NCBI GenBank assembly: GCA_031425695.1
Contig: JANPJV010000314.1
Coordinates: forward strand, 2,293 to 66,292
Length of the DNA stretch: 64,000 bases
Reading direction: 5' to 3'
Source of the DNA: Rhodanobacteraceae bacterium
Lineage (GTDB): Bacteria > Pseudomonadota > Gammaproteobacteria > Xanthomonadales > SZUA-5
Shown: positions 1 to 64,000 of the stretch, in pieces
How positions within the stretch are numbered: the first letter of the stretch is position 1
How the letters are laid out: each line of letters starts with the position of its first letter
Translations under genes and position numbers: made by a program
Notes under the pieces: generated by a model
Seen by the model: the letters and a program-made list of their open reading frames with translations, nothing else
What the model was told of the DNA's origin: nothing
The model's database searches: none

Positions 1-35
1 CGCCCAGAAGTCTGCAAACGTGCCCAGCAACGCGC

Positions 36-1199
36 TCAAGCGAATGCCCCAGGCCTACGCGGATAAGCCTGCATCGGCAACACTTCCTGCGCGTTTACGC
101 GCGACAGTATCAACAGCAGTGCGCCGAGCAGGAGCGCGGCCACCCCGTTATGCGCGGTCGCGGTCCACAACGGCAATTGGTAGACGACATTGCTGATGCC
201 GAGGGCAATTTGCAGTGCCAACAAAAACACCAGGGCGCCGGCGAGTCGACGTTCGTTGCCGAGGGCCAACAGGCGCAGGATCAATGCGCCCACGGCCAGC
301 AGGACAAGCAACGCGCCGACGCGATGAGTCCAGTGAATCGCGGCGCGCGCCGCACCATCGAGGATGCCGCCCTCGTAGTTGACGCCGATCTCGCGAAACA
401 GGACGAAGCCCTCGGCGAAGCCGTCCTGGGGCACCCAGCGTCCCAGGCAAGTCGGAAAATCGGGACACGAGAGTGCCGCGTAGTTGGTGCTGGTCCAGCC
501 ACCCAGAAAGATCTGCAGGCACAGGACAATGAGCGCACCTACGACCCACGGGCGCGGGATCGCCAGAGCCCGTTGCGGGGCCGCCAGCCGCAGCGCTGCC
601 CACAGCAGCAGGCTGAAGGTGGCCAGCCCGCCGAGCAGATGGGCAGTGACGATGATCGGTTTCAGCTTGAGCGTGACCGTCCACATCCCGAGCATGGCCT
701 GGAAGATGATCAGGCCGAGCGTCGCGGTCAGCACCCCTGCGGGAGCTGGTTCGCGCACGAGGACAGCCCCCCCGAAGGGCAGCGCAACTGCCATGCATGC
801 AGCCAGCAGCGCCAGGCTATCGGCACCGCTGCGATTGAGCGCAATCGCGGCAATCGCCATGCCTGCCGATCCCAGCACGCAGCCGCGCGCGCCGCGCGAT
901 CCCGCCGTCGCTCCCCACGCCAGTGCCAACACCAGCAGCCCGAGCGTGCCGGCAAAAAAGCGATGGACCATTTCCTTCCCGGCTTTCGGGGTTTCCACCG
1001 CACGCTCAGGGAACGCCAGGTTCGCCTTGGCGATCTCGGCGTCCGAATTGGGCCAGGTGGCATGTCCGTAGCAGCCCGGCCAGTCCGGACAGCCGAGGCC
1101 CGCATGGCTGAGGCGCACGTAGGCCCCGAGCACGACCACCATGAAGGTCAGCGCGACCGCCGCCCAGGCCAGCCGGCGCATGAAGCTCGAATGGATCAT
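36..1199 (-). CDS. ctaA: heme A synthase (COX15/CtaA family)
   Basis: Track ORF 36..1493(-). The recognisable part starts MIHSSFMRRLAWAAVALTFMVVVLGAYVRLSHAGLGCPDWPGCYG (CtaA N-terminal Cys pair) and is polytopic. Start trimmed to ATG 1199, which forms an ATGA overlap with the stop of ORF 1196..1717. The upstream 98 codons are Arg/Gly-rich shadow sequence. Confidence 0.85.
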   Translation of the reverse strand: MIHSSFMRRLAWAAVALTFMVVVLGAYVRLSHAGLGCPDWPGCYGHATWPNSDAEIAKANLAFPERAVETPKAGKEMVHRFFAGTLGLLVLALAWGATAGSRGARGCVLGSAGMAIAAIALNRSGADSLALLAACMAVALPFGGAVLVREPAPAGVLTATLGLIIFQAMLGMWTVTLKLKPIIVTAHLLGGLATFSLLLWAALRLAAPQRALAIPRPWVVGALIVLCLQIFLGGWTSTNYAALSCPDFPTCLGRWVPQDGFAEGFVLFREIGVNYEGGILDGAARAAIHWTHRVGALLVLLAVGALILRLLALGNERRLAGALVFLLALQIALGISNVVYQLPLWTATAHNGVAALLLGALLLILSRVNAQEVLPMQAYPRRPGAFA

Positions 1200-1717
1200 T
1201 CTCCGACCTTGCTCCAGCGCAGCAGGTGGGCGACGTCCTTGCGCACGTCGGTGGGCTCGGCATTTGCGGCGTAACGCAGCATGGCGTTGCCGAGCGGATC
1301 GACCAGCACGCTCTCGCCGGGCGCCAGCGCCAACGGTGATGCACTCGCCGGTTCCCAGGCGTGCCAGATCGTCCCCAGCGCAGGATGCTGCGGCGCCGCC
1401 CAGGCCACCATCTGCACCCGGTCCATCTTCTTGCCCTGGGCTTCGCGAATATGGCCGAGCAGCGTCAAGCGGCGCTGGCAATCGGCCGCGCATGCGTCTG
1501 GAAAGCGCACCAGCACGGTCCAGCGCTTGCCATTGTTGAAGAGTGTCGTGGCGCCCGCATCGGCCGTCATCGGCAGCACCGGCTCGATCAGTGTCCCACG
1601 GTTGCGCGTTTCTCCCGGATTCCAGTGGAACCAGCTGGTCTGCAGCAGGATCGCGATCAGGGCAGGCAGGGCGAAGGCCGCGATGATCAGCAGCAGTTGG
1701 ACGCGGCTCTTACTCAT
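1196..1717 (-). CDS. membrane-anchored protein of the cytochrome oxidase assembly cluster, function unknown
   Basis: 173 aa with an N-terminal TM anchor (LLLIIAAFALPALIAILL). Translationally coupled between SURF1 and ctaA. No family recognised with certainty. Confidence 0.6.
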   Translation of the reverse strand: MSKSRVQLLLIIAAFALPALIAILLQTSWFHWNPGETRNRGTLIEPVLPMTADAGATTLFNNGKRWTVLVRFPDACAADCQRRLTLLGHIREAQGKKMDRVQMVAWAAPQHPALGTIWHAWEPASASPLALAPGESVLVDPLGNAMLRYAANAEPTDVRKDVAHLLRWSKVGE

Positions 1718-2444
1718 TGCTCGGGGTCAGCTCGGGTCGGTCGCCCCGGCGCAGATCGCGCCAGGCGAGGGTCAAGTAGATGAGGACGACCGCAAGCGCC
1801 AGTGCAAACCACTGCAATGCATAGCCGCGATGTCGTTCAGGCGGCAGCATCCCGGCGCGGATGCTGGTCGCACTGCGGGCGTGTCGGTCTTCGAGAATCA
1901 AGTCTAGCAGCGGTACGCCGAGGCGCTGCTCGATCGCAGCGATATCCATGCGGGTCATCAGCCACGGCCAGTCGGCGGCGGCGCTCGCGCCCAATGCGAG
2001 CCCCGCCCCCGGCGGATCCACCAGCATCCCTTCGAGCGCGCCATCGTTGAGGCCGGTGCTGGCCTGGGGTGGCGCGCTGGCGCGATCGGGCCAGGGCAGC
2101 CAGCCCAGGTCGACCAGTACGGCGCGGTCGTCGTCCTCGATCAGGAAAGGCACATAGGCGCGCACGCCGGGCTTGCCCTCGCGCAGCTGGTTGTCGAGCA
2201 GGATCTGCTTGCCCGCATCGAACCGCCCTTGAATGCGCACGGCGCGAAAGCGCAATCCTGCACCGTCCCGCTCCGCGCTGGCCAATGGAAGCAATGGAGC
2301 CGCGAGCGCGGATTCGATCCCGGCGAGCAGGCGCTCCTTCTCTACCGCACGCTCGAGCTGCCAGAAGCCGATGCGTGAAAGCCCGGCTGCGCACAGGGCG
2401 GCGAGCAGGCCAAACGCAAGGAGCAGACGATTCTTTGGGCTCAT
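1710..2444 (-). CDS. SURF1 family cytochrome oxidase biogenesis protein
   Basis: 244 aa with an N-terminal TM plus FWQLERAVEKERLL and a C-terminal TM (YALQWFALALAVVLIY), matching SURF1 topology. Located in the cox cluster. Confidence 0.8.
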   Translation of the reverse strand: MSPKNRLLLAFGLLAALCAAGLSRIGFWQLERAVEKERLLAGIESALAAPLLPLASAERDGAGLRFRAVRIQGRFDAGKQILLDNQLREGKPGVRAYVPFLIEDDDRAVLVDLGWLPWPDRASAPPQASTGLNDGALEGMLVDPPGAGLALGASAAADWPWLMTRMDIAAIEQRLGVPLLDLILEDRHARSATSIRAGMLPPERHRGYALQWFALALAVVLIYLTLAWRDLRRGDRPELTPSNE

Positions 2445-2521
2445 TCGCGCCGACCGGGTCTTGCAATACGAGGGCGTATCCTCAATTCACCCAGGACCGG
2501 CACTCGCTCGAAGGCATTTCA

Positions 2522-2749
2522 ATGCTCAAGCTCGGCATCATTCTGTATTTCGGATTCATCGTCTACAACCTCGCGGCGGGCGGTTATTACATGCTCACCG
2601 ACAAGGGCAAGTCCGAGCGCGTGGTAAAGGCGCTGACCTGGCGCATCGGTCTGTCGATCTTGCTGATCGTACTGATTGCCGCTGGCGTGTACAGCGGCGT
2701 CATCGAACCGAGCGGGCTGGGGCCGTACGCCGAGAAGCCGGGGAGCTAA
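2522..2749 (+). CDS. twin-transmembrane small protein (DUF2909-like)
   Basis: 75 aa starting at ATG 2522 inside track ORF 2069..2749. Two TM helices (LGIILYFGFIVYNLAAGGYYML and WRIGLSILLIVLIAAGVY). This is the typical small divergent gene of cox clusters. Confidence 0.6.
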   Translation: MLKLGIILYFGFIVYNLAAGGYYMLTDKGKSERVVKALTWRIGLSILLIVLIAAGVYSGVIEPSGLGPYAEKPGS

Positions 2750-2857
2750 CGTAGGTCATGTTGCCCGCGCACGCGGGCTACTTGACGGCTTTTTCGGCCC
2801 AACGCTGGCGTCAAGTAGCCCGCCTTCGCGGGCTGCTTGACCTACAAAAAGCGCTCG

Positions 2858-3727
2858 TCAAAGTACGTAGACGAACACGAACAATCCCAGCCAAACCACG
2901 TCGACGAAGTGCCAGTACCAGGCCACGCCTTCGAAGGCGAAGTGGTGTTCCTTGGTGAAATGGCCCTTGATGCAGCGGAACAGGATCACGATCAGCATGA
3001 TCGTGCCCAGGGTCACGTGCATGCCGTGGAAGCCGGTGAGCATGAAGAAGGTGCTCCCGTAGATGCCGGCGCCCAGCGTCAGGCCGAGTTCGTTGTAGGC
3101 GTGCATGTACTCGATCACCTGCCAGTACAGGAAGATCACGCCGAGGATGATGGTCGCGGCCATCCAGAAAATCAGTGCGCGGCGCTGGCCGAGCTTGAGC
3201 GCCCAGTGCGCGAGCGTGATGGTCAGGCCCGAGGTCAACAGCAACAGCGTGTTGAGCAGCGGAATGCCCCAGGCCGACAAGGTCTGGAAAGCGCCGCCGA
3301 GCTGTCCGGGGCCATTGGTCGGCCACGCAGCGACGAAGCCTGAATGCAGCAACTGGTTGGTCGAGAAGCCGTCGCCGGCGCCACCGAGCCATGGCACCGA
3401 GAGGATCCGCGCGTAGAACAGGGCGCCGAAAAAGGCCGCGAAGAACATCACTTCGGAAAAAATGAACCAGACCATTCCCATGCGGAAGGAAGTGTCGACC
3501 TGGGCGTTGAACATCCCGGCCAGGCTCTCCTTGATCACCGCGCCGAACCAGCCGACCAGCATCACCACCAGCAGGATGAAGCCGGCGATGAACAGCGGGT
3601 TGCCCAAGGCCTTGTTGTCATTGAGCATCGATGCCGCGCCGGCCATGAACAGGAACAGCGCGACTGAACCGACAATCGGCCAGCGGCTGCCGTGCGGTAC
3701 GTAATAAGCGCCAGCGGCTTGTTCCAT
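2858..3727 (-). CDS. coxC: cytochrome c oxidase subunit III
   Basis: 289 aa, about 7 TM helices, with conserved subunit III sequence through the C-terminus (WYWHFVDVVWLGLFVFVYVL). Confidence 0.95.
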   Translation of the reverse strand: MEQAAGAYYVPHGSRWPIVGSVALFLFMAGAASMLNDNKALGNPLFIAGFILLVVMLVGWFGAVIKESLAGMFNAQVDTSFRMGMVWFIFSEVMFFAAFFGALFYARILSVPWLGGAGDGFSTNQLLHSGFVAAWPTNGPGQLGGAFQTLSAWGIPLLNTLLLLTSGLTITLAHWALKLGQRRALIFWMAATIILGVIFLYWQVIEYMHAYNELGLTLGAGIYGSTFFMLTGFHGMHVTLGTIMLIVILFRCIKGHFTKEHHFAFEGVAWYWHFVDVVWLGLFVFVYVL

Positions 3728-3776
3728 AAAAACTTCCTTTGCGAAGGTCGGTCGGGCCGGTCAAGGCCCGGGCACG

Positions 3777-4361
3777 TCAATTGTCGAGATTATCGGCAAG
3801 GCCGGCATGCGATGCCAGCCGCCGCGTCGCCGGATCATTCCGGTAGAAGCTGTAGGACAGGGTGAGCACGTTCACGTTCGCCGGCAGCTCCGGGTCGATG
3901 ACGAAGCGCAGCGGCATGGCGCGCGTTTCGCCCGGGTCGAGCGGCTGTTCGGTGAAGCAGAAACACTCGGTCTTGTTGAAGTACATCGAGGCGCGATTTG
4001 GGGCCACGCTCGGAACTGCCTGGCCGACGATGCGCTCGCTGCTGTTGTTGGTGGCGTCGTAAAAGGCTTCCACGACCTGGCCCGGGTGCACCGTCATCGA
4101 GGACAGCCGCGGCGAGAAGCTCCAGGGCAAGCCCGCACGCACATTGCCGTCGAACTGCACGGTGATGCTGCGGGAGCGATCGATCGCGGTCTCGCGCGCT
4201 GCTGCGGTTGCCTGCGGTCCGGTCTTGCCGTTGATCCCGGTGATCTCGCAATAGATCGAATACAACGGGATCAGCGCGAAACAGAACACGAAGGAGGCCG
4301 CGCACGCGAGCAACACCCGGCGCACCAGCGCCCGGTGCCGCCGTGTCGTGGGCGCGCTCAT
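3777..4361 (-). CDS. ctaG: cytochrome c oxidase assembly protein CtaG/Cox11
   Basis: 194 aa with an N-terminal TM followed by the Cox11 copper-site motif (KTECFCFTEQ). Confidence 0.9.
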   Translation of the reverse strand: MSAPTTRRHRALVRRVLLACAASFVFCFALIPLYSIYCEITGINGKTGPQATAAARETAIDRSRSITVQFDGNVRAGLPWSFSPRLSSMTVHPGQVVEAFYDATNNSSERIVGQAVPSVAPNRASMYFNKTECFCFTEQPLDPGETRAMPLRFVIDPELPANVNVLTLSYSFYRNDPATRRLASHAGLADNLDN

Positions 4362-4498
4362 GACAGCATCCAGGCGCGCACGAAGATCGACGCGTACAGC
4401 ACGACCGCGATCACCACCAACACGGCGACGGTGCGGCGTACCGCCGGCCGGCGTGCCTCGGCAGCGGCTGCTGCCGGGCGATTGGGAGTCGTCGGCAC
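4358..4498 (-). CDS. small single-TM protein (cytochrome oxidase small assembly protein-like)
   Basis: Not in the track (46 aa). GTG 4498 is preceded by GAGG overlapping the coxA stop. Translation: VPTTPNRPAAAAAEARRPAVRRTVAVLVVIAVVLYASIFVRAWMLS. Its TGA overlaps the ctaG ATG (ATGA). Confidence 0.45.
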   Translation of the reverse strand: MPTTPNRPAAAAAEARRPAVRRTVAVLVVIAVVLYASIFVRAWMLS

Positions 4499-4505
4499 GG
4501 TCGCC

Positions 4506-6146
4506 TCAGTGGGTGATGTCGCCATGCGCGAGCATGGAATCGGTCACCTTCGGCGGGATCGAGAAGGTATGGAAGGGCGGCGGCGAAGGCAGCGTCCATT
4601 CCAGGCCATGCGCCCCTTCCCACACGCCCGGCGTGGCGCGCGCGCCTTTCTTCAGCACGCAGGTTTCGATCAGCAGCCAGACGAACAGCAACTGCGACAG
4701 ACCGAAGGCAAAGCCGCCGATGGACGAGATCATGTTGAAGTCGGCGAAGGCGACGTTGTAGTCCGGAATACGGCGCGGCATGCCGGCCAGGCCGAGGAAG
4801 TGCTGCGGGAAGAACAGCACGTTCACCGAGATCGTCGATGCCCAGAAATGCCATTTGCCGAGCGTCTCGTTGTACATGTGGCCGGTCCACTTCGGCAGCC
4901 AGTAATAGACCGCGGCCATGATCGAGAAGATCGCCCCGGTGACCAGCACGTAGTGGAAGTGCGCGACCACGAAGTAGGTGTCGTGATACTGGAAATCCGC
5001 CGGCACGATCGCGAGCATCAGCCCGGAGAAACCGCCCACCGTGAACAGCACCACGAAGGCGACCGCGAACAGCATGGGTGTCTCGAAAGTGATCGAGCCC
5101 TTCCACATGGTCGCCGTCCAGTTGAAGACTTTGACGCCGGTCGGCACCGCGATCAGCATGGTCGCGTACATGAAGAACAGCAGGCCACCGAGCGGCATGC
5201 CGACGGTGAACATGTGGTGCGCCCAGACGATGAATGACAGGAAGGCAATCGAAGCGGTCGCGTAGACCATCGCCTGGTAGCCAAACAGCGGCTTGCGCGA
5301 GAACGTCGGAATGATCTCGGACGCGATGCCGAAAGCCGGCAGGATCATGATGTAGACCTCGGGATGCCCGAAGAACCAGAAGATGTGCTGGAACATCACC
5401 GGATCGCCGCCGCCAGCTGCGTTGAAGAAGCTGGTGTCGAAGAACTTGTCGGTCAGCAGCATGGTCACCGAGCCCGCCAGCACCGGCATCACCGCGATCA
5501 GCAGGAAGGCGGTGATCAGCCACGTCCACACGAAGATCGGCATCTTCAGCAGATCGACGCCGGGCGCACGCAGGTTGAGGATGGTGGCAATGATGTTGAT
5601 CGCACCCATGATCGAGCTGATGCCCATCATGTGGATCGCGAAAATCACGAATGACACGTTGTTGCCGCCTTGGATCGACAGCGGCGGATAGAGCGTCCAG
5701 CCGCCGGCCGGGCCGCCGCCTTCCATGAACAGCGTCATCAGCAGCATGGTGAACGCGAACGGCAGGATCCAGAACGACCAGTTGTTCATGCGTGGCAACG
5801 CCATGTCCGGCGCGCCGATCATCATCGGGATCATCCAGTTGGCGAGGCCGACGAAGGCCGGCATCACCGCCCCGAAGATCATCACCAGCGCATGCATCGT
5901 GGTCATCGAGTTGAAGAACTGCGGCTCGACCAGCTGCAGCCCCGGCTGGAACAGCTCGGCGCGGATGACCAGCGCCATGCAGCCGCCGATCAGGAACATC
6001 ACCAGCGAAAAGATCAGATACAGCGTGCCGATGTCTTTGTGGTTGGTGCCCATGAACCAGCGGTCAAAAAAGCCGCTCGGCGCGTGGTTGTGATCGTCGT
6101 GATGATCGTCTGCGGCGTGGGCGCCGTATGACTGGGTTCCGGCCAT
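4506..6146 (-). CDS. coxA: cytochrome c oxidase subunit I
   Basis: 546 aa with heme-copper oxidase signatures (FWFFGHPEVYIMILPAFG, WAHHMFTVG, HFHYVL). Confidence 0.97.
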   Translation of the reverse strand: MAGTQSYGAHAADDHHDDHNHAPSGFFDRWFMGTNHKDIGTLYLIFSLVMFLIGGCMALVIRAELFQPGLQLVEPQFFNSMTTMHALVMIFGAVMPAFVGLANWMIPMMIGAPDMALPRMNNWSFWILPFAFTMLLMTLFMEGGGPAGGWTLYPPLSIQGGNNVSFVIFAIHMMGISSIMGAINIIATILNLRAPGVDLLKMPIFVWTWLITAFLLIAVMPVLAGSVTMLLTDKFFDTSFFNAAGGGDPVMFQHIFWFFGHPEVYIMILPAFGIASEIIPTFSRKPLFGYQAMVYATASIAFLSFIVWAHHMFTVGMPLGGLLFFMYATMLIAVPTGVKVFNWTATMWKGSITFETPMLFAVAFVVLFTVGGFSGLMLAIVPADFQYHDTYFVVAHFHYVLVTGAIFSIMAAVYYWLPKWTGHMYNETLGKWHFWASTISVNVLFFPQHFLGLAGMPRRIPDYNVAFADFNMISSIGGFAFGLSQLLFVWLLIETCVLKKGARATPGVWEGAHGLEWTLPSPPPFHTFSIPPKVTDSMLAHGDITH

Positions 6147-6186
6147 GGCAAAAGTGCTCCGCTAAGCTTTCAAAATAGGGGGAAGA

Positions 6187-7248
6187 TCAGCTGTTCTGCG
6201 GCGGCGTCGCGGCCGGCTCGGCAGTGGGCTCGACGGTCGGCTCGGCAGGCGCGGTGGCATCGGCCGGGGCGGCATTCGCATCCGCCGGAGCAGCCGTGTC
6301 GACCGGGGCGGCGGGATCGGGCAGTGCGTCCGTGCCGACCGGGGTGACGGCCGGGACCGGCACTGCATCTGGAACGGCTGGCGGCGCGGCGGTGTCGGTT
6401 GCTGCCGGCACGGCGGCGGGCGCCGGCAGCGGCGCGGCGGGTGTCGCCTGCGCAAGCTTCTGCTCACCCAGCCAAGTATCGAATTGTGCCCGCGGGACCG
6501 CTTCGACGACGATCGGCATGAAGCCGTGGTCCTTGCCGCAGAGCTCGGCGCATTGGCCGCGATACACACCCGGCTCGTTGATCTCGGTCCAGGCTTCGTT
6601 GATGAAGCCGGGAATTGCATCCTGCTTCCAGCCGAGCGCAGGAACCCACCAGGCGTGAATTACGTCATCCGCGGTGATCACGAAGCGGATCTTGGTGTTG
6701 GTCGGCAGCACCAGGCGCCGATCGACATCGAGCAGGTAGTTCTCGACCGTATGTGGGTCGATGCCGGAATTGAGCTGTCGAGCCTCGTTGGTCGCGGCAG
6801 TCAGCGAGCTGACGAAGTTGACGTCCTCCCCAAGGAATTCGTAGCGCCATTTCCACTGGTAGCCGGTGATCTTGACGGTGATCTCGGCGCCGCCGGTATC
6901 CGCCATCTTGACCAGCGTCCGCGTTGCCGGGAAGGCCATGGCGAGCAGGATCAGCACCGGGATCACCGTCCAGACGAGCTCGGCGGTGGTGTTGTGGCTC
7001 CAGTTCGCCGCGACAGCGCCCTTGGACTTGCGGAATTTCCAGGTCGAATAAAAGATCGCGCCGAACACGATGATGCCGATCACCACGCAGATCCACAGGA
7101 TCAGCATGTGCAATTGGTAGGCGTCCTGACTGGTGGCAGTCACCCCTGGCGTCATATTGAGCTGCCACCGCTCCGGATTGGCGAACGCCGGGGTCGCCAA
7201 GAGCGCGGTCAAACCGCTGCTGAGCCAGTGCTTCCATCCACGCTTCAT
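6187..7248 (-). CDS. coxB: cytochrome c oxidase subunit II with Pro/Ala-rich C-terminal tail
   Basis: 353 aa: signal peptide plus two TM helices, CuA motif CAELCGKDHGFM, then a ~90-aa PA-rich tail with no CXXCH. Confidence 0.95.
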   Translation of the reverse strand: MKRGWKHWLSSGLTALLATPAFANPERWQLNMTPGVTATSQDAYQLHMLILWICVVIGIIVFGAIFYSTWKFRKSKGAVAANWSHNTTAELVWTVIPVLILLAMAFPATRTLVKMADTGGAEITVKITGYQWKWRYEFLGEDVNFVSSLTAATNEARQLNSGIDPHTVENYLLDVDRRLVLPTNTKIRFVITADDVIHAWWVPALGWKQDAIPGFINEAWTEINEPGVYRGQCAELCGKDHGFMPIVVEAVPRAQFDTWLGEQKLAQATPAAPLPAPAAVPAATDTAAPPAVPDAVPVPAVTPVGTDALPDPAAPVDTAAPADANAAPADATAPAEPTVEPTAEPAATPPQNS

Positions 7249-7527
7249 GCCGTGTGTCCTTCTACAAAAGTTCTTGATGCTGGCCGGTCCGAGCGCTGAC
7301 GCGCATCAATGAGGATCCGGGTAATGAGCTTAAGCCGCCGGCCGCGCGCTCTCGCGCAAAGTCGACTGTGGGAGTAAAGCTCACTGCAGCACCAGATGTC
7401 GGCCGAGCCGGTGAGCTCTTGGACGGTTGCCTGGCTTGGCGCAGTGATAGGGCCCCCCGCTAACCGCTGAAGTCTAACTGCAGATGGGAGTCGGGTGCAT
7501 CCTTGACGGTTGAAGGATCGCGAGGTC

Positions 7528-7575
7528 GCTCCCCTCTCCCGTGCCTCTGGGGAGAGGGGCAGGGGGAGAGGGCGG
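7528..7575. repeat. REP-like palindromic element (GGGAGAGGGG type), left copy
   Basis: GCTCCCCTCTCCCGTGCCTCTGGGGAGAGGGGCAGGGGGAGAGGGCGG. The internal hairpin is CCCCTCTCC/GGAGAGGGG. It is a near-identical inverted copy of 50336..50379. Confidence 0.7.
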
Positions 7576-7628
7576 TTTTACTCGGCAGAAAGCGCCCTCT
7601 CCTGATCAGCCTTGAGATAAGTCTCACG

Positions 7629-7690
7629 TGGTATCGACATAAATGGGATTTGATGGTCGATTGTGGGACGTATCGAACAAGGGAAAAACG
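7629..7690. repeat. prophage left end with putative transposase-binding sites
   Basis: TGGTATCGACATAAATGGGA is terminal (site 7631-7648). A degenerate second copy, GTATCGAACAAGGGAA, lies at 7670-7685, followed by an A-rich CGAAAAG stretch reminiscent of Mu att sites. Confidence 0.5.
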
Positions 7691-7754
7691 AAAAGAGTTC
7701 GTAAGGGCGGAAAAAATTAGGCCCGAACTTTTGCGCAAAAGCGAACCTGAACGG

Positions 7755-7775
7755 ATGCGCCGTCGGACGGCGCAT
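7755..7775. repeat. 21-bp perfect palindrome ATGCGCCGTCGGACGGCGCAT (copy 1), possible terminator downstream of dam
   Basis: 10-bp arms around a central G, lying 29 bp downstream of the dam stop on the minus strand. The identical 21-mer occurs at 50217-50237. Including the upstream CTGAACNG, the match is 29 bp with 1 mismatch. Confidence 0.6.
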
Positions 7776-7803
7776 GATCGCACCGCCGACGGCCGGGCGT
7801 CGC

Positions 7804-8580
7804 TCAGCAGTTGATGCGGTAGATCAGCTCGCCGCTCGCCTTCTCGCGAGCCTTACCGACCTTCCCAACGGTGTACCGCAGGGCTGTCTCCACAACCGGG
7901 AAGCGGCGGAAGATACGGCGCATTTCGGGGTGGTCGTTGATGCTGAGCAAGGCCTTGCCCTGGAGCGTCGAGAACCGATCCGACAGAGCCTCGTACTCGT
8001 CGAGCCCGAAGGGCACGCCGTAGCCGGTGGTCTCCCAGTAGGGCGGGTCCAGGTAGAAGAGCGTGTGCGGCCGGTCGTAGCGACGAATGCAGTCACGCCA
8101 GGTCGAGGACTCCAGGTAAACCGACGAGAGCCGCATGTGGACGAGGGAAAGCTCCTCCTCGATCCGCAGCATGCTGAAGGGCTGAGGCGACGTTGTGGCA
8201 TAGCCGAAGGTGCGGCCCTCGACCTTGGCGCCGAAACAAAGACGCTGCAGGTAGTAGAACCGAGCCGCGCGTTGGATATCGGTCAGCGTTCGCGGGTCCT
8301 GGAGCTTTGCCCATTCGAACATCGTTCTGGAAACGAGAGCCCACCGGAACTGGCGAACGAACTCATCGAGGTGGTGCGCGACGCACCGGTAGAGGGTGAT
8401 CAAGTCGTCGTTGATGTCGTTCAGGACTTCGACCTTGGCTGGCTCGGGACGGCAAAAAAACAACCCGGCGCCGCCAGCAAAGGCTTCGACGTAGCAGTGA
8501 TGGGGTGGAAACAGCGGAAGGATGACTTTTGCGAGACGGCGCTTGCCGCCCGGCCACGGAATAAGGGGTTTCGGCTGCAC
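7804..8580 (-). CDS. dam: DNA N6-adenine methyltransferase (Dam/D12 class)
   Basis: 258 aa with N-terminal PWPGGKRRLAKVILPLFP and catalytic DPPY (FYLDPPYWETTGY). GTG start with a GAGGA Shine-Dalgarno. Confidence 0.85.
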   Translation of the reverse strand: MQPKPLIPWPGGKRRLAKVILPLFPPHHCYVEAFAGGAGLFFCRPEPAKVEVLNDINDDLITLYRCVAHHLDEFVRQFRWALVSRTMFEWAKLQDPRTLTDIQRAARFYYLQRLCFGAKVEGRTFGYATTSPQPFSMLRIEEELSLVHMRLSSVYLESSTWRDCIRRYDRPHTLFYLDPPYWETTGYGVPFGLDEYEALSDRFSTLQGKALLSINDHPEMRRIFRRFPVVETALRYTVGKVGKAREKASGELIYRINC

Positions 8581-8716
8581 TCAGGATGATCCTCGGCTAG
8601 CCTGGACTCGCCCGTGCACGGGTGGGGAGCCCTGGCCTGGTTCACCGGATCAACGGTGGATTGGGGCTCGCGTCGTCGTTAGCGCGGCGGCGCGGGCGCT
8701 CCTCTTCTCTTGCGGG

Positions 8717-8760
8717 ATCATTGCTCGCCGGCTACGCGTCTGGCTTGTGACGCGCGTCAA
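8717..8760 (-). promoter_or_regulatory. putative Mor/C-type activator-dependent promoter upstream of dam (dyad copy 3)
   Basis: Minus strand reads TTGACGCGCGTCACAAG (8760..8744; perfect 12-bp palindrome TGACGCGCGTCA at 8748-8759). A -10-like AATGAT (8722..8717) sits at the same spacing as in the copies at 22841 and 34712. Confidence 0.45.
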
Positions 8761-9107
8761 TCGAAGAGTGAGGGCTGATCCGGTGCTGCAAGTTGCTCCA
8801 GGCGCCGGATGACGCGGTAGACGTGACCGTCGGAGAGCTTGTAGCGCCGCACCAGGTCGATGATCGAAACCCCGGCCCGATAGTCCGCGAACATTCGAAG
8901 GTCTCGCTCGGACGTCAGATTTTCCATTGCCTTGCGGATGTAAACCGTCTGGCCGGCGTATTGCTGCCAAACGTCGAACATGCAGGCCTCGGCAATGTCC
9001 TGAGCCTCGGCCTCGTCGATGCAGACACGGCGTTCCATGAGCGATGCGCGCAAAGCCGCGATCGCATCCTGGATCACCCCGCGACCGTCGACGAGGCGCT
9101 CGTTCAC
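8757..9107 (-). CDS. mor: Mor-family transcriptional activator
   Basis: C-terminal HTH GVSIIDLVRRYKLSDGHVYRVIRRL, typical of the Mu Mor/C family. GTG 9107 gives a GTGA overlap with the gp16-like stop. The track ORF extends to ATG 9182, an alternative start with a 79-nt overlap. Confidence 0.7.
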   Translation of the reverse strand: MNERLVDGRGVIQDAIAALRASLMERRVCIDEAEAQDIAEACMFDVWQQYAGQTVYIRKAMENLTSERDLRMFADYRAGVSIIDLVRRYKLSDGHVYRVIRRLEQLAAPDQPSLFD

Positions 9108-9607
9108 TTGGCCGCGCTCCGACGAGTCTTGCCTGGCAGACGATCCACCGCGTTGACCCGGATTTTCAGCCGCTTGCACCACTGGATCAGGTGCTCAGCG
9201 ACCTTTTGGCGAATCTCGGCCGTGAGCATTTCCGGGGCGCCCTCCCCGACTTGCTCGGGGTTCGACTTGCCCCAGTGGCGAATCCAAGCGCGCAGCGCCG
9301 ACGGGGAACGGTCCTGGATTGCGCCGTGGCGCGCCAGGGAGCCCCACAGGGCGTAGATCAGCCGGACCTGCGGCGGTGCCTTGTCAGCGGCGGCGGGGCG
9401 CGCCTGCTGCTTGGGCTTGGGGCGCCAGCCCTTGGCCATCAGGTGCGCGAGGACCTGGCTGCGCTCGTGCGCATCCAGGTCCTTCGAGCTGCGTTTGCGG
9501 GTGACCGTAAACAGCATGTCCCGGTAGGTATCGTCGTCGAGGCCCAGATCCTTCTTGGCGATGTGGATCTGGGAGAGATCGGATTTGCGCAGGTTCGCGG
9601 CGGTCAT
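9104..9607 (-). CDS. Mu gp16/GemA-like protein (DUF1018)
   Basis: 167 aa from ATG 9607 inside track ORF 9104..10030. Signature LSQIHIAKKDLGLDDDTYRDMLF. ATGA overlap with the upstream ORF. Confidence 0.75.
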   Translation of the reverse strand: MTAANLRKSDLSQIHIAKKDLGLDDDTYRDMLFTVTRKRSSKDLDAHERSQVLAHLMAKGWRPKPKQQARPAAADKAPPQVRLIYALWGSLARHGAIQDRSPSALRAWIRHWGKSNPEQVGEGAPEMLTAEIRQKVAEHLIQWCKRLKIRVNAVDRLPGKTRRSAAK

Positions 9608-9861
9608 GGCAGCGGGTCGCTCATGCGCAGCACCCGCACGCCACCGGCAGTGTCCGGCGACATCACCAGCGCGATGGTCAAGTGGGCGTCGGCGCCGACG
9701 AACCACTCGTCCGGATCCCGTGCGGAAAGCGTGTTGCGAAGCGTCTCGACGGTTCCGAGAGACTTCCGCCCGTCCACGCCGAACAGCTCGATCTGATCCT
9801 CCGGCTTCAATGCCGGATGACCGAGCAGGGCGAGCATTTCGCGGTTGCGAAGCGGGCTCAT
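9604..9861 (-). CDS. hypothetical early protein
   Basis: 85 aa, ATGA-coupled on both sides within the early operon. Confidence 0.6.
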   Translation of the reverse strand: MSPLRNREMLALLGHPALKPEDQIELFGVDGRKSLGTVETLRNTLSARDPDEWFVGADAHLTIALVMSPDTAGGVRVLRMSDPLP

Positions 9862-10370
9862 GGCTCGACGTTCCCGAGAAGCGCCACCAGGAGCGAGTCG
9901 AGCTCGCTGTCTTGCGGCCTGCAGAAGGATTCGTTGCTGCCGTCAATGCGTTCGACTTTGAGGCGCTTGAGGGCCGCGTCGTCGAGCTGGGCAAGCGCCG
10001 CCTTGATGGCGGTCTCGCTGACCTGCACAAAGCTGGCGTGATTCTCCGGATAGAGGCGCCGGATCAGCGCGATGGTCTTTTCCTCGTTGGCAATCTCGAG
10101 CCGGTCACGGCTCTTCTTGAAGCCGACCTTGACGCCCGAAATCACAAGCGATTTCGGATCCTCGAACAGCTCGGGCGCCGCGGTGACCAGCTCGTGCGTT
10201 GCCAGATGCGCGGCAGCAACACGAGCCATCAAGCGCCGGATGCCGGCGACGTGGCGCTTCTTGACCTGGTCGACCTGCTTTTGCAGCACGGCGACCTTGG
10301 CCGCGAGCCGCTCGCGCTCGCCGGAAAGCTTGGTACAGGAACGTTCGATCTTCTGCAGTTTGTTGCTCAT
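9858..10370 (-). CDS. gam: Gam-like host-nuclease inhibitor (putative)
   Basis: 170 aa from ATG 10370. N-terminal coiled coil (ERERLAAKVAVLQKQVDQVKKRH), then a layout resembling Mu Gam in size and topology (ISGVKVGFKKSRDRLEI...FVQVSETAIKAAL). Confidence 0.55.
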   Translation of the reverse strand: MSNKLQKIERSCTKLSGERERLAAKVAVLQKQVDQVKKRHVAGIRRLMARVAAAHLATHELVTAAPELFEDPKSLVISGVKVGFKKSRDRLEIANEEKTIALIRRLYPENHASFVQVSETAIKAALAQLDDAALKRLKVERIDGSNESFCRPQDSELDSLLVALLGNVEP

Positions 10371-10738
10371 GCTGGTGGCTCCAGTCGGATGCGGAGTTGC
10401 CCAGCCAGGTCGGGGAGTGAAACCTTGCGCATCGCGGCGACCTGCTTCAGCCCGGTCATGCCGCGTCGGTAGAGGAACATGCAGGTGGCCGAGAGCTCGC
10501 CCTCGTCGGCCGCCATGAAGTAGCCATGCTCCGGTGTCGCACAAACGTGGTGCCCGCGGAGACGCAGATCGACAACCAGGTGCCGCAGCTGGCGATCGTT
10601 GACCAGGTCCTTTTCCGCCATGCGGTTGACCGCTTCCGCAAGCGCCCGGGCGGGCATACCTCGCGGGGCGCCGACGTGCAGCGACAGCACGGCCAGGAGG
10701 ACCTGGTGCTCCTGGGTGAGTGGCGGTAGTTCCGTCAT
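10367..10738 (-). CDS. hypothetical early protein (winged-helix-like)
   Basis: 123 aa from ATG 10738 (MTELPPLTQEHQVLLAVL...). ATGA-coupled. Confidence 0.6.
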   Translation of the reverse strand: MTELPPLTQEHQVLLAVLSLHVGAPRGMPARALAEAVNRMAEKDLVNDRQLRHLVVDLRLRGHHVCATPEHGYFMAADEGELSATCMFLYRRGMTGLKQVAAMRKVSLPDLAGQLRIRLEPPA

Positions 10739-11301
10739 AGCCCGAATTCCTCTTTGAGCTTCGCGCGTTTCACCCTGTAGGTCTCTTCGTCGATGACCTT
10801 CAGGCGTAGATCGTTGGTCAAGTCGGCTTGCCGCTCCTGGAACTTCGCGCGCAGCGCAGCGGCCGCATTGCGGTCGCCGGTGCGCATGGCGGTTTCCATT
10901 TCGCGCTCTGCTTTCGCCGTCCCCTGCGAGGCCTGCGCAGCGACGATCTCGAGGAGGTAGCCGTGGGACTTGAGCGGCATGGCCAGCTTGCCGGCATCCC
11001 GCAACTCGCACATCGACTGCAGCGCGTTAATCCACAAGACCGTCGGCGCCGCGTACTCCTCGCCGCGGCGCAGAACGAACTGGCCAGAGATCTGCGGGAC
11101 GATCGCTGACAACAGGCGCTCGGCACGGTCATTCGAGAGCGCGCGCTTCGCGGGGCGGAACATGCCGATGTAGTGGGCCATGAGCCGGCCCAGCTCACCC
11201 GAGAGCGATAGCGCCTGGTAGAGGGCGCCGCGTCCCGCTGCAAGCTCGATCGCGGCGGCGAGTTCGAACTGGCTCTGGCAGTTTGGGCAGGCGAGCTTCA
11301 T
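10735..11301 (-). CDS. hypothetical early protein with N-terminal zinc-ribbon-like CPNC
   Basis: 188 aa from ATG 11301 (MKLACPNCQSQFELAAA...). ATGA-coupled. Confidence 0.6.
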   Translation of the reverse strand: MKLACPNCQSQFELAAAIELAAGRGALYQALSLSGELGRLMAHYIGMFRPAKRALSNDRAERLLSAIVPQISGQFVLRRGEEYAAPTVLWINALQSMCELRDAGKLAMPLKSHGYLLEIVAAQASQGTAKAEREMETAMRTGDRNAAAALRAKFQERQADLTNDLRLKVIDEETYRVKRAKLKEEFGL

Positions 11302-12161
11302 GCGGGCAGCTCGTCCCACGTGCGGCCATCGAGCAAGCGGCCAGTGGCCTTCTTGCTCTCGCCGCCCCATTGCTTGAAGAAGAACGGGACACGGAACCCA
11401 ATGCACTGCTCGCGCAGGGAGCGAACCCACTCTGGATGCATCGGGCGCGCGCCGCGACCGCTTTCACCGCCGCAGATAACCCAGTCGACGCCGAGCGTCA
11501 TACCCATCACGGCTGCGGCCTGATCACGGTTCAGCGCTGCGGGAGAACTCATGGCCTCCCGGATCGCGTCCCGAACCAGTAGCTTGCATCCGCAGGCACA
11601 AAAGCGATTGAGTTCGATAGCCCCAAGCATCGGCTCGATCGACACAAACCTGCGCGCGGCCTTGGTTCGAAACAGCCAGGGCACGCGCTCGTCATAAGTG
11701 CCCTGATCTTCGGCACTGACTCCCAGGTGCACGTTCGGCAACGGCCAATCGCGGCCCGCTGCGAAGGCGCTGTTGACGTAGTCGTGCATTCGCTTGGCGC
11801 GCTTGGTCAGCACCTGAAACGTGTGCTGCGACGCCGCGGCCATCGTCGCGAAAACCTCGCTGATCCACTCGTCCGGCACCGCCTCATGGAACAGGTCGCC
11901 GTGCGCGCAGACGAAGATCCGCCGCGGCCTCGCCCAGCGCAGCGGCTGAACCATCCACGCCTCATTGCGCCGTACCAGGCCATTCCAAACCGGGCCGGCT
12001 TTGGATGCAACCGTTAGGCCGGCGCGCGACGGGTGGTTGCGCATGCGAGTGCCTGCCAGCTTCATCGCATAACAGTGCTTGCAGCCGGCGCTGATGACGC
12101 TGCAACCGGTGATCGGGTTCCAGGTGGCATCGGTCCATTCGATTGATGAGTGCTCAGCCAC
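11298..12161 (-). CDS. phage Gp37/Gp68 family protein (DUF5131-like)
   Basis: 287 aa from GTG 12161, preceded by GGAAGGGAGGG. N-terminus AEHSSIEWTDATWNPITGCSVISAGCKHCYA is the family signature; the C-terminus carries VPFFFKQWGG. Confidence 0.75.
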   Translation of the reverse strand: MAEHSSIEWTDATWNPITGCSVISAGCKHCYAMKLAGTRMRNHPSRAGLTVASKAGPVWNGLVRRNEAWMVQPLRWARPRRIFVCAHGDLFHEAVPDEWISEVFATMAAASQHTFQVLTKRAKRMHDYVNSAFAAGRDWPLPNVHLGVSAEDQGTYDERVPWLFRTKAARRFVSIEPMLGAIELNRFCACGCKLLVRDAIREAMSSPAALNRDQAAAVMGMTLGVDWVICGGESGRGARPMHPEWVRSLREQCIGFRVPFFFKQWGGESKKATGRLLDGRTWDELPA

Positions 12162-12351
12162 GAGCCCTCCCTTCCAACTTTTCCTTTGCGTCGACCAACG
12201 CGATGTCGAGCAGCTGCGGAAGCCGCTGCTCTTCTGTCCGCGCCCAAGGTTTCGTAATCCACTGTTCCGGCAGAGCGGTCTGGCTGGCTTTGGAAACCGC
12301 CTTGCCGTTGACCAAGACTTCAACCGTTACCCGAACCTGCAGAAGACTCAT
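12154..12351 (-). CDS. hypothetical small early protein
   Basis: 65 aa, with an ATGA overlap upstream and an 8-nt overlap downstream. Confidence 0.5.
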   Translation of the reverse strand: MSLLQVRVTVEVLVNGKAVSKASQTALPEQWITKPWARTEEQRLPQLLDIALVDAKEKLEGRARG

Positions 12352-12695
12352 GACGGGTTCTCCAGCTTCGCGCGGTCGATGGAACCGATCAGCCCGAGCG
12401 CTTCGCTGTAGGCCGCGTCACGGTTGCGCGCGCCCTCTTTGTCGCGTGCGTACTGGCGGTCGTTGCGGTATTCGGTGCGCTGGGACGGGCCGAGTTCCAC
12501 GACCTTTTCCGCCTCGTCCCTGAGCGTCTTCAGCACCCAGTCGATGGCCGATTGCTCGGAGCCGCGCCCGCTCTTGCGAGCGCCACGGTACATGCCCTGC
12601 ACCCGTCCCCGAAGGTGCGGTCGCAGCTCGATCAGGCGCCGGAGCGCCGGAGGGATCGGCGCCAGCGGCGTGGCAGTGGATGCGGTAGCGGTCAT
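12348..12695 (-). CDS. hypothetical early protein
   Basis: 115 aa from ATG 12695 (MTATASTATPLAPIPPALRRLIEL...), starting 5 nt after the B gene stop. Confidence 0.6.
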   Translation of the reverse strand: MTATASTATPLAPIPPALRRLIELRPHLRGRVQGMYRGARKSGRGSEQSAIDWVLKTLRDEAEKVVELGPSQRTEYRNDRQYARDKEGARNRDAAYSEALGLIGSIDRAKLENPS

Positions 12696-12699
12696 GGCG

Positions 12700-13926
12700 T
12701 CAGACCTCCCGCACCAGCTGCGCGCTGATCTTGTCGAAACCAAGCTCGACGGCCTGGTTCAATGCCCGCACGAGCGCGTTGTTGACGTTCAGCGGGTAGC
12801 TGTGGTCCTCCGGGATGTTGCTGCCCTGCCGCGACAACAACAGGCGCTGCCGAAGGGCCTGCAGTGCATCCTTCTCGAAAAGCTTCTCGATGGCGTCTTT
12901 CCCGAGCACGCGAACGAGCTTGTGCTCGACGTAGCCGGCCAGGTCATCACCGAGTGGTCGAAGCGTCGCCACTTCGCAGCGCCGGATGAACTCGCGGATC
13001 TTCGAGTTCTTGCGCTCGTCCAGGATCAACTTCAGCTCGGGCTGGCCGATCAGGATGATGCCGAGCAGCTTGCGGAAGCCGTCCTCCAGCTCCCAGAAGC
13101 GCTTGAGGTAGCGGAGCATGTCCATCGACAGGTCGTGCGCTTCTTCGATCAGCAGCACGTGCGTATTGCCTGCGGCTGCGCTCTCCGCCAGCACACGCTC
13201 GACCTGCCGTGCCAAGCCCTCAAGATCAGATTTCGGGGTTTCCGAGCTGACGTCTGCGAGGACCGCCTGGCAGACGTGATTGGCGGTCAGCTTCCGCTTG
13301 TCCGTGCACTTCACCTTGATGACGGTGATTCGCTCTTCGCTGCGCGCCAGGCGCTCGATCAGGTTGCGTTTCAGTGTCGACTTTCCGGCGCCGCTCTCGC
13401 CGATCACCGCGAGCAGCCCGTTGTGTTTGGCCGCGTAGTACATCGCCTCGCCCACGAAGCGCATGTCGCGGCTGATGAAGACGTCCCGGCCGCAGGTGAT
13501 GTCGTTGTTGCCGAACGGGTTCTGGTGCAGGTTGAAATGACGGCGAGCGGCCTCTGAAAGCATTTCGGACTCCGGGACGGTTTGGCTGAAGGTTGGTGCA
13601 GCTTTCTCGCGGCTCGCCGGCCGGCTTTCTTCCGGGGGACGGGAGTCCGAGGTGGCGACCTCGGGCTCCCAGAGTCCATCGACGCTCTGCCCGGTTGCGG
13701 CGACGGCACGCTCGATTCTTTTTCTGATCTCCTCCGTGTCGTAGCCGACTGGCCAGATGCCGTGGTTGCACAGGTAGTGCAGCGTGGTGCGGCTGATCCG
13801 ATTGCCGAGCCGGCCGTGTTTGATATCGGCCAGCTCGGCCGCGAGATGGGCTGTCGAGATCCGGCCGCGCCGCATGGCGCTCTTGAGCCCGATGGCCGGG
13901 TTCATGGCGTGGTCGGGGTTTCTCAT
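12700..13926 (-). CDS. transposition ATPase B (MuB-like, ExeA-type AAA+)
   Basis: 408 aa: N-terminal HTH-like region, Walker A GESGAGKST and Walker B HVLLIEEAH. Lies downstream of transposase A. Confidence 0.85.
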   Translation of the reverse strand: MRNPDHAMNPAIGLKSAMRRGRISTAHLAAELADIKHGRLGNRISRTTLHYLCNHGIWPVGYDTEEIRKRIERAVAATGQSVDGLWEPEVATSDSRPPEESRPASREKAAPTFSQTVPESEMLSEAARRHFNLHQNPFGNNDITCGRDVFISRDMRFVGEAMYYAAKHNGLLAVIGESGAGKSTLKRNLIERLARSEERITVIKVKCTDKRKLTANHVCQAVLADVSSETPKSDLEGLARQVERVLAESAAAGNTHVLLIEEAHDLSMDMLRYLKRFWELEDGFRKLLGIILIGQPELKLILDERKNSKIREFIRRCEVATLRPLGDDLAGYVEHKLVRVLGKDAIEKLFEKDALQALRQRLLLSRQGSNIPEDHSYPLNVNNALVRALNQAVELGFDKISAQLVREV

Positions 13927-14132
13927 GGGACGGCCTCGAAGCAGGTAAACGCCTTCGTTCCGCGGATACGGCCATCATTGGCGAGCGCGAGCAGCGCGTT
14001 GCTGACAGTCGCCGGGTAAGGACCGGCCGTCTGCACGAACGCCTGGAACACTTCCGCGTCGGTCGCTTGCTTGCCCGGCCGGTTTGCAATGAACGCGTGA
14101 ATTCGAGACTTGAGCGGCGCCTTCTTGGTCAT
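13923..14132 (-). CDS. hypothetical small early protein
   Basis: 69 aa from ATG 14132 (MTKKAPLKSRIHAFI...), with ATGA overlaps on both sides. Confidence 0.55.
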   Translation of the reverse strand: MTKKAPLKSRIHAFIANRPGKQATDAEVFQAFVQTAGPYPATVSNALLALANDGRIRGTKAFTCFEAVP

Positions 14133-14413
14133 GACTGCGCCTCCCATTGGAGGCGTGTCTGCACGCGCTCCAGCATGTAGCTGCGCAGGGGCTCGTTCAG
14201 CTCATCGTTGGCGCGCTGCGCGATCAGTGCCTGTTTGACCAAGGCGGCCTGATCGACCAGCGTGTAAACGGAATCCCAATGCGCACCGGCGTCGTCACCG
14301 TTGCGAAGGAAATTCACCCCCTGGGCTGCCCACAGCGCGGCCAGGTCGAGCAGCTCGAACAGTTTCAGTTCGAGGTCGCAGCGCCCATCGAGCACATCGT
14401 CTTGGGCGCTCAT
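14129..14413 (-). CDS. hypothetical early protein
   Basis: 94 aa, acidic, ATGA-coupled. Confidence 0.55.
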   Translation of the reverse strand: MSAQDDVLDGRCDLELKLFELLDLAALWAAQGVNFLRNGDDAGAHWDSVYTLVDQAALVKQALIAQRANDELNEPLRSYMLERVQTRLQWEAQS

Positions 14414-14649
14414 GACGGCATCATCCCGGCCCGCCTGGAGGCTTCCTGGTGCGCCGTCTCTTCAGCGCACCGCAGGTAGGCGCGCATCAGCGACACGCGC
14501 TTGTTGAAATCGCGCAAATTCACCTGGATGCCATCCGAACCCGCGCGCAGGAACTCGTCCACCGCATCGAAAGCGGCGACGGTTACAGGGTTGTCGAGCA
14601 CATCTTCATCAAACCGCCTCACGGCGGGTGCAGCAGTCTTGTCGGGCAT
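14410..14649 (-). CDS. hypothetical early protein
   Basis: 79 aa, immediately downstream of transposase A. Confidence 0.55.
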   Translation of the reverse strand: MPDKTAAPAVRRFDEDVLDNPVTVAAFDAVDEFLRAGSDGIQVNLRDFNKRVSLMRAYLRCAEETAHQEASRRAGMMPS

Positions 14650-14655
14650 GGTTGG

Positions 14656-16401
14656 CTACCGGACTAGGGCCAGACGCGGGCGCTCCTCCTGAGCAGGCTG
14701 CGAGAGGCGGTTGACGATCTCCCCGAGATCCGTCTCGGGGACTCCTTGTGGGTACCACTCGGCAACGAGCTCGCGCTCGGGGCTCGATATCGGCCGGCCA
14801 AGCCACTCGCGCAGCGCGCGCAGGGCCTCGACCAGGGAAAGGGGTTTCAGCTCGACCTGCACGGGGTTCGGTACGTGCAGATCCGTGCCGCGGCGAGCGA
14901 TGTGTTGGGGCGCGGCTGCGGCCTTGGCGGCGATGTCCTTCCAGACGTCGAAGCGCCCCTCGTGCGCGGGTACGCCCTTCGCGCGCAGCTTCTCGACTTC
15001 ACCGGAATCGGCGGTGCCGTAGGCCAGCTGGTTCTGCGCTTTGCGCGCCTTGTCGGCGCCGGTGTCGGGCTTTGCGGCGTAGGCCTCGCCGATGATCGGG
15101 GCGAGCACTGAAAACCCAGCTGCGTTCGTTTCTTGCGGTTCGCAGACGTGAAACCGCGTCTTGCCTTCCGCGTCTTCGCGCACGATGCAGATCGCTGGCG
15201 CGCGGTAGGCATTCACCACAACCTGCAGTACTTCGCCGACGCGGATATCTGGAACGTGGTCGACGCCGTAGGTACGGCCCTGCCATTGCACGGTCAGATC
15301 ACCGCGCACCGTGCGCGGCTCCGGCTTGCTGGTCAGCAGCTCGCGGCAGATCTGCTCGTCCGGGCGGTTGCGCAGTTGGCTCGCCTGCACCGTCTGCCAA
15401 AGGCCATAGCGGGTGTGGCCGTGCCGGGAGTGGATTGCGCAAGCGTTCTGCGCGATCAGCCAGTCGTCGAGCCGTTCGTTGAGTTGCTCGACCGTCGGTA
15501 CGCGCGTGAAGGCGAGCCGCGATTCGAAGCGGGTCTCGACGATGTTGTTGCCGTTCTCGACCTGACCCTTCGCGCGGCTATTCCCCTGGGTGTGCGCCCA
15601 ATGGCGCACCTGGAGCGCGGTGAGCAGCTCCTGGATGCCGTGCGAAGTGTTGGCCGAGCCCTTGTCCCAGATCAGGCAATAGGGAACGCCGCGCATGATG
15701 TGTGCGGCATTCGTCGGCAGCATCGCCGACATCAGGAACTGGAACAGAACCGCCTGGTTCTCGCCCAGCGCTTCGAAGTAGCGCGCGTAGATGGACCCGC
15801 TGTAGTGGTCCGTCTGAACGTAACGCCACACGCGCAGCGGCGTCATCTTTGCCACGTAGTCCGGCTTGTTCTTGTAGAACTGGCGCTCGTCCAGCACCCG
15901 AACGCCGTCGCGCTGCGAGTAGTAGACGATGCAGATCGAGGGGTCGACCTGCCAGACGTGGTTGGGGTGCAGCGATTGCAGCTGGGTGTGCGGGCGCGGT
16001 GCGCCGACCTGCTTTCGGTGCAGGTCGTATTGGGTGAAAAGCCGCAGGGCCGTCGCGCCTGAGATCCGCGTTGTGAGCCAGCCGTTAGAGAGCGCCATGT
16101 CGATCGCGTCGTCGACGCTGCCGAGCCACTTGCCGTTGACGCGCCGGCACCCGGCTCCGGACCACAGGGTGGAAAGCGTCAGCAGCTCGTCGTAGCTGAT
16201 CTTGCTGTCACCTTTGTCGCTGCGCAGCTTGCGTTCCTTCGCGGCTCCGATCTCTCGCAGGCGCCGGTAGAACGTTGGCGCCGAGCAGCCAAGCCAGTGC
16301 GTGGCTTCCGCCACGATGCCGTCTTTCTCGCCGTGGCCCGCATTGCGCAGGCGCTCGGCGAATCCGCGCAGCATGTCCAGCTCGGCGAGCCCGGCGCGCA
16401 T
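14656..16401 (-). CDS. Mu-like DDE transposase A
   Basis: 581 aa: N-terminal HTH (WLGCSAPTFYRRLREIG) and an integrase-core (rve) region. DDE candidates are HVWQVDPS, CLIWDKGSANTS and RAKGQVENGNN. Confidence 0.9.
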   Translation of the reverse strand: MRAGLAELDMLRGFAERLRNAGHGEKDGIVAEATHWLGCSAPTFYRRLREIGAAKERKLRSDKGDSKISYDELLTLSTLWSGAGCRRVNGKWLGSVDDAIDMALSNGWLTTRISGATALRLFTQYDLHRKQVGAPRPHTQLQSLHPNHVWQVDPSICIVYYSQRDGVRVLDERQFYKNKPDYVAKMTPLRVWRYVQTDHYSGSIYARYFEALGENQAVLFQFLMSAMLPTNAAHIMRGVPYCLIWDKGSANTSHGIQELLTALQVRHWAHTQGNSRAKGQVENGNNIVETRFESRLAFTRVPTVEQLNERLDDWLIAQNACAIHSRHGHTRYGLWQTVQASQLRNRPDEQICRELLTSKPEPRTVRGDLTVQWQGRTYGVDHVPDIRVGEVLQVVVNAYRAPAICIVREDAEGKTRFHVCEPQETNAAGFSVLAPIIGEAYAAKPDTGADKARKAQNQLAYGTADSGEVEKLRAKGVPAHEGRFDVWKDIAAKAAAAPQHIARRGTDLHVPNPVQVELKPLSLVEALRALREWLGRPISSPERELVAEWYPQGVPETDLGEIVNRLSQPAQEERPRLALVR

Positions 16402-16404
16402 CGG

Positions 16405-17247
16405 TTACTCCCCGATCAACGCGGTCAATTCACGGAGGCGCTCCGCAAGCGGCTTGACCAGGCCGGTGATGGTCTCCTCGATCTCGGCCGGAACCGGTGC
16501 ATTGGCTTGGTCGTAAACAGCCCGCGTGGCGCGCACGGCGCGGCCAAACTTGGCCAGCACACTCGCGAGCTCGACGCCGGCTTTGGCCGCGTCCTGCAGG
16601 ATCTCGTCCGCTTTCTCGTCCGTGCCAGAGCGGCCCCAGTAGCGCAGGCGCTTGTCGAGATCGTTGATCTTCTGATCTTTGCCCTGGACGATCTCGTCGC
16701 GTGCCTTGCCGACCTCGCGCAGCTTTGAGACCTCGGTCCGCAGCTCCTTGGTGGACATGCGGTCGATGTCGCTCTGGGTGAACCCAGGCACTTCGCCGGC
16801 CGCGATTTCCTCGAGCGTCTCGTCGTCGAGGACGGCCAGCTCCAGCAGCTTCGAACTGACGTGCTGGCCGGCCAGCAGCCGTTTGCCGTCGCTGCCCGAC
16901 AGCTTCCGCGCAGCGGCCATGCACTTCTGTGCGAACCGCGGCGACACATTGAGGCTGTCGAGCACTTCCAGGAAGGTTCCCGGTGGCTCGTGTCCTTTCA
17001 GCAACTCGAACACGCGCCCGAGCTGCAGCATGCGCATGCCGGTTTCGACCACCAGGGTCTGGGCTGCGCGGAACAGCGTGTCGCGGTCATACGGGCCAGT
17101 CAGGCCGTAGCGTGCGTCGAACTCAGCCAGCGCCTGGCGCTGTGCCTCAACCTTCGCAGCGTCGTCGAGAATGGTCTGCGGTGACGACGTGGGCAGCGTG
17201 GGGCCGACAATCCCAGGTGCGGCGATTTCTTTTGCTGTGCGTGGCAT
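16405..17247 (-). CDS. hypothetical early protein (DUF3102-like, helical)
   Basis: 280 aa, directly upstream of the transposase as in B3-type phages. The family call is from memory only. Confidence 0.6.
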   Translation of the reverse strand: MPRTAKEIAAPGIVGPTLPTSSPQTILDDAAKVEAQRQALAEFDARYGLTGPYDRDTLFRAAQTLVVETGMRMLQLGRVFELLKGHEPPGTFLEVLDSLNVSPRFAQKCMAAARKLSGSDGKRLLAGQHVSSKLLELAVLDDETLEEIAAGEVPGFTQSDIDRMSTKELRTEVSKLREVGKARDEIVQGKDQKINDLDKRLRYWGRSGTDEKADEILQDAAKAGVELASVLAKFGRAVRATRAVYDQANAPVPAEIEETITGLVKPLAERLRELTALIGE

Positions 17248-17260
17248 ACAACCTCAGGGC

Positions 17261-17575
17261 TCAGTAGGGTTGGCGGGAGTAGCGGTTCTCGATCTCCTCC
17301 ACCTGCGCGCGCAGGCGGGCGAGACCGGTTTGATGGGAAATGGCGATCTGGACGAGCTTTGGGCCGAGCCGCCAGTTGCCGGATTCGAGGCGCTCGACGA
17401 AGCCCGCCGCGCGCAGGTTGCGGAGGTCGTTGTGGACCATCGGGGCCGACCACTTGCCGGACTTACAGATGGCGCCCTGCGTCAGGCCTTCGGCCTCGCG
17501 CCCGGCCAGCACCTGCAGGATCTGGGCGACGCGCTGCTGCGCGTCGTTGGTGCGGTAGGAGTCGGCCTCGCTCAT
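17261..17575 (-). CDS. winged-helix (IclR-type HTH) DNA-binding protein
   Basis: 104 aa from ATG 17575. AQRVAQILQVLAGREAEGLTQGAICKSGKWSAPMVHNDLRNLRAAGFVERLESGNWRLGPKL matches the IclR N-terminal wHTH pattern. Confidence 0.6.
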   Translation of the reverse strand: MSEADSYRTNDAQQRVAQILQVLAGREAEGLTQGAICKSGKWSAPMVHNDLRNLRAAGFVERLESGNWRLGPKLVQIAISHQTGLARLRAQVEEIENRYSRQPY

Positions 17576-18042
17576 CGGAAGGTCCCGCCCCCGCACAGCG
17601 TGGCCGCGTCGGCGTAGTCCAGGCGCACTGGCCGGAACTCCTTCCAGGACGCAGCTGCCGGCGTGTAGCGGATGACGCTGGTGTAGAGCAACGGGCCGGC
17701 AAAGTCGCACACGGCAAAGGGGCTGAGCTCACCCCAGGGCGAGGGCGCGGTCGGCGGTCCGCCCAGTTCAGCACCGGCGCGCGACAGCGGGATCGGCACG
17801 CCATAGATCAAAGGCGTTTCTGCCGAGACTCCGGCGCTGCCGAAGGTGCACAGGGCGACCACAGCGGCTTCGCCTCCGGACTTGGTGATGCGCAGGCTGC
17901 AGCGATCACCTTCTGCTGTCTGCCACGCGCCCGACCAGAGCGAGGTGAGCGGCACATCCTTTGCGGCGACGGGCGAGGCGCAGGCAAACGTGAGGCACAG
18001 CATTGCGACGAACGCCACAGCGTGGCGAAGCGACCTATTCAT
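17572..18042 (-). CDS. secreted protein with signal peptide, unknown function
   Basis: 156 aa from ATG 18042. MNRSLRHAVAFVAMLCLTFACASPVAAKD is a signal peptide, followed by a Cys-containing mature domain. Confidence 0.6.
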   Translation of the reverse strand: MNRSLRHAVAFVAMLCLTFACASPVAAKDVPLTSLWSGAWQTAEGDRCSLRITKSGGEAAVVALCTFGSAGVSAETPLIYGVPIPLSRAGAELGGPPTAPSPWGELSPFAVCDFAGPLLYTSVIRYTPAAASWKEFRPVRLDYADAATLCGGGTFR

Positions 18043-18625
18043 GGACGGGCTCCAGGGGAAGTTCAGGGGTGGCGTAGCGCTCGACTTCGCAGCGTTCCGC
18101 CGCGAGGCGTTCGAGGGCAACGGTGATGGCGGCGTGGGTGTCGGCGGCGGCGGCACGGCCGTCGTAGAACTGCAGGAGCGCACCCACAGCCGCGGTGCAC
18201 GCTTCCTGCAAGGCATGGATGTCGCTGGGACGCGCGCGGCGCCCTGACGGCAGATCGACCAGCAACTGGTGCGCGCTGGCTGCGATGTAACGGGTGACGT
18301 AGGTGCAGCCACAGGCGTGCTCGTAAGGCCGAATCATTCGGGCCGGGATCGAGCCCTCGTTGATCCACTTGTAAATGACCCAGTGGCTGGGCAAGCCCAT
18401 CAGGTCGGCGATGCGTTCAACGCTGAGGTTCCGGGTGTCCAGCGCGAACTTGAGGCACAGCTCCATCGCGGCTGGCAAAGAGTTCGCGCGCTCGGCTTTC
18501 CAATTTCGGCGCAGCTTTGGAGCGGCCTTTTTCTTGGCCTCTCCAATCGCGGCTGGTTTCTGCCCTTGCGAACTAAGTTCGCCAGGGCCGAAACTCTCGC
18601 CACCTTTGAGCGGGCGAGACGTCAT
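18035..18625 (-). CDS. putative HTH regulatory protein
   Basis: 196 aa with a basic N-terminus and the HTH-like LSVERIADLMGLPSHWVIYKWINEG. Confidence 0.65.
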   Translation of the reverse strand: MTSRPLKGGESFGPGELSSQGQKPAAIGEAKKKAAPKLRRNWKAERANSLPAAMELCLKFALDTRNLSVERIADLMGLPSHWVIYKWINEGSIPARMIRPYEHACGCTYVTRYIAASAHQLLVDLPSGRRARPSDIHALQEACTAAVGALLQFYDGRAAAADTHAAITVALERLAAERCEVERYATPELPLEPVHE

Positions 18626-18953
18626 GCCGAAAACTGCCGACGATTCATCTGACCGGAAAAAAGCTTCTGGGCAAGCGTCTCGCGTTCGACGCCCCGCCAG
18701 CCATGAATCCTTGCCAGCGCGCGGCAGTCAGCAAACGACGATAGAAGACCTCGATCTGGAGTCCGCCTCGATCCAGCGCGTGCTCTTCGCGCTGGTTCCG
18801 CAGCTTGTTTGGAACCTGCCGCCACTCCAGCGCGAGCGGGCAATGAACTCATTGAACGTGTACGCGAAACAGGCTGCGCTGGGCGAGCAACAGGCTCGGA
18901 CCTATTACCTAGAGAAAGGCCTTTACGAACACTTGCGGGATCTCGCGCCATGA
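18624..18953 (+). CDS. hypothetical protein, strand uncertain (antisense to the early operon)
   Basis: 109 aa from ATG 18624 (MPKTADDSSDRKK...YLEKGLYEHLRDLAP). By hand count, codon-position GC is about two-thirds at positions 1 and 3 and under half at position 2 in this frame. In the competing minus ORF 18622..18951, the under-half positions are the third codon positions. Confidence 0.35.
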   Translation: MPKTADDSSDRKKASGQASRVRRPASHESLPARGSQQTTIEDLDLESASIQRVLFALVPQLVWNLPPLQRERAMNSLNVYAKQAALGEQQARTYYLEKGLYEHLRDLAP

Positions 18954-18954
18954 C

Positions 18955-19245
18955 TCAGCGCACCGCCCTGATGCGCGAGCCAGTGCCGGGTCTGCGATGG
19001 CGCCAGCCGTGCGCCAGATCCCGCAGCAGCGCGAAAGCCAAGATCGGCATACCGAGGAAGATCGCCATCAGCGTGATGGAGATCAGGTACGCGCACAGTG
19101 CGCGGAGGCCGGCGTACACGCAAACCTCGACGGTCTGCGCTTCGATGATCAGCAGGACGATGGGCAGGGCCAGAACGGCCACGCCGACGCTGACGAGGAT
19201 TGCCATCAGCGCCAGGAAGAAGGATTTCAGGGTCAGTTGGTACAC
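18955..19245 (-). CDS. small polytopic membrane protein
   Basis: About 96 aa from GTG 19245 (GGAG 8 nt upstream); the track ORF starts at 19290. Three hydrophobic helices (FFLALMAILVSVGVAVLALPIVLLII, LCAYLISITLMAIFLGMPILAFALL). Confidence 0.55.
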   Translation of the reverse strand: MYQLTLKSFFLALMAILVSVGVAVLALPIVLLIIEAQTVEVCVYAGLRALCAYLISITLMAIFLGMPILAFALLRDLAHGWRHRRPGTGSRIRAVR

Positions 19246-19270
19246 GGGTGTTGCTCCGGTTGGGGGAGGG

Positions 19271-19564
19271 TCAGGCGGCTTTCGCCGCAAGGCGGGCTTC
19301 GAGGGCTTTCACGCGAGCGGAAAGCTCTGCAACGTTCAGTGGGCGCTTGCGGCGCCGGGCTTCTGGGCCGTGCCAATGCGGCCAGATTTCAGCCAGGCTG
19401 AGCCCGAGGAGAGTGGCGATCTTTTCCTCGATCTGACGGCTCCGACCCACGCTATGGATGACCGCACTCACCGTCTGGCGGTGTGCGACTTGGCACATTC
19501 GTGCGACATCGGCCTGGGTCAGACCGGCGCGTTCCAGCGCGTACTTAATGTCTATCGGGCTCAT
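19271..19564 (-). CDS. ner: Ner-family DNA-binding protein (first gene of the leftward early operon)
   Basis: 97 aa. DIKYALERAGLTQADVARMCQVAHRQTVSAVIHSVGRSRQIEEKIATLLGLSLAEIWPHWH matches the Mu Ner pattern (the ..IWPSRY-type ending). Confidence 0.75.
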   Translation of the reverse strand: MSPIDIKYALERAGLTQADVARMCQVAHRQTVSAVIHSVGRSRQIEEKIATLLGLSLAEIWPHWHGPEARRRKRPLNVAELSARVKALEARLAAKAA

Positions 19565-19655
19565 AGGCGTCTATGTTGGCGTGTGACACTGCAATGCGCT
19601 TTCGCAATGTGCCAAAGCATACGCCGTCGATGGCGCGTGGTGTCAAGGTGTTTGT
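19565..19655. promoter_or_regulatory. divergent promoter/operator region of the immunity switch
   Basis: 91-bp gap between the divergent Ner-family genes. Direct repeats GCAATG at 19591-19596 and 19604-19609. Inverted TGACAC (19584-19589) / GTGTCA (19640-19645). Leftward TTGACA (complement of 19641-19646) with TATGCT (complement of 19616-21). Confidence 0.45.
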
Positions 19656-20078
19656 ATGCACCCCGCTGACATTGCGGCCGCGCTAAAGAGGAAGAAGGTC
19701 ACTCAGGCCGAGGTTGCGGCGGCCTGCGGGGTGGTTCGCGGCGTCGCCAACGCAGTGGTACGGGGCGTTGGGCGGTCGAAGAAAGTCGAGGCCGAAATCT
19801 CGAACGTGACCGGCATACCACTCGAAGAGCTATGGCCGCAGTGGTATCCACCCGCCTCGGCCAAGGGCAATACCGTGTCTGTGCGAGGGGATCGCAACGT
19901 TACTGCTGGAGGCAAAATCGGCCATGTGGTTGATCCACAAACCAGAGACGCGTTCGCGCTATTCGTTTCGGGGCTAACACCCACCGAAGAGCGCTTGATC
20001 AGGCTCTATCGGGCGCTTGAGCCTGGGCAGCAAGAAGAAGTTGAACAGTTCATGCGGAAGAAACTCGCAGGCAACTAA
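19656..20078 (+). CDS. Ner-family HTH protein with C-terminal extension (candidate lysogeny repressor)
   Basis: 140 aa. The N-terminus HPADIAAALKRKKVTQAEVAAACGVVRGVANAVVRGVGRSKKVEAEISNVTGIPLEELWPQWY is paralogous to the ner-like gene on the opposite strand. An extra ~75-aa C-terminal domain follows. Confidence 0.7.
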   Translation: MHPADIAAALKRKKVTQAEVAAACGVVRGVANAVVRGVGRSKKVEAEISNVTGIPLEELWPQWYPPASAKGNTVSVRGDRNVTAGGKIGHVVDPQTRDAFALFVSGLTPTEERLIRLYRALEPGQQEEVEQFMRKKLAGN

Positions 20079-20095
20079 CCAACCTTGGAGTCGTT

Positions 20096-20485
20096 ATGTC
20101 AGCCAAGTACAAGCCGTTTGACCACATCGTTCATCCGCAATTTGTGCCTGGCTGGGTCGGCATGGCTGGATTCGTAAGCGGCATCCTCGCCTTGATTGGT
20201 GCCCTCGGCGTGGTCGCTGGTGGCATCCTGATGCTGGTCGCCTTTTCTACCGATCCGGGCACGACGTTCAGCCCGAAGCCGCCACCAGTCTTGTCGGCGA
20301 TGGGCGCCACCTATCTCATCGGCATGTCGCTTTCGATCTTCGCGCTGGCGTCGATCGTTGACAACCTCGCCGCATGCCGACTGCACCTGCTGGAGCTGGT
20401 CACATTGAAGGCTGTGGAGCAGGGAGTGCCACCGAATGTCGAGCCCGATGTGCAGACCTACGTGGGTCCGAGCACTGGTGCATAG
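20096..20485 (+). CDS. membrane protein (2 TM), accessory operon gene 1
   Basis: 129 aa with GGAG 8 nt upstream, starting 18 nt after the repressor-like gene. TM helices GMAGFVSGILALIGALGVVAGGILMLVAF and ATYLIGMSLSIFALASIV. Confidence 0.65.
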   Translation: MSAKYKPFDHIVHPQFVPGWVGMAGFVSGILALIGALGVVAGGILMLVAFSTDPGTTFSPKPPPVLSAMGATYLIGMSLSIFALASIVDNLAACRLHLLELVTLKAVEQGVPPNVEPDVQTYVGPSTGA

Positions 20486-20663
20486 AGGGGTGCGCCGCCC
20501 GGCACAGCTTTGCCACATCGAAACCCCCGTGGCCGGGCCTCTTGCGAGATCGATGCTTCCGGGCGGCGCAGGGTCATTCTCAGCCCGTGAGACTGACCCT
20601 GTCTATCAGTGAACAGCGCGAGCTGGCGTAGGAAATTTCCGACAACCCAACCCGAGGAACTCC

Positions 20664-21035
20664 ATGAACATCGACGTCATTGGAAACGGCAACAACACCG
20701 CTGGACGCGACCTGACGATCGTCCACATCACCCGCGACAATCTCAAGCTCTCCTGGGAAGCCCGCGTCACCGAGCACCTGCGCCCGCTCCAAATGCCGAT
20801 GCTGCTGTCGCTCCTCGGCCTTGTGTCCTGGGGCGCGGCCATGATGGGCGCGAACTACCTTGCAACCTACTACCGGGTGATGCCGCTTTTCGAGGATGCC
20901 GCTGTCGCCATCTATGGCATTGCCGGGTTCGGCTTTACCGCGTTTGCGATGTACACGCGGCGCAGGGCGGAGAAGGCATGCAGTGATGCGGGCGGCATCG
21001 CGCCAGGTGGGACATTTGGCGCCTCGGCGACATAA
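20664..21035 (+). CDS. membrane protein (2 TM) with N-terminal IDVIGNGNNTAGRDL motif, accessory gene 2
   Basis: 123 aa with a GAGGAA Shine-Dalgarno. The N-terminal motif is shared with ORF 22677 and with the repressor C-terminal domain. Confidence 0.65.
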   Translation: MNIDVIGNGNNTAGRDLTIVHITRDNLKLSWEARVTEHLRPLQMPMLLSLLGLVSWGAAMMGANYLATYYRVMPLFEDAAVAIYGIAGFGFTAFAMYTRRRAEKACSDAGGIAPGGTFGASAT

Positions 21036-21068
21036 CGTCAGGTTCAACCAACACCTACAGGGGGTGTC

Positions 21069-21953
21069 ATGCGACAGATCACAGCTAGCGTAGTGAACAT
21101 CGATGCCCATCCGCACGAGCCAGGCACCTATGGGTCCCTGATGAAGCAGCTCGTTGGCAGGAAGGTAGCTTATCGCGCGGAACGCTCGATGGTCGTGCGA
21201 GGCTTCGATGGCGATGGTCAGATACGCGGCGGAACTATTGTCACGTTCACCGACTTCGACCCAGACGCGCCCTGGTTCGACCCTGAGCTGCTAGACACTG
21301 CGGACGTCCGCGCGACCGAGGCCGCAAGAGCGGCGGTTCAGAAGATCAAGCCTTCCATGCAGGTTTTTCGCGCTGCGCTTGCCGAGATGAACGGCAGCAT
21401 TCACTGCCTCGTAGTCGAGACCAAGAATGAAGAGGGTGAATCGCTTTCGATCTCGCTCGTAGCTGAAGCGCTACGAAAGCTTGCCCTTGGCGTTTTGGGA
21501 GATGCCCCCAAAATGACCGTGAGCTTTTCTGTCCTGTCCAGCAACGACGAGGTGGAAAGACTGCTTTCAAAGCCGAACATTCAGCGCCTGCACGTCATTG
21601 TCTCGATGCCGAACATCGATGATGGGGAGGCCGAGGACAATGCTGTTCAGGAGGAATTGGAAAGGCTTGGCGCGACAAAAGAGGAACGAATCTTGACCGC
21701 CCCCGTCGCAAAGACCGGCGGCATCAAACCAGACGAAGAGTTGAAGAGGCTCGCGCGAGTTGCTTCGCGGCATGGCCGAGTAGAGGTCACCCACGGTTCA
21801 CGCGGCAAGACGAGAATTGAATCGACGTCCGACAAGCCTATTGTCGAGACGGCCAAGCCACATGATAAGGAGCCCTACTCCAGCGCCTTTAAGGGCTTGA
21901 TCAAGCAGTTCATCACTAGGCTCGCGATAGGAAAGAAGTTGGATAGCCAATGA
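21069..21953 (+). CDS. soluble 294-aa protein of unknown function, accessory gene 3
   Basis: AGGGGG Shine-Dalgarno and no TM segments. ATGA overlap with the following membrane protein. GC is visibly lower than in the phage core genes. Confidence 0.7.
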   Translation: MRQITASVVNIDAHPHEPGTYGSLMKQLVGRKVAYRAERSMVVRGFDGDGQIRGGTIVTFTDFDPDAPWFDPELLDTADVRATEAARAAVQKIKPSMQVFRAALAEMNGSIHCLVVETKNEEGESLSISLVAEALRKLALGVLGDAPKMTVSFSVLSSNDEVERLLSKPNIQRLHVIVSMPNIDDGEAEDNAVQEELERLGATKEERILTAPVAKTGGIKPDEELKRLARVASRHGRVEVTHGSRGKTRIESTSDKPIVETAKPHDKEPYSSAFKGLIKQFITRLAIGKKLDSQ

Positions 21954-22606
21954 GCGACAACGGCACCATTGACGTACTCAAGGTTGTTTGGGATATCTCT
22001 GGCGGGTGGCGGCGTATCTCACGCGCTTGGTACACCTGGGCGGCCCTGCTGATCAGCGTTCTCTGTTGGTCTCTCTGGTGGGACGCTGCCTGGTGGGATC
22101 TGTCGCTAGAGATCATCCCTGGAATGCTCGGTTTTTCGCTTGCCGGGTTTGCAATGATGTTGGCGTTTGGAGACGACCGATTCCGTGCCGTCCTTTCAAG
22201 GGCAATGGTGGTGACAGGCGGGGAAGGTACGTCCAAACATTCGGCCTTCATGGGATACGCAAGCATCTTTGTGCACTACTTGGTGGCACAGGTCCTCGGT
22301 CTCTTGCTTGCGATAATCGCCAAGGCCGAGCTGGGAATTCTCCCGCTCGTTGGTGGTACCGGGATATTTCGTTTCGCCATCGGCATTTGTCACTTCGTCG
22401 GTTTCTTCTTCGTCGTGTATTCGATTCTCATGGCCCTCGCAGCAACCCTCGCGGTTTTTCGCATGGCGCGAACCGCCGACAAAATCCAGCGGCTCCCGCC
22501 GCCCAAGCCTGATGCTGTGTCGCCAGAGGGCGAAATGTCCCATCCCGCTTCAGGACCTGTTGTCCCCGCGTCAGCTGCATTAACCCCGCCTGTCACCCGC
22601 GCATAG
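21950..22606 (+). CDS. polytopic membrane protein (about 5 TM), accessory gene 4
   Basis: 218 aa. TM helices include WAALLISVLCWSLWW, IIPGMLGFSLAGFAMMLAF, IFVHYLVAQVLGLLLAIIA and FAIGICHFVGFFFVVYSILMALAATLAVF. Pro-rich C-terminal tail. Confidence 0.7.
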   Translation: MSDNGTIDVLKVVWDISGGWRRISRAWYTWAALLISVLCWSLWWDAAWWDLSLEIIPGMLGFSLAGFAMMLAFGDDRFRAVLSRAMVVTGGEGTSKHSAFMGYASIFVHYLVAQVLGLLLAIIAKAELGILPLVGGTGIFRFAIGICHFVGFFFVVYSILMALAATLAVFRMARTADKIQRLPPPKPDAVSPEGEMSHPASGPVVPASAALTPPVTRA

Positions 22607-22676
22607 TCCCAGAGTCGCCTGGGAATTGCCTTCTCCCCTGGTTGCCATACTCGACTATGGCCGGGGGCGACCAAGC

Positions 22677-22835
22677 ATGAGCGACATTGATATCGAGGGC
22701 AGCAGTAACGCAACTTCTGGGCGCGACCTGGTCGTGGTGGTGATCCATCTGCACTTGAACATCGGCAGCGTCCAGCAGCTGGTGATGACGAATGCTCCGG
22801 CGCCGGAGCCCAAGAAAGCCGAGCCCCCGAAATAG
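22677..22835 (+). CDS. 52-aa protein with IDIEGSSNATSGRDL motif, accessory gene 5
   Basis: ATG 22677 inside track ORF 22626..22835. Sequence: MSDIDIEGSSNATSGRDLVVVVIHLHLNIGSVQQLVMTNAPAPEPKKAEPPK. Confidence 0.45.
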   Translation: MSDIDIEGSSNATSGRDLVVVVIHLHLNIGSVQQLVMTNAPAPEPKKAEPPK

Positions 22836-22836
22836 T

Positions 22837-22888
22837 CTCTTTGACTCACGTCACAAGACCCTAGACAGCCCTCGCTCCTAACCTGCAC
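22837..22888 (+). promoter_or_regulatory. putative Mor/C-dependent late promoter (dyad copy 1) upstream of the lysis cassette
   Basis: CTCTTTGACTCACGTCACAAGACCC...TAACCTGCAC. The dyad TGACTCACGTCA is at 22842-22853 and the -10-like TAACCT at 22879-22884. A near-identical block lies at 34708-34759. Confidence 0.5.
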
Positions 22889-22914
22889 CCGTCAATAGAT
22901 CGTGACGGGGAAGG

Positions 22915-23253
22915 GTGATGGAAACGGAGCGCACCACGGGGCCGGTCGAAGGGCCTATTCCGATGTCGCCGACAGAGGCGACGATCCACGAATTCGCTAC
23001 CGGCTGGCCGGTGCTCGTGCTGTTTCTGCTGTGCCTGATCGTGGTCTGGTGGATCGCGCCGGAGCGCGCGGCCATTGCGATCTGGATCCTCTGCCGCCTG
23101 GCGCTCGGCGCGTTTGCCGGGAACCTTTTCGGCGGCCTTCTTATCCCGATTGGTGACCCGCAGCAGCTTACCGGCCTCGCGCGCGGCAACGCGATCAACG
23201 CGCGAGCGGTCTGCATCGGCTTCGGCATGCTGGCCGCAGGCTGGACTCTGTGA
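22915..23253 (+). CDS. holin-like membrane protein
   Basis: 112 aa with 2-3 TM helices (WPVLVLFLLCLIVVWWI, AIAIWILCRLALGAFAG, AVCIGFGMLAAGW). GTGA overlap with the endolysin start. Confidence 0.6.
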   Translation: MMETERTTGPVEGPIPMSPTEATIHEFATGWPVLVLFLLCLIVVWWIAPERAAIAIWILCRLALGAFAGNLFGGLLIPIGDPQQLTGLARGNAINARAVCIGFGMLAAGWTL

Positions 23254-24017
23254 AGCTGCTAGGTCTCCTGGCGCTCTGCACGCTGCTGTTTCGGCTCAGC
23301 ATCGATCACTGGCCGCGGCTGCGCGACTGGTCTCTCCGCGAGGAGAGCGACGAGATTCTGAACATCGCCTACTGGTGCGACTTCGCCGTGGTGCTGATCC
23401 TGGCGATGATGGTGATCGCGAGCAGTCCCGCCGAGGCCGCCCCAGGTGCGGGCGCGACGCCTCACATTCCCGTGCGCGCGGACGGCTATTCCAAGCTGCT
23501 CGAGCGGGAAGCGGTCGGGCGCTTCGGCCTCAATGCGCCGGTCGCGTTGCTGGCGGCGCAGCTCCATCAGGAGTCGGGCTGGCGCACTGATGCGCAGTCG
23601 CCATACGCGCAAGGCCTCGCGCAGTTCACGCCAGCGACCGCGAAATGGATTCCCGAGGTGTGTGCTGACTTGGGTACACCTAACGTCTGGGACGCGCGCT
23701 GGTCGATCCGTGCGCAAGCCTGCTACATGCGGCACCTGCATGCACAGGTGGCCGACGCGGCGACGCCGTGCGACCGCTGGGCGATGGCGCTCTCCGCGTA
23801 CAACGGTGGCTTGGGGTGGCTCAATCGAGACCGGAAACTGGCGTCGGCTAACGGGGCTGATCGTGCCGTGTGGTTCTCGAATGTCGAGCTTCACTCCAAG
23901 CGCGCGGCGTGGGCCATCGCAGAGAACCGCGGTTATCCACGCCGCATCTTGACCACCCTCGAACCCACCTATCTGGCGGCCGGGTGGCCGGGGAGTCGCA
24001 CGTGCCCGGCTCTGTGA
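23250..24017 (+). CDS. lytic transglycosylase-type endolysin (SLT domain) with N-terminal hydrophobic segments
   Basis: 255 aa with the SLT catalytic region LLAAQLHQESGWRTDAQSPYAQGLAQFTPATAKW and ALSAYNGGLGW. N-terminal TM/signal-anchor-like helices. Confidence 0.8.
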   Translation: MKLLGLLALCTLLFRLSIDHWPRLRDWSLREESDEILNIAYWCDFAVVLILAMMVIASSPAEAAPGAGATPHIPVRADGYSKLLEREAVGRFGLNAPVALLAAQLHQESGWRTDAQSPYAQGLAQFTPATAKWIPEVCADLGTPNVWDARWSIRAQACYMRHLHAQVADAATPCDRWAMALSAYNGGLGWLNRDRKLASANGADRAVWFSNVELHSKRAAWAIAENRGYPRRILTTLEPTYLAAGWPGSRTCPAL

Positions 24018-24274
24018 ACCGTCGCTGGGAATTTCGGCACGAAGGCAACGGCAAGGGCGGACAGAGCCCTGCCGGGGTGAACCCCTGGAGGCCAATCGTC
24101 TCCGCGCCTCGCGACGGTAGCGCTATCGAGGTCAAGGCCGGCATGACGCATCCGAGGGGATTTCTCGTGCGTTGGAACGAAGGCGCCTTCCGCGGCTACC
24201 GCGACGACAAGCCCTACCGCAACGCGTCGGAATGGCGCGAAGCGGCTCACCTTGGCCCTCGGAGGTTGGCGTGA
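24002..24274 (+). CDS. hypothetical protein with WxPIxxAPxDG motif
   Basis: About 90 aa from GTG 24002 (GGGGAG upstream); an alternative GTG is at 24014. Carries WRPIVSAPRDGSAIEV. Confidence 0.45.
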   Translation: MPGSVNRRWEFRHEGNGKGGQSPAGVNPWRPIVSAPRDGSAIEVKAGMTHPRGFLVRWNEGAFRGYRDDKPYRNASEWREAAHLGPRRLA

Positions 24275-24756
24275 TCGGATCTCGATTGATTTCTGCAGGT
24301 GGCGCAAAACTGACCGCATGGCTTCTGGTCGCCTGCGTCGTGCTGCTTGTGCTGTTGGGCGTCTCGGCCTGGTTGCACTGGGTGCAGATCGAGAGCAAGT
24401 CGGCCGCAGTCTCCGATCTCAGCGGGCAGCTCGCCGCGGCGAAAGCAAAGGGCGACGCGGATCTCCAGGCGTGCACCGACACGAGCCAGCGCAACGCCAG
24501 CAACGTTCTGCTGCTGGCCGAGAAATTGACCGCCTGCCGCGGCAAGAACCAAGACATGAACGGCGCGCTCGCGCTCGCCAACCGCAAGCGCTCGCGCGCC
24601 CAGGCGGAGGCCGAGGGCGAGCGTGCAATGCGGGCCGAAATCATCCGAGGGATCTATGAAACGAATGCCGATTGCCGTGCGTGGGCTGCTGGTGCTGTGT
24701 GCCGCGCTCGCTCTGACGAGCTGCTCAACGGAGCAAAAGCGCCCCCCGCTAAGTGA
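24271..24756 (+). CDS. i-spanin (Rz-like)
   Basis: 161 aa from GTG 24271 (GGAGG upstream). N-terminal TM LTAWLLVACVVLLVLLGVSAW, a coiled-coil periplasmic domain, and the C-terminal DCRAWAAGAV. Confidence 0.7.
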   Translation: MIGSRLISAGGAKLTAWLLVACVVLLVLLGVSAWLHWVQIESKSAAVSDLSGQLAAAKAKGDADLQACTDTSQRNASNVLLLAEKLTACRGKNQDMNGALALANRKRSRAQAEAEGERAMRAEIIRGIYETNADCRAWAAGAVCRARSDELLNGAKAPPAK

Positions 24757-25006
24757 GCCGCAGTTTGTCGAGGTTCCCGGACCGACGCGGTTCGTTGCGG
24801 TCCCGGAAAACCTGACGGCACCGACGCCGGCGCCGAACGTGCCGATGCCGCTGTGCGTCGATGCGGAAGGCTTCCCGGTGCTCTGCAACCGGCAGCTGGA
24901 TGAGCTGCGCGAGTCCTACGCCTTCGTGCTGAAGATGTGCAACGACGACAAGGCCGCAATCGCCACGCTACCGCTGAAACCCGAGGACGGAAGTGGACAG
25001 GATTGA
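24656..25006 (+). CDS. o-spanin lipoprotein (Rz1-like), overlapping the Rz 3' end
   Basis: 116 aa from ATG 24656 (GAGGGA upstream). Signal peptide plus lipobox in MKRMPIAVRGLLVLCAALALTSC. Pro-rich mature part. Starts 100 nt inside the Rz gene in another frame. Confidence 0.7.
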   Translation: MKRMPIAVRGLLVLCAALALTSCSTEQKRPPLSEPQFVEVPGPTRFVAVPENLTAPTPAPNVPMPLCVDAEGFPVLCNRQLDELRESYAFVLKMCNDDKAAIATLPLKPEDGSGQD

Positions 25007-25202
25007 CCGCGCCGAGCAGCTCGAACAGATCGCACGCGACGCCGGCATTGCCGGCGTCCGCGCAGCTGCGGCTGCTCAACAGGTGCCAAGCGGGCGCACG
25101 CACTGCGACCGCTGCGACGAGACCATTCCGGTGATGCGCCTGGTGTTCGTGCCCGCGGCCCGGCATTGCGCTTTCTGTGCGTCGCGGTTGGGCGTGTCGT
25201 GA
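24993..25202 (+). CDS. TraR/DksA-family C4 zinc-finger protein
   Basis: 69 aa with CDRCDETIP...CAFCASR. Confidence 0.7.
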   Translation: MDRIDRAEQLEQIARDAGIAGVRAAAAAQQVPSGRTHCDRCDETIPVMRLVFVPAARHCAFCASRLGVS

Positions 25203-25594
25203 GCCAGCTCACCCAGTCCGCCCGCCTCGACCGCGGCCTCTACCAAGGTGCGAGTTGGGATCTTTGCCTGCGCGTGTACAACGCCGCGGCGCCGTTGGGC
25301 GACGGCTTGCCGCGCAGTGCGGTCGGCCTGGTCGTCAAGTGCCAGATCCGCGCGGAAGAACGCGAAGACGCGACGCTGCTCGCGAGCATGAGCACCAGCG
25401 ACGGCCGAATAACGACTGACGCCGACGGCTACGTTCGCATCCGACTGCCGGCAAGCGTTACCGCGACCATGCCGTTCTTGGGTCGGCCTCGGACCTGGTT
25501 CTACGACGTGCGCATTGCCGAGGCAGGCGACACTGAGCCCGTTCGCTATTGGCTCCACGGCGCGGTCAACGCGCAACCGCGGGTGACCTCATGA
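25199..25594 (+). CDS. hypothetical structural protein preceding the tail fibre
   Basis: 131 aa from GTG 25199 (GTGA overlap) and an ATGA overlap with the tail-fibre gene. Confidence 0.55.
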   Translation: MSQLTQSARLDRGLYQGASWDLCLRVYNAAAPLGDGLPRSAVGLVVKCQIRAEEREDATLLASMSTSDGRITTDADGYVRIRLPASVTATMPFLGRPRTWFYDVRIAEAGDTEPVRYWLHGAVNAQPRVTS

Positions 25595-27063
25595 GCGGAA
25601 TTGAAGTCCAGGTCGTTGACCAGGTGGTTCAGGTCTACGAGGGCATGGGTCCCGACGGTCCGCCAGGCCAGGGGTTGCCATCGGGCGGCACAACCGGGCA
25701 GCAGCCGCGCAAGGCCTCGAACATGGACTACGACGTCGAGTGGGTTGATCCGCCTGCCGGATCGGGCGACGTGGTGGGGCCAGCAGTCTCGGTCGATGAC
25801 CGTCTCGCAGGCTTCAACGGCACGACTGGGAAGCTGCTCCGGCAAGGCACGAAAACGCTTGCCCAGGTGGCCACCCATCTGGACAGCACGGCGAATCCGC
25901 ACGGAACCACGGCGGTACAGGTCGGGGCGGATCCAACGGGTACCGCGGCGGCGGCGGTAGCTGCACATGCTGGCGCGGCCGATCCACATGCTGACCGCGC
26001 GTTTGCCACCGCTGCGGTTGCGGCGCATGCGGGCGCAGTGGATCCACACGCCGACCGTGCTTTTGCCACAGCTGCCGTTGCCGCACATGCGGCAGCAGCT
26101 GGTGCGCATGAGATGGCGGGCGTAAACGGTTTGGCCGCGGCGCTCGCGCTACTGGCGCCGCTGCTTTCTCCAGCGTTGACGGGCAATCCGACGGCGCCAA
26201 CGCAGTCGGCCGGCAACTCCAGTACGCGGCTCGCAACGACGGCTTTTGTGGCGCAGGCGCTTGCAGACTTGATCGGCAGCGTGCCTGGCACGCTGGACAC
26301 GTTGGACGAGCTCGCCGCGGCGCTCGGTGATGACCCGAACTTTGCAGCAACGATTGCGGCGTCTATCGCGACCAAGCTGGCCAAAGCATCCAATCTCAGC
26401 GATCTGACTGACGCCGCGGCGGCGCTCACCAACCTCGGGGGCAGCACGCTCGGGAAAGCCATTTTCGCGGTTGCCAGCGCAGCCGCAGCTCGCACGCTCC
26501 TGCAGCTTGGTGGAGCTGCGCTGCTTGCGGTTGGCACCACAGCCGGGACTGTCGCGGCGGGCGACGATGCGCGCATCACAGGCGCGGTGCCGAGCACGCG
26601 CACGGTTGCAGGCGCAGGCCTGGTAACTGGGGGCGGCGACCTCTCGGCCAATCGCACCCTCACGGTTGGAGCCGCGTCGGCCGCAGATGTCAACACCGGC
26701 ACGAGTGCTGCGGTGGCAATGACTCCGGCGAGCTACAAGGATTCCACTCCGTTCTACGTCGATGTCGCGGCCGACAAGACCCTCCAAATCGCGGATGCGA
26801 ACGTCAACCAGCGCGTGAACAGCGCGAGCGCCATCGTGCTGACTCTGGCGCTGAACGCGACCGTCGCTTACCCGGCGCGATGCGTTTTCCCCGGGAAACG
26901 ATCGGGCGCGGGCACTGTGACCATCGACGCCGTCGCGGGGGTCACGCTCAACGGTGTGAACGGCGGAAGCTGCACCGTCAACACGCGCTATCAGGGCTTC
27001 CTGATCGAGAACGTGGGTGTGGATGCGTTCGAGATCTCCGGCGACGTGAGTGCGGTCGCATGA
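25591..27063 (+). CDS. tail fibre protein
   Basis: 490 aa from ATG 25591. Gly/Ala/Thr-rich, with 20-aa tandem repeats AVAAHAGA(A/V)DPHADRAFATA, an NPHG/DPH motif and TRLATTAFV, all typical of phage fibres. Confidence 0.75.
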   Translation: MSGIEVQVVDQVVQVYEGMGPDGPPGQGLPSGGTTGQQPRKASNMDYDVEWVDPPAGSGDVVGPAVSVDDRLAGFNGTTGKLLRQGTKTLAQVATHLDSTANPHGTTAVQVGADPTGTAAAAVAAHAGAADPHADRAFATAAVAAHAGAVDPHADRAFATAAVAAHAAAAGAHEMAGVNGLAAALALLAPLLSPALTGNPTAPTQSAGNSSTRLATTAFVAQALADLIGSVPGTLDTLDELAAALGDDPNFAATIAASIATKLAKASNLSDLTDAAAALTNLGGSTLGKAIFAVASAAAARTLLQLGGAALLAVGTTAGTVAAGDDARITGAVPSTRTVAGAGLVTGGGDLSANRTLTVGAASAADVNTGTSAAVAMTPASYKDSTPFYVDVAADKTLQIADANVNQRVNSASAIVLTLALNATVAYPARCVFPGKRSGAGTVTIDAVAGVTLNGVNGGSCTVNTRYQGFLIENVGVDAFEISGDVSAVA

Positions 27064-27872
27064 CGGTCGTTCGGATTCCGCGGTATCGGACGGCGCGGCG
27101 TTCTGCTGCGGTCGCGTTCACGGGGGCGCTGGACAGCTACACCACCAGCCTTTGGTTCGTGTATTCGACGCGCCTGCTGCTCTCTGCATATTTCGGCAAT
27201 CCGCTGCTGCGCGTCCGCCGCTCATCCGATGACGCGGAATTGAATATCGGGCACGCCAGCAATGGAGCGCTAGACACCGCAGCCCTGCTCGCATTCGCCG
27301 GAGCAGGCTCCGCGTACGTAAAGACCTTCTACGACCAGAATGGCTCGCGCAATGTCACGATTGGCACGAACGGCGCGCAGCCGCGGATCGTTAATTCGGG
27401 TGCAGTCGAGTTGATCGCAACCGGCATTCCCGGTGTGAAGTTTGACGGCTCGGACGATGGCTGGATGCAGACCGATCAGCCCAGCACAGCGACCGTTATC
27501 GCGACCATCAAGACATCCGACAGCGTCGGGACAATGCTGCATGCGGGTCCGCCGTACTACAGCTATGCCGGGCTATGGAATAGCGGCGACGGCAGCGGAA
27601 CTTCAGATTCGACCATATCGGTGCAGGCAGTAAATGGCACGGCGGTAGCTAACACCCGCGCGGCGTTGCATACCGTCGTCGCAACTGGTGTCCCGGTTCT
27701 TTACTACCTCGAAGTAAACACCGGTGGATGGACCGAGATTGGCTTCGGAGCCTATTCCGGCGCGTACAACGTCGACGGGACTGTGCGGGATTTCATTGTC
27801 TATTCGGCCGACATGAGCGCGAGCCAGGCCGGCATTGAAGCTGCGATCAACAACGGTGGGTGGATTTACTGA
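27060..27872 (+). CDS. tail-fibre-associated protein with ConA/LamG-like (arabinofuranosidase-B-like) signature
   Basis: 270 aa from ATG 27060 (ATGA overlap). LLRVRRSSDDAELNIG...YVKTFYDQNGSRNV resembles lectin-fold receptor-binding modules. Confidence 0.6.
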   Translation: MTVVRIPRYRTARRSAAVAFTGALDSYTTSLWFVYSTRLLLSAYFGNPLLRVRRSSDDAELNIGHASNGALDTAALLAFAGAGSAYVKTFYDQNGSRNVTIGTNGAQPRIVNSGAVELIATGIPGVKFDGSDDGWMQTDQPSTATVIATIKTSDSVGTMLHAGPPYYSYAGLWNSGDGSGTSDSTISVQAVNGTAVANTRAALHTVVATGVPVLYYLEVNTGGWTEIGFGAYSGAYNVDGTVRDFIVYSADMSASQAGIEAAINNGGWIY

Positions 27873-28387
27873 TGAATCCCGCACGCGAAATAAATGGCGT
27901 GATCGTTGCCTACCCGTATCTGCTCCGGCCCGATGCGAAGCAGGCGCATCCCGAAGTCAGTCCGCTGCCTGGCACGTGGGAACGGTGCTCGATCGATCAG
28001 CTCGTGGCGCTTGAGTGCGTCGACGTGCAGATGGTTGCGAGGCCGGCTCTGCGACCTGGTGATTCAGTTTCCGAAGGCGAGCCCGAGTTTGCCGCTGGCA
28101 TTTGGCGCCAGACCTGGATTGTGATTCCGGCCGGGGCTCCGTCTGCGCCTCCGGCCGTCGAGAGCCACAAATGCCGAATCGAGCTGATCGTTCGCGGTGA
28201 GTGGCAGCGCGTGCTGGCGATCGTCGCCGCGATGCCCGAGCCGCACCGCGCAATCGCAACTGAGGCCCTCGGCGCGCCCTACTACAACCGCAACAGTCCA
28301 ATGCTCGCCGCGCTTTCGCAGGGCATGGGCTGGAGCGCGGCCGATATCGACGAGCGCTTCGCCGCCGCTGCGGCCCGAATTGTTTAA
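27872..28387 (+). CDS. hypothetical protein (tail-fibre assembly candidate)
   Basis: 171 aa from ATG 27872, overlapping the upstream stop. Confidence 0.55.
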   Translation: MNPAREINGVIVAYPYLLRPDAKQAHPEVSPLPGTWERCSIDQLVALECVDVQMVARPALRPGDSVSEGEPEFAAGIWRQTWIVIPAGAPSAPPAVESHKCRIELIVRGEWQRVLAIVAAMPEPHRAIATEALGAPYYNRNSPMLAALSQGMGWSAADIDERFAAAAARIV

Positions 28388-28395
28388 GGACTGAC

Positions 28396-28668
28396 ATGTT
28401 TGGTAATCCTCCAGATTTCGGGCCGATCGTGATCGCGGTGCTCATGTTGGCGCAGCTGATCAACTGGGCCTTGTGCGCCTGGCTTTGGGCGCGCGTAACC
28501 GGCATGCCGACGCACGCGGACCTGCACGGGCTACGCGTGGACATCAGGGCGGCAACCAGCCAGGTGGGTGAGCTTGCGACGAAGCTCGCCGGGCTCGATG
28601 CCACGGCCGAGCAAACCCTCGAATCAGTTCGAGTCATCCAGAGTTATCTGATGGAGCGTGAGCGATGA
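28396..28668 (+). CDS. DUF2730-like small membrane/coiled-coil protein (Mu late-region type)
   Basis: 90 aa with the N-terminal TM IVIAVLMLAQLINWALCAWLW followed by a coiled coil. Its position before the gp26/gp27-like genes matches Mu-like phages. Confidence 0.55.
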   Translation: MFGNPPDFGPIVIAVLMLAQLINWALCAWLWARVTGMPTHADLHGLRVDIRAATSQVGELATKLAGLDATAEQTLESVRVIQSYLMERER

Positions 28669-28961
28669 GCTTCGATGCGCATCTACGCGAGCACCGGCGC
28701 CTGGTAATCCTTCGCTGTCTGGCCGAGATCGCCAGCGGCCAAGCGAACACGTCGGTCCTGTACGACGGCGCCAACTGCTATGGCGTCTCGTCGACTCGCG
28801 ATGACATCCGCACCGATGTCGCCTGGCTTGCGGAGCAAGGCCTGGTGCGCACCGAGACGCTCGTCGGCGCACTGCTGCTGGTCACCATCACCGAGCGCGG
28901 GCAGGACATCGCTGAAGGCCGCGCGATCGCGCCAGGCGTGCGCCGGCCGAGCCCGCGCTGA
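28665..28961 (+). CDS. winged-helix protein (Mu gp26-like position)
   Basis: 98 aa: RRLVILRCLAEIASGQANTSVLYDG...WLAEQGLVRTE...ITERGQDIAEGRAIAPGVRRP. Confidence 0.55.
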   Translation: MSFDAHLREHRRLVILRCLAEIASGQANTSVLYDGANCYGVSSTRDDIRTDVAWLAEQGLVRTETLVGALLLVTITERGQDIAEGRAIAPGVRRPSPR

Positions 28962-29518
28962 TGGGCCGCCGTAGCAAGGTCAAGGACGCCCCTGATTCGA
29001 TCCGAAGTGAGATCGAGAAGATGCTGCGCGCGGACAAGTTCAGCCTTGAGGAAATGCGGGAGCTGCTTATCCAGCAATTCCCAGACTTGGCAGACAAAAT
29101 CCCGACGCGCAGCTCGCTCGGCCGATATCGCCAGTCGATGGGCCAGATGCTGGGCCGCATGCGCGATATCGACGCCGCTGCGCGTGTGGTGGTCGCTGAG
29201 CTTGGCGAAAACCCGGACGAGCGCGCGGGTGCACTGCTCACGCAGACGATCACCGCCCTCGCCACCCACGCGGCGCTCAAGGCCGGCGAGAAGGAGGACG
29301 GCGCGTCCATCGGCGAGGTCAAGGAACTGGCTCGCGCGGCGAAGAACGTCATGGACGCGCGGCGCGTCGGGCTCAAGGAACGGCAGGAAATCCGCGAGGA
29401 AGCGCGCAAGCAATTGGTGCGCGAGCAGCAGGAGAAGCTCGGCGACCTGGTCAAGCGGGGCACGATCCCAGCCGAGGCGATCGCCATCATCCAGCGCGAC
29501 GTCTACGGCTTGGTATGA
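28961..29518 (+). CDS. terminase small subunit (Mu gp27-like, DUF3486)
   Basis: 185 aa. MGRRSKVKDAPDSIRSEIEKMLRADKFSLEEMRELL...SSLGRYRQS matches the gp27/DUF3486 pattern. Confidence 0.7.
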   Translation: MGRRSKVKDAPDSIRSEIEKMLRADKFSLEEMRELLIQQFPDLADKIPTRSSLGRYRQSMGQMLGRMRDIDAAARVVVAELGENPDERAGALLTQTITALATHAALKAGEKEDGASIGEVKELARAAKNVMDARRVGLKERQEIREEARKQLVREQQEKLGDLVKRGTIPAEAIAIIQRDVYGLV

Positions 29519-31020
29519 ACGAGCCGGCCGTCAAGCTGTACGCAAGCCAGCGCCGCTACGTGCAGGACCGCTCGCGGTTCAAGGCGTGCATGCAGGCGCG
29601 GCAAACCGGGAAGACGTTTGGCTCCACGCTGGAGATCGTCAACCAGGTGCTTGAGCAGGAGTCAGGCGGCGGCCGGCAGAGGTGGGTGATCCTTTCCCGC
29701 GGCGAGCGCCAAGCCAAAGAGGCGATGGGCGAAGGCATCAAGCGCCACTTCCATGCCTACGGCGCCGCATTCGATTCTCTCGAGGTTCCTTGGGAAGGAG
29801 CCAAGGAAGCGGCCCTTGAGGTGCGGCTGCCGAACGGCAGCTGCATCACGGGCGTCCCTGCCAATCCCGACACCGCTCGCGGCTTCACCGCGAATGTGCT
29901 GCTCGACGAGTTTGGTTTCCACGCAGATAGCAAGAAGATCTGGGCGGCACTGTTCCCGGTGATCTCCCGCCCCGATCTCAGCTTGCGCGTGATCAGTACG
30001 CCGAACGGCAAGGCCAACAAGTTTTACGAGCTGATCAGCCAGGCTAACGACGCCGACCTGCGCCGCGAAGGGCACATCCAAGCCGGGGTGTGGTCGCTGC
30101 ACTTCTGCGACATCTATCGCGCCGTGCGCGAAGGTCTGCCGCGCAACATCGAAGAGCTGCGCCAGGGCCTCAACGACGCCGATATCTGGGCGCAGGAGTT
30201 CGAACTTCAGTGGCTGGACGAGGCCTCGGCTTGGCTCTCGTTCGAGCTGATCAACACCTGCGAGGCTGACTACGCCGGTGACCCGTCGCTCTACCAGGGC
30301 GGACCTGTGTATGTGGGCAACGACATCGCAGCGGTGCGGGACCTGTTCGTGCTCTATGTCGTCGAGGATGTCGGCGGCGAGCTCATCACGCGGGAGATCA
30401 TCACCGCGCGTCGCAAGTCCTTTGCCGAGCAAGACGAGCTGCTCGACGGGGTCATGAATCGCTACGACGTGCGCGGGCTGTGGATGGACAAGACCGGCAT
30501 GGGCATGAAGCCCGTCGAAGACGCCACTCGCCGGTACGGCGAGCACCGCGTCCACGGGGTGATGTTTACGCCTGCCAGCAAGCAGGAGCTGGCAACGAAG
30601 GGCAAGCAGGCGTTCGAGGATCGCCGCATCAAGATCCCGATGGGCGACCAGGCGCTACGCAGCGATCTCCACAAGCTCAAGCGCGAAGTCAGCGCGACCG
30701 GCATGCCGAGGTTTGTCGCCGAGCGGGATTCGACCGGACACGCCGACCGCGCCTGGGCGTGCTTCCTCGCGATCAGCGCGGCATCTGCTCCCTTTCTTGC
30801 GCCGGCCGGGGAGACCGTCGACCCGACGCCCGAGACGATGCGCCCGGTTCATGGCCGGCCAACCTCGGGCGGGATGTTCGGAAGGCTCAAGGATCGGTTG
30901 CTCGGCCGGACGCGTACGCGCCACCAGGAGCGCCCAGGCGGCGAGCCCGCGGCAACCCCATCAGAAAATTCGCAAAACGGCGGGGAGCCCATTCCGGAAC
31001 GCTCCCGAGGGGAGGTTTGA
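29515..31020 (+). CDS. terminase large subunit (Mu gp28-like)
   Basis: 501 aa with a Walker A-like ARQTGKTFG, an ATPase domain followed by a nuclease domain, and its position before the portal gene. Confidence 0.85.
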   Translation: MNEPAVKLYASQRRYVQDRSRFKACMQARQTGKTFGSTLEIVNQVLEQESGGGRQRWVILSRGERQAKEAMGEGIKRHFHAYGAAFDSLEVPWEGAKEAALEVRLPNGSCITGVPANPDTARGFTANVLLDEFGFHADSKKIWAALFPVISRPDLSLRVISTPNGKANKFYELISQANDADLRREGHIQAGVWSLHFCDIYRAVREGLPRNIEELRQGLNDADIWAQEFELQWLDEASAWLSFELINTCEADYAGDPSLYQGGPVYVGNDIAAVRDLFVLYVVEDVGGELITREIITARRKSFAEQDELLDGVMNRYDVRGLWMDKTGMGMKPVEDATRRYGEHRVHGVMFTPASKQELATKGKQAFEDRRIKIPMGDQALRSDLHKLKREVSATGMPRFVAERDSTGHADRAWACFLAISAASAPFLAPAGETVDPTPETMRPVHGRPTSGGMFGRLKDRLLGRTRTRHQERPGGEPAATPSENSQNGGEPIPERSRGEV

Positions 31021-32465
31021 TGGGTATTTTCAGCGCAGTTGCCGGTTGGATGTTCGGGTCGGGCCGATTCGTAGAATCTGCGGGCGAAACGATCGACGCC
31101 GATGATGATCAGTGGCGCCGCCTGAGCGGCGACGCGAACCGCGACCTCGCGCCAATGACCCAGAGCCGGATGCAGAAGCTGGCGGCCCACCTCTGGGAAC
31201 GCAACGGCCTGGCGAATCGGCTGATCGAGCTGCCGATCGCCTACATGCTCGGCAAGGGTTGCCGCGTCGTGGTCGAGGACGAGGAGTCGCAGAAGGCCCT
31301 CGACCGGCACTGGGCGGACGGGCTTAACAGTTGGAACCTGAAACTCCCGAAGCGAGCGCGTGAGCTCGCGATCTTCGGCGAGCAGTGCTGGATCGCATTT
31401 CGCAATCCGGTGAGCGGGTTCGTGCGCTTCGGCTATCTCGACCCGTCGCTGATCGACGACGTCATCACCGACCCCGACAACATCGAGCAGCCGATCGGCA
31501 TTCGCACGGTTGCCGACAGCAAAGGCAACAAGAAGACGTACCGCACGTTGGTCAACGTGAGCGAAGCAGCGTTCGGTCGGGTCGCGCGGGCGATGCGCGC
31601 GCAGATGGTCGACGGCGACTGCCTTTTCTTCCGCGTGAATGATCTTTCCGCAGGGCGAAGAGGCCGGTCCGATCTGTTGCCCCTGATCGACTGGCTGGAT
31701 GCCTACGACGAGTTCCTCTACGGCGAGCTGGACCGGGCCGACCACCTCCGCAACTACGTCTGGGACGTCACCCTCAAAGGCGCGGACGCGACAGCAGTGA
31801 GAACGCGCGCCAAGGAGATCCAGGCGCCGGCGCCGAACTCGGTCCGCGTCCACAACGACTCCGAGACCTGGGCGGCGGTGAGCCCGGCGCTTTCGGCCTA
31901 CGAGGCGGCGGCCGGTTCGCGCCTTTTCCGCAATCACATCCTGGGTGCGCGCTCGATCCCGCCCACCTGGTTCGCTGACGGTGAGGACGCGAACAAGAGC
32001 AACAGCCAGGGCATGGCCGAACCGACCGAGCGCGTGCTCGAACAGCGCCAGGGCTATCTCGGGTACATCCTCGCCGAGACCATGCGCTACGTGCTGCGCT
32101 CGGGCTGGAGCGCGCTCGATCGCGAGGTCACTGAAGCCGAGCAGAAGATCCTGGACTCGGTGCGCGTCGACTGGCCGCCACTGACGGCGAAGGACACGAC
32201 CAAGTACGCGTCGGCGTTCGCGCAGGTCGTAGCGGCCGGTGTCCAGGCGATCAACGAGGGGCTGTTCACGCGCGAAACCGTGACCGCGATGCTCGCCTCC
32301 CTGGCCGCGCAGCTGGGCGTTGAGGTCGACGTCGAGCACGAGCTCGAGGAAGCGCAGAAGCAGCAGTCCACGGGCGGCGGCGACCCGGCGCAGTTCGCGC
32401 CTGCCGTTATCGACGATCCCAAAGAGAACGCCCAGGCCGCGGCGGACGCCCGCGTTGAAGCCTGA
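31020..32465 (+). CDS. portal protein (Mu gp29-like, DUF935)
   Basis: 481 aa from ATG 31020 (overlaps the TerL stop), inside track ORF 30480..32465. Confidence 0.85.
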   Translation: MGIFSAVAGWMFGSGRFVESAGETIDADDDQWRRLSGDANRDLAPMTQSRMQKLAAHLWERNGLANRLIELPIAYMLGKGCRVVVEDEESQKALDRHWADGLNSWNLKLPKRARELAIFGEQCWIAFRNPVSGFVRFGYLDPSLIDDVITDPDNIEQPIGIRTVADSKGNKKTYRTLVNVSEAAFGRVARAMRAQMVDGDCLFFRVNDLSAGRRGRSDLLPLIDWLDAYDEFLYGELDRADHLRNYVWDVTLKGADATAVRTRAKEIQAPAPNSVRVHNDSETWAAVSPALSAYEAAAGSRLFRNHILGARSIPPTWFADGEDANKSNSQGMAEPTERVLEQRQGYLGYILAETMRYVLRSGWSALDREVTEAEQKILDSVRVDWPPLTAKDTTKYASAFAQVVAAGVQAINEGLFTRETVTAMLASLAAQLGVEVDVEHELEEAQKQQSTGGGDPAQFAPAVIDDPKENAQAAADARVEA

Positions 32466-32480
32466 ACCACGGAGCCAGCC

Positions 32481-32654
32481 ATGCCACGCAAGGCAAAAGA
32501 GTCGAGCGCGACGTTCAAGCGCACCAGGGACGGGTTCCGGATCGTGATGCGCGGTCAGCTCGCCAACGACTTCTTCCGGTGTCTGCTCAAGCACGCGGAG
32601 CCACCGCCAGGCGCTGCGCCCGCGGCACCAGTTGCGCCCGCAACGCCGGAATGA
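32481..32654 (+). CDS. hypothetical 57-aa protein
   Basis: Below the track size cutoff. GGAG 7 nt upstream. MPRKAKESSATFKRTRDGFRIVMRGQLANDFFRCLLKHAEPPPGAAPAAPVAPATPE. Exactly fills the portal-F gap. Confidence 0.45.
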   Translation: MPRKAKESSATFKRTRDGFRIVMRGQLANDFFRCLLKHAEPPPGAAPAAPVAPATPE

Positions 32655-32657
32655 CCG

Positions 32658-33593
32658 ATGACGCCGCTGGAAGCTTATCGCGCGGAATTGCGCCGGCAGC
32701 TGGCGGCCCTGCCGCGCCTGCAGCGCAAGACGATCGAGAGCGTCGTCGCCGAGCTGCAGCTCGCACGTACCTCGATCCTCGCTGAGCTGGCGGCTGATCT
32801 GAGTGATTCGCGCCGGGCATCGCGCACGCGGATGCTGGCCGAGGTGGAGCGGCAACTCTCGGCCTGGTCGAGGGCCGCGGGCGAGATCGGCAGCGCCGCG
32901 GCGAGCACGAGCTGGACGGCGGGGATGGAATTGGTGCGTGCACCAATCGCTGCCGCAGGCCTCGGTGTATCGGTCGGGAACCGTATCAATCCTCGCGCGC
33001 TAGCCAGCGTGCAGCAGGTGTTGACGAACCTGATCTCCGATGCGAGCAGGAGCGCGATCGCGCGCATCAACAGCGTGATCACCCAGACGCTGATCGGCAC
33101 CACGGCCCAGGCCGATGCGATCAGCCAGGTGTCGGCGATCCTTGATGCGCCGCGCAGACGGGCGCAGACGATCATCTTCACCGAGGTCGGCCGTGCTCAC
33201 GCGATGGCATCCCACGCCGCGCTGGTCGAAGCGGCTGCCCAGATCCCAGGACTGCGCAAGCGCTGGGTTAAGAGCGGGAAGATCCACCCGCGCCGCGATC
33301 ACGTCGCCGCGCACAACCAGGTGCAACTGGCCGCCGAGCCGTTCCTCGTCGCGGGCGAGCGGCTCATGCATCCGCGAGATCCGAACGGTAGTGCGAGCAA
33401 CACAATCAACTGCGGCTGCATGTCGGTGCCGCTGGTCGACGGCTCGACGCTGGGCGCCAGCACCGTGCGCATCGACCGCCGCACCGGCGAGATGACGCTG
33501 GAACGCCGGCCAGGCCTGACGCCGGCCGAGGAAGCACTTGGAATCACTCTCGACCAGGTCGCGCAAGCGGGCCTGATCGTTGTCCGCGGGTAA
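32658..33593 (+). CDS. head morphogenesis protein (Mu F/gp30, SPP1 gp7 family)
   Basis: 311 aa. RRAQTIIFTEVGRAHAMAS...HPRRDHVAAHNQV...NCGCMSVP is typical of the family. Confidence 0.8.
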   Translation: MTPLEAYRAELRRQLAALPRLQRKTIESVVAELQLARTSILAELAADLSDSRRASRTRMLAEVERQLSAWSRAAGEIGSAAASTSWTAGMELVRAPIAAAGLGVSVGNRINPRALASVQQVLTNLISDASRSAIARINSVITQTLIGTTAQADAISQVSAILDAPRRRAQTIIFTEVGRAHAMASHAALVEAAAQIPGLRKRWVKSGKIHPRRDHVAAHNQVQLAAEPFLVAGERLMHPRDPNGSASNTINCGCMSVPLVDGSTLGASTVRIDRRTGEMTLERRPGLTPAEEALGITLDQVAQAGLIVVRG

Positions 33594-33612
33594 TTCAACA
33601 GGAGACGCAACG

Positions 33613-34221
33613 ATGGATGGAACACGGGTTCGAAGTCTTTATCTGCAGGTGGCAGTCGCAATCGCGGCGCTCGGTTCCGAGCTGGGGATTGCGGGAATCA
33701 CCGGAGAGGGGCCGCGATCATTGGTATACGACGTACAGCCGCAGGGCTTTTATCGACTCGGCAAAATCGAAGAGTTCCGCGAAGAACTGTTCGCGCAGAC
33801 CGACGATCCGCTGGCGCAGCGTTTCGCGGAGGGCATGCCGGATTTCTACTTCGTCCAGGATGGCGACGAGCACGTCACGCTGACTGCCCAGCAACGCGCC
33901 CTGCAGGACTTCAACTGCAGCAACGGCAAGTTCACGATGATCGCGATTTACGGCCAAGACCCTTGGACGGCCTACGGTGAGTCGGTGGTCCAGTCGATCG
34001 ATGCGGATGGCGCAGCGGTCAACACGCGCATCCTGGTCAATGGGAAGTGCGTGGGCTTCTTTGCCGACGACACTGCGGCGCGCGGCCGCTGGCCGGCGAC
34101 CATCAATCCCAAGGCTGCCGATGCGGGCAAAGTGGCGCGAGCTGCCTACCAGCGGTTTCGGCAGAGTAATCGGGCAAGCGCGGAACCGATGCCGGCGGGG
34201 TGGGCGGGAACGCCAAACTGA
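33613..34221 (+). CDS. hypothetical protein (occupies the Mu G position but is unlike G)
   Basis: 202 aa from ATG 33613 with an AGGAG Shine-Dalgarno. Confidence 0.6.
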   Translation: MDGTRVRSLYLQVAVAIAALGSELGIAGITGEGPRSLVYDVQPQGFYRLGKIEEFREELFAQTDDPLAQRFAEGMPDFYFVQDGDEHVTLTAQQRALQDFNCSNGKFTMIAIYGQDPWTAYGESVVQSIDADGAAVNTRILVNGKCVGFFADDTAARGRWPATINPKAADAGKVARAAYQRFRQSNRASAEPMPAGWAGTPN

Positions 34222-34299
34222 CGTCCTCTTGGCGACCAGGCTGCGCGGCTTGGTCGCCGTGGCGATTAGAATCGTGCTCCCGACCGAGGAGCACATCCA

Positions 34300-34707
34300 A
34301 TGGGATCCATCTTCAAATCTGCTGAAGCAGAGTATTTAGAGACGAAAGCAAAGTCGGAGCAGCGGCGGCAGCAGAATGAAATCAAAGGGAGGCAGTACAT
34401 CGCCGTCATTGCGAACCTGCTTCGTCACGAACACGAATTCGTAAAGGCGCGACATTCGAACTCGAAAGTGGAGGCAAACGAGCTCCAATGCACGCTTTCA
34501 ATAGCAACTTCCAGTAGTCGCGATGCTCATTCGAAATTCTCGGCGTGGTTTGATGCAAGCCAAGAGCAGATGGAACTGACGGCTGTAGTTCCGCCAGCAA
34601 AGTTTGATCGGACGTGGACGATTGGGGTCAAGGACTACAAGGGGACGGAAGCAGAGGAGCTGCTCCGCGAGTTCGCCCTTGCCTATGCCGGATTCGTGCA
34701 CGGCTAG
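34300..34707 (+). CDS. low-GC moron protein, unknown function (anti-defence candidate)
   Basis: 135 aa with a GAGGAG Shine-Dalgarno. Composition is clearly AT-richer than its neighbours. Bracketed by a hairpin (34231-34258) upstream and late-promoter dyad copy 2 downstream. Confidence 0.65.
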   Translation: MGSIFKSAEAEYLETKAKSEQRRQQNEIKGRQYIAVIANLLRHEHEFVKARHSNSKVEANELQCTLSIATSSSRDAHSKFSAWFDASQEQMELTAVVPPAKFDRTWTIGVKDYKGTEAEELLREFALAYAGFVHG

Positions 34708-34759
34708 CTCTTTGACGCGCGTCACAAGACCCAACCCAAGGACCTGCTGCAACCTGCAC
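34708..34759 (+). promoter_or_regulatory. putative Mor/C-dependent late promoter (dyad copy 2) upstream of the head/tail operon
   Basis: CTCTTTGACGCGCGTCACAAGACCC...CAACCTGCAC. Perfect palindrome TGACGCGCGTCA at 34713-34724 and a -10-like CAACCT at 34750-34755. Confidence 0.5.
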
Positions 34760-34790
34760 GCTGACAAGAAGTTCACCCTTCGAGTACAGC

Positions 34791-35231
34791 GTGATGACAA
34801 AGCAGACTTCGCCCGCGGCATCGAAAGCAGCCCGCGTGCAACCAGTCCGGCCGGTTGGGGCCGAAACGCAACCCGGAGCTGGCTCGCCGCCGGCTCCGGG
34901 CTCTGCCAACCCGAATAACAGCGCCCACGGCGCGAGCCAGCCGGGTGATGCAAAGACCGGCACCACGGACCGTCCCACCGGTGGGGAGCCACCGGTGGGC
35001 GCGTCCAGCGACGCGGACAAGGCAGCCCCGAAAGCCCCCGCCTCACACAAGCTGACCAAGCACCGCGACGCGGTCAACGCTGACGTTCCCGCGGCCGTGT
35101 ACGACGCCGCCTGCAAGCTGCGCCCCGGCCTCACCGATGTGCTCGCGGCGCGCAAGTACTCCGATCACTGGGTGCTGGTAGGCATGACGGCGAACTGGGC
35201 CGGCAAGGTCGAGGTGCCGCATGGCCCGTAA
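34791..35231 (+). CDS. hypothetical protein with Pro/Gly/Ala-rich N-terminal half
   Basis: 146 aa (GTG 34791 or ATG 34794). First gene after dyad copy 2. Overlaps the next gene by 11 nt. Confidence 0.55.
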   Translation: MMTKQTSPAASKAARVQPVRPVGAETQPGAGSPPAPGSANPNNSAHGASQPGDAKTGTTDRPTGGEPPVGASSDADKAAPKAPASHKLTKHRDAVNADVPAAVYDAACKLRPGLTDVLAARKYSDHWVLVGMTANWAGKVEVPHGP

Positions 35232-37518
35232 GTCGCTGATGGCGACCGCGATCATGGCGGGGCTCGCATTTGCCGGGCGCTTCGTCGAAGCCGACGGCGA
35301 CACCGAGGGCCACTTGGTTGAGGGCTCGCTGTCGTTCGACCAGACGTCGAACCTGCTGCAGGCAGCGCTGCGCCGTCACTACGGCCTCGGCCAAGCCGAG
35401 TGGATCTATCCCGATTCGATCTACGCCGACCGCGTCATCGTGCGTCGGGACGGCAAGCTAATCGAGTTCCCCTATTCGATCGCGGCCAACAACGAGATCA
35501 CGCTCGGTGCGGCTCGCGAAGTGGTCATGGAGCCGGTGCCGATCTCCGGGCAGCTGGTTGAAGCGGTGAGGAGTGCCGATGACCAGGCGCCGACCAATCG
35601 CTTCGTGATCCGCGTCATTCGCAGCGGGCTCAGCCGCAACGGCGTGGACTACCCCGCGGCGGTGCTGCGTGAGTCGGCTCCGCTGTTTGACCGTGCGCGC
35701 GTCTGCGCTGTCAGCGACGAGGAGCACATCCGGGACCTGCCCGCCAAACGCGACGCCGGCAAGATCATCGGCCGGTTAAGCAAGCCGCGGTTCGTCGAGT
35801 CCGGTACCGGTGGCGAACTCCTCGCCGACCTGGTCGTGATCGACAGCGGCTGGGCAGACCGTTTCCGCGAGGCGATCTCGGCCGGCGCGGCTGACCTTTT
35901 CGGCTTCTCGATCGACGCATCCGGTACCTGGAAAAAGGCCGGACGTTTCCGCGAGGCCACCGCGATCAACAAGGTCGCATCCGTCGACGTCGTGTCCGAA
36001 CCGGGCGCTGGCGGTCAACTCATTCGCCTCGTCGAGGCCGTCAACCCCGCATCCCGTCACCAGGAGTCGATCATGAATCGAGCGCAAATGCTTGCGCTGT
36101 TGCAGAAGATGAACCCGAACCGGGCGGCGGCGCTTGCCGATGCGTCCGATGCGGAAGTTGCGGGCGCGTTCCGTGAAGCGTGCGAGCACGCTGCTCAGAC
36201 CAATGGGAACGGCGTAACCGCTGATGCCGTGGCCGAGCAGATCCGCATGGTGGAGGCGCGCGTCACCGCGCGAACCACGATCGCGGGCAGCGGCCTGCCG
36301 GCGCCGGCCGTCGAGCGCCTCCAGGCTGACTTCAACGGTCGCGCCAGCTTCGTCGAGGCCGACGTGACCGCGGCGATCACCGCCGAGCGTGCCTACCTGG
36401 GCCGCTTCGTCGAAACCCCGATCACCGGTCTCGGTGGCGGCTCGGTCGTGGCTGGCCAGGATCGTTCGGAAAAGGTACGCGAGCAGCTCGACCACCTGTT
36501 CGATCCCGCGCGCCGCGCCGGCTCGTTCCGCGAGGCCTACGCCGATATCACCGGCGACCGCGCGGTCACCGGCCTGCTCGCCAACTGCAACCGCACACGC
36601 CTGGCCGAAGCCCTCGGTGGCGGCCGGTTCGTGGAAGCGGTGTCGGCTGCGACTTTTGCCGAAATCCTCGGTGACTCGATCACCCGCGCGATGGTTCGCG
36701 ACTACAACCTGTCGAACATGTGGGATGACTGGCGGGTGCTGTGCGACGTCGTGCCCGTGAACGATTTTCGCACCCAGCGTCGCACCCGCATGGGCGGCTA
36801 CGGCAACCTCCCGGCTGTCGCCGAGAACGGCGCCTATGCGGCACTGACCACGCCGGGCGATGAAGAGGCGACCTACGCGGCCACCAAGCGTGGCGGCACG
36901 GAGACGATCTCGATCGAGGCGATCGCCAACGATGACGTCGGCGCCATTCGCCGCATCCCGAGCAAGCTGGCACAGGCGGCGAAGCAGACGCTGTATCGCT
37001 TCGTGCTCGATTTTCTGGCCACGAACGCGGCGATCTACGACACGGTCGCTCTGGCGCATGCCACGCACAACAACCTCGGGGCGACGGCGCTCAGCGCTGC
37101 AACCTTCGCGGCGGCGCGCTTGGCGATGCTGCAGCAGGTCGAGGCCGGCAGCACCGAGCGCATTGGGCTGGTGGCACGCCACCTGTTCATCCCGACCAAC
37201 CTCGAAGAAACGGCGTTCGACCTTTTCGTCCGCAACACCAACAACGACGAGACCTTCGTCCAGTCGCGCAAGCCCACGGCCCATGTCGTGCCGTACTGGA
37301 CCGACGCCAACAACTGGTGGGTCACCGCAGACAAGGCCGACGTCCCGCTGATCGAGTTGGGCTTCTACGGCGGCCGAGAGGAACCGGAGCTGTTCGTGCA
37401 GGACAACCCGACCCAGGGCAGCCTGTTCTCCAACGACCAGCTGAAATACAAGATGCGCCACATTTACGGCGGCGCAGTGAAGGATTACCGCGGCTTCTAC
37501 GGCGCCGTGGTCGCCTGA
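35221..37518 (+). CDS. prohead protease - scaffold - major capsid protein fusion
   Basis: 765 aa. The N-terminal third has HK97-type prohead protease features (SDEEHIRD...GKIIGRL...LFGFSIDASG). The middle is a helical Ala/Glu-rich linker. The C-terminal ~330 aa resemble an HK97-fold/Mu gpT-like capsid protein. An in-frame internal ATG at 36073 has a CAGGAG Shine-Dalgarno. Confidence 0.75.
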   Translation: MARKSLMATAIMAGLAFAGRFVEADGDTEGHLVEGSLSFDQTSNLLQAALRRHYGLGQAEWIYPDSIYADRVIVRRDGKLIEFPYSIAANNEITLGAAREVVMEPVPISGQLVEAVRSADDQAPTNRFVIRVIRSGLSRNGVDYPAAVLRESAPLFDRARVCAVSDEEHIRDLPAKRDAGKIIGRLSKPRFVESGTGGELLADLVVIDSGWADRFREAISAGAADLFGFSIDASGTWKKAGRFREATAINKVASVDVVSEPGAGGQLIRLVEAVNPASRHQESIMNRAQMLALLQKMNPNRAAALADASDAEVAGAFREACEHAAQTNGNGVTADAVAEQIRMVEARVTARTTIAGSGLPAPAVERLQADFNGRASFVEADVTAAITAERAYLGRFVETPITGLGGGSVVAGQDRSEKVREQLDHLFDPARRAGSFREAYADITGDRAVTGLLANCNRTRLAEALGGGRFVEAVSAATFAEILGDSITRAMVRDYNLSNMWDDWRVLCDVVPVNDFRTQRRTRMGGYGNLPAVAENGAYAALTTPGDEEATYAATKRGGTETISIEAIANDDVGAIRRIPSKLAQAAKQTLYRFVLDFLATNAAIYDTVALAHATHNNLGATALSAATFAAARLAMLQQVEAGSTERIGLVARHLFIPTNLEETAFDLFVRNTNNDETFVQSRKPTAHVVPYWTDANNWWVTADKADVPLIELGFYGGREEPELFVQDNPTQGSLFSNDQLKYKMRHIYGGAVKDYRGFYGAVVA

Positions 37519-37565
37519 TCTGACTGGCTGAGCTTCCGAACAACCAGCGAGCGAGCGGCAAGCCA

Positions 37566-37589
37566 AGGCGCCCCAGGGATGGGGCGCCT
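37566..37589 (+). terminator. GC-rich hairpin after the capsid gene (attenuator/terminator candidate)
   Basis: AGGCGCCCC-aggga t-GGGGCGCCT: a 9-bp stem with no T-run. Confidence 0.35.
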
Positions 37590-37611
37590 GGTCACTGACA
37601 GAGGGAACGTA

Positions 37612-37728
37612 ATGGGCTTCTGGCTGACCGTGTCGCACCTGGTGCTCGCTGCTGTGGTCCTCGGGCTGCTGTTGATTGCCCGCTGGAACATCAAGCGCCG
37701 TGGCGGCAGTTGCGGCTCTGGCTACTGA
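37612..37728 (+). CDS. 38-aa single-TM micro-protein
   Basis: Below the track cutoff. GAGGGA Shine-Dalgarno. MGFWLTVSHLVLAAVVLGLLLIARWNIKRRGGSCGSGY. Ends 3 nt before the next gene. Confidence 0.4.
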   Translation: MGFWLTVSHLVLAAVVLGLLLIARWNIKRRGGSCGSGY

Positions 37729-37731
37729 CCC

Positions 37732-38397
37732 ATGTCCCTCGCCGCCTACCAAGATTTGATTGCCGACCTGGTGCGGGACCGCGAGTCCCGGATCTCGACG
37801 GCGCAGCTCAGCGCTGCGCTACAGCGCGCCGTGCTCCGTTACTCCGATCACCGGCCGCTGGTGTTGGTCGAAGACGTCACGAGCGCGGGCGGGCGACGCC
37901 TGGCGCTGCCGTCCGAGTGGCAGGCTGGCCGCAGCCAGGTCGTTTCACTCGAATACCCCGCAGGCGATGTGCCGGCCACCTACATCGAGCCGGGCACGTA
38001 CCTGATCTATCAAGGGCCGTCGTCATCCGAGCTGGAGCTCGAATACTCGCTCAGCGCTGGCGAAGAGGTGCGGGTCAGCTATGGCCGCGCGCACACGCTC
38101 GACGACGACACCGACACCATCCCGGATCGCGACGCGCCCGCCGTAGCCGCACTCGCAGCGAGCGATCTGTGCGGCCAGATGGCGCGTTACTACGGCCAGG
38201 AAAGCGAGTCCTCGATCTCCGCTGATGCGGTCGACCGCAAGAGCAAGGCTGAGACCTACCGAATGTTCGAGCGCGATCTGCGTGCTCGCTACTTCACGCA
38301 CATCGGCATCTCCGATCGCGACACGCAGGCGGCTGGCGTCGTCGTCGCGCCTGCGCGGCCTGCCGAGCGCACCCGCATTTTCGGGCGGCGCCGGTGA
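37732..38397 (+). CDS. hypothetical head-completion/connector protein
   Basis: 221 aa, positioned after the capsid gene, with an ATGA overlap downstream. Confidence 0.6.
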   Translation: MSLAAYQDLIADLVRDRESRISTAQLSAALQRAVLRYSDHRPLVLVEDVTSAGGRRLALPSEWQAGRSQVVSLEYPAGDVPATYIEPGTYLIYQGPSSSELELEYSLSAGEEVRVSYGRAHTLDDDTDTIPDRDAPAVAALAASDLCGQMARYYGQESESSISADAVDRKSKAETYRMFERDLRARYFTHIGISDRDTQAAGVVVAPARPAERTRIFGRRR

Positions 38398-38900
38398 ACC
38401 TCTACATCGACTTCTCGCCCCTTGACCTCGGCATCCGGGTCCTCGGTGCCGGTGCCCGCGCCCGACTGCCTGCTGAGCTGGAGATTGCCGCGATCGAAGG
38501 CATGTTGTTGCTGCAGGGCGAACTGATGCAGGCATTGCCCAAAGGTGCGGGTGGTGTCGGTGGTGGTTCCGGCCTGGCCGCGAGCGTGAGCTACGGAGTC
38601 GAGCGGACCGCTTCGGGCGCCGTCGGCGAAATTGGTTCGCCGCTCGAGTACGCCGAGCACGTCGAGTTCGGCACGCGACCACACTTCCCGCCCATCCAGC
38701 CGCTGCAAGACTGGGTCGAGGTAAAGCTCGGGCTGCGTGGTGCCGAGGCGCGCTCCGTCGCACACGCGATCGCGGTCACGATCGGTCGCCGCGGCACTGC
38801 CGCCCAGCCGGTCTGGGAGCCGACGTTCACCCGGTGCCAACCAATGCTTCGCGCCAAAGTCAATGCGGCAATCGACCGCGCTGTGGAGGCCTTGCCGTGA
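38394..38900 (+). CDS. HK97 gp10-family head-tail joining protein
   Basis: 168 aa with the family motif PLEYAEHVEFGTRPHFPP. Confidence 0.65.
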   Translation: MNLYIDFSPLDLGIRVLGAGARARLPAELEIAAIEGMLLLQGELMQALPKGAGGVGGGSGLAASVSYGVERTASGAVGEIGSPLEYAEHVEFGTRPHFPPIQPLQDWVEVKLGLRGAEARSVAHAIAVTIGRRGTAAQPVWEPTFTRCQPMLRAKVNAAIDRAVEALP

Positions 38901-39385
38901 GCCTGAGCCTCTCTGCCGTGCGCGATGCAATTGTGGCCAAGCTGCGCGGCATTCCCGGAATCGGCCCGGTCAGCGCTTTCGAGCCGCTCGGAAAAGACCT
39001 GGCCGCGTTGAAAAAGTATTACGTGGCAGCCGGTTCCGGCGTGCTCCGCGGCTGGTACCTGCGCCGCATGGCAACTGCCGAAGTGGGCGAAATCTACGAG
39101 CGGTCGGCCGACTACACGACCTGGCGCATCCAGGGCTATGTCGCCGTCAGTGGCGATGGCGCCTCCGAGCTCGATGCGCAGGAACTGGTCGAGACGATCC
39201 GCCAGGCCTTCCGAGAGGACTACAACCTCGGCGGCGTGGTTGCCTCGCAATCGGCATCCAGTCGCGGCGGCGAGATCCACGTGCAGCTGCGCGAATTCAC
39301 CACTGTCATGTTCTGCGAAGTGCTCTGTCACTCCATACGCCTGGAGCTGAGCACGGAGCGCCATTTGGAAATCGAGGAGCCCTGA
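38897..39385 (+). CDS. hypothetical tail-completion protein
   Basis: 162 aa from GTG 38897 (GTGA overlap), inside track ORF 38834..39385. Confidence 0.55.
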   Translation: MSLSLSAVRDAIVAKLRGIPGIGPVSAFEPLGKDLAALKKYYVAAGSGVLRGWYLRRMATAEVGEIYERSADYTTWRIQGYVAVSGDGASELDAQELVETIRQAFREDYNLGGVVASQSASSRGGEIHVQLREFTTVMFCEVLCHSIRLELSTERHLEIEEP

Positions 39386-39387
39386 AA

Positions 39388-39654
39388 ATGCGTGTCGTCA
39401 ACGACAAAAACGGCAACTACGTGCGCACCGAAAACGTAACCGCGCCGCCTCCGGCGAGCGGCATGTTCTGCGCTCGCGATGAACACGGAGTGCCGGTGGC
39501 GCTCGCTGCCCGCCAGCACGAGCAGCAGCTTGCGGCCGAGCGGGCCGAGGCCGCCACCAAGAAGGAAGCCCGCCGCGCCGCGCGCGACAAGTCGGTCGAG
39601 GTCGCAAAGCCGGGCGACGCGCCGGCCGCGGCAACCGACCAGCCCAAGGAGTAA
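39388..39654 (+). CDS. hypothetical protein
   Basis: 88 aa from ATG 39388 (MRVVNDKNGNYVRTENV...), in the frame of track ORF 38737..39654. Confidence 0.5.
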   Translation: MRVVNDKNGNYVRTENVTAPPPASGMFCARDEHGVPVALAARQHEQQLAAERAEAATKKEARRAARDKSVEVAKPGDAPAAATDQPKE

Positions 39655-39661
39655 CTGAGCC

Positions 39662-40612
39662 ATGTCGTTGTCTGCCAAGAAAGTCTTGCTCGCGGCCAAA
39701 GTCGAGGCCGCCTATGGCGTCGCCGAAACTCTGGCTGGCGCGAATGCGGTGCTTACCCGCGATCTGGAAATCATGCCGTTTGAGGGTGAGGCGCTCGATC
39801 GAGAGCTGGACCGCCCCCAGTTCGGTGCCTCCGATCGAATCCACGTCGGGCTGCACGTGCGGATCAAGTTCAAGGTCGAGCTGGTGGGATCGGGCACGCT
39901 CGGTACCGCCCCGGCCTTCGGTGATCTGCTGCAGGGATGCCGCTTGCTTGAAACCATCGTCGCGGTGACAAGTGTCGAATACAAGCCGCTCTCCAGCGAC
40001 ACCACAAGCGTGACGATGAAGTTCAATATGGATGGCATCGACCACCTGGTGGTCGGCGCGGTTGGCAACGTCATGATCGAGCTCGACGCCAACCAGATCC
40101 CGTACCTGAATTTCGATTTCATCGGGATCTACGCCGACCCGACCGCGACGGCAGCGCTCAACCCGGCTGCCGGGTGGGCGAACTATGTCCGGCCAGAGCC
40201 GATTGGCTTCGCCGCCACCACCGCGATGTCGTTCTACGGGATCACGACTGGTTGGAACCTGCGCAACTTCAAGCTGGATGTCGGCAACGACGTGCAGTAC
40301 TTCGAAGGGCCGGGCGAGCAGCTCGTCGACCTGGTCGATCGCGACGGCAAGGGCAGCCTGGTGATGCTCCAGCGCGCAGTCGGCACGTTCAACCAGTTCA
40401 CCCAGGCGCGCACCAACACCCTCGGGGCGCTGCTGATCACACACGGTACGGTTGCCGCCAATCGTTGGCACCTGTCGGCGCCGACGGTCCAGATCCTGCA
40501 GCCGAAGTACGGCGACGACCGCAACCGGGCAACGATGAACGTTGACCTGGCGTTCGTGCCGACCAGCACCGGCGACGACGAGTTCAAGTTGCGGTTCGCA
40601 TCGGCAGCCTGA
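39662..40612 (+). CDS. major tail tube protein (siphovirus type)
   Basis: 316 aa. Lies immediately upstream of the chaperone pair and the tape measure and is followed by a strong hairpin. Confidence 0.65.
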   Translation: MSLSAKKVLLAAKVEAAYGVAETLAGANAVLTRDLEIMPFEGEALDRELDRPQFGASDRIHVGLHVRIKFKVELVGSGTLGTAPAFGDLLQGCRLLETIVAVTSVEYKPLSSDTTSVTMKFNMDGIDHLVVGAVGNVMIELDANQIPYLNFDFIGIYADPTATAALNPAAGWANYVRPEPIGFAATTAMSFYGITTGWNLRNFKLDVGNDVQYFEGPGEQLVDLVDRDGKGSLVMLQRAVGTFNQFTQARTNTLGALLITHGTVAANRWHLSAPTVQILQPKYGDDRNRATMNVDLAFVPTSTGDDEFKLRFASAA

Positions 40613-40636
40613 TCGCTGGCTGACCTGTCACCACGG

Positions 40637-40656
40637 GCGCCGTCGATCGACGGCGC
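40637..40656 (+). terminator. 20-bp perfect palindrome GCGCCGTCGATCGACGGCGC after the tail tube gene
   Basis: Perfect 10+10 palindrome followed by TCGCGTTTCC. It shares the GCGCCGTCG arm with the palindromes at 7755 and 50217. Confidence 0.45.
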
Positions 40657-40696
40657 TCGCGTTTCCACCAACCGAAACCTGTAGGAACCCCCAACC

Positions 40697-41128
40697 ATGA
40701 GCACCAAGAGTAAGAGGACCGGGCCGATTCCATTCGTCCTGGACACTGAAACGACCTTCAAGTGGCCGGTGACCGTACTGGTGCCGTCGGCCACCAACGT
40801 CGGCCAGAAGGTCAAGATGAAGTTCGAGGCCGAGTTCGTGCACGTGTCCCAGGAGCGGCGCCTGGAGCTGATGACCGAGCACCGCGAGGCCATGAAGGAA
40901 ATCGCCACCTCGTCGCCCGAGGAACAGATGGAAGGCCTCTTCAGCATCGCGCAGCGTGTCCTGGACGAGGTGTTTGTCGGTGCGACCGGGATCCTGAATC
41001 GCGACAGGCAGCCGGTCGAATTCTCCGATGAGACCAAGAAGGCCCTGATCCAGCACCAGATGGTCTACCCAGCCATTTTCGAGGCCTACAACTCTGCGAT
41101 CCGGCAGCAGGAGCCGCGGGGAAACTAA
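40697..41128 (+). CDS. tail assembly chaperone (G-like, zero-frame product)
   Basis: 143 aa, directly upstream of the tape measure. Ends ...EPRGN-TAA, with the slippery heptamer at its last codons. Confidence 0.75.
   Translation: MSTKSKRTGPIPFVLDTETTFKWPVTVLVPSATNVGQKVKMKFEAEFVHVSQERRLELMTEHREAMKEIATSSPEEQMEGLFSIAQRVLDEVFVGATGILNRDRQPVEFSDETKKALIQHQMVYPAIFEAYNSAIRQQEPRGN
41119..41125 (+). promoter_or_regulatory. programmed -1 ribosomal frameshift site G GGA AAC
   Basis: Canonical X XXY YYZ heptamer in the zero frame (cgG GGA AAC taa). The -1 frame is open from 41032 and continues GKLIELAYVWASQEEVPSCDEDLRAMQEGG... to 41562. Confidence 0.7.
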
Positions 41129-41562
41129 TCGAGCTCGCCTACGTCTGGGCGAGCCAGGAGGAGGTTCCGAGCTGCGATGAAGATCTGCGAGCAATGCAAG
41201 AGGGCGGCGCCGACGAGAAAACCCTCGCTCGGTACCGCACGCAGTTCGAAGAGCAGGTCGCGGCGCTCTGGATCTCTGCCGTGTACCGCAACGGCGCCTG
41301 GCGCTCAGCAGCTGGCGAGCTGCTTGCGATCGATGTCCTTCCCGAAAACCTGTTGGCCTGGGCCGTGTTTCGTTGCTGCCAGAGCCAGTGGGACATGCCG
41401 GGCGGCTTCAGCGGGAAATGCGGGCTGCCCTGGACCGAAGTCGAGGCGGCCATGCGGATGATGGAGATCCCACGCTCGATGAGGTTTCAGGTCTTTATCG
41501 GGGTTCGCGTGCTGGTTGAGCACGCGCGAGTCAAGCTGATCGAGCGGATGCCCAAGAAGTGA
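41119..41562 (+). CDS. T-extension of the tail assembly chaperone (DUF1799-like), expressed as a G-T fusion by -1 frameshift
   Basis: The track shows only ATG 41194..41562, but the frame is open upstream to 41032 and joins the G frame at the slippery site. Overlaps the tape-measure start (41559). Confidence 0.65.
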   Translation, partial: GKLIELAYVWASQEEVPSCDEDLRAMQEGGADEKTLARYRTQFEEQVAALWISAVYRNGAWRSAAGELLAIDVLPENLLAWAVFRCCQSQWDMPGGFSGKCGLPWTEVEAAMRMMEIPRSMRFQVFIGVRVLVEHARVKLIERMPKK

Positions 41563-44500
41563 ACGAATATCGCCTCGCCATCGTTATCGATGCCAACGGT
41601 CGCCCGGCGATCGAGGCGATCAACAAGATCACCGGTGCCAGCCAGGGCCTCACGACTGCGCAGCGTAACGTCGCGGCCGGCGCGGACCGCCAGGCGCAGG
41701 CCACCAGGCGCGCGAACACGGAGATGGAATCCCTCGGCGCGACGGCGCGCCGGGTGCAGGGCTTCCTGGCAGCCGTGTTCGGCGCCGCCGTTGTGCGAGA
41801 GATCATCGGCACGACCAACCGTATCGACGGCATGAGCCGGACGCTGCAGGGCGTCCTCGGCAGCTCACGGGCTGCGGCCTCGGGAATATCCTTCATCAGG
41901 GCGGAAGCCGATCGGCTCGGGATTGCGTTTGAACCCGCGCTCAACGGCTACACCAAACTCGCCGCGGCGGCCCGCGGTACCGAACTGGCACCGAAGGTCA
42001 ACGAGCTGACCAGCGCCATCCTGCAGGCAGGCCGCGCGTTCAACGCATCGGGCGAGCAGATCGGCGGCGCCATCACCGCGATCGAGCAGATGATCAGCAA
42101 GGGAACGGTCTCGGCCGAAGAGCTGCGCGGGCAGCTCGGCGAGCGTATCCCGGGCGCATTCGGCATCGCCGCGCGCGCGATGGGCGTCACCACCGCCGAA
42201 CTCGACAAGATGCTCACCAAGGGTGAGGTCGTCGCCAAGGACTTTCTTCCCAAGTTTGCAGCGGAACTCGAACGGTCAACGCGGGCCGCAGCGGGCCTCA
42301 ATGCAGCGTCACCGGCTGCCGAGCTCGAGCGAATTGGCAACGAGCTGCAGAGCATCGCGGTTGACCTGGGCACTGGACTCTTCGAAGGGCTGGGCAGTGG
42401 TCTGACAGAGTTCCGTGAGGCGCTCGCTGGCATAAACGCGAAGGACCTAGGCCGGGACATCGGTGAGGCCCTCGGAAGCATCGCGCGCAGTGCCGATATC
42501 GCTGCTGTGGCGATGGTTGCTTTCGCAGGCGCGCGGGGCGTCGGGGCTGCGGTTACAGCACTGCAGGGACTCGGGATCATTGCGCGACCAATGCCTGCGG
42601 TGATTGCCTCGGCTGGCGCTGCTTTCATGGCGCTCAACGTGCCAGTGGTCGGCAGCACTTCGGCAATCACCGCCTGGACCCGAGCGGCCGGCATTGCTTC
42701 GACGGTCGGGCGCGGGTTCTTCCTGCTGATGGGCGGCTGGCCTGGGCTCTTGGCCGCTGCTGCAGCAGGCATTTACTACTTGGCGACGGCAAAGGGTGAG
42801 GTCGCTCAAGCTGCCGATCGGGCTACTGAAGCGATCGACAATCTGCGCGCGGCTACGGATGCAAACCGCCAAAGCTCGATCGCCGCCACCCAGGCTGAGA
42901 TCAAGCGAACTGAGGCGATGATCGCCTCCGCTGTAGCAGCCCGAGCCTCGCTTGCCGCTGCCGGTCCGGCGAGCCTTGCATCGTTAGGCAGAGAGATCGG
43001 GCGGGGTGCAGGGACGCCTGGGCTCGCCGCGCAGGCCGCAAGCATCAACGAGCTGAGTCTTACGCTACTCCGGCTGCGCGCGGCCATTGCAGAGGCATCC
43101 GGGGGCACCGCTGACCTTCGAAAGCTCTGGGCCGGCTTCGACAAGGCCCTTGGGGTTACCAAGCTCCTCAATGCGCTTGGAATCCAGCTTGGAGAGGTCG
43201 AAGATCAAGCGGGCGACACCACAGGCGGGTTCGAGGATCTGCACGCGGCTGCCGAAAAGTACATCGAGTCGCTGCAGGAACAGATCGCCACGCTCGGGAT
43301 GTCTCGTGCCGAGCAGGTGCGTTGGGAGGCGGCTCAGCGGGCCAGCAAGGCGGCAACGCGGGAGCAAGCCGAGGAGATCCGGCGCCTGGGCGACACGCTG
43401 GCTCTCAAGATCGAGCTGACCGAGGCAGCAACCGAAGCCGAGCGTGAAGCAAAGCGAGTCACTGATGACCTGGCGCAAGCCAATCAGCGCTTGGCACAAC
43501 GAACGGCGGAGCTGCTCGATCCGTTGCGCAACGTTGCCGACGCCCAGCGCGATTTCAACCAGCTGCAGGGCGATCTGACGCAGGCGCTGATGGGGCCTGC
43601 CGAACAAGCTCGTGCGCGGTACATCGAGGATCTTCGAATCATCCAGGCGGGCCTGGAAGCGGCATTCGCGGTGGGTCCGTTGACACCCGATTCTGCAGCG
43701 GCCTGGGATGCACGCGCGCGTCAGATGACCGAGCAGGCGGGACGAGTACTCGAACAATCGCTGGCCGAGATCGAGACCGAATACGACCGCTTCTGGACGG
43801 ACTTCCTCACGACCGGTAGCGACGCATTCGGCGAGCTTGCAGCGAACGGCTTCGAAGACTGGGAAGGCTTCCTGGACAAGATGGAGTCGGCCTGGAAGCA
43901 GTACATCGGTCGGATGGTCGCGGAGTGGGTTCAGTCCGGACTGACGCAGCTATTGAGCGGTGGCGGAATGGGCGGCTTCAACCTTGGCAGCGTGTTCGGC
44001 GGGGGTGGCGCCGGTGGCGGCGGCGGCTTTATGTCCATGATCAGCAGCGTCTTCGGCGGCGGATCGGGCAGCGGATCGGGCGGTTTCAACCTTGGCTCGA
44101 TCGGCAGCATGCTCGGCCTTGGCGGCGGCGGATTCACCGCGGCCGGCGCCGGTGGGCTCGCCCCGATCTTCGGCAGCAGCACGCTCCTGGGTGGTGCGAC
44201 CACGAGCGCAACCAGCGGCTTGGTTGGCCTGGGTGGTACGACTGGTGCTGCCGTCAGTGGCATGAGCCAAGTCATGAGTGCTGCCATGAGCGCAGTGCCT
44301 TGGGTGGCTTTGATCGCCGCCGGCATCAGTGCCAATAACCGGGCCTACGCAGCCGGCTGGCGGCCCAACGGCGCCAGCACGGTGCTCCCCAATGGACAGT
44401 CCATCACTGGAGGGGGCGCCCCGCGCTGGATGGATGGTGCGGTTAGCGACGGGCTCCTTCAGTCCCTTGGATTCTCCGCGTCGACGGCTTCCATGCTCAG

Positions 44501-46997
44501 TGGCTCGGCATTGCACACGCGGCTCTTTGGTCGCAAGAAGCCAGAAGTGCGGCGAAGCGAATCGACGTGGAACCTGGGGCCGGACGGTACGAGCGGCTCC
44601 GAGGTCTACCGTACGGTCGAGCGCGGCGGGACGTTCCGCAGCGACCGCTGGCGCAACCATAACTTCGATCTTGGCGAGGAAGCGCAGACCGCCATCAAGG
44701 AGCTGTTTGACACCGTCCGCGGGGTCATGACGGCAAGCGCGCGCGCCCTGCAGGGCGAGGTGCCGCCGATGATCGATGCGGCGCTGCGCACCGTCATGGA
44801 ATACGACAGCAAAGGCAAGGTGACGGCCACCAAGTTCTTTGTAGACCTGCTTGGCCGCACCTGGGAGGAATCGTCGTCCGAGGCGGCTACGAGCCGGATC
44901 ATCGCGGAGTCCATGATTGCGACGATTGACTCGGTCCTGGGCACGACGGTCACCGTGGCTGGTGATGCGGTCGCTAATGCCGCCAGCGACGTCGTCGACG
45001 CAGCTGCTGGAGCTCTCTCCGGTGGGCTGCCGCGACTCAGTGGCGTCATCGACGACATGGTGAAGAACGTCGGCGCGACCCAGGGCGAAGCGTCGGCCAT
45101 CGCCGAGCGCTGGCGCCACGACGCAGCGATGTTGCTCGACGGCGCGGGTTTCCTGCTGGCGGCTGCCACGGACATGCGCAACGGCACCGCGCTGATCACC
45201 GACGGCACCCTTACCCAGATCACCGACCTGGTCGAGGAGCTGGGCCGGGAAGGCGAGTCGATGATCGAGAGCTACGCGCGCCTGCAGGCGTCCACGCAGC
45301 TCTATCTGACTGCGCTCGGGATCATGGACGGTGCGCTGCAGACGTCGACGGCTGAGATTGTCGAGTTTGCCGACGGCGCCGTCGAAGCCCTGGGCGGCTT
45401 GGACGCCGCGACGCAGCAGCTCAACGTCATCCTGGAAACCTTCTTCACAGAGGCCGAGCGAAACGCGCTACGCCTGGCTCAAGCGCAAGCTCGGGTTGCC
45501 CGGGCGCAGTCGGAAGTGGGCGCCGAGGGCGTCACTTTCGACAACTTCCGCGCCCGCTTCGAGGCGGCGCGCGCGGGAGGGCTCTCGCCGGAGGAGTTCG
45601 CCGCTTGGGTGCGCCTGGGTGTCGCGCTCGCGCAGGCGGCGGCTGCCTCCGATGCGCTCACCGAGTCGACTGAAGATTTCGCCGAGACCACGACCGCGAC
45701 GGCCGACGTGATCGCCGCCAGCGCCGAGGAACTGGGGGTCGTGGCCAACACGGTTTCCGAGGCACTTGCCGGGCTGAGCCAGTTCACTGGGCAGCTTGAT
45801 CAGGATCTCAACGCGCTGCGTCGCGATGGCATGAACGAGTTCGTGACCGGCATCCAGGATGTGGAGTCCTGGCTGGTGACTTCGACTCAGCAGGCGCACC
45901 AGCTGGCACGCGCCACGGGCCAGCAAGCGGCGAGCGAGGAAACGCTGACGCAGATCCGTACCTTGGCGGCCGCCCGAATTGGCCAGGCGATCGCGGCGCT
46001 CGATGCGGCGACGGTCGGGATGATCGCGAGCCTGTACGAGGCTGCGGATGCGGTCCAGGAGTTCGATCTCTCGCGCTCGAATGATCCCCTGGCGATCATC
46101 ACGCAGCTGGCGATCGGCTTTCAGGAGACTGCTGATGCGATCGACCCGCAGCGCTACCAGCAAGCCCTTCAGATCGCTCAAAACCTGTTCAACTTGGGCT
46201 GGGCGACTGGTGACGACGTGCTCGATATCGGCGAGCGCATGCGCCTGCCGTTCGACCGGTTCCTGCAGGACCTGGGCGTTGACTTGTCTGCATTGAGCGA
46301 TGCCAGCAACTTCGACGGCTTGGTGCAGGCGGCGCGCGCGCTGGGTGTCGAGTTGCCGGAGCTCGCGGCGCGTGTTGGTGTCAATCTGGGCTCGCTGTCC
46401 GACGCGAGCTCGATGATCAACGATGGTTTCGAGCGCGCGCTCGCACGCCTGACCGCGAGCCAGGCCGACCCGATCCGCAACCTGCTGCGACAGTTGGAAA
46501 CGGCGCCCGAGGCCGACCGCGCTGGCATCCGGGCGCAGATCGAGGCCCTGGTCAACCGCCTGCCGACCGAGCTGCGCGCCCTCTTTGCGCCGTTCCTGGA
46601 TGACGTGGACGTAACGCCGCCCGAAGTCGAGCAGGTCAATGCCACCAACCGCGTCGAGACCGCGGTCAACGCCGGCAACTCGTTGCTGGGCCGCATCCTC
46701 GCGACGCTGGCCAACACGCCGAAGCCCGGCTCCGCCAGCGCACGTTTCAACCCGGATAAGTCGGCCGGACTCGATGCTTCGGTCGGCATGGATGCCGCGG
46801 TGTCCCACCTGGTGGGAATCCGCGCTCTGATCCAGCAGGCGATCGCATCGGCCGGCGCCGACAAGGCCGGCAACGTGGCCGACAGCCGAGCCGTCCTCGT
46901 CGAGCTGCGAGGTATATCCAGCGAGATCCGGGACGCGACAAATGTGTTGCGGCGCTCCACCGACCGCAAGCTCGTCGGCATGAACGGCGCCGGCTGA
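41559..46997 (+). CDS. tape measure protein
   Basis: 1812 aa, Ala/Leu/Glu-rich and helical, with an internal Gly-rich block (GGGMGGFNLGSVFGGGGAGGGGGF...). Positioned after the G/GT chaperones. Confidence 0.9.
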   Translation: MNEYRLAIVIDANGRPAIEAINKITGASQGLTTAQRNVAAGADRQAQATRRANTEMESLGATARRVQGFLAAVFGAAVVREIIGTTNRIDGMSRTLQGVLGSSRAAASGISFIRAEADRLGIAFEPALNGYTKLAAAARGTELAPKVNELTSAILQAGRAFNASGEQIGGAITAIEQMISKGTVSAEELRGQLGERIPGAFGIAARAMGVTTAELDKMLTKGEVVAKDFLPKFAAELERSTRAAAGLNAASPAAELERIGNELQSIAVDLGTGLFEGLGSGLTEFREALAGINAKDLGRDIGEALGSIARSADIAAVAMVAFAGARGVGAAVTALQGLGIIARPMPAVIASAGAAFMALNVPVVGSTSAITAWTRAAGIASTVGRGFFLLMGGWPGLLAAAAAGIYYLATAKGEVAQAADRATEAIDNLRAATDANRQSSIAATQAEIKRTEAMIASAVAARASLAAAGPASLASLGREIGRGAGTPGLAAQAASINELSLTLLRLRAAIAEASGGTADLRKLWAGFDKALGVTKLLNALGIQLGEVEDQAGDTTGGFEDLHAAAEKYIESLQEQIATLGMSRAEQVRWEAAQRASKAATREQAEEIRRLGDTLALKIELTEAATEAEREAKRVTDDLAQANQRLAQRTAELLDPLRNVADAQRDFNQLQGDLTQALMGPAEQARARYIEDLRIIQAGLEAAFAVGPLTPDSAAAWDARARQMTEQAGRVLEQSLAEIETEYDRFWTDFLTTGSDAFGELAANGFEDWEGFLDKMESAWKQYIGRMVAEWVQSGLTQLLSGGGMGGFNLGSVFGGGGAGGGGGFMSMISSVFGGGSGSGSGGFNLGSIGSMLGLGGGGFTAAGAGGLAPIFGSSTLLGGATTSATSGLVGLGGTTGAAVSGMSQVMSAAMSAVPWVALIAAGISANNRAYAAGWRPNGASTVLPNGQSITGGGAPRWMDGAVSDGLLQSLGFSASTASMLSGSALHTRLFGRKKPEVRRSESTWNLGPDGTSGSEVYRTVERGGTFRSDRWRNHNFDLGEEAQTAIKELFDTVRGVMTASARALQGEVPPMIDAALRTVMEYDSKGKVTATKFFVDLLGRTWEESSSEAATSRIIAESMIATIDSVLGTTVTVAGDAVANAASDVVDAAAGALSGGLPRLSGVIDDMVKNVGATQGEASAIAERWRHDAAMLLDGAGFLLAAATDMRNGTALITDGTLTQITDLVEELGREGESMIESYARLQASTQLYLTALGIMDGALQTSTAEIVEFADGAVEALGGLDAATQQLNVILETFFTEAERNALRLAQAQARVARAQSEVGAEGVTFDNFRARFEAARAGGLSPEEFAAWVRLGVALAQAAAASDALTESTEDFAETTTATADVIAASAEELGVVANTVSEALAGLSQFTGQLDQDLNALRRDGMNEFVTGIQDVESWLVTSTQQAHQLARATGQQAASEETLTQIRTLAAARIGQAIAALDAATVGMIASLYEAADAVQEFDLSRSNDPLAIITQLAIGFQETADAIDPQRYQQALQIAQNLFNLGWATGDDVLDIGERMRLPFDRFLQDLGVDLSALSDASNFDGLVQAARALGVELPELAARVGVNLGSLSDASSMINDGFERALARLTASQADPIRNLLRQLETAPEADRAGIRAQIEALVNRLPTELRALFAPFLDDVDVTPPEVEQVNATNRVETAVNAGNSLLGRILATLANTPKPGSASARFNPDKSAGLDASVGMDAAVSHLVGIRALIQQAIASAGADKAGNVADSRAVLVELRGISSEIRDATNVLRRSTDRKLVGMNGAG

Positions 46998-49255
46998 TGA
47001 TCCGGCACATTGTCGTTGCCCAGATCGATGCGCCTGGCGGCGTGGTGTATGCCTCCACCAGGCCGTATGCGACGCATCCCAGCGACACGCCAGCAAACCT
47101 GTTCATTTCCCGCGGCACGGCAGAGATCGTTTACGAGCGAGCCCTGACCTTCGAGTTTTGGAGTCGCGGCGGCGGCGGCGCTACGAGCGGCGTCGAGCTC
47201 TACAACATCGACGGCTATTTCGACACGTGGCCGAACCTGGCCTGGAAGGGCCGTCGAATCAACCTTTACGCCGTTGAGCCACGCCAGGCGTGGTCGACCA
47301 GGATCGCGTTAGGGTCAATGACCATTCACCGGCCGCGCGTAACCGGCGCTCATCGTATCCGGCTCGAATGCGGATCGACTATCGAGCTGCTCGGCCGGCC
47401 GGTGAACAGTGTGTTCCTGCAGACGATTGGCAACCTGCAGCTGCGCGGCCAGCCGGCACCTATCGTGCTCGGTCACGTGCGCTGGGCCGATCCCCGGCCA
47501 AGGCGGTTGAACGATGGAAGCACGCGCGGCCTGTACGACCTGACGGACGCACCATTTGAGTCGGTCGCGCAGGTTCTCCATCGCGGCTCGCCGCTTATTG
47601 AGCAGCCAGACCCGCAGCTGCCGACCGGTGGCTTTTGGGTCGACGCGGACGAGTGCTACGGTTTCCGGTTTGGTCCCCAGACGTACCGGTTGGCTGGGGA
47701 AATGCACGGCAACCTTCGCCGCGAGGCGAATCTCACCACAAACGACACTTTCCCTACGGCTACCGGCGACGATCCCGCGGGTTGGGATGTAACCGAGGAA
47801 GGCACGGCCACCGTCGTTCTGACGGCGCCAGGCATCGTTACCATCACGGGGTTCGGCGACGGGAATGTGCGGATCGACCAAACCCTTGGCCTGACCGACG
47901 GACACCGGTACCAGTTGGAGGTGCGCGTCTCGTCCCAGACCGGAACCGCCGACTTTTACTACGGCGCCACCGTCTTGCGGTCCTTCGAGGCGGCCAGCAA
48001 CCGCACGGTCATGGTTTGTTTCGTGGCGGCCGGTGGGGTCGACAACATTGGTGTGGGGCTCAACATCGGCCAGTCCGGCTTCGTGCAGATCAATTTCCTC
48101 CGCTGTTACCGGGTGCATCGCATTGACTCGCTGGGCGAAATGCTCCGCTTCGCCGCAGCGCGAAATTCGGTTTCGACCTCGGCGCTGGCGCTGACCGCCT
48201 GTGACGACCTGCAGGCGGAAACGCCTTACCGGCTGGCGATAGCGACCACCGGAGCGATCACGGGCGACGAACTCGTGCGGCGTGCCGCGTTGAGCTACGG
48301 CTCCGGGTTCTTCGAGGACCGCTCCGGCCAGCTGCGTCCGGCTCGGCTAAAGCGCCCGTCAGCGGTGGCCGATTGGGACATTCCCGAGTGGCGAGTCAAG
48401 GGTGATATCGCCTTTGAAACCGACCACGCGCCAGGTCTGGCCAACCGAATGAGTTTCGGGCGCAACTACGTCCTTCACAGCGATGACGACATGAGCGGGA
48501 TTACCGATCCCGCAATGCGCGCTGCGCTGTCGCGCGGTCCCTCCGTGGTGACCTCGACGATCACGCTTCACGCCGAATATGCCGCGGACGCAGCTGCTCG
48601 CGAACCGATCGAGTCGTTGTTGTCGGAACAGGCCGACGCCCAGGCAGAGATCAACCGGTTGTGCGACCTGTACCGGCTGATTCGCGGTTTCTGGTCATTC
48701 ACCGTGCGACTCGACGACGTGCTCGACGCCTACGAGATCGAGCCGGGTGAAACGATCCGCCTGACCCATCGTCGCTACGGGTTGTCGGCCGGCGTGAACC
48801 TGCTCGTGGTGCTGGCGCGCAGCAATGAGACGCAAGTTGACCTGGTGTGTTGGGGCTCTGCGGAGCCAGAAGCCGAAGACGAGGCTTACGAGCCGTCGCC
48901 GATCGAGGAGCTGATTGAGGACACGACCTTCGACAGCAGCTCGGGCTGGACCGGCTGGCTTGTCGAGGACGGCTACGCTGCCTACGACGAAGGGGAGCTG
49001 GAGGCCGAGTTGCTTCGCCCCTGTACACCCGGCCTGGGCTATCGGCTGACGGTCGACGTGCTGGCCAGTGACATGGATTACGGGCTGGACGTCTACCTCG
49101 GAGACCAGCTGATCTATTCCGGGCTGGCGCCAGCTGTCGGCGAGTGGACCTTCGATTCCACCGCTTCTGGTGCGCACGGGACCCTTACTTTCATCCCCGA
49201 GGGCGGCACGCCAGCGCTCGAATTCGGATCGGTTTCTCTGCAGGAGCTTGGCTAG
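46997..49255 (+). CDS. tail tip/distal tail protein
   Basis: 752 aa. Its ATG overlaps the tape-measure stop. Confidence 0.65.
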   Translation: MIRHIVVAQIDAPGGVVYASTRPYATHPSDTPANLFISRGTAEIVYERALTFEFWSRGGGGATSGVELYNIDGYFDTWPNLAWKGRRINLYAVEPRQAWSTRIALGSMTIHRPRVTGAHRIRLECGSTIELLGRPVNSVFLQTIGNLQLRGQPAPIVLGHVRWADPRPRRLNDGSTRGLYDLTDAPFESVAQVLHRGSPLIEQPDPQLPTGGFWVDADECYGFRFGPQTYRLAGEMHGNLRREANLTTNDTFPTATGDDPAGWDVTEEGTATVVLTAPGIVTITGFGDGNVRIDQTLGLTDGHRYQLEVRVSSQTGTADFYYGATVLRSFEAASNRTVMVCFVAAGGVDNIGVGLNIGQSGFVQINFLRCYRVHRIDSLGEMLRFAAARNSVSTSALALTACDDLQAETPYRLAIATTGAITGDELVRRAALSYGSGFFEDRSGQLRPARLKRPSAVADWDIPEWRVKGDIAFETDHAPGLANRMSFGRNYVLHSDDDMSGITDPAMRAALSRGPSVVTSTITLHAEYAADAAAREPIESLLSEQADAQAEINRLCDLYRLIRGFWSFTVRLDDVLDAYEIEPGETIRLTHRRYGLSAGVNLLVVLARSNETQVDLVCWGSAEPEAEDEAYEPSPIEELIEDTTFDSSSGWTGWLVEDGYAAYDEGELEAELLRPCTPGLGYRLTVDVLASDMDYGLDVYLGDQLIYSGLAPAVGEWTFDSTASGAHGTLTFIPEGGTPALEFGSVSLQELG

Positions 49256-50092
49256 ATGGGCGCGATCCTTAGCAACGTGAACTACGCGGACAGCGCGGAC
49301 GCGACTATCACCGAGAACACGGGCACGTTCCTGACGCCCCTCTCGCAGCTGCAGGTCCCTTGGGGTCGAGGACTTTGCCGGGCTCACGATGGCCCGTACC
49401 CGCGCTGCATCTTTGATGTGGACCTGGGCGACGTCAAAAGCATCGTGACGCTGGGCCTCAAGGGCATGCAGGGGCATTGCGAGGTGCGATACCAGCTATC
49501 GGCGTTCGCCGACTTCTCTGTAATGGTGGCCAACACCGTCGTTGAGTACGAGTCCGCCTGGGGCTTCCCCTACGGCGCCGGTTGCTGGCTGCACCCCGCA
49601 GGTGCGGCCTGGGAAGCGCGCTACCTCCGCGTGCGTGTGGACGTCTTTGAGGGCATCGATCCCTCATGGGTTGATATGCGCCGACTGTGGGTCGGCGGCG
49701 GGATCATCCTCAGCGACGGCGTGGCAGCAGGCTGGGAAGTTGACCCAGCTGTGGACGGCAGTCCGACCGACCGGAGCCCCGATGGCGACGTTTACGCCGA
49801 CGCCCGCGCCAGGTGGCGCCGGCTTCGCGCTGGCCGCACCCTGATGACCAGGGCGACGGCTGTGGGCGGCACAGTGCCCGGCCTGGCCGCTGCGATTGCC
49901 TCGATCGGGCACTCTCGCGAGTGCGTCGTCGCCGTTCGGGCCAACGATGGCGGCGACAACGACCTGGCACGTTTCTACGAGACTGTTCACGGTCAGCTGG
50001 CCAGCTGGGCACCGCTGCGCAGCCAAAAAGGTGATCGGATTGGCCTGGAGCACCTGATGGTCGAGGAAGTGCCAATGGAGCCGCTGAGCTGA
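49256..50092 (+). CDS. tail tip-associated protein
   Basis: 278 aa, the last large gene of the late operon. Confidence 0.6.
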   Translation: MGAILSNVNYADSADATITENTGTFLTPLSQLQVPWGRGLCRAHDGPYPRCIFDVDLGDVKSIVTLGLKGMQGHCEVRYQLSAFADFSVMVANTVVEYESAWGFPYGAGCWLHPAGAAWEARYLRVRVDVFEGIDPSWVDMRRLWVGGGIILSDGVAAGWEVDPAVDGSPTDRSPDGDVYADARARWRRLRAGRTLMTRATAVGGTVPGLAAAIASIGHSRECVVAVRANDGGDNDLARFYETVHGQLASWAPLRSQKGDRIGLEHLMVEEVPMEPLS

Positions 50093-50202
50093 TGACCGTC
50101 CAAGACCTCGCCGCCTGGATCGTGATCCTTTGGGCCGCGAAGCGCGCGATCTATGGAGTGCTCGACTGCGCCGCGTACGTGAAGCGCAACTGGCCGAAGT
50201 GA
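50092..50202 (+). CDS. 36-aa hydrophobic micro-protein
   Basis: Below the track cutoff. Its ATG overlaps the upstream TGA. MTVQDLAAWIVILWAAKRAIYGVLDCAAYVKRNWPK. Followed 14 nt later by the 21-bp palindrome. Confidence 0.35.
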   Translation: MTVQDLAAWIVILWAAKRAIYGVLDCAAYVKRNWPK

Positions 50203-50216
50203 GGCAAGCTGAACCG

Positions 50217-50237
50217 ATGCGCCGTCGGACGGCGCAT
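50217..50237. repeat. 21-bp perfect palindrome ATGCGCCGTCGGACGGCGCAT (copy 2), possible terminator of the late operon
   Basis: Identical to 7755-7775. With the preceding CTGAACCG it gives a 29-bp repeat (50209-50237). Confidence 0.6.
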
Positions 50238-50289
50238 CGTGACCGTTTCGTCTGTGCGTATTCTCTTCGCAAGCGCTGAACTTTGACCG

Positions 50290-50334
50290 ACGCGCATTTA
50301 TGTCAAGATTCGGCCGCATTTATGTCAGCGCGCA
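50290..50334. repeat. prophage right end with two phased putative transposase-binding sites
   Basis: GCATTTATGTCA at 50294-50305 and 50316-50327, exactly 22 bp apart. The end reads ...GTCAGCGCGCA-3'. Confidence 0.55.
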
Positions 50335-50335
50335 T

Positions 50336-50379
50336 CACTCTCCCCCGCCCCTCTCCCCAGAAGCAAGGGAGAGGGGAGC
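50336..50379. repeat. REP-like palindromic element, right copy (inverted relative to 7528..7575)
   Basis: CACTCTCCCCCGCCCCTCTCCCCAGAAGCAAGGGAGAGGGGAGC. Its reverse complement aligns almost base for base with the left copy. Confidence 0.7.
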
Positions 50380-50433
50380 AATCACATCACGTAGACTCCT
50401 CGCCCTCACATTCACGCCGTCCCGAGCCCATCG

Positions 50434-53400
50434 ATGACCCCCCAAGCCCCGCTGTTGCAGGACGCTGCGTCCGACGCCGATGAGTCGCTGTTGCGCCTCG
50501 CCACGAATTACGCGCGTGACGAGGCGGAGGTGGTGAGCGAGCTGTTGCGGGTGGCGGAGATGGATGCCGAGCTCAAGGGACGCATCCATGGGACCGCCGC
50601 GGACCTGGTCAAGCGCGTCCGCGGGCGCAAGGCTGACCAGAGCGCGGTCGAGTCGTTCATGCGTGAGTACGACCTCTCCAGCGAGGAGGGGGTCATGTTG
50701 ATGTGCGTGGCCGAGGCGCTGTTGCGCATTCCCGACAGCGAGACCGCCGACAAGCTGATCTCCGACAAACTCGGCGACGCCAACTGGCAATCGCATGCAG
50801 GCCGCAGCGACAGCCTGCTGGTCAACGCGGGCACCTGGGGCCTGATGCTCACCGGCAAGCTGGTGCGTATTGCGGAAGACACCAAGCGCAACTTCTTCGG
50901 TGCCTTCAAGCGCCTGATCGCGCGCTCGGGCGAACCGGTGGTGCGCCTCGCGGTGCGCCAGGCGATGCGCATCATGGGCCACCAGTTCGTGATGGGTCGC
51001 ACCATCGAGGAGGCGATCGGGCGTTCGAAAGACAAGGACCAGCGTGGTTACCGGCATTCGTACGACATGCTCGGCGAGTCGGCGCTGACCTCGGCCGACG
51101 CGCTGCGCTATCTCGAAAGCTATCGCCAGGCGATCATCGGCATCGGCCGCGCCGGTCCATATCCGGACCTGGTTGCGGCCCCGAGCATTTCGGTCAAGCT
51201 CTCGGCGCTGCATCCGCGCTACGAGCGCGCCAAGCGCTCGCGGGTGCTGGTCGAGCTCACCCCGCGCGTGCTTGCGCTGGCAGAACTTGCCAAAGCGCAG
51301 GGCATTCCGATGACCATCGATGCCGAGGAGGCCGACCGCCTGGAGCTGTCGCTGGAGATCATCGCGCGCGTGCACTCGAGCCCGACCCTGGCCGACTGGC
51401 AGGGCTTTGGCCTGGCTGTCCAGGCTTACCAGAAGCGCGCCCTCGGGGTGATCGACTGGCTCGGCGAGCTCGCCCGCAAGACCGGCCGGCGCCTCAACGT
51501 GCGGCTGGTCAAGGGCGCTTACTGGGACAGCGAGATCAAGCGGGCGCAGGTCGATGGGCACGACGGCTATCCGGTGTTCACGCGCAAGCCCAACACCGAT
51601 CTCTCCTATCTCGCCTGCGCGCGCCGTCTGCTGGCGCAGGGCGATGCGATCTATCCGCAATTTGCGACCCACAATGCGCAGACCATCGCCGCGATTTTTC
51701 ATCTGGCGCAGGGACGGCCCTTCGAATTCCAACGCCTGCACGGCATGGGCACTGATCTCTACGCCGAAGTAATCCCGGCCGAGCGCCTGAATGTGCCGTG
51801 TCGCGTGTATGCGCCGGTTGGCACCCACGAAGACCTGCTCCCCTACCTGGTGCGCCGCCTGCTGGAGAACGGCGCCAACACCTCGTTCGTCAATCGCATC
51901 GTCGATGAGAGCCTGCCGATCGATGAGTTGATCCCGCACCCGGGCGACGTCGTCGCGGCCACCGAGCCGAAGGCCCATCCACGGATCCCGTTGCCGCTCA
52001 ATCTGTACGGCGTCGACCGTCGCAACTCGCGCGGCATCAATGTCGGCAATGACCGCGAGCTCACTGAGCTTCTCAAGCTGACCGCAGCGGTGCGCTTCGG
52101 CGAGATCCACGCCATCCCGATGGTGCCGGGCGCGACCAGCGCCAAGGCCGCCGAACCGGTCACCGATCCGGCCGATCGCCGGCGTGTGCTCGGTAGCCAC
52201 CAGCCCGCCGATGCGGCCATGGTCGACAAGGCGCTCGCCAACGCGCAGGCGGCCTTCCCGGGCTGGGAAGCAACGCCGGTCGAGTTGCGTGCGCAGATGC
52301 TCGAGCGTGCCGCCGACCTGATGGAGGTCCATCGCGCCGAGCTGATTGCGCTGTGCACGCGCGAGGCCGGCAAGACCATTTCCGACGGTGTCGCCGAGGT
52401 TCGTGAGGCAGTCGATTTCTGTCGCTATTACGCGCAGTGCGCGCGCCGTGACTTCGTGCCGAAGATTTTGCCGGGGCCGACCGGTGAATCCAACCAGCTC
52501 GAGTTGCACGGGCGCGGGATCTTCGTCTGCATCAGCCCTTGGAATTTCCCGCTCGCGATCTATGTCGGGCAGGTCGTGGCGGCGCTGGTGGCGGGCAATT
52601 GCGTGATCGCCAAGCCGGCCGAACAGACCAACCTGATCGCCTGGCGCGCGACGCAGATGCTGCATCAAGCGGGGATTCCGCCCGCGGTGCTGCAATTCCT
52701 GCCGGGCGCGGGCTCCGTGGTGGGTGCGCGGTTGACGGCGGATGCGCGCATCGCCGGCGTCTGCTTCACCGGCTCGACCGAAACGGCACGGCTGATCAAT
52801 CGCACGCTGGCCGCGCGCGACGCCGCGATTGCCATCCTGATTGCCGAGACCGGCGGCCAGAACGCGCTGATCGCCGATTCCTCGGCGCTCCCCGAACAGC
52901 TGGTCAAGGATGCAATCTCCGGCGCCTTTGGATCGGCTGGCCAGCGCTGTTCGGCCACGCGCATCCTGTTCGTCCAGGAGGATGTAGCGGAGCGGACCTT
53001 GACCCTGCTCGCCGGCGCGATGGACGAGCTCAAGCTCGGCGATCCCGGGCTACTCGCCACCGATATCGGCCCGGTCATCGACGCCGAAGCGCGCCAGACG
53101 CTCATCGATCACGCCGAGCGCATGCGCCGCGAAGGGCGCCTGATCAAGGCGATGGCAACAGACGACAGCCATGTGCATGGTTGTTTCTTTGCACCGCAGG
53201 CGTTCGAGATCGATTCGCTGGATCGCTTGCAACGAGAGGTCTTCGGCCCGGTCCTGCACGTCATCCGCTACAAGGCCAGCGAGCTCGATCAAGTCATCGA
53301 CGCGATCAATGCGAGCGGCTACGGCCTCACCCTCGGCGTGCACAGCCGCATCGATTCGACCATCGAACGCATCAGCTCACGCATTCGCGCCGGCAACTGC

Positions 53401-53586
53401 TACGTCAACCGCAACATGATCGGCGCCGTGGTCGGCGTGCAACCCTTCGGCGGCGAAGGCCTCTCCGGCACCGGGCCCAAAGCCGGCGGCCCGCACTACC
53501 TGCACCGCTTCGCCACCGAGCGCACGCTCACCATCAACACGGCGGCGGTGGGGGGAAATGCGACGTTGATTGCGCAGGGGGGGTGA
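50434..53586 (+). CDS. putA: bifunctional proline dehydrogenase / 1-pyrroline-5-carboxylate dehydrogenase
   Basis: 1050 aa: PRODH barrel region (YRHSYDMLGE, KLSALHPRY, RLVKGAYWD) followed by an aldehyde dehydrogenase domain (FTGSTETA, AETGGQNA, GQRCSA). Confidence 0.95.
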   Translation: MTPQAPLLQDAASDADESLLRLATNYARDEAEVVSELLRVAEMDAELKGRIHGTAADLVKRVRGRKADQSAVESFMREYDLSSEEGVMLMCVAEALLRIPDSETADKLISDKLGDANWQSHAGRSDSLLVNAGTWGLMLTGKLVRIAEDTKRNFFGAFKRLIARSGEPVVRLAVRQAMRIMGHQFVMGRTIEEAIGRSKDKDQRGYRHSYDMLGESALTSADALRYLESYRQAIIGIGRAGPYPDLVAAPSISVKLSALHPRYERAKRSRVLVELTPRVLALAELAKAQGIPMTIDAEEADRLELSLEIIARVHSSPTLADWQGFGLAVQAYQKRALGVIDWLGELARKTGRRLNVRLVKGAYWDSEIKRAQVDGHDGYPVFTRKPNTDLSYLACARRLLAQGDAIYPQFATHNAQTIAAIFHLAQGRPFEFQRLHGMGTDLYAEVIPAERLNVPCRVYAPVGTHEDLLPYLVRRLLENGANTSFVNRIVDESLPIDELIPHPGDVVAATEPKAHPRIPLPLNLYGVDRRNSRGINVGNDRELTELLKLTAAVRFGEIHAIPMVPGATSAKAAEPVTDPADRRRVLGSHQPADAAMVDKALANAQAAFPGWEATPVELRAQMLERAADLMEVHRAELIALCTREAGKTISDGVAEVREAVDFCRYYAQCARRDFVPKILPGPTGESNQLELHGRGIFVCISPWNFPLAIYVGQVVAALVAGNCVIAKPAEQTNLIAWRATQMLHQAGIPPAVLQFLPGAGSVVGARLTADARIAGVCFTGSTETARLINRTLAARDAAIAILIAETGGQNALIADSSALPEQLVKDAISGAFGSAGQRCSATRILFVQEDVAERTLTLLAGAMDELKLGDPGLLATDIGPVIDAEARQTLIDHAERMRREGRLIKAMATDDSHVHGCFFAPQAFEIDSLDRLQREVFGPVLHVIRYKASELDQVIDAINASGYGLTLGVHSRIDSTIERISSRIRAGNCYVNRNMIGAVVGVQPFGGEGLSGTGPKAGGPHYLHRFATERTLTINTAAVGGNATLIAQGG

Positions 53587-53760
53587 AAGCCGGTGTCGGT
53601 TTCGGACGTCGGTTTCGGAGGAGTGCTCTACCGAAACCGACAACCGAAACCGAAACCGTGGTTAAGCTCGCCCCACCGCTCGCCCTCTCGCGGAACCATC
53701 TTCCCCGCCCGCTGGTCTCCTGAACACTTGAGCCAAGCCTAAGCGGGCTAGAATGTGGTG

Positions 53761-55371
53761 ATGTATCTCGACTTTTACGGCCTCAGCGAGGCCCCGTTCT
53801 CGATCACTCCGGATCCGCGCTTCGTCTACCTGAGCGAGCGCCATCGGGATGGGTTGGCGCATCTGCTGTATGGCGTCGGCCAGGGCGGATCGGGCGGGTT
53901 CGTGCAGCTGACGGGCGAGGTCGGGACCGGCAAGACCACACTTTGCCGGCTGCTGCTCGAACAGGTGCCGGACAAGACCCGGATCGCGCTGCTGCTGAAT
54001 CCGTTGCTCAATCCGGTCGAGTTGCTGGAAACCATCTGCGAAGAGCTGTCGATTGACCTCGAAGGCGCGCGCGGCAGCTTAAAGACGCTCACCGACCGGC
54101 TTAACGCGGTGTTGCTGAAAGCGCACGCCGATGGCGAGCGCGTGGTCGTTATCATCGACGAGGCACAGAATCTGTCCGTCGACGCGCTCGAGCAGGTGCG
54201 CTTGCTGACCAACCTCGAGACCTCGACGCAGAAGCTCATGCAGATCATCCTGCTCGGCCAGCCGGAGCTGCGCGACCTGCTCGATCGCCCGGATTTGCGC
54301 CAGCTCGCGCAACGCATCACCGCGCGCTATCACCTGACACCGCTGGATTCGGAAGAGACCGAAACCTATGTGCGCCATCGGCTGCACGTCGCCGGCAGCG
54401 AGCGTATTCCATTCACCCGCCTCGCCCTGCGCAGCCTGCACCGCCGCTCCGGTGGCGTGCCGCGCCTGATCAACGTGATCGCAGATCGGGCGCTGGTCGC
54501 CGGGTATGCGCGCTCGCTCGACAGCATCAACGAACGCGTCGTGGACGAGGCCGCCGACGAGGCGCTGCACGGTGGCTCGCGCAAGCGCCGGCGCCTGGGC
54601 GCATTTGCGGCGTTGGCGGCGGCATCGCTGCTGCTTTCGGTAATCGCAATCTGGTGGCCACGAACGCCGGAGCCCACCACCCAGGCGGTTGCCGCGGTGG
54701 CGCCGCCCGTGCCAGCGGAGGCACCCGACGCCGCGTTGCAGCGCTTACTCGCCGCGAGCCAGGATGACGACCACCAGGCCTGGTCGCGGCTGGCCGAACT
54801 CTGGCAGATCCCGGTCGATGCCGACGGTCTGGCGCAACTGGCCGCGTGCGCAGGCGCAATCGGCGAGGGCGTCTACTGTCTGCGGGCCAGCGGGCCGCTC
54901 GGGCGGCTCGCCAAGCTGAATCGCCCGGTCATCCTGCGCCTGCGCAAGGCAAGTGGCTTCACTTCGGCGCTACTGCTGGGCCTGGACGATGTGCATGCAC
55001 GCCTGGAGATCGCCGGCGAACCGCTGACCGTGCCACGCTCGTTGATCGAGCTGCATTGGTTCGGCGACTATCGAGCACTCTGGCGCGCGCCTGAATTCGT
55101 GCCCTCGGTGCTGCGCATCGGCGATCGCGGACCGGGTGTCGCGTGGCTGCGTGAACGTTTGGCCGGCGCCGAGGTCCAAGAGGGACTGGATGGTCCGGTG
55201 ATCACCAACGCCGAGTTCGATGCGGAGCTCGAGCGCCGGCTGCGCCGCCTGCAGATCCGCCTCGGCCTGGTGGCCGACGGGATTGCGGGTTCGGAGACGC
55301 AGATGGCGCTTGCCAGTTACGATGCCCTTGGCCCGCGTCTCGCGCGCCTCGATACGCCGCCGCGAGGTTGA
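53761..55371 (+). CDS. gspA: ExeA/GspA-type AAA+ ATPase with C-terminal peptidoglycan-binding domain
   Basis: MYLDFYGLSEAPFSITPDPRFVY..., Walker A GEVGTGKTT, Walker B VVIIDEAQ, and C-terminal LQIRLGLVADGIAGSETQMAL. The track ORF starts at GTG 53755. Confidence 0.85.
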   Translation: MYLDFYGLSEAPFSITPDPRFVYLSERHRDGLAHLLYGVGQGGSGGFVQLTGEVGTGKTTLCRLLLEQVPDKTRIALLLNPLLNPVELLETICEELSIDLEGARGSLKTLTDRLNAVLLKAHADGERVVVIIDEAQNLSVDALEQVRLLTNLETSTQKLMQIILLGQPELRDLLDRPDLRQLAQRITARYHLTPLDSEETETYVRHRLHVAGSERIPFTRLALRSLHRRSGGVPRLINVIADRALVAGYARSLDSINERVVDEAADEALHGGSRKRRRLGAFAALAAASLLLSVIAIWWPRTPEPTTQAVAAVAPPVPAEAPDAALQRLLAASQDDDHQAWSRLAELWQIPVDADGLAQLAACAGAIGEGVYCLRASGPLGRLAKLNRPVILRLRKASGFTSALLLGLDDVHARLEIAGEPLTVPRSLIELHWFGDYRALWRAPEFVPSVLRIGDRGPGVAWLRERLAGAEVQEGLDGPVITNAEFDAELERRLRRLQIRLGLVADGIAGSETQMALASYDALGPRLARLDTPPRG

Positions 55372-55375
55372 TGCA

Positions 55376-56278
55376 ATGTCTTTGATTCTGGATGCGTTGA
55401 AGAAGTCCGAAGCGGAACGCCGTCGCGGCCTGCCGCCTGGGCTCAACACGCCGTTCAGTGCGCCGCGCCGGCGCCGCCATATGCCGTGGGTAGCCGGAGC
55501 TGGTGCGGTCCTGCTTGCGGCCGGGGTTGCCAGCGGCTGGGTGTTGCTCAATCGCAGCCGTGACAACGCCGCGCCCGACCTGGCCGCGGTTCCAGCCGCA
55601 CCGGGCGATTCCGGCAGCCTCGTCAGCGCGGCTGCCCCCGGCGTTCCGGCAACGAGCGCCGCTGCCGGCGCGCCGCTGCCGGTCGCGCTCGCGTCCGCCG
55701 AGAGCCAGGCCGAACTGCAGCAGACCTATGGTGGGCTGGCTGGCAACGGCAATGGTGGCAGTGTGTCGGGTGGCGGGCTGCCTACCCCTGAGCGCGCCGG
55801 GCTGTTCACGCCGAGCGCCAATCCCGAATCCCAGGTCGCTGCTGAGACCGCGCCACCCGTACCCGCCGCGCCGGCACCCGAGCCCGTGATGCCGCCCGCC
55901 GCCCCCACCGTCGCCGCGCTCGCGCCACCGCTCGCAGCTCCGGATCCGATGCCGGCAGCGATTGCGCCGCCACCGAGCTTCGATCCCAAGAACGAGCTGC
56001 CCATGACTCCGCCGGCAGCGGTGACCCAGCCGCAGGAAGGCATGTTGGTGGTGCATCAGCTGCCTTATGCCCTGCGCAAGGAATTGCCCAAGCTCGAGCT
56101 GTCGATGCATGTCTACAGCCCGGTCGCCGAAGAGCGCTTCATCGTCCTCAACGGCAAGCGCTTCAACCTGAGTTCCCCGGCTCCCGGCCCGGAGCTCAAC
56201 CTCGTCGATATCGTTGACGACGGCGCGGTGCTCGAGTTCCGCGGCCAGCGGTTCTTGTTGCCGCGGGTGTCGTACTAG
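55376..56278 (+). CDS. gspB: general secretion pathway protein B (ExeB/GspB-like)
   Basis: 300 aa from ATG 55376. MSLILDALKKSEAERRR, one TM helix, a Pro/Ala-rich linker, and a C-terminal LPKLELSMHVYSPVAEERFIVLNGKRF domain. Confidence 0.75.
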   Translation: MSLILDALKKSEAERRRGLPPGLNTPFSAPRRRRHMPWVAGAGAVLLAAGVASGWVLLNRSRDNAAPDLAAVPAAPGDSGSLVSAAAPGVPATSAAAGAPLPVALASAESQAELQQTYGGLAGNGNGGSVSGGGLPTPERAGLFTPSANPESQVAAETAPPVPAAPAPEPVMPPAAPTVAALAPPLAAPDPMPAAIAPPPSFDPKNELPMTPPAAVTQPQEGMLVVHQLPYALRKELPKLELSMHVYSPVAEERFIVLNGKRFNLSSPAPGPELNLVDIVDDGAVLEFRGQRFLLPRVSY

Positions 56279-56616
56279 GGCCCTGAACCCTCCTGGCGCC
56301 GGTCACGCATTGCGCCCGTTACCGCAGACGTGGATGGCAGCTTTGGTAGCGTGGCTCTGAGCGCGCGTCGAGCTGGTATTTCGCGCACAAGCGATCGCGC
56401 CAGCGCCGCGTATGGCCACGGAGCGTAGATATCGACATTTGAAGGGAACGCTTCGTCGCGAAACGCGGCGCTGGCGCGATTACCGATTTCGTGATGACCA
56501 ACACCACGCGCGCTCAGGGCCACGCTACGTTCGGCTCTCGCGACCCGTGAGGCCGTTTGCCTACTACACGCACTTTGCCCGGATACTGTCGGCTTCCGTG
56601 AAGCCGGCCATACCCA

Positions 56617-57291
56617 TTGTTCGTACGCGTTGACGAAAAACCAAAGCGGCGCTGGCATTGGGCGACGCCGGCGTTGGTGCTGGCGTGCATGGGCATGGCA
56701 GTGTGGCAGGCATTGGCGGCGCCGACGGAGCGCTATGCGGTGCTGCAGAGTTGGGGGACGATTCCGGCAGAGCTGCGCCTCGATCCCTCGGCCTTGCTCG
56801 GCGGTTCCGGGTTGCGCCTCTTCAGCGCGCTGTTCGTGCACGCCGACTGGACCCACCTCTTCGGCAACCTGTTGTTTCTAGGCCTGTTCGGCGCCGGCGT
56901 CGAGCGCACGCTTGGATCCTTGCGCCTGCTGTTCCTGTTCCTGATCGCCGGCGCCGCCGCGAACCTCTTTGCCGCGCTCATGTCGCCGCTGGTCAACGTG
57001 CCGATCATCGGATCGTCGGGCGCCGTCTCCGCGCTCATTGGCGCCTACGTGTTGCTCTATCCACGCTCGCACCTGGGCGTCATCCTGCCGCTCGGGCTGT
57101 ACTTCCAGCTCGTGCGCGTCCCGGCCATCCACCTGATCGCCATCTGGCTGCTGTTCCAGTTCTTGGAAACCCTCGGCACCCGCGCCGGCGCGATCGCCTG
57201 GTGGGCCCACGTCTTCGGCTTCGCCAACGGCATCGTCCTAGCCTTGACCCTCCGCCCCTGGCTCTACCGACGGGATGCGCGGCTGTTGTGA
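56617..57291 (+). CDS. rhomboid family intramembrane serine protease
   Basis: 224 aa with FVHADWTHLFGNLLFL and the catalytic GSSGAVSALIGAY, plus His in AHVFGF. The start (TTG 56617) is uncertain. Confidence 0.8.
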   Translation: MFVRVDEKPKRRWHWATPALVLACMGMAVWQALAAPTERYAVLQSWGTIPAELRLDPSALLGGSGLRLFSALFVHADWTHLFGNLLFLGLFGAGVERTLGSLRLLFLFLIAGAAANLFAALMSPLVNVPIIGSSGAVSALIGAYVLLYPRSHLGVILPLGLYFQLVRVPAIHLIAIWLLFQFLETLGTRAGAIAWWAHVFGFANGIVLALTLRPWLYRRDARLL

Positions 57292-57315
57292 AAGCCGCAA
57301 GAAAAGCAAGAATTT

Positions 57316-57423
57316 ATCCACAGATTACGCAGATTTCCGCAGATTAAAAGCAATAGATTGGCCACCGACATGCGAGGCTCAACGAGCTTCTAATCTGCGC
57401 AAATCGGCTCTTAATCTGTGGAT
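57316..57423. repeat. MITE/REP-like palindromic element (ATCCACAGATT...AATCTGTGGAT)
   Basis: ~38-bp imperfect terminal inverted repeats (ATCCACAGATTACGCAGATTTCCGCAGATTAA / TTAATCTGCGCAAATCGGCTCTTAATCTGTGGAT) around a ~35-bp core. A second copy is at 58883-58978. Confidence 0.65.
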
Positions 57424-57448
57424 AAAAGCTTCTGCTCTTGTGCCTCTG

Positions 57449-58801
57449 CTATTTCTCCGGCTTCGCCGCCACCGGGGCCTGCCAGCGGGAGAGGGCGCGG
57501 AGGATGTTCACGGCTTCCTGGAGGACGAAGTCGGCGTCGGGGCCGGTGGTAGGCGTCGCGGCCGCACCAGGCGTAGGGGCAGCCTCGCGGTTACGGTTGC
57601 CGAGATGGCCGGGCAGCTCGGCTTCGGTGATGTTGGCAAAGGCGCGGCTGATCGGCTTGAGCTCGGCGGCCTGCAACTCGACGTCGGGGACGATGCCTTC
57701 AGCCTGGATCGAACGGCCGCCCGGGGTGAAGTAGAGGGCGGTGGTGAGCTTGATGGCCTCGCCACTTTCCAGCGGGAGGACCGACTGCACCGAGCCTTTG
57801 CCGAAGGTGCGCTGGCCGAGGATGAGTGCGCGCTTGCGATCCTGCAGCGCGCCCGCGACGATTTCGCTGGCCGAGGCCGAGCCGCCATCGACGAGCACGA
57901 CCAGTGGCGCGCCCTTGAGCACGTCGCCGGCGGTTGCATTGAATTCAGCGCTCGCCATCGGCACGCGGCCGCGGGTGCTTACGATCACGCCGCTGTCGAG
58001 GAAGAGATCGCTGACCTCGACCGCGGCATCGAGCAGGCCGCCCGGATTGCTGCGCAGGTCGACAACCAGGCCCTCGAGCGGTTTCTTCGGCTTGATCAGG
58101 GCGGCGATGCGCTTGGCGACTTCTTCGCCGGTGTTGTCCTGGAAGGCGGCAATGCGTACATAGCCGAAGCCCGGCGCGAGCAAGCGCGCGCGTACCGCAG
58201 TGACGTCGATCACTTCGCGCGTGAGCTCGAGATCGATCGGCGGCTGGCCGGCGCGCAGCACGGTGATCTTGACCTTGGTACCGGCGGCGCCACGCATGCG
58301 GTCGATCGCAATGTCGGCGTTGTCGCTTTCGACCGCCAGCCCGTCAATTCGCGAGATCACATCCCCCGACTGGACGCCGGCACGCGCTGCGGGAGACTCG
58401 TCGAGCGGCGCGATCACCGTGAGCTGGCCGCCACGGATCTGCACCTCCAGCCCGAGGCCACCGTAGCTGCCGCTGGTGCCATCGGTCAGTGCCTGCAGGT
58501 CGTTCTTGCGCAGGTACGCGCTGTGCGGATCGAGATCGAGCAGCAGCCCACGGATCGCCGCCTTCATCAGTTGCTGCGCACTGACCGGCTCGACATACGA
58601 GCGCTGCACTTCGCGGAACACCGCGGTGAACACCCGGATGTCCTCGACGCTGACCTCGTCAGAGCCGGCGACCTTGGCGCTCTCGACGACCGTGTTGGTA
58701 GCCGGCTTGTCCGCCGCGGACTTCGGCTCGGCCGCGTGGACATGCGACATCAGGACCACGGCAAGAGTTGCGAATAAAGGGCGCAGCACAGGCAGGGTCA
58801 T
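57449..58801 (-). CDS. ctpA: carboxy-terminal processing protease (S41 family)
   Basis: 450 aa: signal peptide, PDZ region, and the S41 catalytic region (VVLVDGGSASASEIVAGALQD, GQRTFGKGSVQ). Confidence 0.9.
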   Translation of the reverse strand: MTLPVLRPLFATLAVVLMSHVHAAEPKSAADKPATNTVVESAKVAGSDEVSVEDIRVFTAVFREVQRSYVEPVSAQQLMKAAIRGLLLDLDPHSAYLRKNDLQALTDGTSGSYGGLGLEVQIRGGQLTVIAPLDESPAARAGVQSGDVISRIDGLAVESDNADIAIDRMRGAAGTKVKITVLRAGQPPIDLELTREVIDVTAVRARLLAPGFGYVRIAAFQDNTGEEVAKRIAALIKPKKPLEGLVVDLRSNPGGLLDAAVEVSDLFLDSGVIVSTRGRVPMASAEFNATAGDVLKGAPLVVLVDGGSASASEIVAGALQDRKRALILGQRTFGKGSVQSVLPLESGEAIKLTTALYFTPGGRSIQAEGIVPDVELQAAELKPISRAFANITEAELPGHLGNRNREAAPTPGAAATPTTGPDADFVLQEAVNILRALSRWQAPVAAKPEK

Positions 58802-58882
58802 GGTCGATGGGCGTCAGGAGGCTGGTGGCAGTATAGGTTCGACTGTGCCCGTCGAAGAGCATCAACAAAGCAAAGCACTTCT

Positions 58883-58978
58883 ATCCACAGATTTCGCAGA
58901 TTTACGCAGATTAAAAACCAGCAGCGACGTCGGCTTGCATTGCTCTTAATCTGCGTAATCGGCTCTTAATCTGCGGAT
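58883..58978. repeat. MITE/REP-like palindromic element, second copy
   Basis: ATCCACAGATTTCGCAGATTTACGCAGATTAA ... TTAATCTGCGTAATCGGCTCTTAATCTGCGGAT. Confidence 0.65.
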
Positions 58979-59014
58979 AAGGCTCTCCGCTTCTTGCTCT
59001 TGTGCTCTCGCTGC

Positions 59015-60226
59015 CTACTTCCCCCACCACCGCCCCGGATCGAGCGCCTGGCCGCGGTGGCGGAGCTCGAAGTACAGGCCTGGCTCGGAGGCGCCGCCGG
59101 AATCGCCAACGGTGGCCAGCGGGGCGCCGGCTTCGACCCAGTCGCCTTCGGCTTTTTCGAGTGTCTCGCAGCGGCCGTAGAGGCTCATGTAGCCATCGCC
59201 GTGGTCGAGGATCAGCAGCAAGCCATAGCCACGCAGCCAGTCGGCAAAGGCGACGCGGCCACGCGCGACGGCTTTGACCGGAGTGCCGCGCTCGGCCAGG
59301 ATGTGGGTTCCGGCGCTGGCGCGACCGCCCGGCCCGGCCTGTCCGAAACCGATGCTGGTGCGGCCGGCGAGTGGACGACCCAAGTTGCCCTTGGATTCGG
59401 CAAACGGACGATCCTGCGGCAGCAGTGAGGGTACGTCACCGATCACATCGCGCAATTGTGCGAGCAGGCTTTCGATCTCCTGCGACTCACGGCCGAGATC
59501 TTCGACACGCGCTTCGACCTTCGCCAGCTCGCTCTTCAGGCCCTTGACGATGTCACCGCGGCGCGCGCGATCGGCGGCGAGCTCGGCCAGGTTCTGTTCT
59601 TCGAGCACGCGCACGGCGGCGAGCGCCTGGGCCGCGATCTCAGTGTCGGCAAGCACCTTTTCGAGGCCCGCGAGCAATTCCCGGACGCGGCCGATGCGGC
59701 TCATGCGCACTCGCTGCAACTGGGTCGAATACGCCATCAACCGGCCGGTGTCCGACATCTGGTCCTGGGCGAGGATGAGCTTCAGGGTATCCAGCCGCCC
59801 GAGCACGTAAGCCGAGCGCAGCAGGGCCGCGAGCGCGGATTTTTCACCAGAGAGATCGGTTTCGAGGCGCGCCGATTCGGCCTGCAGCTCGATCAGTCGT
59901 GCCTCTTCCAGCACGGCCTCGGCAGCCAATCGCTTGAGCGTTTCCTTGCGACCGGCGATCTCCTTGTCGACCTTGCGCAACTCGGCGATCGCGACATCGA
60001 CGGCGCCCTTGCGCTGCGTGCGTTCCAGCTCGGCCTTGGCAACCTGCGCACCGATGGCCTCCAGGCGATCGACCAGGCCGGCTTCGTTGCTCATGTCGGC
60101 AGGCTGGGCGAAGGCGGGGATCGCCAGGCCTGAGAGGATGATTACCAGCAGCAGCAAAGCAAGAGCTCGCGGCCATGGCCGCTCCCACGATGGCTGCTCC
60201 CACGAGCGATTCACGCGCGTGCTCAT
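59015..60226 (-). CDS. envC: murein hydrolase activator EnvC-like (coiled coil + M23/LytM domain)
   Basis: 403 aa from ATG 60226 (ATGA overlap with the gpmI stop): signal anchor, a long coiled coil, and C-terminal GYGLLLILDHGDGYMSLYG...GLYFELRHRG. Confidence 0.85.
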   Translation of the reverse strand: MSTRVNRSWEQPSWERPWPRALALLLLVIILSGLAIPAFAQPADMSNEAGLVDRLEAIGAQVAKAELERTQRKGAVDVAIAELRKVDKEIAGRKETLKRLAAEAVLEEARLIELQAESARLETDLSGEKSALAALLRSAYVLGRLDTLKLILAQDQMSDTGRLMAYSTQLQRVRMSRIGRVRELLAGLEKVLADTEIAAQALAAVRVLEEQNLAELAADRARRGDIVKGLKSELAKVEARVEDLGRESQEIESLLAQLRDVIGDVPSLLPQDRPFAESKGNLGRPLAGRTSIGFGQAGPGGRASAGTHILAERGTPVKAVARGRVAFADWLRGYGLLLILDHGDGYMSLYGRCETLEKAEGDWVEAGAPLATVGDSGGASEPGLYFELRHRGQALDPGRWWGK

Positions 60227-61746
60227 TCGGCGAACAGCGAGCGCCCGCTCATTTCGGCGGGGATCGGGAGCTGCATGAGCTCGAGGATGGTGGGTGCGAG
60301 GTCGCGCAGTGCGCCGCCGTCGCGCAGGCGCGCGGGGCCGCCGACGTAGACGACCGGGACCGGATTCATCGAGTGCTGGGTGGCGGGCTGGCCACTTTCC
60401 GCGTCCCACATGTCTTCGAGGTTTCCATGATCGGCGGTGACCAGCATGGCGCCACCGCTGCGCAGGATTGCGGCTTCGAGCCGACCGAGCGCGGCATCCA
60501 CGGTTTCGGCCGCGGCGATCGCTGCCGCCATGATGCCGGTGTGGCCAACCATGTCCGGATTGGCGATGTTGCACACGATGAGATCGAACCGGCGTTCCTC
60601 GATTGCTTCGACCAGCCGATCGGTAACTTCAGGACAGCTCATCTGCGGCGCCAAGTCATAGGTCGCGACTTTGGGCGACGGCACCAGGATGCGCTCCTCA
60701 CCGGGGTAGACGGCTTCGCGCCCGCCGCTGAAGAAAAACGTCACGTGCGCGTATTTTTCGGTTTCAGCGATGCGCAGCTGGGTGCGCCCTTGCGCGGCCA
60801 GGACTTCCGGCAGGGTGTTGGCCATGCTCTGCGCAGCAAAGGCGATGCTGCTGGGAATATCGTCGGCATATTGGGTCAGGCTAACGAAGTCGGCCAGCAG
60901 GGGAACGCGCATCCGCGCGAAGCCCACGAACTTGGGATCGATGAAGGCCTTGCTGATTTCGCGCGCGCGGTCGGCGCGGAAGTTCATGAAGACGACGGCA
61001 TCGCCATCGGCCACCGGAACACCCCCAGCAATCGTGGTTGGCGCCACGAACTCGTCGTTTTCGCCACGTGCATAGGCGGCGGCGAGCGCGCTCGTCGCGT
61101 CGGCTGCGTCGAAATCTCCACGCGCATCGACGATCGCCTGCCACGCGCGTTCGACGCGGTCCCAACGCTGGTCCCGGTCCATGCCGTAGTAGCGTCCGCC
61201 GACGCTGGCGATCCGCACTTGCGGCACCTGTGCACACAGCCCCTGCAGCCGCTCGAGCGAGGGCAGGGCACTGCGGGGCGGCGTATCCCGGCCATCGAGG
61301 AACACATGCACGGCAATGCGCGCGGCGCCCTGGCGCGCGGCCATTTCCAGGAAGTGCAGGATGTGGTCTTCGTGGCTGTGGACGCCACCGGGTGAGAGCA
61401 GCCCGAGCACATGCAGCGTCCGTCCGTTAGCGGACACTTTTTGGACGGCCGCGGACAAGACCGGGTTGGTTTCGAAGCTGCCATCGGCAATGGCGGCGTC
61501 GACGCGGGTCAGGTCCTGGTAGACGATCCGACCGGCGCCGAGGTTCATATGACCCACCTCGGAGTTGCCCATCTGGCCTTCCGGCAGGCCGACGGCCAGC
61601 CCATCGGTGCGAATCAGCGTTCGCGGGCTGGTCGCCCACAGGCGATCCCAGTGGGGTGTGTGCGCGAGGTGGATCGCGTTGTCTGGCGCGGGCTCCGCGT
61701 ATCCCCAGCCATCGAGGATCAGGAGCAGGATCGGCTTCGGCGGCAT
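60223..61746 (-). CDS. gpmI: 2,3-bisphosphoglycerate-independent phosphoglycerate mutase
   Basis: 507 aa. LLILDGWG, MGNSEVGHMNLGAGR and ADHGN motifs. Confidence 0.95.
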   Translation of the reverse strand: MPPKPILLLILDGWGYAEPAPDNAIHLAHTPHWDRLWATSPRTLIRTDGLAVGLPEGQMGNSEVGHMNLGAGRIVYQDLTRVDAAIADGSFETNPVLSAAVQKVSANGRTLHVLGLLSPGGVHSHEDHILHFLEMAARQGAARIAVHVFLDGRDTPPRSALPSLERLQGLCAQVPQVRIASVGGRYYGMDRDQRWDRVERAWQAIVDARGDFDAADATSALAAAYARGENDEFVAPTTIAGGVPVADGDAVVFMNFRADRAREISKAFIDPKFVGFARMRVPLLADFVSLTQYADDIPSSIAFAAQSMANTLPEVLAAQGRTQLRIAETEKYAHVTFFFSGGREAVYPGEERILVPSPKVATYDLAPQMSCPEVTDRLVEAIEERRFDLIVCNIANPDMVGHTGIMAAAIAAAETVDAALGRLEAAILRSGGAMLVTADHGNLEDMWDAESGQPATQHSMNPVPVVYVGGPARLRDGGALRDLAPTILELMQLPIPAEMSGRSLFAE

Positions 61747-61958
61747 GCGCGTTTCGTCAGGTGCAGGCGGGATCGCTCCGATGCTAGCCGAGCGCGTGCC
61801 TTGTGCGCCGCCAGCAATTCCGGAGTTGGCCGCGACCCGTGCCGGAAGTTGGGTCGCGCCTCACGCAACCAAAGTGGCTGCGGCTGCATCTATTGGATGG
61901 CACAGGGATTGCAATCGCTCCCGCACCAGATTCGAACCCAGACCTTAAGGAGGTCACC

Positions 61959-62135
61959 ATGGAAAGCATCACCGAACAACCCTTCGCTGCTCGGGAAGAG
62001 CGTTTTGTCGATCGCCTGCTGCAAGCGCTCGCCACCCTGCCGCAAGACGAGCCGCGCGGCGCCGCGCGCTGCGCGCAGGATTGGGCCCGCGCTGAGCGCA
62101 CCGAGTCCGCCCCCATCTCCCCAGTCCGCAACTAA
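61959..62135 (+). CDS. hypothetical 58-aa protein
   Basis: ATG 61959 with a strong AGGAGG Shine-Dalgarno. Ends 11 nt before the repeat-protein gene. Confidence 0.5.
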   Translation: MESITEQPFAAREERFVDRLLQALATLPQDEPRGAARCAQDWARAERTESAPISPVRN

Positions 62136-62146
62136 AGAGCACACCC

Positions 62147-62893
62147 ATGAACGAGAACAAGTTTGTCAACGCGCTGCTGGCGGCCCTGGTGGTCGGCGTC
62201 GCCACTCCAGTGATTGCCGCGACCGTGGTTGCGCCGGGCACCAGCGGTGACTCGGTCAACAAGTCCCTGAGCGTGGCCGATGGCACGGCGGTCCAGAGCG
62301 TCGAAACCGTCAATGGCAGCATCGAGGTCGGCTCCGGCGCGACCGCGAACTCGGTAGAAACCGTCAACGGCAGCGTCAAGGTGGGCAACGACGTTTCTGT
62401 CGAGTCGCTGGAAACCGTCAACGGCAGTGTCGTCGCTGGCAGCAACCTCAAGGTCAAGGGCAACGTCGAAACCGTCAACGGTCGCATCGAAATTGCCAGC
62501 GGCGGCAGCATCGAGGGCTCGGTCGAGACCGTCAACGGCAAGGTCAGCCTCGATAACGTCAGCGTTGCGCAGAACGTCGAAACCGTCAATGGCGGGCTCG
62601 ATTTCAAGGCCAGCCGCATCGGCGGCAACGTCGAAATGGTCAATGGCCGCATTGATCTCGCGGCCGCGACCATCGTCGCCGGCGACCTGGTCGTCGCCAA
62701 GAACAAGAGCTTCGGCTGGAGCTGGGGCAGCAAGCCCAAGCCGCCGGTCGTGGTCATCGGCGAAGGCAGCGAAGTCCGCGGCCGCATCCTGATCGAGAAC
62801 GAAGCAACCAAGCTCTACGTCCACCAGAACGCACGCATCGGCGAAGTGGTCGGCGTCACCGCACAGCGTTTCAGCGCCGAAGCGCCGGAGTGA
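62147..62893 (+). CDS. secreted beta-strand repeat protein (VETVNG repeats; toastrack/DUF4097-like)
   Basis: 248 aa: signal peptide (LLAALVVGVATPVIAATV), then seven ~18-20-aa repeats centred on (S/N)VETVNG(S/R/K)(I/V). Confidence 0.8.
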   Translation: MNENKFVNALLAALVVGVATPVIAATVVAPGTSGDSVNKSLSVADGTAVQSVETVNGSIEVGSGATANSVETVNGSVKVGNDVSVESLETVNGSVVAGSNLKVKGNVETVNGRIEIASGGSIEGSVETVNGKVSLDNVSVAQNVETVNGGLDFKASRIGGNVEMVNGRIDLAAATIVAGDLVVAKNKSFGWSWGSKPKPPVVVIGEGSEVRGRILIENEATKLYVHQNARIGEVVGVTAQRFSAEAPE

Positions 62894-62898
62894 GATCT

Positions 62899-62962
62899 CG
62901 ATCCGAAATCTGCGATTTCGGATCGGAGCGGGACTCGATCCGAAATCTGCGATCTCGGATCG
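62899..62962. repeat. two tandem copies of a 27-bp hairpin CGATCCGAAATCTGCGAT(T/C)TCGGATCG
   Basis: Copies at 62899-62925 and 62937-62962. The first has perfect 11-bp arms GATCCGAAATC/GATTTCGGATC; the second carries one mismatch. They lie directly after the stop of 62147..62893. Confidence 0.65.
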
Positions 62963-63170
62963 GTTGGGTGAGTCGCCGGCGGGGCGAAGACGCGGTCTTC
63001 GCCGCGCCACCACTGGCACGCATTGAACACGATTTGTAAAGCCGGTCTGACGCTCTCCTTGGCGCCAGTCGAGCACTGAAACTTTTCTGTTGCCCCGCAG
63101 TCTGACTTGGCAGGGCAGCACTCCAAATCCCCGTCCCGGGATTGCTTCAGAGACAGCGAAAGGGACCTTG

Positions 63171-63201
63171 ACGCCGGGTATGGATGCCTGGCGTTTTTTT
63201 T
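63171..63201 (+). terminator. rho-independent terminator (orphan)
   Basis: ACGCCGG-gtatggatg-CCTGGCGT followed by a run of eight T. No annotated plus-strand gene ends nearby. Confidence 0.6.
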
Positions 63202-63213
63202 GCGTGCTATTTG

Positions 63214-63468
63214 GAAAAGAGCGGGGAGGAAGGAAGCGAAGAGAAGCAGAAAGGTCGCGAAGGGAAGCGCATCTACACCCCAGCCCTTTAGCCTTCGTGG
63301 GTCTGCGCTATGCGCATACGCTCTTGCCGCCTTCTGAGAAAAATGCGCCCGCGCGCAGCGCAGACCCACCAGATCCACAGCGCCCTAACCACCTGCTGCT
63401 GCTTGCATCGCCCTCCTTCGCGTCCTTTCTGTTTTTCCTTCGCTTCCTTCCCACCCCGCTCTTTTTTA
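63214..63468. repeat. long nested inverted repeat with polypurine/polypyrimidine arms
   Basis: Left arm GAAAAGAGCGGGGAGGAAGGAAGCGAAGAGAAGCAGAAAGGTCGCGAAGGGAAGCGCATC (63214-63273) pairs with 63405-63468. The inner inverted repeat is GTGGGTCTGCGCT (63298-63310) / AGCGCAGACCCAC (63357-63369). Confidence 0.65.
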
Positions 63469-63483
63469 TCGGGACCAGCGCGC

Positions 63484-64000
63484 TCAGATCTCGCCCATCC
63501 CCTCCGGCGTGCCATTCGGCCCGACGCGCAGGAGCTTGAGCGTGTTGGTGCCGCCGAGCAGGCCGGTGTGGTCGCCGGTGGTGATGCAGACGCGGTCGCC
63601 GACGCTGAGGCGGCCCTGGGCGTGGAGCATTTCGATCGCGAGGCGGGTGGATTGGGCGACGCCGCCGCCTTGTGGATCGAACGCGACCGGGTAGACGTCG
63701 CGATACAGGCACATGCGCTGGCGTGCGGGCTGGTGGCGGCTCATTGCGTAGATCGGGATGCGCGAGCGGAAACGTGAGAGCCATTGCGCGGTCGCGCCGG
63801 ATTCGGTCAGCGCGATGATCGCGCGCACGCCGATGCGGTTGGCGAGCGCCATCGCGGCCATCGCGATCGCCTGGTCGGTACGGTGGATTTCCAGCGGCGC
63901 CGGCAGCGTCGATTCCATCGATTCGAACTGGCGCTCGGCGGCCTCGCAGATGTTGCGCATGGCGGCGACCGCCTGGTCCGGATGCTTGCCAGAGGCGGTT
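63484..64000 (-). CDS. pyk: pyruvate kinase, C-terminal part (gene continues beyond the window)
   Basis: The reading frame is open to the window edge. ...AIAMAAMALANRIGVRAIIALTESGATAQWLSRFRSRIPIYAMS... is typical of the PK C-terminal domain. Confidence 0.85.
   Translation of the reverse strand, partial: TASGKHPDQAVAAMRNICEAAERQFESMESTLPAPLEIHRTDQAIAMAAMALANRIGVRAIIALTESGATAQWLSRFRSRIPIYAMSRHQPARQRMCLYRDVYPVAFDPQGGGVAQSTRLAIEMLHAQGRLSVGDRVCITTGDHTGLLGGTNTLKLLRVGPNGTPEGMGEI

Follow-up and report, generated by a model that had tools for sequence, protein, structure and literature searches.

A DUF4747 protein and its four-transmembrane partner form a probable RexAB-type phage-exclusion module in a Mu-like prophage

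Introduction

Rex was the first abortive-infection system to be described, and the trigger and channel mechanism of the lambda system are still debated. Five Rex-like systems have been characterised according to a 2026 paper (PMC12894663). Exclusion that requires both genes and is accompanied by membrane damage or depolarisation has been shown for lambda, Sbash, CarolAnn, and the Pseudomonas putida pair RexABpp, while homodimerisation and non-specific DNA binding have been shown for RexA, Sbash gp30, CarolAnn gp44, Toast gp42, and RexApp (PMC11077077, PMC12894663).

RexABpp (PP_5643/PP_5644) is encoded in P1, a cryptic lambdoid-like prophage of P. putida. Defence depends on both genes, with DNA binding by the RexA-like protein and membrane damage by the four-transmembrane (TM) protein, and suppressor mutations map to RexBpp (PMC12894663). 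The actinophage pairs Sbash gp30/gp31 and CarolAnn gp44/gp43, as well as Butters gp30/gp31 and those of Toast and Sejanus, also combine a soluble and a four-TM protein expressed from a prophage, with overlapping gene ends; for the Sbash and CarolAnn pairs, defence against heterotypic phages has been demonstrated experimentally. The published connection of these actinophage systems to the domain family DUF4747 comes from a weak HHpred match (probability 69 and E = 140 in the case of Butters; PMC7542560). Independently, 17 DUF4747 operons were reported under CapK/CapS immune regulators, often beside restriction-modification systems (PMC13373217). Our literature search turned up no experiments with a protein whose membership in Pfam DUF4747 had been established.

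Here, we describe a pair of genes in a Rhodanobacteraceae bacterium, located in a 64,000-nucleotide window (contig JANPJV010000314.1, positions 2,293 to 66,292; all coordinates below are those of the window), and compare it with these systems. New here are a bona fide DUF4747 protein with a predicted RexA fold and its specific four-TM partner, which is conserved but not covered by any Pfam family.

Results

Both open reading frames that the initial annotation had placed at 21069-22606, together with their ATGA overlap, were confirmed in the sequence (Table 1). No strong Shine-Dalgarno sequence was found upstream of the ORF2 start, which fits translational coupling of ORF2 to ORF1. A simple scan of the + strand around the pair detected no sigma-70-like promoter and no terminator, and a hairpin after ORF2 was not significant as a terminator (z = -0.23). 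Sequence comparisons mark ORF1 and ORF2 as genuine genes, not chance ORFs, since ORF1 has at least 565 homologous clusters and ORF2 at least 50 homologues and a conserved neighbouring gene. GC content is 0.565-0.59 at 21-23 kb compared with ~0.65 in the flanks, and GC3 of the pair is 0.65-0.67 compared with 0.81 in the endolysin and terminase genes; the low GC of the pair suggests that it was acquired.

Table 1. Features of the DUF4747 gene pair and its surroundings (window coordinates).
Feature	Coordinates	Strand	Basis
Ner-type gene, also HTH_35; heads transposase operon	19271-19564	-	Diverges from the 19656-20078 gene
HTH_35 regulator, 140 aa; heads rightward gene string	19656-20078	+	Pfam HTH_35, E = 6e-9; phrog_769 'transcriptional repressor'
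Two small membrane-protein genes between regulator and pair (span 20096-21035)	20096-20485 (129 aa); 20664-21035 (123 aa)	+	Hydropathy
Shine-Dalgarno-like AGGGGG, 4 nt 5' of ORF1 start codon	21059-21064	+	Sequence
ORF1, 294 aa, soluble DUF4747 protein, predicted RexA/RdgC-type fold	21069-21953	+	Pfam, phrog, AlphaFold model, Foldseek
ORF1 residues 1-145, N-terminal part of split globular domain (putative), six strands and helices	21069-21503	+	Model compared with published RexA topology (PMC11077077)
ORF1 residues 150-244, beta-alpha domain (putative insertion) with four strands and three to four helices	21516-21800	+	Model
ORF1 residues 247-293, two strands and long C-terminal helix rejoining globular domain	21807-21947	+	Model; analogy to RexA 248-279
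ATGA overlap	21950-21953	+	ORF2 start ATG 21950-21952 over ORF1 stop TGA 21951-21953
ORF2, 218 aa, four-TM inner-membrane partner	21950-22606	+	phrog, phmmer, AF2
ORF2 TM helix 1, residues ~27-44, Trp-rich	22028-22081	+	Hydropathy, AF2 model
ORF2 TM helix 2, residues ~47-73, family motif P57-x-x-L60-G61-F62	22088-22168	+	Alignment, AF2 model
ORF2 TM helix 3, residues ~99-127, invariant His109	22244-22330	+	Alignment, AF2 model
ORF2 TM helix 4 and extension, residues ~138-181, conserved Tyr157	22361-22492	+	Alignment, AF2 model
ORF2 Pro-rich disordered tail, residues 182-218	22493-22603	+	23% Pro, low pLDDT

ORF1 matched Pfam DUF4747 (PF15931) with E = 5.2e-28 and 98.6 bits over profile positions 1-254 of 257, with the family gathering cut-off set at 27 bits, and also matched phrog_10040 (E = 4e-25). 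A database protein identical to ORF1 carries a precomputed PF15931 tag. Its length lies within the range typical of DUF4747 proteins (~280-300 aa), and it keeps all residues invariant in the family (N10, H16, Y21, H112, P181, N182, and G236) as well as H14-P15-H16 and P181-N182-x-D184 (PNxD), with the conserved PNxD loop situated in the inserted beta-alpha domain. An exhaustive search returned at least 565 homologous clusters at 50% identity, nearly all of ~290 aa; in a word-indexed protein search, ORF1 alone returned itself only and its profile returned five proteins. Used alone as the query for related loci, ORF1 recovered no relative in the genome contig collection.

As the initial annotation had proposed, ORF1 is hydrophilic; over 19-residue windows, its Kyte-Doolittle mean does not exceed 1.41. 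The AlphaFold (AF2) model of the protein has a pLDDT of 94.3 and a pTM of 0.91. In this model, the supposedly helical C-terminal third is alpha/beta overall, and the helical assignment holds for one long helix at its end (residues 270-293). When the model was searched with Foldseek, the best PDB match was lambda RexA (8twq, E = 3.2e-6, probability 1.00), followed by RdgC (2owl/2owy; E = 2e-5 for 2owl), with no other PDB match below 1e-2. Among BFVD models, uncharacterised phage proteins ranked first, followed by phage RdgC. RdgC, which has the RexA/RdgC fold, is not a defence protein. The global TM-score between ORF1 and 8twq was 0.30, a whole-chain rather than domain-wise value whose low level plausibly reflects a hinge-like shift of the domains relative to each other. 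The order of secondary-structure elements in the model fits that of RexA, a split globular domain with an inserted dimerization domain, and the model has the two domains of the RexA/RdgC-type fold; residues 150-244 would correspond to the dimerization domain of RexA (PMC11077077). ORF1 is thus a DUF4747 protein with a predicted lambda RexA/RdgC-type fold, and we consider it a putative sensor or DNA-binding component.

Sequence comparison gave a different picture from the structure search, in which lambda RexA was the best solved structure for ORF1. The RexA HMM (PF15969) did not match ORF1 at E<=1, BLASTP of ORF1 against lambda RexA returned nothing, and neither the DUF4747 profile nor phmmer recovered RexA from PDB sequences. 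Likewise, hhalign of the DUF4747 profile against lambda RexA, as a single sequence or a four-sequence alignment, gave a probability <1%. Together with negative PADLOC searches, these BLASTP, HMM, and hhalign results bear out the first impression that the pair has no evident sequence similarity to the RexAB or Kiwa families.

ORF2 matched phrog_20580 (E = 2.4e-29). The PADLOC and NCBIfam libraries gave no match for either ORF, nor did Pfam for ORF2. There are at least 50 database homologues of ORF2, with no Pfam domain in any of the matches listed, and homologues located directly after DUF4747 genes elsewhere had phmmer E values of 6e-62 to 1e-11. Rather than the roughly five TM helices first proposed, four are present in the AF2 model (pLDDT 83, pTM 0.76) and, by hydropathy, in all homologues. 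The Pro-rich tail noted at the outset is present, although it is lineage-specific and absent or unalignable in homologues. Inside the helices, the conserved polar residues S98, H109, and Y157 are candidates for channel lining or partner contact. The RexB HMM (PF15968), BLASTP, and hhalign detected no match of ORF2 to RexB, and the likeness to RexB is weak, as it consists of topology and four TM helices are a generic feature. In BFVD, the third-best match of the ORF2 model was a 165-aa Sbash protein, the size of gp31, and this match was weak (E = 0.36). By analogy to RexB, ORF2 is a putative effector.

Joint occurrence of the two genes outside this genome had been set as a test that could refute the proposed module, and the pair proved to be widely conserved. 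Both genes were present on 10/10 sampled contigs (8/8 found via DUF4747 and 2/2 via the ORF2 family), and DUF4747 lay directly upstream in 53/55 assessable viral contigs found via the ORF2 family. At 52/53 viral loci, the junction was an overlap or a gap of <=24 nt (range -35 to +24 nt); genes overlapped at 22 of the 53, by 4 nt at eight and by 1 nt at another eight, and were separated by 0-24 nt at 30 more. The two families are therefore near-obligate neighbours in the order soluble then membrane. ORF2-family genes without DUF4747 were found at loci L027 and L029. Hosts bearing the pair span 35 to 69% GC.

A predominance of contexts with a known function other than defence would also have spoken against the module, and none of the contexts was a pathway of known non-defence function; they were prophages, integrase-bearing elements, and helicase/methylase/ATPase islands. 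The nearest relative, with identities of 56% and 60%, occupies the equivalent slot of another Mu-like prophage, while other members adjoin integrases, an SNF2 helicase, a DUF87 ATPase and methylase, or IS1595. The commonest annotated genes upstream of the pair in relatives were repressor-type (HTH_3, HTH_31, and S24). Searches of 50,697 phage records, by blastn with the region and tblastn with ORF1 and ORF2, returned no match. PADLOC v2 misses the combination of DUF4747 and ORF2, and the Pfam-based RexAB models of DefenseFinder probably miss it as well.

Within the window, the pair is cargo of a Mu-like prophage and lies in a low-GC patch. It shares its strand with an HTH_35 gene that diverges from the Ner-type/transposase operon, a position that makes this gene a probable repressor-side gene; its identity as the repressor, and transcription of the pair in the lysogen, we infer from this arrangement. 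The two small membrane-protein genes that follow the regulator are not part of the conserved core. A homologue of the 123-aa gene lay beside the pair in one other locus (L002) among 69 searched, and we rejected on this basis a three-gene module comprising the small 'GRDL-motif' membrane gene and the pair. A recent insertion scar, suggested by a duplicated small ORF, was rejected as well, as only a short conserved DNA patch is in common. Directly downstream of the pair, here and in L002, are a holin-like gene and an SLT endolysin. The pair is missing altogether from Rhodovulum P1, a classical Mu-like relative, and this absence indicates that it is dispensable cargo.

Comparison with the described systems showed the same general architecture. 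RexABpp is likewise a proteobacterial prophage pair with a soluble RexA-like protein followed by a four-TM protein, and it is preceded by a CI-like repressor gene and two small genes, a layout resembling that at 19656-22606 here (PMC12894663). Like the present pair, RexABpp has no informative BLAST hits, and lambda RexA is the best structural match of its soluble protein, as it is of ORF1 (PMC12894663). By published description, which is the basis of this comparison, its proteins are ~325 and >=181 aa, versus 294 and 218 aa for ORF1 and ORF2. RexABpp resides in a lambdoid-like prophage rather than a Mu-like transposable one, and it is experimentally supported, whereas the present pair is known from sequence and models. 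A 25-mer derived from a rexApp primer was absent from three collections (genome, metagenome, and viral), and a fuzzy search of the collected sequences with the terminal peptides found no match.

Lambda RexA and RexB (PF15969/PF15968; PDB 8TWQ) are also encoded by adjacent genes in the order soluble then four-TM. In lambda, a temperate phage, these genes lie in the immunity region on the side of the repressor, a placement that is probable for the present pair as well. RexB is shorter than ORF2 (144 versus 218 aa), and the rex genes are 15 nt apart instead of overlapping by 4 nt. RexAB of the lambda type is rare, with 19 phage records, and enterobacterial, in contrast to the at least 565 DUF4747 clusters and their 35-69% GC range. 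Four TM helices are common to ORF2, RexB, Sbash gp31, CarolAnn gp43, and RexBpp, while the actinophage soluble proteins, at ~370 aa, are longer than ORF1. CarolAnn gp44 and gp43 had no Pfam match at all, and hhalign of the DUF4747 and ORF2-family profiles against CarolAnn, Sbash, and Sejanus sequences, singly and as three-sequence alignments, gave probabilities <1% for both proteins. Since neither sequence nor profile similarity connects the present pair to the lambda or Sbash/CarolAnn pairs, the link to them consists of fold and gene architecture.

As a true DUF4747 member, ORF1 places the pair in the category named 'DUF4747/CarolAnn prophage system', defined for predicted immune operons downstream of capK-capS, with a DNA-damage-responsive regulator (PMC13373217). 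Those operons were classified by annotation, and the present pair instead follows an HTH_35 regulator. RdgC (PDB 2OWL/2OWY) shares its fold class with ORF1, which has no Pfam RdgC match; to our knowledge, RdgC is neither membrane-partnered nor prophage cargo.

Discussion

We propose that ORF1 and ORF2 are probably the two components of a RexAB-type phage-exclusion (abortive-infection) module that a Mu-like prophage carries as accessory cargo. The initial annotation had suggested a RexAB-like soluble and membrane module, and this suggestion is supported by the RexA fold, DUF4747 membership, co-occurrence, and the genomic contexts. By analogy, we infer a defence function and a mechanism whose steps are taken from lambda RexAB, Sbash gp30/31, CarolAnn gp44/43, and P. 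putida RexABpp. In a lysogen, ORF1 and ORF2 would be made in fixed proportion through translational coupling, and transcription of the pair would probably start at the repressor-side promoter and include the HTH gene and the two upstream small genes. ORF1 is probably a dimer that would bind DNA non-specifically and remain idle until a superinfecting phage supplies a trigger, which may be a phage protein or a DNA-protein intermediate of replication or recombination. Activated ORF1 may then engage an ORF2 oligomer, so that the inner membrane is opened or damaged. The resulting drop in membrane potential and ATP would stop growth and abort the infection.

The roles of the two proteins could also be reversed, which we consider unlikely. 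The soluble RexA-fold protein would then be the antiviral or toxic effector, for example through binding of phage DNA or replication intermediates, and the membrane protein would only tether and silence it until infection frees it. A precedent is Butters, where soluble gp30 carries most of the antagonism and is moderated by gp31 (PMC7542560; summarised in PMC12894663). The RexA/RdgC fold is a DNA clamp, and the strongly conserved polar and His-rich set of DUF4747 (N10, HPH 14-16, Y21, H112, and PNxD 181-184) suggests an activity of its own. However, the membrane protein is the effector in four of the five described Rex-like systems (PMC12894663). The ORF2 family also matches ORF1 in conservation and has invariant polar residues in its helices, which is more in keeping with an active channel or effector than with a passive anchor. 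The orphan ORF2-family genes likewise argue against such a reversal. Decidedly improbable as the main function is a role in the prophage life cycle, with ORF1 modulating the lysis-lysogeny switch or transposition/replication and ORF2 setting lysis timing in the manner of a holin or antiholin. In lambda, RexA influences the bistable switch without the involvement of RexB (PMC11077077); the pair directly precedes lysis genes here and in L002, the Sbash pair comes two genes after a holin gene, and the strand that carries the pair is headed by an HTH regulator. Most family members are nevertheless found away from lysis genes, at many prophage positions and at non-phage chromosomal sites, while its absence from Rhodovulum P1 and its low GC mark the pair as dispensable, acquired cargo. 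A secondary role in the switch could exist alongside defence, as in lambda.

Two further readings start from one part of the evidence. ORF1 might be an RdgC-like recombination or nucleoid-associated DNA-binding protein next to a functionally meaningless membrane neighbour, a reading that accommodates RdgC as the second structural match and the phage RdgC proteins in BFVD. We regard it as very improbable, because RexA scores above RdgC, ORF1 lacks a Pfam RdgC match, and the near-obligate, tight adjacency to one membrane family (53/55 viral and 10/10 other loci) rules out coincidence. We know of no RdgC genes with a comparable membrane partner. The chance that the pair resembles Kiwa, in which KwaA is the membrane sensor and KwaB the soluble DNA-binding effector, is slimmer still. 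The generic pairing of a membrane and a soluble protein, which had led the initial annotation to mention Kiwa, is the extent of the resemblance. PADLOC, which includes Kiwa models, matched neither protein, ORF1 is a DUF4747 protein with no DUF4868 match, and its fold search led to RexA and RdgC; membership in the Kiwa family is thereby refuted. The kwaA-kwaB order is membrane then soluble, opposite to that of ORF1 and ORF2.

The present locus is confirmatory rather than surprising; RexAB-type exclusion modules are a kind of system already described in the literature. It is possible, if somewhat doubtful, that DUF4747 and its unnamed four-TM partner represent a separate Rex-fold lineage, far more widespread than lambda RexAB and possibly with a different mechanism. 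The invariant residues HPH 14-16, Y21, H112, and PNxD 181-184 could mark a site for catalysis or ligand sensing that is missing from lambda RexA, and the conserved polar residues in the ORF2 helices could be the hallmark of a new family of membrane effectors. The ORF2 family is annotated everywhere as 'hypothetical', and the module occurs commonly in prophages across many bacterial groups; defining the partner family by P-x-L-L-G-F and an invariant His in TM3 would make annotation of both genes possible. The many natural variants could then serve to study how a soluble sensor is coupled to a membrane effector. If the pair does represent a separate Rex-fold lineage of this sort, it would offer a tractable entry to a 70-year-old question, how Rex-type systems sense infection.

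ORF1 is a DUF4747 protein with a predicted RexA fold

The soluble protein ORF1 is a full-length member of the Pfam family DUF4747 (E=5.2e-28, 98.6 bits; cut-off 27) and also belongs to phrog_10040. At a threshold of E<=1e-3, an exhaustive HMMER search yielded 565 representative clusters. Almost all have a length near 290 aa, and only one relative is close (56% identity). AlphaFold2 modelling from a 71-sequence alignment gave a very confident prediction (pLDDT 94.3, pTM 0.91). In a Foldseek search of the PDB, lambda RexA was the top match to the model (8TWQ; E=3.2e-6, probability 1.00), RdgC came next, and no other match fell below E=1e-2. Among viral models, uncharacterised phage proteins some 300 aa long ranked highest (TM up to 0.63), and phage RdgC came after them.

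In the model, an N-terminal sheet with helices comes first, an inserted beta-alpha-beta-alpha-beta-alpha-beta domain second, and a pair of strands with a long helix last. The order matches the published topology of RexA, an RdgC-like two-domain fold with DNA-dependent conformational change, in which a dimerization domain interrupts a split globular domain and flexible hinge and swivel loops connect the two (PMC11077077). The C-terminal third, initially described as probably helical, is modelled with one long terminal helix, but the rest is alpha/beta. Invariant or near-invariant DUF4747 residues are polar and His-rich (N10, H14-P15-H16, Y21, H112, P181-N182-x-D184). We know of no enzymatic role for lambda RexA.

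ORF2 represents a four-TM family coupled to DUF4747

Both genes lie where the initial annotation placed them, on the forward strand and sharing the tetranucleotide ATGA (21950-21953), which contains the stop codon TGA of ORF1 and the start codon ATG of ORF2. No ribosome-binding site comparable to that of ORF1 precedes ORF2, which fits translational coupling to ORF1. By hydropathy, ORF1 is hydrophilic and ORF2 strongly hydrophobic.

ORF2 had no match in Pfam, NCBIfam or PADLOC, and matched phrog_20580 (E=2.4e-29). Its family has at least 50 database members, which are annotated 'hypothetical' throughout and lack Pfam domains. Conserved features are the motif P-x-x-L-G-F where TM2 begins, an invariant His within TM3, Ser98 and Tyr157. 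The AF2 model (pLDDT 83) consists of four long helices, and all homologues have four TM helices rather than the approximately five first proposed. The Pro-rich tail is present and disordered (residues 182-218) but is confined to this gene rather than family-wide. Foldseek comparison of the ORF2 model with viral models gave no significant match. One of its best three weak matches was a 172-aa protein of the uncultured siphovirus that also supplied ORF1's second-best viral match; another, a 165-aa mycobacteriophage Sbash protein, equals the validated membrane component gp31 in size. These matches are a hint and should not be taken as evidence.

Among contigs encoding DUF4747 proteins with 22-56% identity to ORF1, every one with downstream DNA (L002, L003, L007, L008, L009, L011 and L012) carried an ORF2-family gene immediately after DUF4747. 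Six called partners matched ORF2 with phmmer E values of 6e-62 to 1e-11, while the L012 partner, an uncalled ORF, was identified through ORF2-family motifs. From the ORF2-family side, DUF4747 was directly upstream and overlapping in both contigs with data. Searching IMG/VR for the ORF2-family motif identified 56 viral contigs. In 53 of them a same-strand DUF4747 gene comes directly before the ORF2-family gene; one other had no upstream DNA, and two (L027 and L029) carried an orphan membrane gene. Among the 53 pairs (locus GC 35-69%), 22 overlapped (8 by 4 nt as in the window, 8 by 1 nt) and another 30 lay 0-24 nt apart. The two genes therefore co-occur in other genomes, a check that the initial annotation had suggested, and the families belong together in near-obligate coupling.

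The lone gene of L027 (same in L029) lacks a DUF4747 gene in the 6 kb upstream of it. The contig is lambdoid and of low GC, and the gene is flanked there by NinG-like, Q-like and antirepressor-like genes. Either the gene encodes a 'RexB-like' effector that may act as an orphan, or its partner may be an unrecognised sensor. In Salmonella Welikade, a strain-unique DUF4747 gene of 894 bp is directly followed by a strain-unique hypothetical gene of 606 bp (Sal097_03127/03128; PMC11181664, Table 1), probably the same pair again, here in an enterobacterium.

The pair is cargo of a Mu-like prophage

The window contains a Mu-like transposable prophage. Its nearest sequenced phages are Mu-like siphoviruses with terminase identity of just 52-58%. 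One of these, Rhodovulum phage P1, shows the classical order of Mu genes and lacks the pair, which is therefore dispensable cargo. The pair lies in the lowest-GC part of the window (0.565-0.59 versus about 0.65 around it), with GC3 of 0.65-0.67 compared to 0.81-0.82 for the endolysin and terminase genes, as is typical of acquired cargo.

Features of the pair, its neighbours and compared loci
Feature	Sequence	Position	Strand	Remark
AAA_22 ATPase, 407 aa	window	12700-13926	-	MuB position, downstream of transposase
Ner-type HTH_35 gene	window	19271-19564	-	heads operon through transposase-sized gene to AAA_22 MuB-type ATPase
Second HTH_35 gene	window	19656-20078	+	Ner-type; first of rightward genes
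Small membrane-protein gene	window	20096-20485	+	between HTH_35 gene and pair
Small membrane-protein gene, 123 aa, two-TM	window	20664-21035	+	upstream of pair
Shine-Dalgarno-like AGGGGG	window	21059-21064	+	precedes ORF1
ORF1	window	21069-21953	+	294 aa
Conserved ORF1 residues 10-21, 112, 181-184	window	21096-21131, 21402-21404, 21609-21620
ORF2	window	21950-22606	+	218 aa
Small ORF, 52-aa stub	window	22677-22835	+	flanks pair downstream
Ala-rich ORF, 504 aa	window	25549-27063	+	between lysis genes and terminase region
Small flanking ORF homologue, 117 aa	L002	7651-8004		overlaps DUF4747 start by 4 nt
Lone ORF2-family gene	L027	5977-6558		same in L029
CarolAnn gp43/gp44	L017	11465-13088
Sbash gp30/gp31	L074	1495-3070

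On the forward strand, the HTH gene, two small genes and ORF1 are separated by 17, 178 and 33 nt, and a Shine-Dalgarno sequence precedes each gene from HTH to the pair except ORF2. After the pair come a holin-like gene, an SLT endolysin, Mu Gp27, terminase and Mu F. The two HTH_35 genes are divergent, 91 nt apart, and probably form a genetic switch in which either could be the lysogeny repressor. The early transposase arm is directed away from the lysis and structural genes, unlike in the classical Mu order of Rhodovulum phage P1. The 581-aa transposase-sized gene had no Pfam match; a 590-aa gene at the corresponding position in L002, the closest relative's contig, matched rve weakly. The AAA_22 ATPase also gave sub-threshold matches to the STAND NTPase families nSTAND1/3/6, and a similar protein occupies the same place in L002. 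The 504-aa ORF, which has an internal direct repeat (…AVAAHAGAADPHADRAFATAAVAAHAGAVDPHADRAFATAAVAAHA…) and is overlapped on the opposite strand by an unusually long ORF, looks like a fibre-like or repeat protein, in an odd location for one.

The small ORFs on either side of the pair have a common N-terminal motif (MNIDVIGNGNNTAGRDL upstream, MSDIDIEGSSNATSGRDL downstream). Their DNA similarity is confined to a short patch, and the duplication is therefore old. Beyond the window and L002, no homologue was found in the 67 loci searched. Because the small upstream gene accompanies the pair only in this closest relative, we regard the two-gene pair as the core.

In L002 (56% and 60% identity), the pair fills the same slot of a second Mu-like prophage, flanked by an HTH gene and holin-like/SLT genes. 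Elsewhere it adjoins integrases (L003, L009), an SNF2 helicase (L007), a DUF87 ATPase with a methyltransferase (L008) or IS1595 (L012), or stands alone among housekeeping genes (L014, L015). Pooled Pfam families of the three nearest upstream ORFs at 44 unique viral loci (126 ORFs) were most commonly HTH_3/HTH_31/HTH_19 and Peptidase_S24, followed by assorted phage functions (Ogr/Psu, Mu F/Gam/GemA, NinG, integrase).

Relation to known Rex-type systems

Studies of the actinobacteriophages Sbash, CarolAnn and Butters noted that their soluble defence proteins and lambda RexA match DUF4747 weakly by HHpred, and proposed a Rex-like mechanism (PMC6426596, PMC6426606, PMC7542560). DUF4747 operons already figure in the literature as predicted immune operons of a Rex/CarolAnn-like type. 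A list of immune operons under CapK/CapS control includes 17 labelled 'DUF4747/CarolAnn prophage system' (EMBO J 2026, PMC13373217). A proteobacterial Rex-fold pair, RexABpp of Pseudomonas putida, has been validated experimentally (PMC12894663).

Lambda RexA and RexB form their own Pfam families, PF15969 and PF15968, with no match to DUF4747, and CarolAnn gp44 and gp43 had no Pfam match at all. When DUF4747 and ORF2-family profiles were compared with lambda-type and actinophage proteins, as single sequences and small alignments, hhalign probability was below 2%, in line with the initial observation of no evident similarity to RexAB. The pair is therefore a true DUF4747 and partner-family member whose link to lambda Rex is fold and gene architecture, and its likeness to the actinophage systems is architectural only. 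Since the validated actinophage 'DUF4747' proteins (CarolAnn, Sbash) had neither a Pfam match nor hhalign similarity to the 71-sequence DUF4747 profile, the label 'DUF4747/CarolAnn system' joins families without detectable sequence similarity.

PADLOC v2 missed the module, matching neither protein. DefenseFinder uses Pfam models for RexAB (PMC9090908), and because neither protein matches PF15969 or PF15968, it presumably misses the module too.

Proposed function

The RexAB-like reading of the initial annotation gains from the best PDB match of the ORF1 model, lambda RexA, together with the four-TM partner and near-obligate adjacency; its alternative, Kiwa, is ruled out by the PADLOC and Pfam results. 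By analogy, a Rex-type defence function appears likely, and we hold its particular steps, all inferred, with somewhat less confidence. Transcription in the lysogen probably covers the pair together with the upstream HTH gene and two small genes. ORF1 would be a DNA-binding dimer that senses some superinfection product and activates ORF2, an oligomer of which would dissipate membrane potential or permeabilise the membrane. This damage would stop growth and abort infection.

Less probably, the same soluble-plus-membrane architecture could work in reverse, as in Butters, with the soluble protein as effector and the membrane protein as its tether. Another less likely alternative is an RdgC-like DNA function of ORF1; RdgC ranked behind lambda RexA in the PDB comparison. 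It is also less likely that the pair serves the phage itself, in its genetic switch or in the timing of lysis. The contexts of the pair's relatives indicate no known non-defence pathway.

What is new is that the model directly supports, at the level of structure, a RexA fold for a bona fide DUF4747 protein. Also new are the definition of an unannotated four-TM partner family with near-obligate DUF4747 coupling, and the finding that the 'DUF4747' label in actinophage papers is not backed by detectable sequence membership. More than this single locus, the DUF4747 family offers a way to study how Rex systems work.

Follow-up and report, generated by a model that had tools for sequence, protein, structure and literature searches.

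Introduction

Variable slots between conserved phage genes were the first source of anti-CRISPRs and have supplied many counter-defence genes. Extra genes between conserved late genes are also familiar as the morons of lambdoid and other temperate phages; classical morons, in descriptions of the Juhala/Hendrix type, come with a promoter and a terminator of their own and are expressed in the prophage state. In phage Mu, the G-I intergenic region holds the C-dependent late promoter P_I, which has counterparts in Plys and Pmom. In JBD30-type phages, the anti-CRISPR cassette is located between head-morphogenesis genes, upstream of the protease/scaffold gene (PMC3993853). The MuF gene itself can encode polymorphic toxins, with immunity ORFs located downstream (Jamet et al. 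2017, PMC5576092).

Here we analyze a window of 64,000 nucleotides, by which we mean the whole stretch of DNA under study, carrying a transposable prophage. An initial annotation had proposed that the interval between the F-type head morphogenesis gene and the protease-capsid gene is an accessory locus of three ORFs (here A, B and C), in the slot where Mu-like phages carry anti-CRISPR operons. The background on which that proposal drew, with acr genes beside the protease/scaffold gene in JBD30-type phages, is correct (PMC3993853). Our comparison with related loci (identified by L numbers) leads us to consider it likely that the interval has two parts, a cargo slot and a unit formed by a promoter and ORF C, joined at a conserved late promoter.

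Results

The interval between F and the protease-capsid gene

The F gene ends at 33593 and the protease-capsid gene (ProCap) starts at 35221, as annotated, and the three ORFs are found where they had been placed (Table 1). F was assigned through PF04233 (E=6.8e-7) and phrog_2468 (E=2e-30); the MuF alignment reaches the end of the 311-aa protein, leaving a C-terminal extension of 0 aa. In ProCap, residues 121-380 correspond to the protease (phrog_15531) and residues 476-760 to the capsid (PF25209). No sequence relationship was detectable between this head module and that of the D3112/JBD30 group. The order F then ProCap is kept in 82 loci of the clade, where the gap between the two genes has a median of 512 nt (range 143-2278 nt); the gap in the window, at 1627 nt, is the fourth longest of these.

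Table 1 Features of the F to protease-capsid interval and copies of the promoter-like element.
Feature	Coordinates	Strand	Remarks
Mu F-like (MuF) head morphogenesis gene, short form, 311 aa	32658..33593	+	left conserved slot border
ORF A, 202 aa, acidic (pI 4.9), cargo	33613..34221	+	rare unnamed phage protein family
Strong hairpin, 13-bp stem, no U-tract, just past ORF A stop	34230..34259	+	fold
Second small hairpin, pairing with ORF B Shine-Dalgarno GAGGAG	34274..34294	+	predicted structure
ORF B, 135 aa, orphan low-GC cargo	34300..34707	+	atypical codon usage
Conserved promoter-like element	34708..34759	+	right conserved slot border; candidate activator-dependent late promoter of C/protease-capsid operon
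ORF C, 145 aa from ATG 34794 (146 aa from GTG 34791)	34794..35231	+	core small gene
Protease-scaffold-major capsid fusion gene (ProCap), 765 aa	35221..37518	+	phrog_29592 E=2e-204
Element copy	22837-22885	+	upstream of holin-like and SLT lysozyme genes
Element copy	8742-8760	-	upstream of Dam-type methyltransferase

Domain searches returned little for the interval. ORFs A, B and C have no Pfam domain at E<=0.1, HTH domains included, in agreement with the earlier remark that no Aca-type HTH is evident. The ORFs of the interval gave no match in PHROG, which includes Acr and anti-restriction families, and PADLOC gave none for A, B, C or the cargo of sister loci. Sequence and profile searches of the PDB likewise gave no match for any of the three.

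ORFs A and B are cargo in a gene-turnover hotspot

Among the relatives, homology stops at the F stop codon, and what follows differs from locus to locus. The closest relative, L001 (F and portal both 87% identical), carries ORF A and lacks ORF B. In L004 (F 76% identical), the slot contains an unrelated RNA-polymerase alpha-CTD protein (PF03118, 25.3 bits, cutoff 23.8), and in L005 (F 74% identical) and L061 it contains a 62-aa minus-strand ORF. The slot is empty in L059, L006 and Microcystis phage Mae-JY22; in L059, the F stop codon is followed by 19 nt and then by the promoter-like element. ORF A is absent from L004, L005, L059, L060, L061 and L006.

Clustering of the 57 proteins of the clade that are cargo or F extensions gave 47 clusters, of which 39 have a single member; SLFN_AlbA_2, ORF6N, DUF2786+DUF7168, SNase and DUF2513 are among the cargo domains. 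Some minus-strand "cargo" ORFs in the GC-rich loci L081, L094 and L104 resemble reverse-frame artefacts, not genes.

These comparisons support the view that the slot, 33594-34707, is a gene-turnover hotspot with A and B as non-core cargo. The reading of these two ORFs as an accessory hotspot holds, and the turnover expected of such a slot among related phages was found for both. ORF C, which had been counted as accessory along with them, is conserved and fixed in position.

A conserved promoter-like element and ORF C lie to the right of the slot

The dyad copy reported between the second and third ORFs, TGACGCGCGTCA, is at 34713-34724. It forms part of a longer element with the layout CTCTT-TGACGCGCGTCA-CAAGACC, followed after ~20 nt by AACCTGCAC. 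An extended 24-nt version, CTCTTTGACGCGCGTCACAAGACC, recurs at 22837-22860 with two mismatches, and 100 shuffles produced 0 matches; the window has three copies of the element in all (Table 1). All eight relatives with an F identity of at least 60% keep it, always 3' of the cargo, with the ORF C analogue 36-84 nt further downstream. In L062 the palindrome is kept and its centre bases are changed. We infer that 34708-34759 could act as an activator-dependent late promoter; since a Pfam scan of about 40 window proteins found no PF08765-type match to a Mor/C-family activator, this assignment is made by analogy. The conserved element divides A and B from C, so the three ORFs do not form one locus or operon as originally proposed.

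ORF C is a core gene of the capsid operon, not an accessory one. In L001, L004, L005 and L059-L062, homologues are located at the same place, and in 72 of the 82 related loci, the isolated phage Mae-JY22 among them, a small ORF adjoins the ProCap start or overlaps it. The N-terminal part is of low complexity and abundant in Pro, Gly and Ala, bearing out the Pro/Gly-rich half first described; the C-terminal part contains the conserved motif ..RxYxDxWVLV..KVEV.. The end of ORF C overlaps the ProCap start by 11 nt, and its translation would be coupled to that of the protease-capsid polyprotein. ORF C probably acts as a partner in head assembly.

ORF A belongs to a rare phage protein family

ORF A starts 19 nt past the F stop codon, preceded by a GGAGA RBS, and has a GC content of 62.4% and a CAI-like index of 0.60. 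Its coding status is backed by a 17-member family alignment and by a dN/dS of 0.25 against L001, which shows that it is under purifying selection; its dN is four times that of F. The family is small: only 2 homologues were found among 5.8e9 proteins, a profile search recovered 16 representatives among 1.84e9 proteins, and tblastn found no match in 50,697 phage records. All 16 representatives are stand-alone proteins of 122-225 aa, with no fusion to MuF. The family has conserved Q-D, N-C-x-N and N-P-R motifs.

Family members occur only in phage or prophage contexts, and everywhere but in the window and L001 their neighbours are unrelated. Upstream of PolA, with conserved synteny, they are found in L012, L141 and L142; adjoining class II RNR, ThyX, dUTPase or FEN, in L002, L010 and L011. 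The member in L140, a Mu-like prophage, is an inverted single gene, and the homologue in L009 is located between the portal and major capsid genes. For L002, we considered whether the gene upstream of the A homologue might be F and dropped this assignment, as it has neither similarity to F nor a Pfam match; the locus is a nucleotide-metabolism module.

ORF A had been described as unlike Mu G, and our searches agree. It has no match to PF05069 (Mu G/virion morphogenesis protein gp31), and hhalign of the 17-member family against Mu gp31 gave a probability of 0.7%; the idea of ORF A as a Mu G analogue was therefore rejected. The AlphaFold2 model of ORF A, built from a 3-sequence alignment, has a mean pLDDT of 49 and is unusable; a Foldseek search of the PDB with it returned nothing at E<=0.001, an uninformative result given the model.

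Because the family is found elsewhere in replication and nucleotide-metabolism modules, ORF A is presumably not a virion-assembly protein, and we favor a soluble cytoplasmic auxiliary protein with no part in the virion. Members inside head modules (in L009, L001 and the window) mean that some head-related role may remain for it.

ORF B is a putative recent insertion

The low GC content of ORF B was reproduced: 52.9%, against 62-70% in the neighbouring genes (F 68%, ProCap 66%). Its GC3 is 0.61 versus about 0.8 in the neighbours, and its CAI-like index is 0.46 versus 0.68-0.73 for F and ProCap. Among 5.8e9 proteins it matches only itself, with no tblastn match in 50,697 phage records or about 140 related loci and no blastn match in plasmids; neither the slot nor ORF A or B had a match in the phage and plasmid collections, at the DNA or the protein level. 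A single-sequence AlphaFold2 model (mean pLDDT 49) was unusable. ORF B is probably coding, judging from this one sequence: its Shine-Dalgarno, GAGGAG, is 7 nt before the ATG, and a stop-free stretch of this length in DNA of 53% GC has an estimated P of about 0.003 per frame.

The region between A and B is strongly structured, with a predicted fold of -44.7 kcal/mol (z = -3.8) for 34216-34310. In L001, only about 30 nt separate the A stop codon from the promoter element, and the hairpin at 34230-34259 is missing, so this hairpin came with the ORF B insert. We hypothesize that ORF B, a low-GC orphan, was inserted recently and brought its own upstream hairpin. The hairpin after A could stop transcription, in which case ORF B would be unexpressed or separately expressed. 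A consensus scan of 33400-35400 found no sigma-70-like promoter, and a sequence scan around the slot found no plus-strand terminator-like site.

A model for the slot

Our model suggests that the cargo slot is situated at the 3' end of a first late transcription unit comprising the holin-like, SLT lysozyme, Mu gp27-like TerS, TerL, portal and F genes. It would be bordered by the stop codon of F and by the promoter element, and its cargo would be swapped among related phages, most simply via homologous recombination in both conserved borders. The second unit, 34708-35231, would consist of the promoter and ORF C. Since ORF A lacks a promoter of its own and starts 19 nt from F, its late expression is predicted; A and B would probably be made late, by read-through from the late operon. 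Such timing would fit a protein whose target is DNA or nucleotides, or one that prepares the progeny or is packaged, and would fit an immediate-early anti-CRISPR poorly.

This timing bears on the proposal that the slot is an anti-CRISPR or anti-defence locus equivalent to the acr region of JBD30/D3112, with A and/or B inhibiting host immunity, which we regard as unlikely. The position is analogous, with conserved head genes around and a protease/capsid gene directly downstream (PMC3993853), but there is no Aca-type HTH gene, and late expression, as predicted for A, is wrong for a classical Acr. Cargo turnover is extreme, as an anti-defence role would suggest, and yet the sister cargo is mixed (nuclease, lipoprotein-like, ORF6N, AlbA_2, alpha-CTD), so the slot does not serve a single function. 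ORF A is acidic, changes about four times as fast as F at non-synonymous sites and belongs to a family that behaves like a mobile accessory gene in phages of unrelated types; however, at 202 aa it is larger than most Acrs, and one phage group has it stably placed upstream of PolA. Neither A nor B has a known domain, in keeping with an anti-defence function, and the anti-defence assignment found no match in PHROG, Pfam or PADLOC. Taken with the searches for an Aca gene and for a promoter, these returned no link of the cargo to CRISPR or any other defence.

It is very improbable that A and B are a MuF-associated effector-immunity pair, in which F, as a pilot protein, would deliver A with the DNA and B would provide immunity. 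Such pairs, in which a small immunity ORF follows a MuF toxin, have been described (PMC5576092), and F carries C-terminal extensions of more than 80 aa in 12 of the 82 clade loci, including a PBECR2 nuclease domain in L140 and an ADP-ribosyltransferase-like extension in L062 (E=1.7e-4, below the Pfam cutoff). The F of the window, however, is the short form. The small ORF B is directly 3' of A, as the pairing would require, but A occurs without B in L001 and beside unrelated neighbours elsewhere, which a toxin would not tolerate. No MuF gene is near most of the A homologues, and hhalign of the A family against the seven F-extension groups of the clade gave probabilities below 1%; with this result and no fusion among the 16 representatives, ORF A as a split MuF extension was rejected.

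That A, B and C are all dedicated head-morphogenesis proteins, A replacing Mu G and B and C serving as assembly factors, is highly unlikely: A does lie where Mu has gene G, with F on one side and the I-type promoter on the other (Mu annotation), its L009 homologue is in a head module and all three genes share the late region and strand of the head genes, but A is unrelated to Mu G, A and B are absent where F is 74-76% and ProCap 75-77% identical, Mae-JY22 forms virions without them, and replication or nucleotide modules are where most of the A homologues are found, so that the reading applies to ORF C alone.

Discussion

We conclude that the F/protease-capsid junction is a variable slot with precise borders and dozens of unrelated cargo genes, in a clade of little-studied transposable phages from Xanthomonadales-like hosts, metagenomic relatives included. 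The core gene, ORF C, can now be told apart from the cargo, and ORF A has been placed in a small, so far uncharacterised family of phage proteins that travels between modules for replication and accessory slots of prophages. The value of the locus is a short, well-bounded candidate list for functional screens, with no demonstrated new mechanism. It is possible, if on balance rather doubtful, that the family of ORF A constitutes a new effector of phages, acting on host DNA/nucleotide metabolism or an immune pathway, fixed near PolA/RNR/ThyX in lytic phages and a mobile moron in Mu-like prophages. The slot would then be a guilt-by-location hunting ground for novel genes of counter-defence or host takeover, with ORF B and the L004 alpha-CTD mimic among them.

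Among known arrangements, MuF toxins share with this locus a variable region at the 3' end of the MuF gene, and the sister loci L007, L062, L064 and L140 have MuF C-terminal extensions followed by small ORFs. Unlike in those systems, F in the window has no extension, and ORF A is a separate protein that has no relationship to the extensions and is found in no MuF fusion.

The right-hand border recalls Mu P_I in having a promoter-like dyad directly upstream of the protease/capsid operon, and its copies before the lysis genes and before the DNA-modification gene at the prophage end recall Plys, P_I and Pmom as a set. In contrast to Mu, the element sequence is unrelated, no Mor/C-family activator was detected, and a small core gene, ORF C, is placed before the protease-capsid gene.

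The cargo also resembles morons: its presence varies among syntenic relatives, its composition deviates (52.9% GC in B, 62.4% in A) and it is located at a boundary between transcription units. Unlike morons, it has no detected promoter, only a U-less hairpin upstream of B.

With respect to the JBD30-type locus, the layout departs as the initial annotation had anticipated, having neither an Aca repressor gene nor a cassette promoter. The left border here is F itself, with no Mu G homologue; the head genes are not detectably related to those of the D3112 group; the cargo is appended to the late operon, shows no similarity to known Acr families (PHROG, Pfam) and comprises larger proteins, of many unrelated kinds in the sister loci. 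The likeness to the JBD30-type anti-CRISPR slot is positional only: as in the acr-aca locus of JBD30/D3112/DMS3, a variable cassette is located amid the head genes, directly upstream of the protease/scaffold gene, and its cargo varies between close relatives.

A variable slot between the head morphogenesis and capsid genes

The window carries a transposable Mu-like prophage. On the plus strand, a holin-like gene and an SLT lysozyme gene are followed by a Mu gp27-like TerS, TerL, the portal, the MuF head morphogenesis gene (F), the interval studied here with its three ORFs (A, B and C), the protease-scaffold-capsid fusion gene (ProCap) and the tail genes. ORF listing and reading of the sequence confirmed every coordinate of the initial annotation. 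Pfam and PHROG searches assigned no family, HTH included, to ORF A, B or C, in line with its remark that an Aca-type HTH was not evident. A 57-aa ORF without a family is squeezed between the portal gene and F, and an independent gene caller also predicts it on the Logan copy of the sequence (L003 499-672).

Features of the window discussed in the text
Feature	Position	Strand	Remarks
Host cytochrome oxidase gene	6187-7248		left of prophage
Dam-type methyltransferase (N6-adenine)	7804-8580	-	left prophage end
Element copy TTGACGCGCGTCACAAGCC	8742-8760	-	upstream of Dam-type methyltransferase
Gam-like gene	9858-10544	-	
MuB-like AAA_22 ATPase	12700-13926	-	
rve-type transposase	14656-16401	-	
Second run of atypical genes	20096-22835		
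DUF4747 protein	21069-21953		within second run
218-aa ORF	21950-22606		within second run
Element copy 1	22837-22885	+	two mismatches, same spacing; directly upstream of lysis genes
Holin-like gene and SLT lysozyme	22915-24017	+	
TraR/DksA-type protein	24993-25202		69 aa
57-aa ORF	32481-32654		
F	32658-33593	+	Mu F-like; PF04233, phrog_2468
ORF A	33613-34221	+	202 aa
ORF B	34300-34707	+	135 aa
Element copy	34708-34759	+	between ORF B and ORF C
Palindrome TGACGCGCGTCA	34713-34724		
ORF C	34791/34794-35231	+	146/145 aa
ProCap	start 35221	+	765 aa; starts within ORF C end; phrog_29592 E=2e-204, PF25209

We compared this interval across 82 distinct related loci that retain the order F then ProCap. 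The gap between the two genes has a median of 512 nt (range 143-2278 nt), and that of the window, 1627 nt, ranks fourth. About 28 of the 82 loci have additional ORFs (50 aa or longer), and in 12 of them F is extended by over 80 aa. The closest relative, L001 (identity to the window: TerL 88%, portal 87%, F 87%, ProCap 79%), has ORF A at only 60% identity and lacks ORF B, with about 30 nt separating the ORF A stop from the promoter-like element described below. In L004 (F 76%) the place is taken by an unrelated protein of 167 aa, which contains an RNA polymerase alpha-CTD domain (PF03118, scoring over the cutoff), in L005 and L061 (F 74%) a low-GC, 62-aa coiled-coil ORF runs antisense, and in L059 (F 75%) the slot is empty, the F stop being followed by 19 nt and the element. 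Cargo is also missing from L006 and the isolated Microcystis phage Mae-JY22 (F 39% and 37%), while L007 (F 40%) has an F with a 139-aa C-terminal extension plus a 98-aa ORF. ORF A in the slot is common to the window and L001 only. Sister loci hold SLFN_AlbA_2, ORF6N, DUF2786+DUF7168, a secreted SNase, DUF2513 and an ADP-ribosyltransferase-like F extension. Comparison across prophages thus revealed gene turnover in a hypervariable slot, with 57 cargo or extension proteins falling into 47 clusters (39 singletons), and this diversity marks the slot as a general accessory hotspot rather than a dedicated anti-CRISPR site.

Sequence similarity among relatives breaks at the F stop codon and restarts at the element, which makes these two points the slot borders. 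Homologous recombination in the two conserved borders would be the simplest mechanism of cargo exchange. In the L004 cargo gene (6942-7445) the alpha-CTD match covers the C-terminal 60 residues (25.3 bits) and the N-terminus is Cys-rich; this protein may be a phage-encoded alpha-CTD mimic.

A second run of atypical genes, among them the DUF4747 and 218-aa ORFs (GC3 0.65-0.67, CAI-like index 0.43-0.48), stops exactly at element copy 1 (22837) and looks like a further cargo slot. Its genes had no PADLOC match.

ORF C is a core gene

The initial annotation had treated all three ORFs as an accessory locus. This holds for ORFs A and B, cargo that is swapped or missing in relatives, but not for ORF C, which is core: L001, L004, L005 and L059-L062 all have a homologue at this position, sharing its C-terminal motif but varying in the low-complexity N-terminus. 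More generally, a small plus-strand ORF abuts or overlaps the ProCap start in 72 of the 82 loci, including Mae-JY22 (75 aa, 4-nt overlap). ORF C and these analogues belong to no known family and measure 60-255 aa, combining a P/A/G/K-rich low-complexity N-terminal region of very variable length with a short, conserved C-terminus. The dN/dS of ORF C is 0.70 against L001, with fast change mostly in the low-complexity half. A role as partner of the capsid polyprotein is suggested by the constant location of ORF C and by its overlap with the ProCap gene.

A promoter-like element borders the slot

The dyad reported between the second and third ORFs is indeed there, as the palindrome TGACGCGCGTCA. 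It forms part of an element consisting of the 24-nt CTCTTTGACGCGCGTCACAAGACC and, about 20 nt further on, AACCTGCAC, with three sites in the window; the 24-mer had no match in any shuffled sequence. In all eight loci with F identity of at least 60%, the element lies upstream of the ORF C homologue, 36-84 nt from its start codon, and any cargo is always upstream of the element. L062 retains the palindrome with different centre bases (TGACCCGGGTCA). Because the element separates ORF B from ORF C, the late transcription unit that ends with ORFs A and B would be distinct from the next one, which would start with ORF C.

In Mu, the C-dependent promoters include Plys, P_I and Pmom. Taking AACCTG as the -10 region would put the dyad centre at about -43, a layout that would resemble these promoters. 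The minus-strand copy, some 160 nt ahead of the Dam-type methyltransferase gene, has no AACCTGCAC box downstream, unlike the two plus-strand copies; this pairing of dyad and methyltransferase at the left prophage end resembles the late-expressed Mu mom. No Mor/C-family protein was found among the approximately 40 window proteins scanned. The TraR/DksA-type C4 zinc-finger protein inside the first late operon, which has a counterpart in the Mu-like prophage L140 (5539-5757), is a possible candidate regulator.

ORF A belongs to a rare family found in diverse contexts

ORF A is a real gene, given its GGAGA ribosome-binding site, a coherent family alignment and a dN/dS of 0.25 against L001, with a dN four times that of F. 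The alignment has two invariant positions (P76 and Q82) and eight nearly invariant ones (G45, E53, R56, D83, Q98, D153, N165 and P166). The family is rare: a word-seeded search of 5.8 billion proteins found two homologues, and an exhaustive profile search of 1.84 billion proteins found 16 representatives. All 16 are stand-alone proteins (122-225 aa), none is fused to MuF, and none is named in the source databases. One of them, P0018 (122 aa), joins 90 A-like N-terminal residues to a C-terminus matching flagellar rod Flg_bbr_C (E=2.5e-10), a chimera that probably arose in assembly.

We obtained eleven genomic contexts. Besides the F slot of the window and L001, the family occurs in L140 as one inverted gene flanked by the regulatory region and the lysis cassette, a place equivalent to the window's second atypical run, in a prophage whose F bears a PBECR2 toxin domain. 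In L009 its neighbours are a P22-type portal gene and Phage_capsid_3. It also keeps a fixed place ahead of DNA polymerase A (L012, L141, L142; synteny AAA-DUF2201-...-A-PolA-PD(D/E)XK), and is found beside class II ribonucleotide reductase, HNH, ThyX, dUTPase or FEN genes (L002, L010, L011). The reductase of L011 (2736-5588) is interrupted by an intein that includes a LAGLIDADG homing endonuclease domain.

ORF A is soluble and acidic (pI 4.9). The initial annotation called it unlike Mu G; it is indeed unrelated to Mu G, and to all of the clade's F extensions as well. The family's distribution across contexts argues against a structural role and fits a cytoplasmic auxiliary protein linked to DNA or nucleotide metabolism, host takeover or counter-defence.

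ORF B is compositionally foreign

The low GC noted for the 135-aa ORF was borne out: 52.9% (GC3 0.61, CAI-like index 0.46) versus 66-68% (0.82-0.84 and 0.68-0.73) in F and ProCap. ORF B is thus compositionally foreign. It found only itself among 5.8 billion proteins, with no tblastn match in 50,697 phage records or about 140 related loci and no blastn match in plasmids. Judged from this one sequence, it is probably coding. Its strong GAGGAG Shine-Dalgarno is in part occluded by a small hairpin, and its stop abuts the element (TAG followed by CTCTTTGAC), as does that of the L004 cargo. Upstream of ORF B lies a 13-bp hairpin without a U-tract (z = -3.8). This hairpin is missing from L001, which indicates that an insert of about 480 nt spans from the ORF A stop to the element.

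Comparison with known systems

The cargo slot is best described as moron-type and as placed where two operons meet; it provides a sharply bounded hotspot and a small protein family that is new, but no new mechanism. The initial annotation likened the interval to the anti-CRISPR (acr) locus of JBD30-type phages, and the placement of that variable cassette (PMC3993853) does match in position and cargo turnover. The analogy fails on the other defining features tested: JBD30-type loci have an Aca gene and a cassette promoter, whereas neither was found in the window's interval, its ORFs had no detected similarity to known families, and the head genes have no detectable relatedness to that group. 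We consider it unlikely that ORF A or ORF B is a counter-defence protein, and a specifically anti-CRISPR function more improbable still.

The MuF polymorphic-toxin system (PMC5576092) occupies the same neighbourhood. The window differs from it, as its F is the short form and ORF A is not an extension-type domain, but the system is present in sister loci of the clade. F C-terminal extensions there (L062 4706-5317, L140 150-1316, L124 5586-6563, L007 6901-7320) comprise ADP-ribosyltransferase-like (below the Pfam cutoff), PBECR2 nuclease, HEMGH-motif and unknown domains, often with small ORFs after them. These extended F proteins are candidates for MuF polymorphic toxins of Proteobacteria-type phages.

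Follow-up and report, generated by a model that had tools for sequence, protein, structure and literature searches.

A probable moron-type accessory cassette in a variable slot of a Mu-like prophage

In a Mu-like prophage of a Rhodanobacteraceae bacterium, the segment at 34222/34231-34707 is likely to be a horizontally acquired cassette of about 480 bp that carries a single accessory gene of the moron type. Positions are those of the window, by which we mean the whole 64-kb stretch of DNA that was analysed. A classical moron consists of a promoter, a gene and a terminator (PMC3594210), and an earlier note on this DNA had proposed for this segment what it called the classical arrangement, in the order terminator, promoter and gene. 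That proposal is partly supported. The segment is compositionally foreign, absent from relatives and a genuine accessory insertion, but neither a terminator after the gene nor a convincing promoter was found that would make it a self-contained transcription unit.

RESULTS

The prophage and its gene order

The window is bacterial chromosome with a Mu-like prophage, which sits between host genes for cytochrome oxidase (2.9-7.2 kb) and host genes for an S41 peptidase and a phosphoglycerate mutase (57-62 kb). The early side of the prophage carries genes for an rve-like transposase, an AAA_22 (MuB-like) ATPase, a Mor-family activator and a Dam-like methyltransferase. SLT lysis, Mu gp27 homologue, large terminase, portal, short MuF and protease-capsid fusion genes make up the late side. 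The local order is portal, a 57-aa ORF, MuF, p213, the ORF under study (here called the target ORF), p146 and protease-capsid. The genes that matter for the argument are the following.

7804-8580, minus strand: Dam-like methyltransferase gene
8757-9182, minus strand: Mor-family activator gene (PF08765, E 2e-15)
32658-33593, plus strand: MuF-like head-morphogenesis gene, short form of 311 aa (PF04233, E 6.8e-7; phrog_2468), the conserved left flank of the slot
33613-34221, plus strand: p213 (also p202), the upstream accessory gene in the slot, GC 0.62 and GC3 0.73
34300-34707, plus strand: target ORF, from an ATG start to a TAG stop, 135 aa
34794-35231, plus strand: p146, a small conserved gene directly before the capsid gene, the right flank
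35221-37518, plus strand: protease-major capsid fusion gene, 765 aa (PF25209, E 3.7e-39; phrog_4523, phrog_133, phrog_15531)

Repeated cggtttcgg/ccgaaaccg motifs were seen at 53590-53660, just past the last tail gene, and ACGAAAA-type motifs at 7640-7740, near the methyltransferase end; both groups are possible binding sites of the transposase at the ends of the prophage. Between host genes, at 62890-62990, tandem palindromic units (gatccgaaatctgcgatttcggatcgg) resemble REP-like elements.

The target ORF is foreign in composition

The target ORF had been described as markedly richer in AT than its surroundings, and checks of windowed GC, GC3 and codon index all placed it as an outlier against its neighbours. 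Its GC content is 0.529, compared to 0.648 for the whole window. Only 0.06% of 408-bp windows reach so low a GC content, and the lowest value of the whole window is found at 34251. The reference set was 353 stretches, each 135 codons long, of the structural genes of the prophage. Against these stretches, the target ORF deviated in GC (z = -6.2), in GC3 (0.61 versus 0.81, z = -3.7) and in a codon-adaptation-like index (0.47 versus 0.69, z = -3.0). No other likely coding ORF of 100 aa or more in the window has so low a GC or GC3.

A second low-GC island (GC 0.57 to 0.58) was seen at 21069-22606 on the plus strand, just upstream of the first late-promoter-like element described below. It consists of a DUF4747 gene and a 218-aa ORF without a family match, gave no PADLOC match and is probably another cargo slot.

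The segment is missing from the closest relative

MuF, the capsid gene and p213 homologues served as queries and gave 138 loci in all, designated here by L numbers. One of them, L001, is an identical Logan contig with the same sequence as the window (run SRR20217183). Only L001 has the target ORF, which is missing from L137 and from all 136 other fetched loci, L138 being judged by its gene table. The flanks, in contrast, are conserved. MuF shows 74-87% amino acid identity in L006, L007, L085 and L137, and tblastn detected p146 in L006, L007, L010, L085-L088 and L137. No HTH or any other family match was found in p146, which is kept in relatives whose slot is empty. The earlier note had let its moron reading stand or fall on composition and on conservation as a core gene; because the composition is foreign and the target ORF is not a conserved core gene, every relative lacking it despite conserved flanks on both sides, the reading survives.

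The closest relative is L137, whose MuF is 87% identical at the amino acid level and whose DNA is 76-82% identical on both flanks. Window positions 32646-34195 align to L137 2773-4328 and positions 34707-34997 to L137 4369-4678; positions 34196-34706 are without a counterpart there. The p213 homologue of L137 ends in a stop codon, and 9 nt further on comes the conserved element that follows the target stop codon in the window. According to this alignment, the window-specific segment runs from just after the p213 stop, with the hairpin described below as its first feature, to the stop codon of the target ORF.

Short direct repeats are present at the two junctions (CTCTT and GCGCGGCT/GCACGGCT). 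They appear to fit illegitimate recombination, by which the cassette would have arrived, and are too short for proof at 20-25% divergence. The exact breakpoints are uncertain, because these repeats are short and the comparison genome is diverged to that extent. From parsimony and composition only, we infer an insertion rather than a deletion. The target ORF and the cargo gene of L006 both end in VH(G/R)-TAG before the element; alignment of the two 3' ends gave p = 0.12, and a common 3' end is not claimed.

The neighbouring gene p213 has a history of its own. By tblastn, it had no match in the loci first fetched except L001, and homologues were later found in L137, where the target ORF is missing, and in L138, within an unrelated phage context. 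The L138 homologue (44%; 309-938) lies beside ribonucleotide reductase, Thy1 and dUTPase genes. Because its homologues occur in two different phage backbones, p213 is an independent mobile accessory gene. A hydrophobic stretch at the N-terminus of the protein is possibly a signal for export.

The 57-aa ORF between portal and MuF (32481-32654) is also window specific and, unlike the target ORF, is high in GC. The portal-MuF gap measures 14 nt in L137, and no other locus matches this ORF (region 32450-32645).

The slot between MuF and p146 is variable

The slot was found in seven states among nine close genomes, the window included, and two of the nine are empty.

Window: p213 and the target ORF
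L137: p213 homologue alone
L006: 167-aa gene, GC 0.55
L088: extended MuF and a 79-aa ORF
L007 and L086: minus-strand ORF (a 57-aa coiled-coil in L007)
L087: 70 nt of non-coding repeat tract
L010 and L085: empty

MuF and the capsid gene lie between 350 and 2,950 bp apart in about 80 relatives, several of which carry cargo far lower in GC than their own backbone; low-GC cargo at this place also occurs in distant relatives.

The low-GC cargo of L006 (6942-7445, plus strand), from a Lysobacterales MAG, occupies a slot equivalent to that of the target ORF. Its product contains an RNA-polymerase alpha C-terminal-domain-like module (PF03118, E 1.2e-5) and a weak match, below the curated cut-off, to a Lar-like restriction-alleviation zinc ribbon (TIGR03655, E 7.5e-4). 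Judging from these domains, it could be a phage decoy for alpha-CTD.

Two relatives, L088 (3780-5291) and L071 (2281-3864), have MuF genes with C-terminal extensions of about 200 aa. In L088 the extended gene is followed by the 79-aa ORF, and its extension weakly resembles an ADP-ribosyltransferase (E 0.002, short of the curated cut-off). By their sequence, both would fit the long-form MuF polymorphic toxins, which are known mostly from other phage groups. MuF genes with C-terminal toxin domains are known to be followed by ORFs of <150 aa (PMC5576092), and on this pattern p213 would be a detached MuF-associated effector and the 135-aa target ORF a small immunity protein. The likeness lies in a variable region immediately downstream of MuF with ORFs of <150 aa and in the extended MuF forms of the two relatives. 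However, the window MuF is the short form and has no C-terminal extension. The target ORF is separated from it by p213, and a hairpin stands between p213 and the target ORF. Moreover, p213 matches no toxin family, and in other genomes the two genes are unlinked, the p213 homologues of L137 and L138 occurring without the 135-aa ORF. A toxin-immunity pair is thus highly improbable here: the MuF toxin-immunity framework applies to L088 and L071, not to the short MuF of the window.

The right edge of the slot is a candidate late promoter

The target stop codon directly abuts a conserved element, CTCTTTGAC-GCGC-GTCACAAGACCC, 17 nt, CAACCTGCAC (34708-34762, plus strand), which forms the right edge of the slot. 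Its consensus, CTCTTyGAC-N4-GTCACAAGACCC, 17 nt, nAACCTGC, has identical spacing in 8 of 8 close relatives, and the spacing is fixed in 11 copies of the element. The sequence TTGACNNNNGTCACAAG is present in three exact copies in the window, with none expected by chance; all other matches to it carry three mismatches and occur at chance frequency. Three copies of the bipartite element, TTGAC-N4-GTCACAAG followed at fixed spacing by a -10-like hexamer, were located.

22836-22890, plus strand: copy 1, before the SLT lysis/terminase operon
34708-34762, plus strand: copy 2, before p146 and the capsid gene
8741-8760, minus strand: copy 3, with its exact TTGACNNNNGTCACAAG match at 8744-8760, just after the Mor-family gene and before the Dam-like methyltransferase gene; AATGAT replaces the nAACCT hexamer

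In phage Mu, late promoters with a -10 but without a -35 are bound by the C protein at a 16-bp dyad whose centre lies at -43.5 (PMC2582627). The dyad TGAC-N4-GTCA of the element lies 32.5 nt from nAACCT; centred at -43.5, it would put nAACCT at -12..-7, which makes -11 an A and -7 a T. By analogy, the element probably acts as the late promoter of p146 and the protease-capsid gene and depends on an activator of the Mor/C family. If so, the target ORF ends one late unit and directly abuts the start of the next.

The likeness to the Mu promoters Plys, PI and Pmom and their activators Mor and C extends to several features. The spacing between the dyad and a weak -10 is right, a -35 is missing, the copies precede the lysis operon, the protease-capsid unit and a DNA methyltransferase gene, and the phage encodes a Mor-family protein. 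In contrast, the site sequence is unrelated to that of Mu, and the window yielded no more than one Mor/C-family gene.

With copy 1 (22836) as its promoter, the late transcription unit would carry the lysis, terminase, portal and MuF genes, and the slot would be its far end. Insertions at such a place would break nothing essential, so that related phages carry many different, often low-GC, cargoes.

The target ORF is very likely a gene, and its product is an orphan

The predicted product of the target ORF is a protein of 15.3 kDa with a pI of 6.5, a long predicted N-terminal helix and no transmembrane or hydrophobic segments. In a search of 5.8 billion proteins it matched only itself. An exhaustive HMMER pass over 1.84 billion representatives returned the protein itself and one other match, P0002 (E 4e-5), which was rejected as a 691-aa repetitive artefact. 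The earlier statement that the protein matches nothing recognisable therefore holds at both scales. Nothing significant was found in Pfam, PHROGs (best E 0.027), PDB sequences, PADLOC or NCBIfam, and a search of 33000-35600 against Rfam was equally negative. Megablast of 29500-38400 against 50,697 phage records gave no match, and neither relatives among the 9,143 ORFs of the related loci nor paralogues in the window were detected. The sequence searches showed no similarity to known anti-CRISPR proteins or to any annotated phage protein. Structure prediction and a fold search, both suggested in the earlier note, were run, and no confident fold came out: the model reached a pLDDT of 48.9, which is unusable, and fold searches with it (E > 4, TM-scores < 0.33) are meaningless.

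Two of these results, the lack of any relative among 1.84 billion representatives and the low-confidence structure model, would also be expected of a chance open frame in AT-richer, non-coding insertion debris. Shuffles of the region give a 145-codon open frame 6% of the time (p ~0.06), and ORF length alone is thus weak evidence for a gene. As no homologue exists from which purifying selection could be read, the target ORF might conceivably be spurious. Several observations nevertheless speak against it. A GAGGAG Shine-Dalgarno sequence (34286-34291) precedes the first ATG of the frame at the ideal spacing of 8 nt, and its pairing energy (-8.1 kcal/mol) is the strongest among 17 genes tested. 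Codon-position periodicity is significant by chi-square (p = 0.0014 for GC, p = 0.0007 for bases), and all five other frames are closed by 2 to 5 stops each. The inserted segment is filled by the ORF, which has the orientation of the operon, and the region matches no Rfam family. A chance frame is therefore improbable. On the strength of its Shine-Dalgarno pairing, its codon periodicity and its fit to the insert and to the operon direction, we regard the target ORF as very likely a real gene.

Upstream signals and expression

Three features precede the ORF within the window-specific segment.

34230-34259, plus strand: GC-rich hairpin with a 13-pair stem and a 4-nt loop, without a U-tract, the first feature of the window-specific segment
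34267-34272, plus strand: TAGAAT, a possible -10 hexamer read from the sequence, with no -35 partner
34274-34294, plus strand: 7-bp inverted repeat GTGCTCC/GGAGCAC; the GAGGAG Shine-Dalgarno sequence overlaps with its 3' arm

For the first of these, the earlier note had described an 8-bp stem at 34231-34258 that could terminate read-through from upstream. The stem is real and GC-rich, and it extends to 13 pairs if G-U pairing is included. It folds with a dG of about -24 kcal/mol (z = -3.2 versus shuffles) and ranks about 15th among the distinct 36-nt windows of the 64 kb (z = -3.9). The terminator role found no such support: neither a U-tract nor a T-run follows the stem, GTGGCGATTAGAA coming next, and the terminator scan did not list the hairpin. 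Since it lacks a U-tract, it is not a canonical intrinsic terminator. No second copy of the hairpin turned up in the window or in any fetched locus, and it is missing from L137. This uniqueness, and the lack of a transposase or an attC-sized site, lend no support to a transposon, integron cassette or REP origin.

GC-rich intergenic hairpins with little or no U-tract were also seen at 37566-37588, after the capsid gene, and at 40634-40657, after a gene ending at 40612. Such hairpins between genes, without U-tracts, may be the usual punctuation of this phage and its host.

The TAGAAT hexamer proposed as a promoter is present, matches at 5 of 6 positions, and is placed 28 nt before the target ATG. 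The TANAAT motif is depleted in the window, with 3 occurrences on both strands (128 kb) against 12 +/- 3.5 expected. However, there is no -35 hexamer 16-18 bp from TAGAAT and no extended -10, and the promoter scan returned no site within 33000-35600. A weak -10-only promoter at TAGAAT is possible. Elsewhere, at the right prophage border, a TANAAT at 53749-53754 stands directly before the ATG of a gene encoding a GspA/ExeA-like AAA_22 and peptidoglycan-binding protein.

The inverted repeat GTGCTCC/GGAGCAC was confirmed, and it pairs the GAGGAG sequence. The region 34268-34310 folds with a dG of -15 kcal/mol (z = -2.5; 4 of 200 shuffles fold as well), and the Shine-Dalgarno sequence is predicted to be about 80% paired for every 5' end tried. 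The suggested translational occlusion is to this extent supported, as a folding prediction from one sequence. We also considered promoter-specific unmasking, in which a TAGAAT-started transcript lacking the 5' arm would expose the Shine-Dalgarno sequence. This was rejected, as UCUUC (34312-34316) is an alternative partner that would keep it about 80% paired whatever the 5' end.

These signals bear on how the cassette would be expressed. It would have brought with it a GC-rich hairpin, a TAGAAT, a Shine-Dalgarno-pairing repeat and a well-initiated ORF for a soluble 15-kDa orphan. In an autonomous moron, the hairpin would stop late read-through, and TAGAAT would drive a lysogen transcript for a lysogenic-conversion factor. 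Such a unit would accord with the position of this strong hairpin at the very start of the inserted segment and with a rare TAGAAT close to the ATG; the hairpin after the capsid gene, also without a U-tract, may even reflect a local terminator style. Against it stand the missing U-tract and -35 hexamer, the negative consensus scan and the lack of any plus-strand terminator-like site after the target gene. In addition, no hairpin lies between MuF or p213 and the promoter element in L137, L010 and L085, and read-through is therefore the ancestral state. We regard full autonomy as unlikely. Instead, the signals make it reasonably probable that most expression of the target gene comes from transcripts of the upstream late operon that read through into it, at a level reduced by the hairpin and the occluded Shine-Dalgarno sequence. 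The weak -10-only promoter might add some expression in the lysogen, a contribution that we consider rather doubtful.

DISCUSSION

The cassette shares several properties with the morons of lambdoid phages of the HK97/HK022 type (PMC3594210). It is extra DNA relative to close relatives, its GC content differs from that of the flanks, and it places a single accessory gene between conserved late genes. It differs from them in that it lacks a downstream terminator and a convincing sigma-70 promoter, and in that its host phage is Mu-like rather than lambdoid.

A second comparison is offered by Mu-like phages of Pseudomonas, whose anti-CRISPR region is flanked by the Mu G homologue on one side and the protease/scaffold gene on the other (PMC3993853). 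The region has a low GC content (PMC4378225) and a promoter of its own, with inverted repeats to which Aca1 binds (PMC8633003). Like RGP G in JBD30, D3112 and DMS3, the slot described here follows late head-morphogenesis genes and comes just before the protease/scaffold-capsid unit. It holds small, low-GC, highly variable, orphan-like genes, and inverted repeats stand beside a putative promoter. There are also differences. The two inverted repeats, here and in the Pseudomonas phages, are unrelated. The slot is bounded by MuF and p146 instead of G and the protease gene, and the analogy is one of position, with flanks that are not identical. No aca (HTH) gene follows the target ORF, and the target protein has no similarity to known anti-CRISPR proteins. 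On these two grounds, we did not assign the target ORF to an acr locus.

Judged by position alone, the target protein may be a cytoplasmic protein that acts on a host or phage protein, most plausibly against host defence; we put this forward tentatively, as a reading that is more likely wrong than right. A broader version, again drawn from the positional analogy, would have the target ORF found a new anti-defence family and would make the MuF/late-promoter junction of Xanthomonadales/Lysobacterales Mu-like phages a general anti-defence locus without aca. We consider this quite unlikely; equally unlikely is its extension to neighbouring cargoes such as the L006 gene.

By itself, the target ORF is one more orphan prophage accessory gene, and its value is that of a well-mapped example, in which a relative with an empty site delimits the insertion to within about 30 bp. 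The content of the slot changes in nearly every related phage, and the operon junction in which it lies corresponds to the anti-CRISPR position of Pseudomonas Mu-like phages. Should the slot prove to be a general anti-defence locus, the genes found in it would make a short and cheap list of candidates for screening. The conserved element, for its part, yields a late-promoter consensus that can be tested in a group of Mu-like phages that has received little study.
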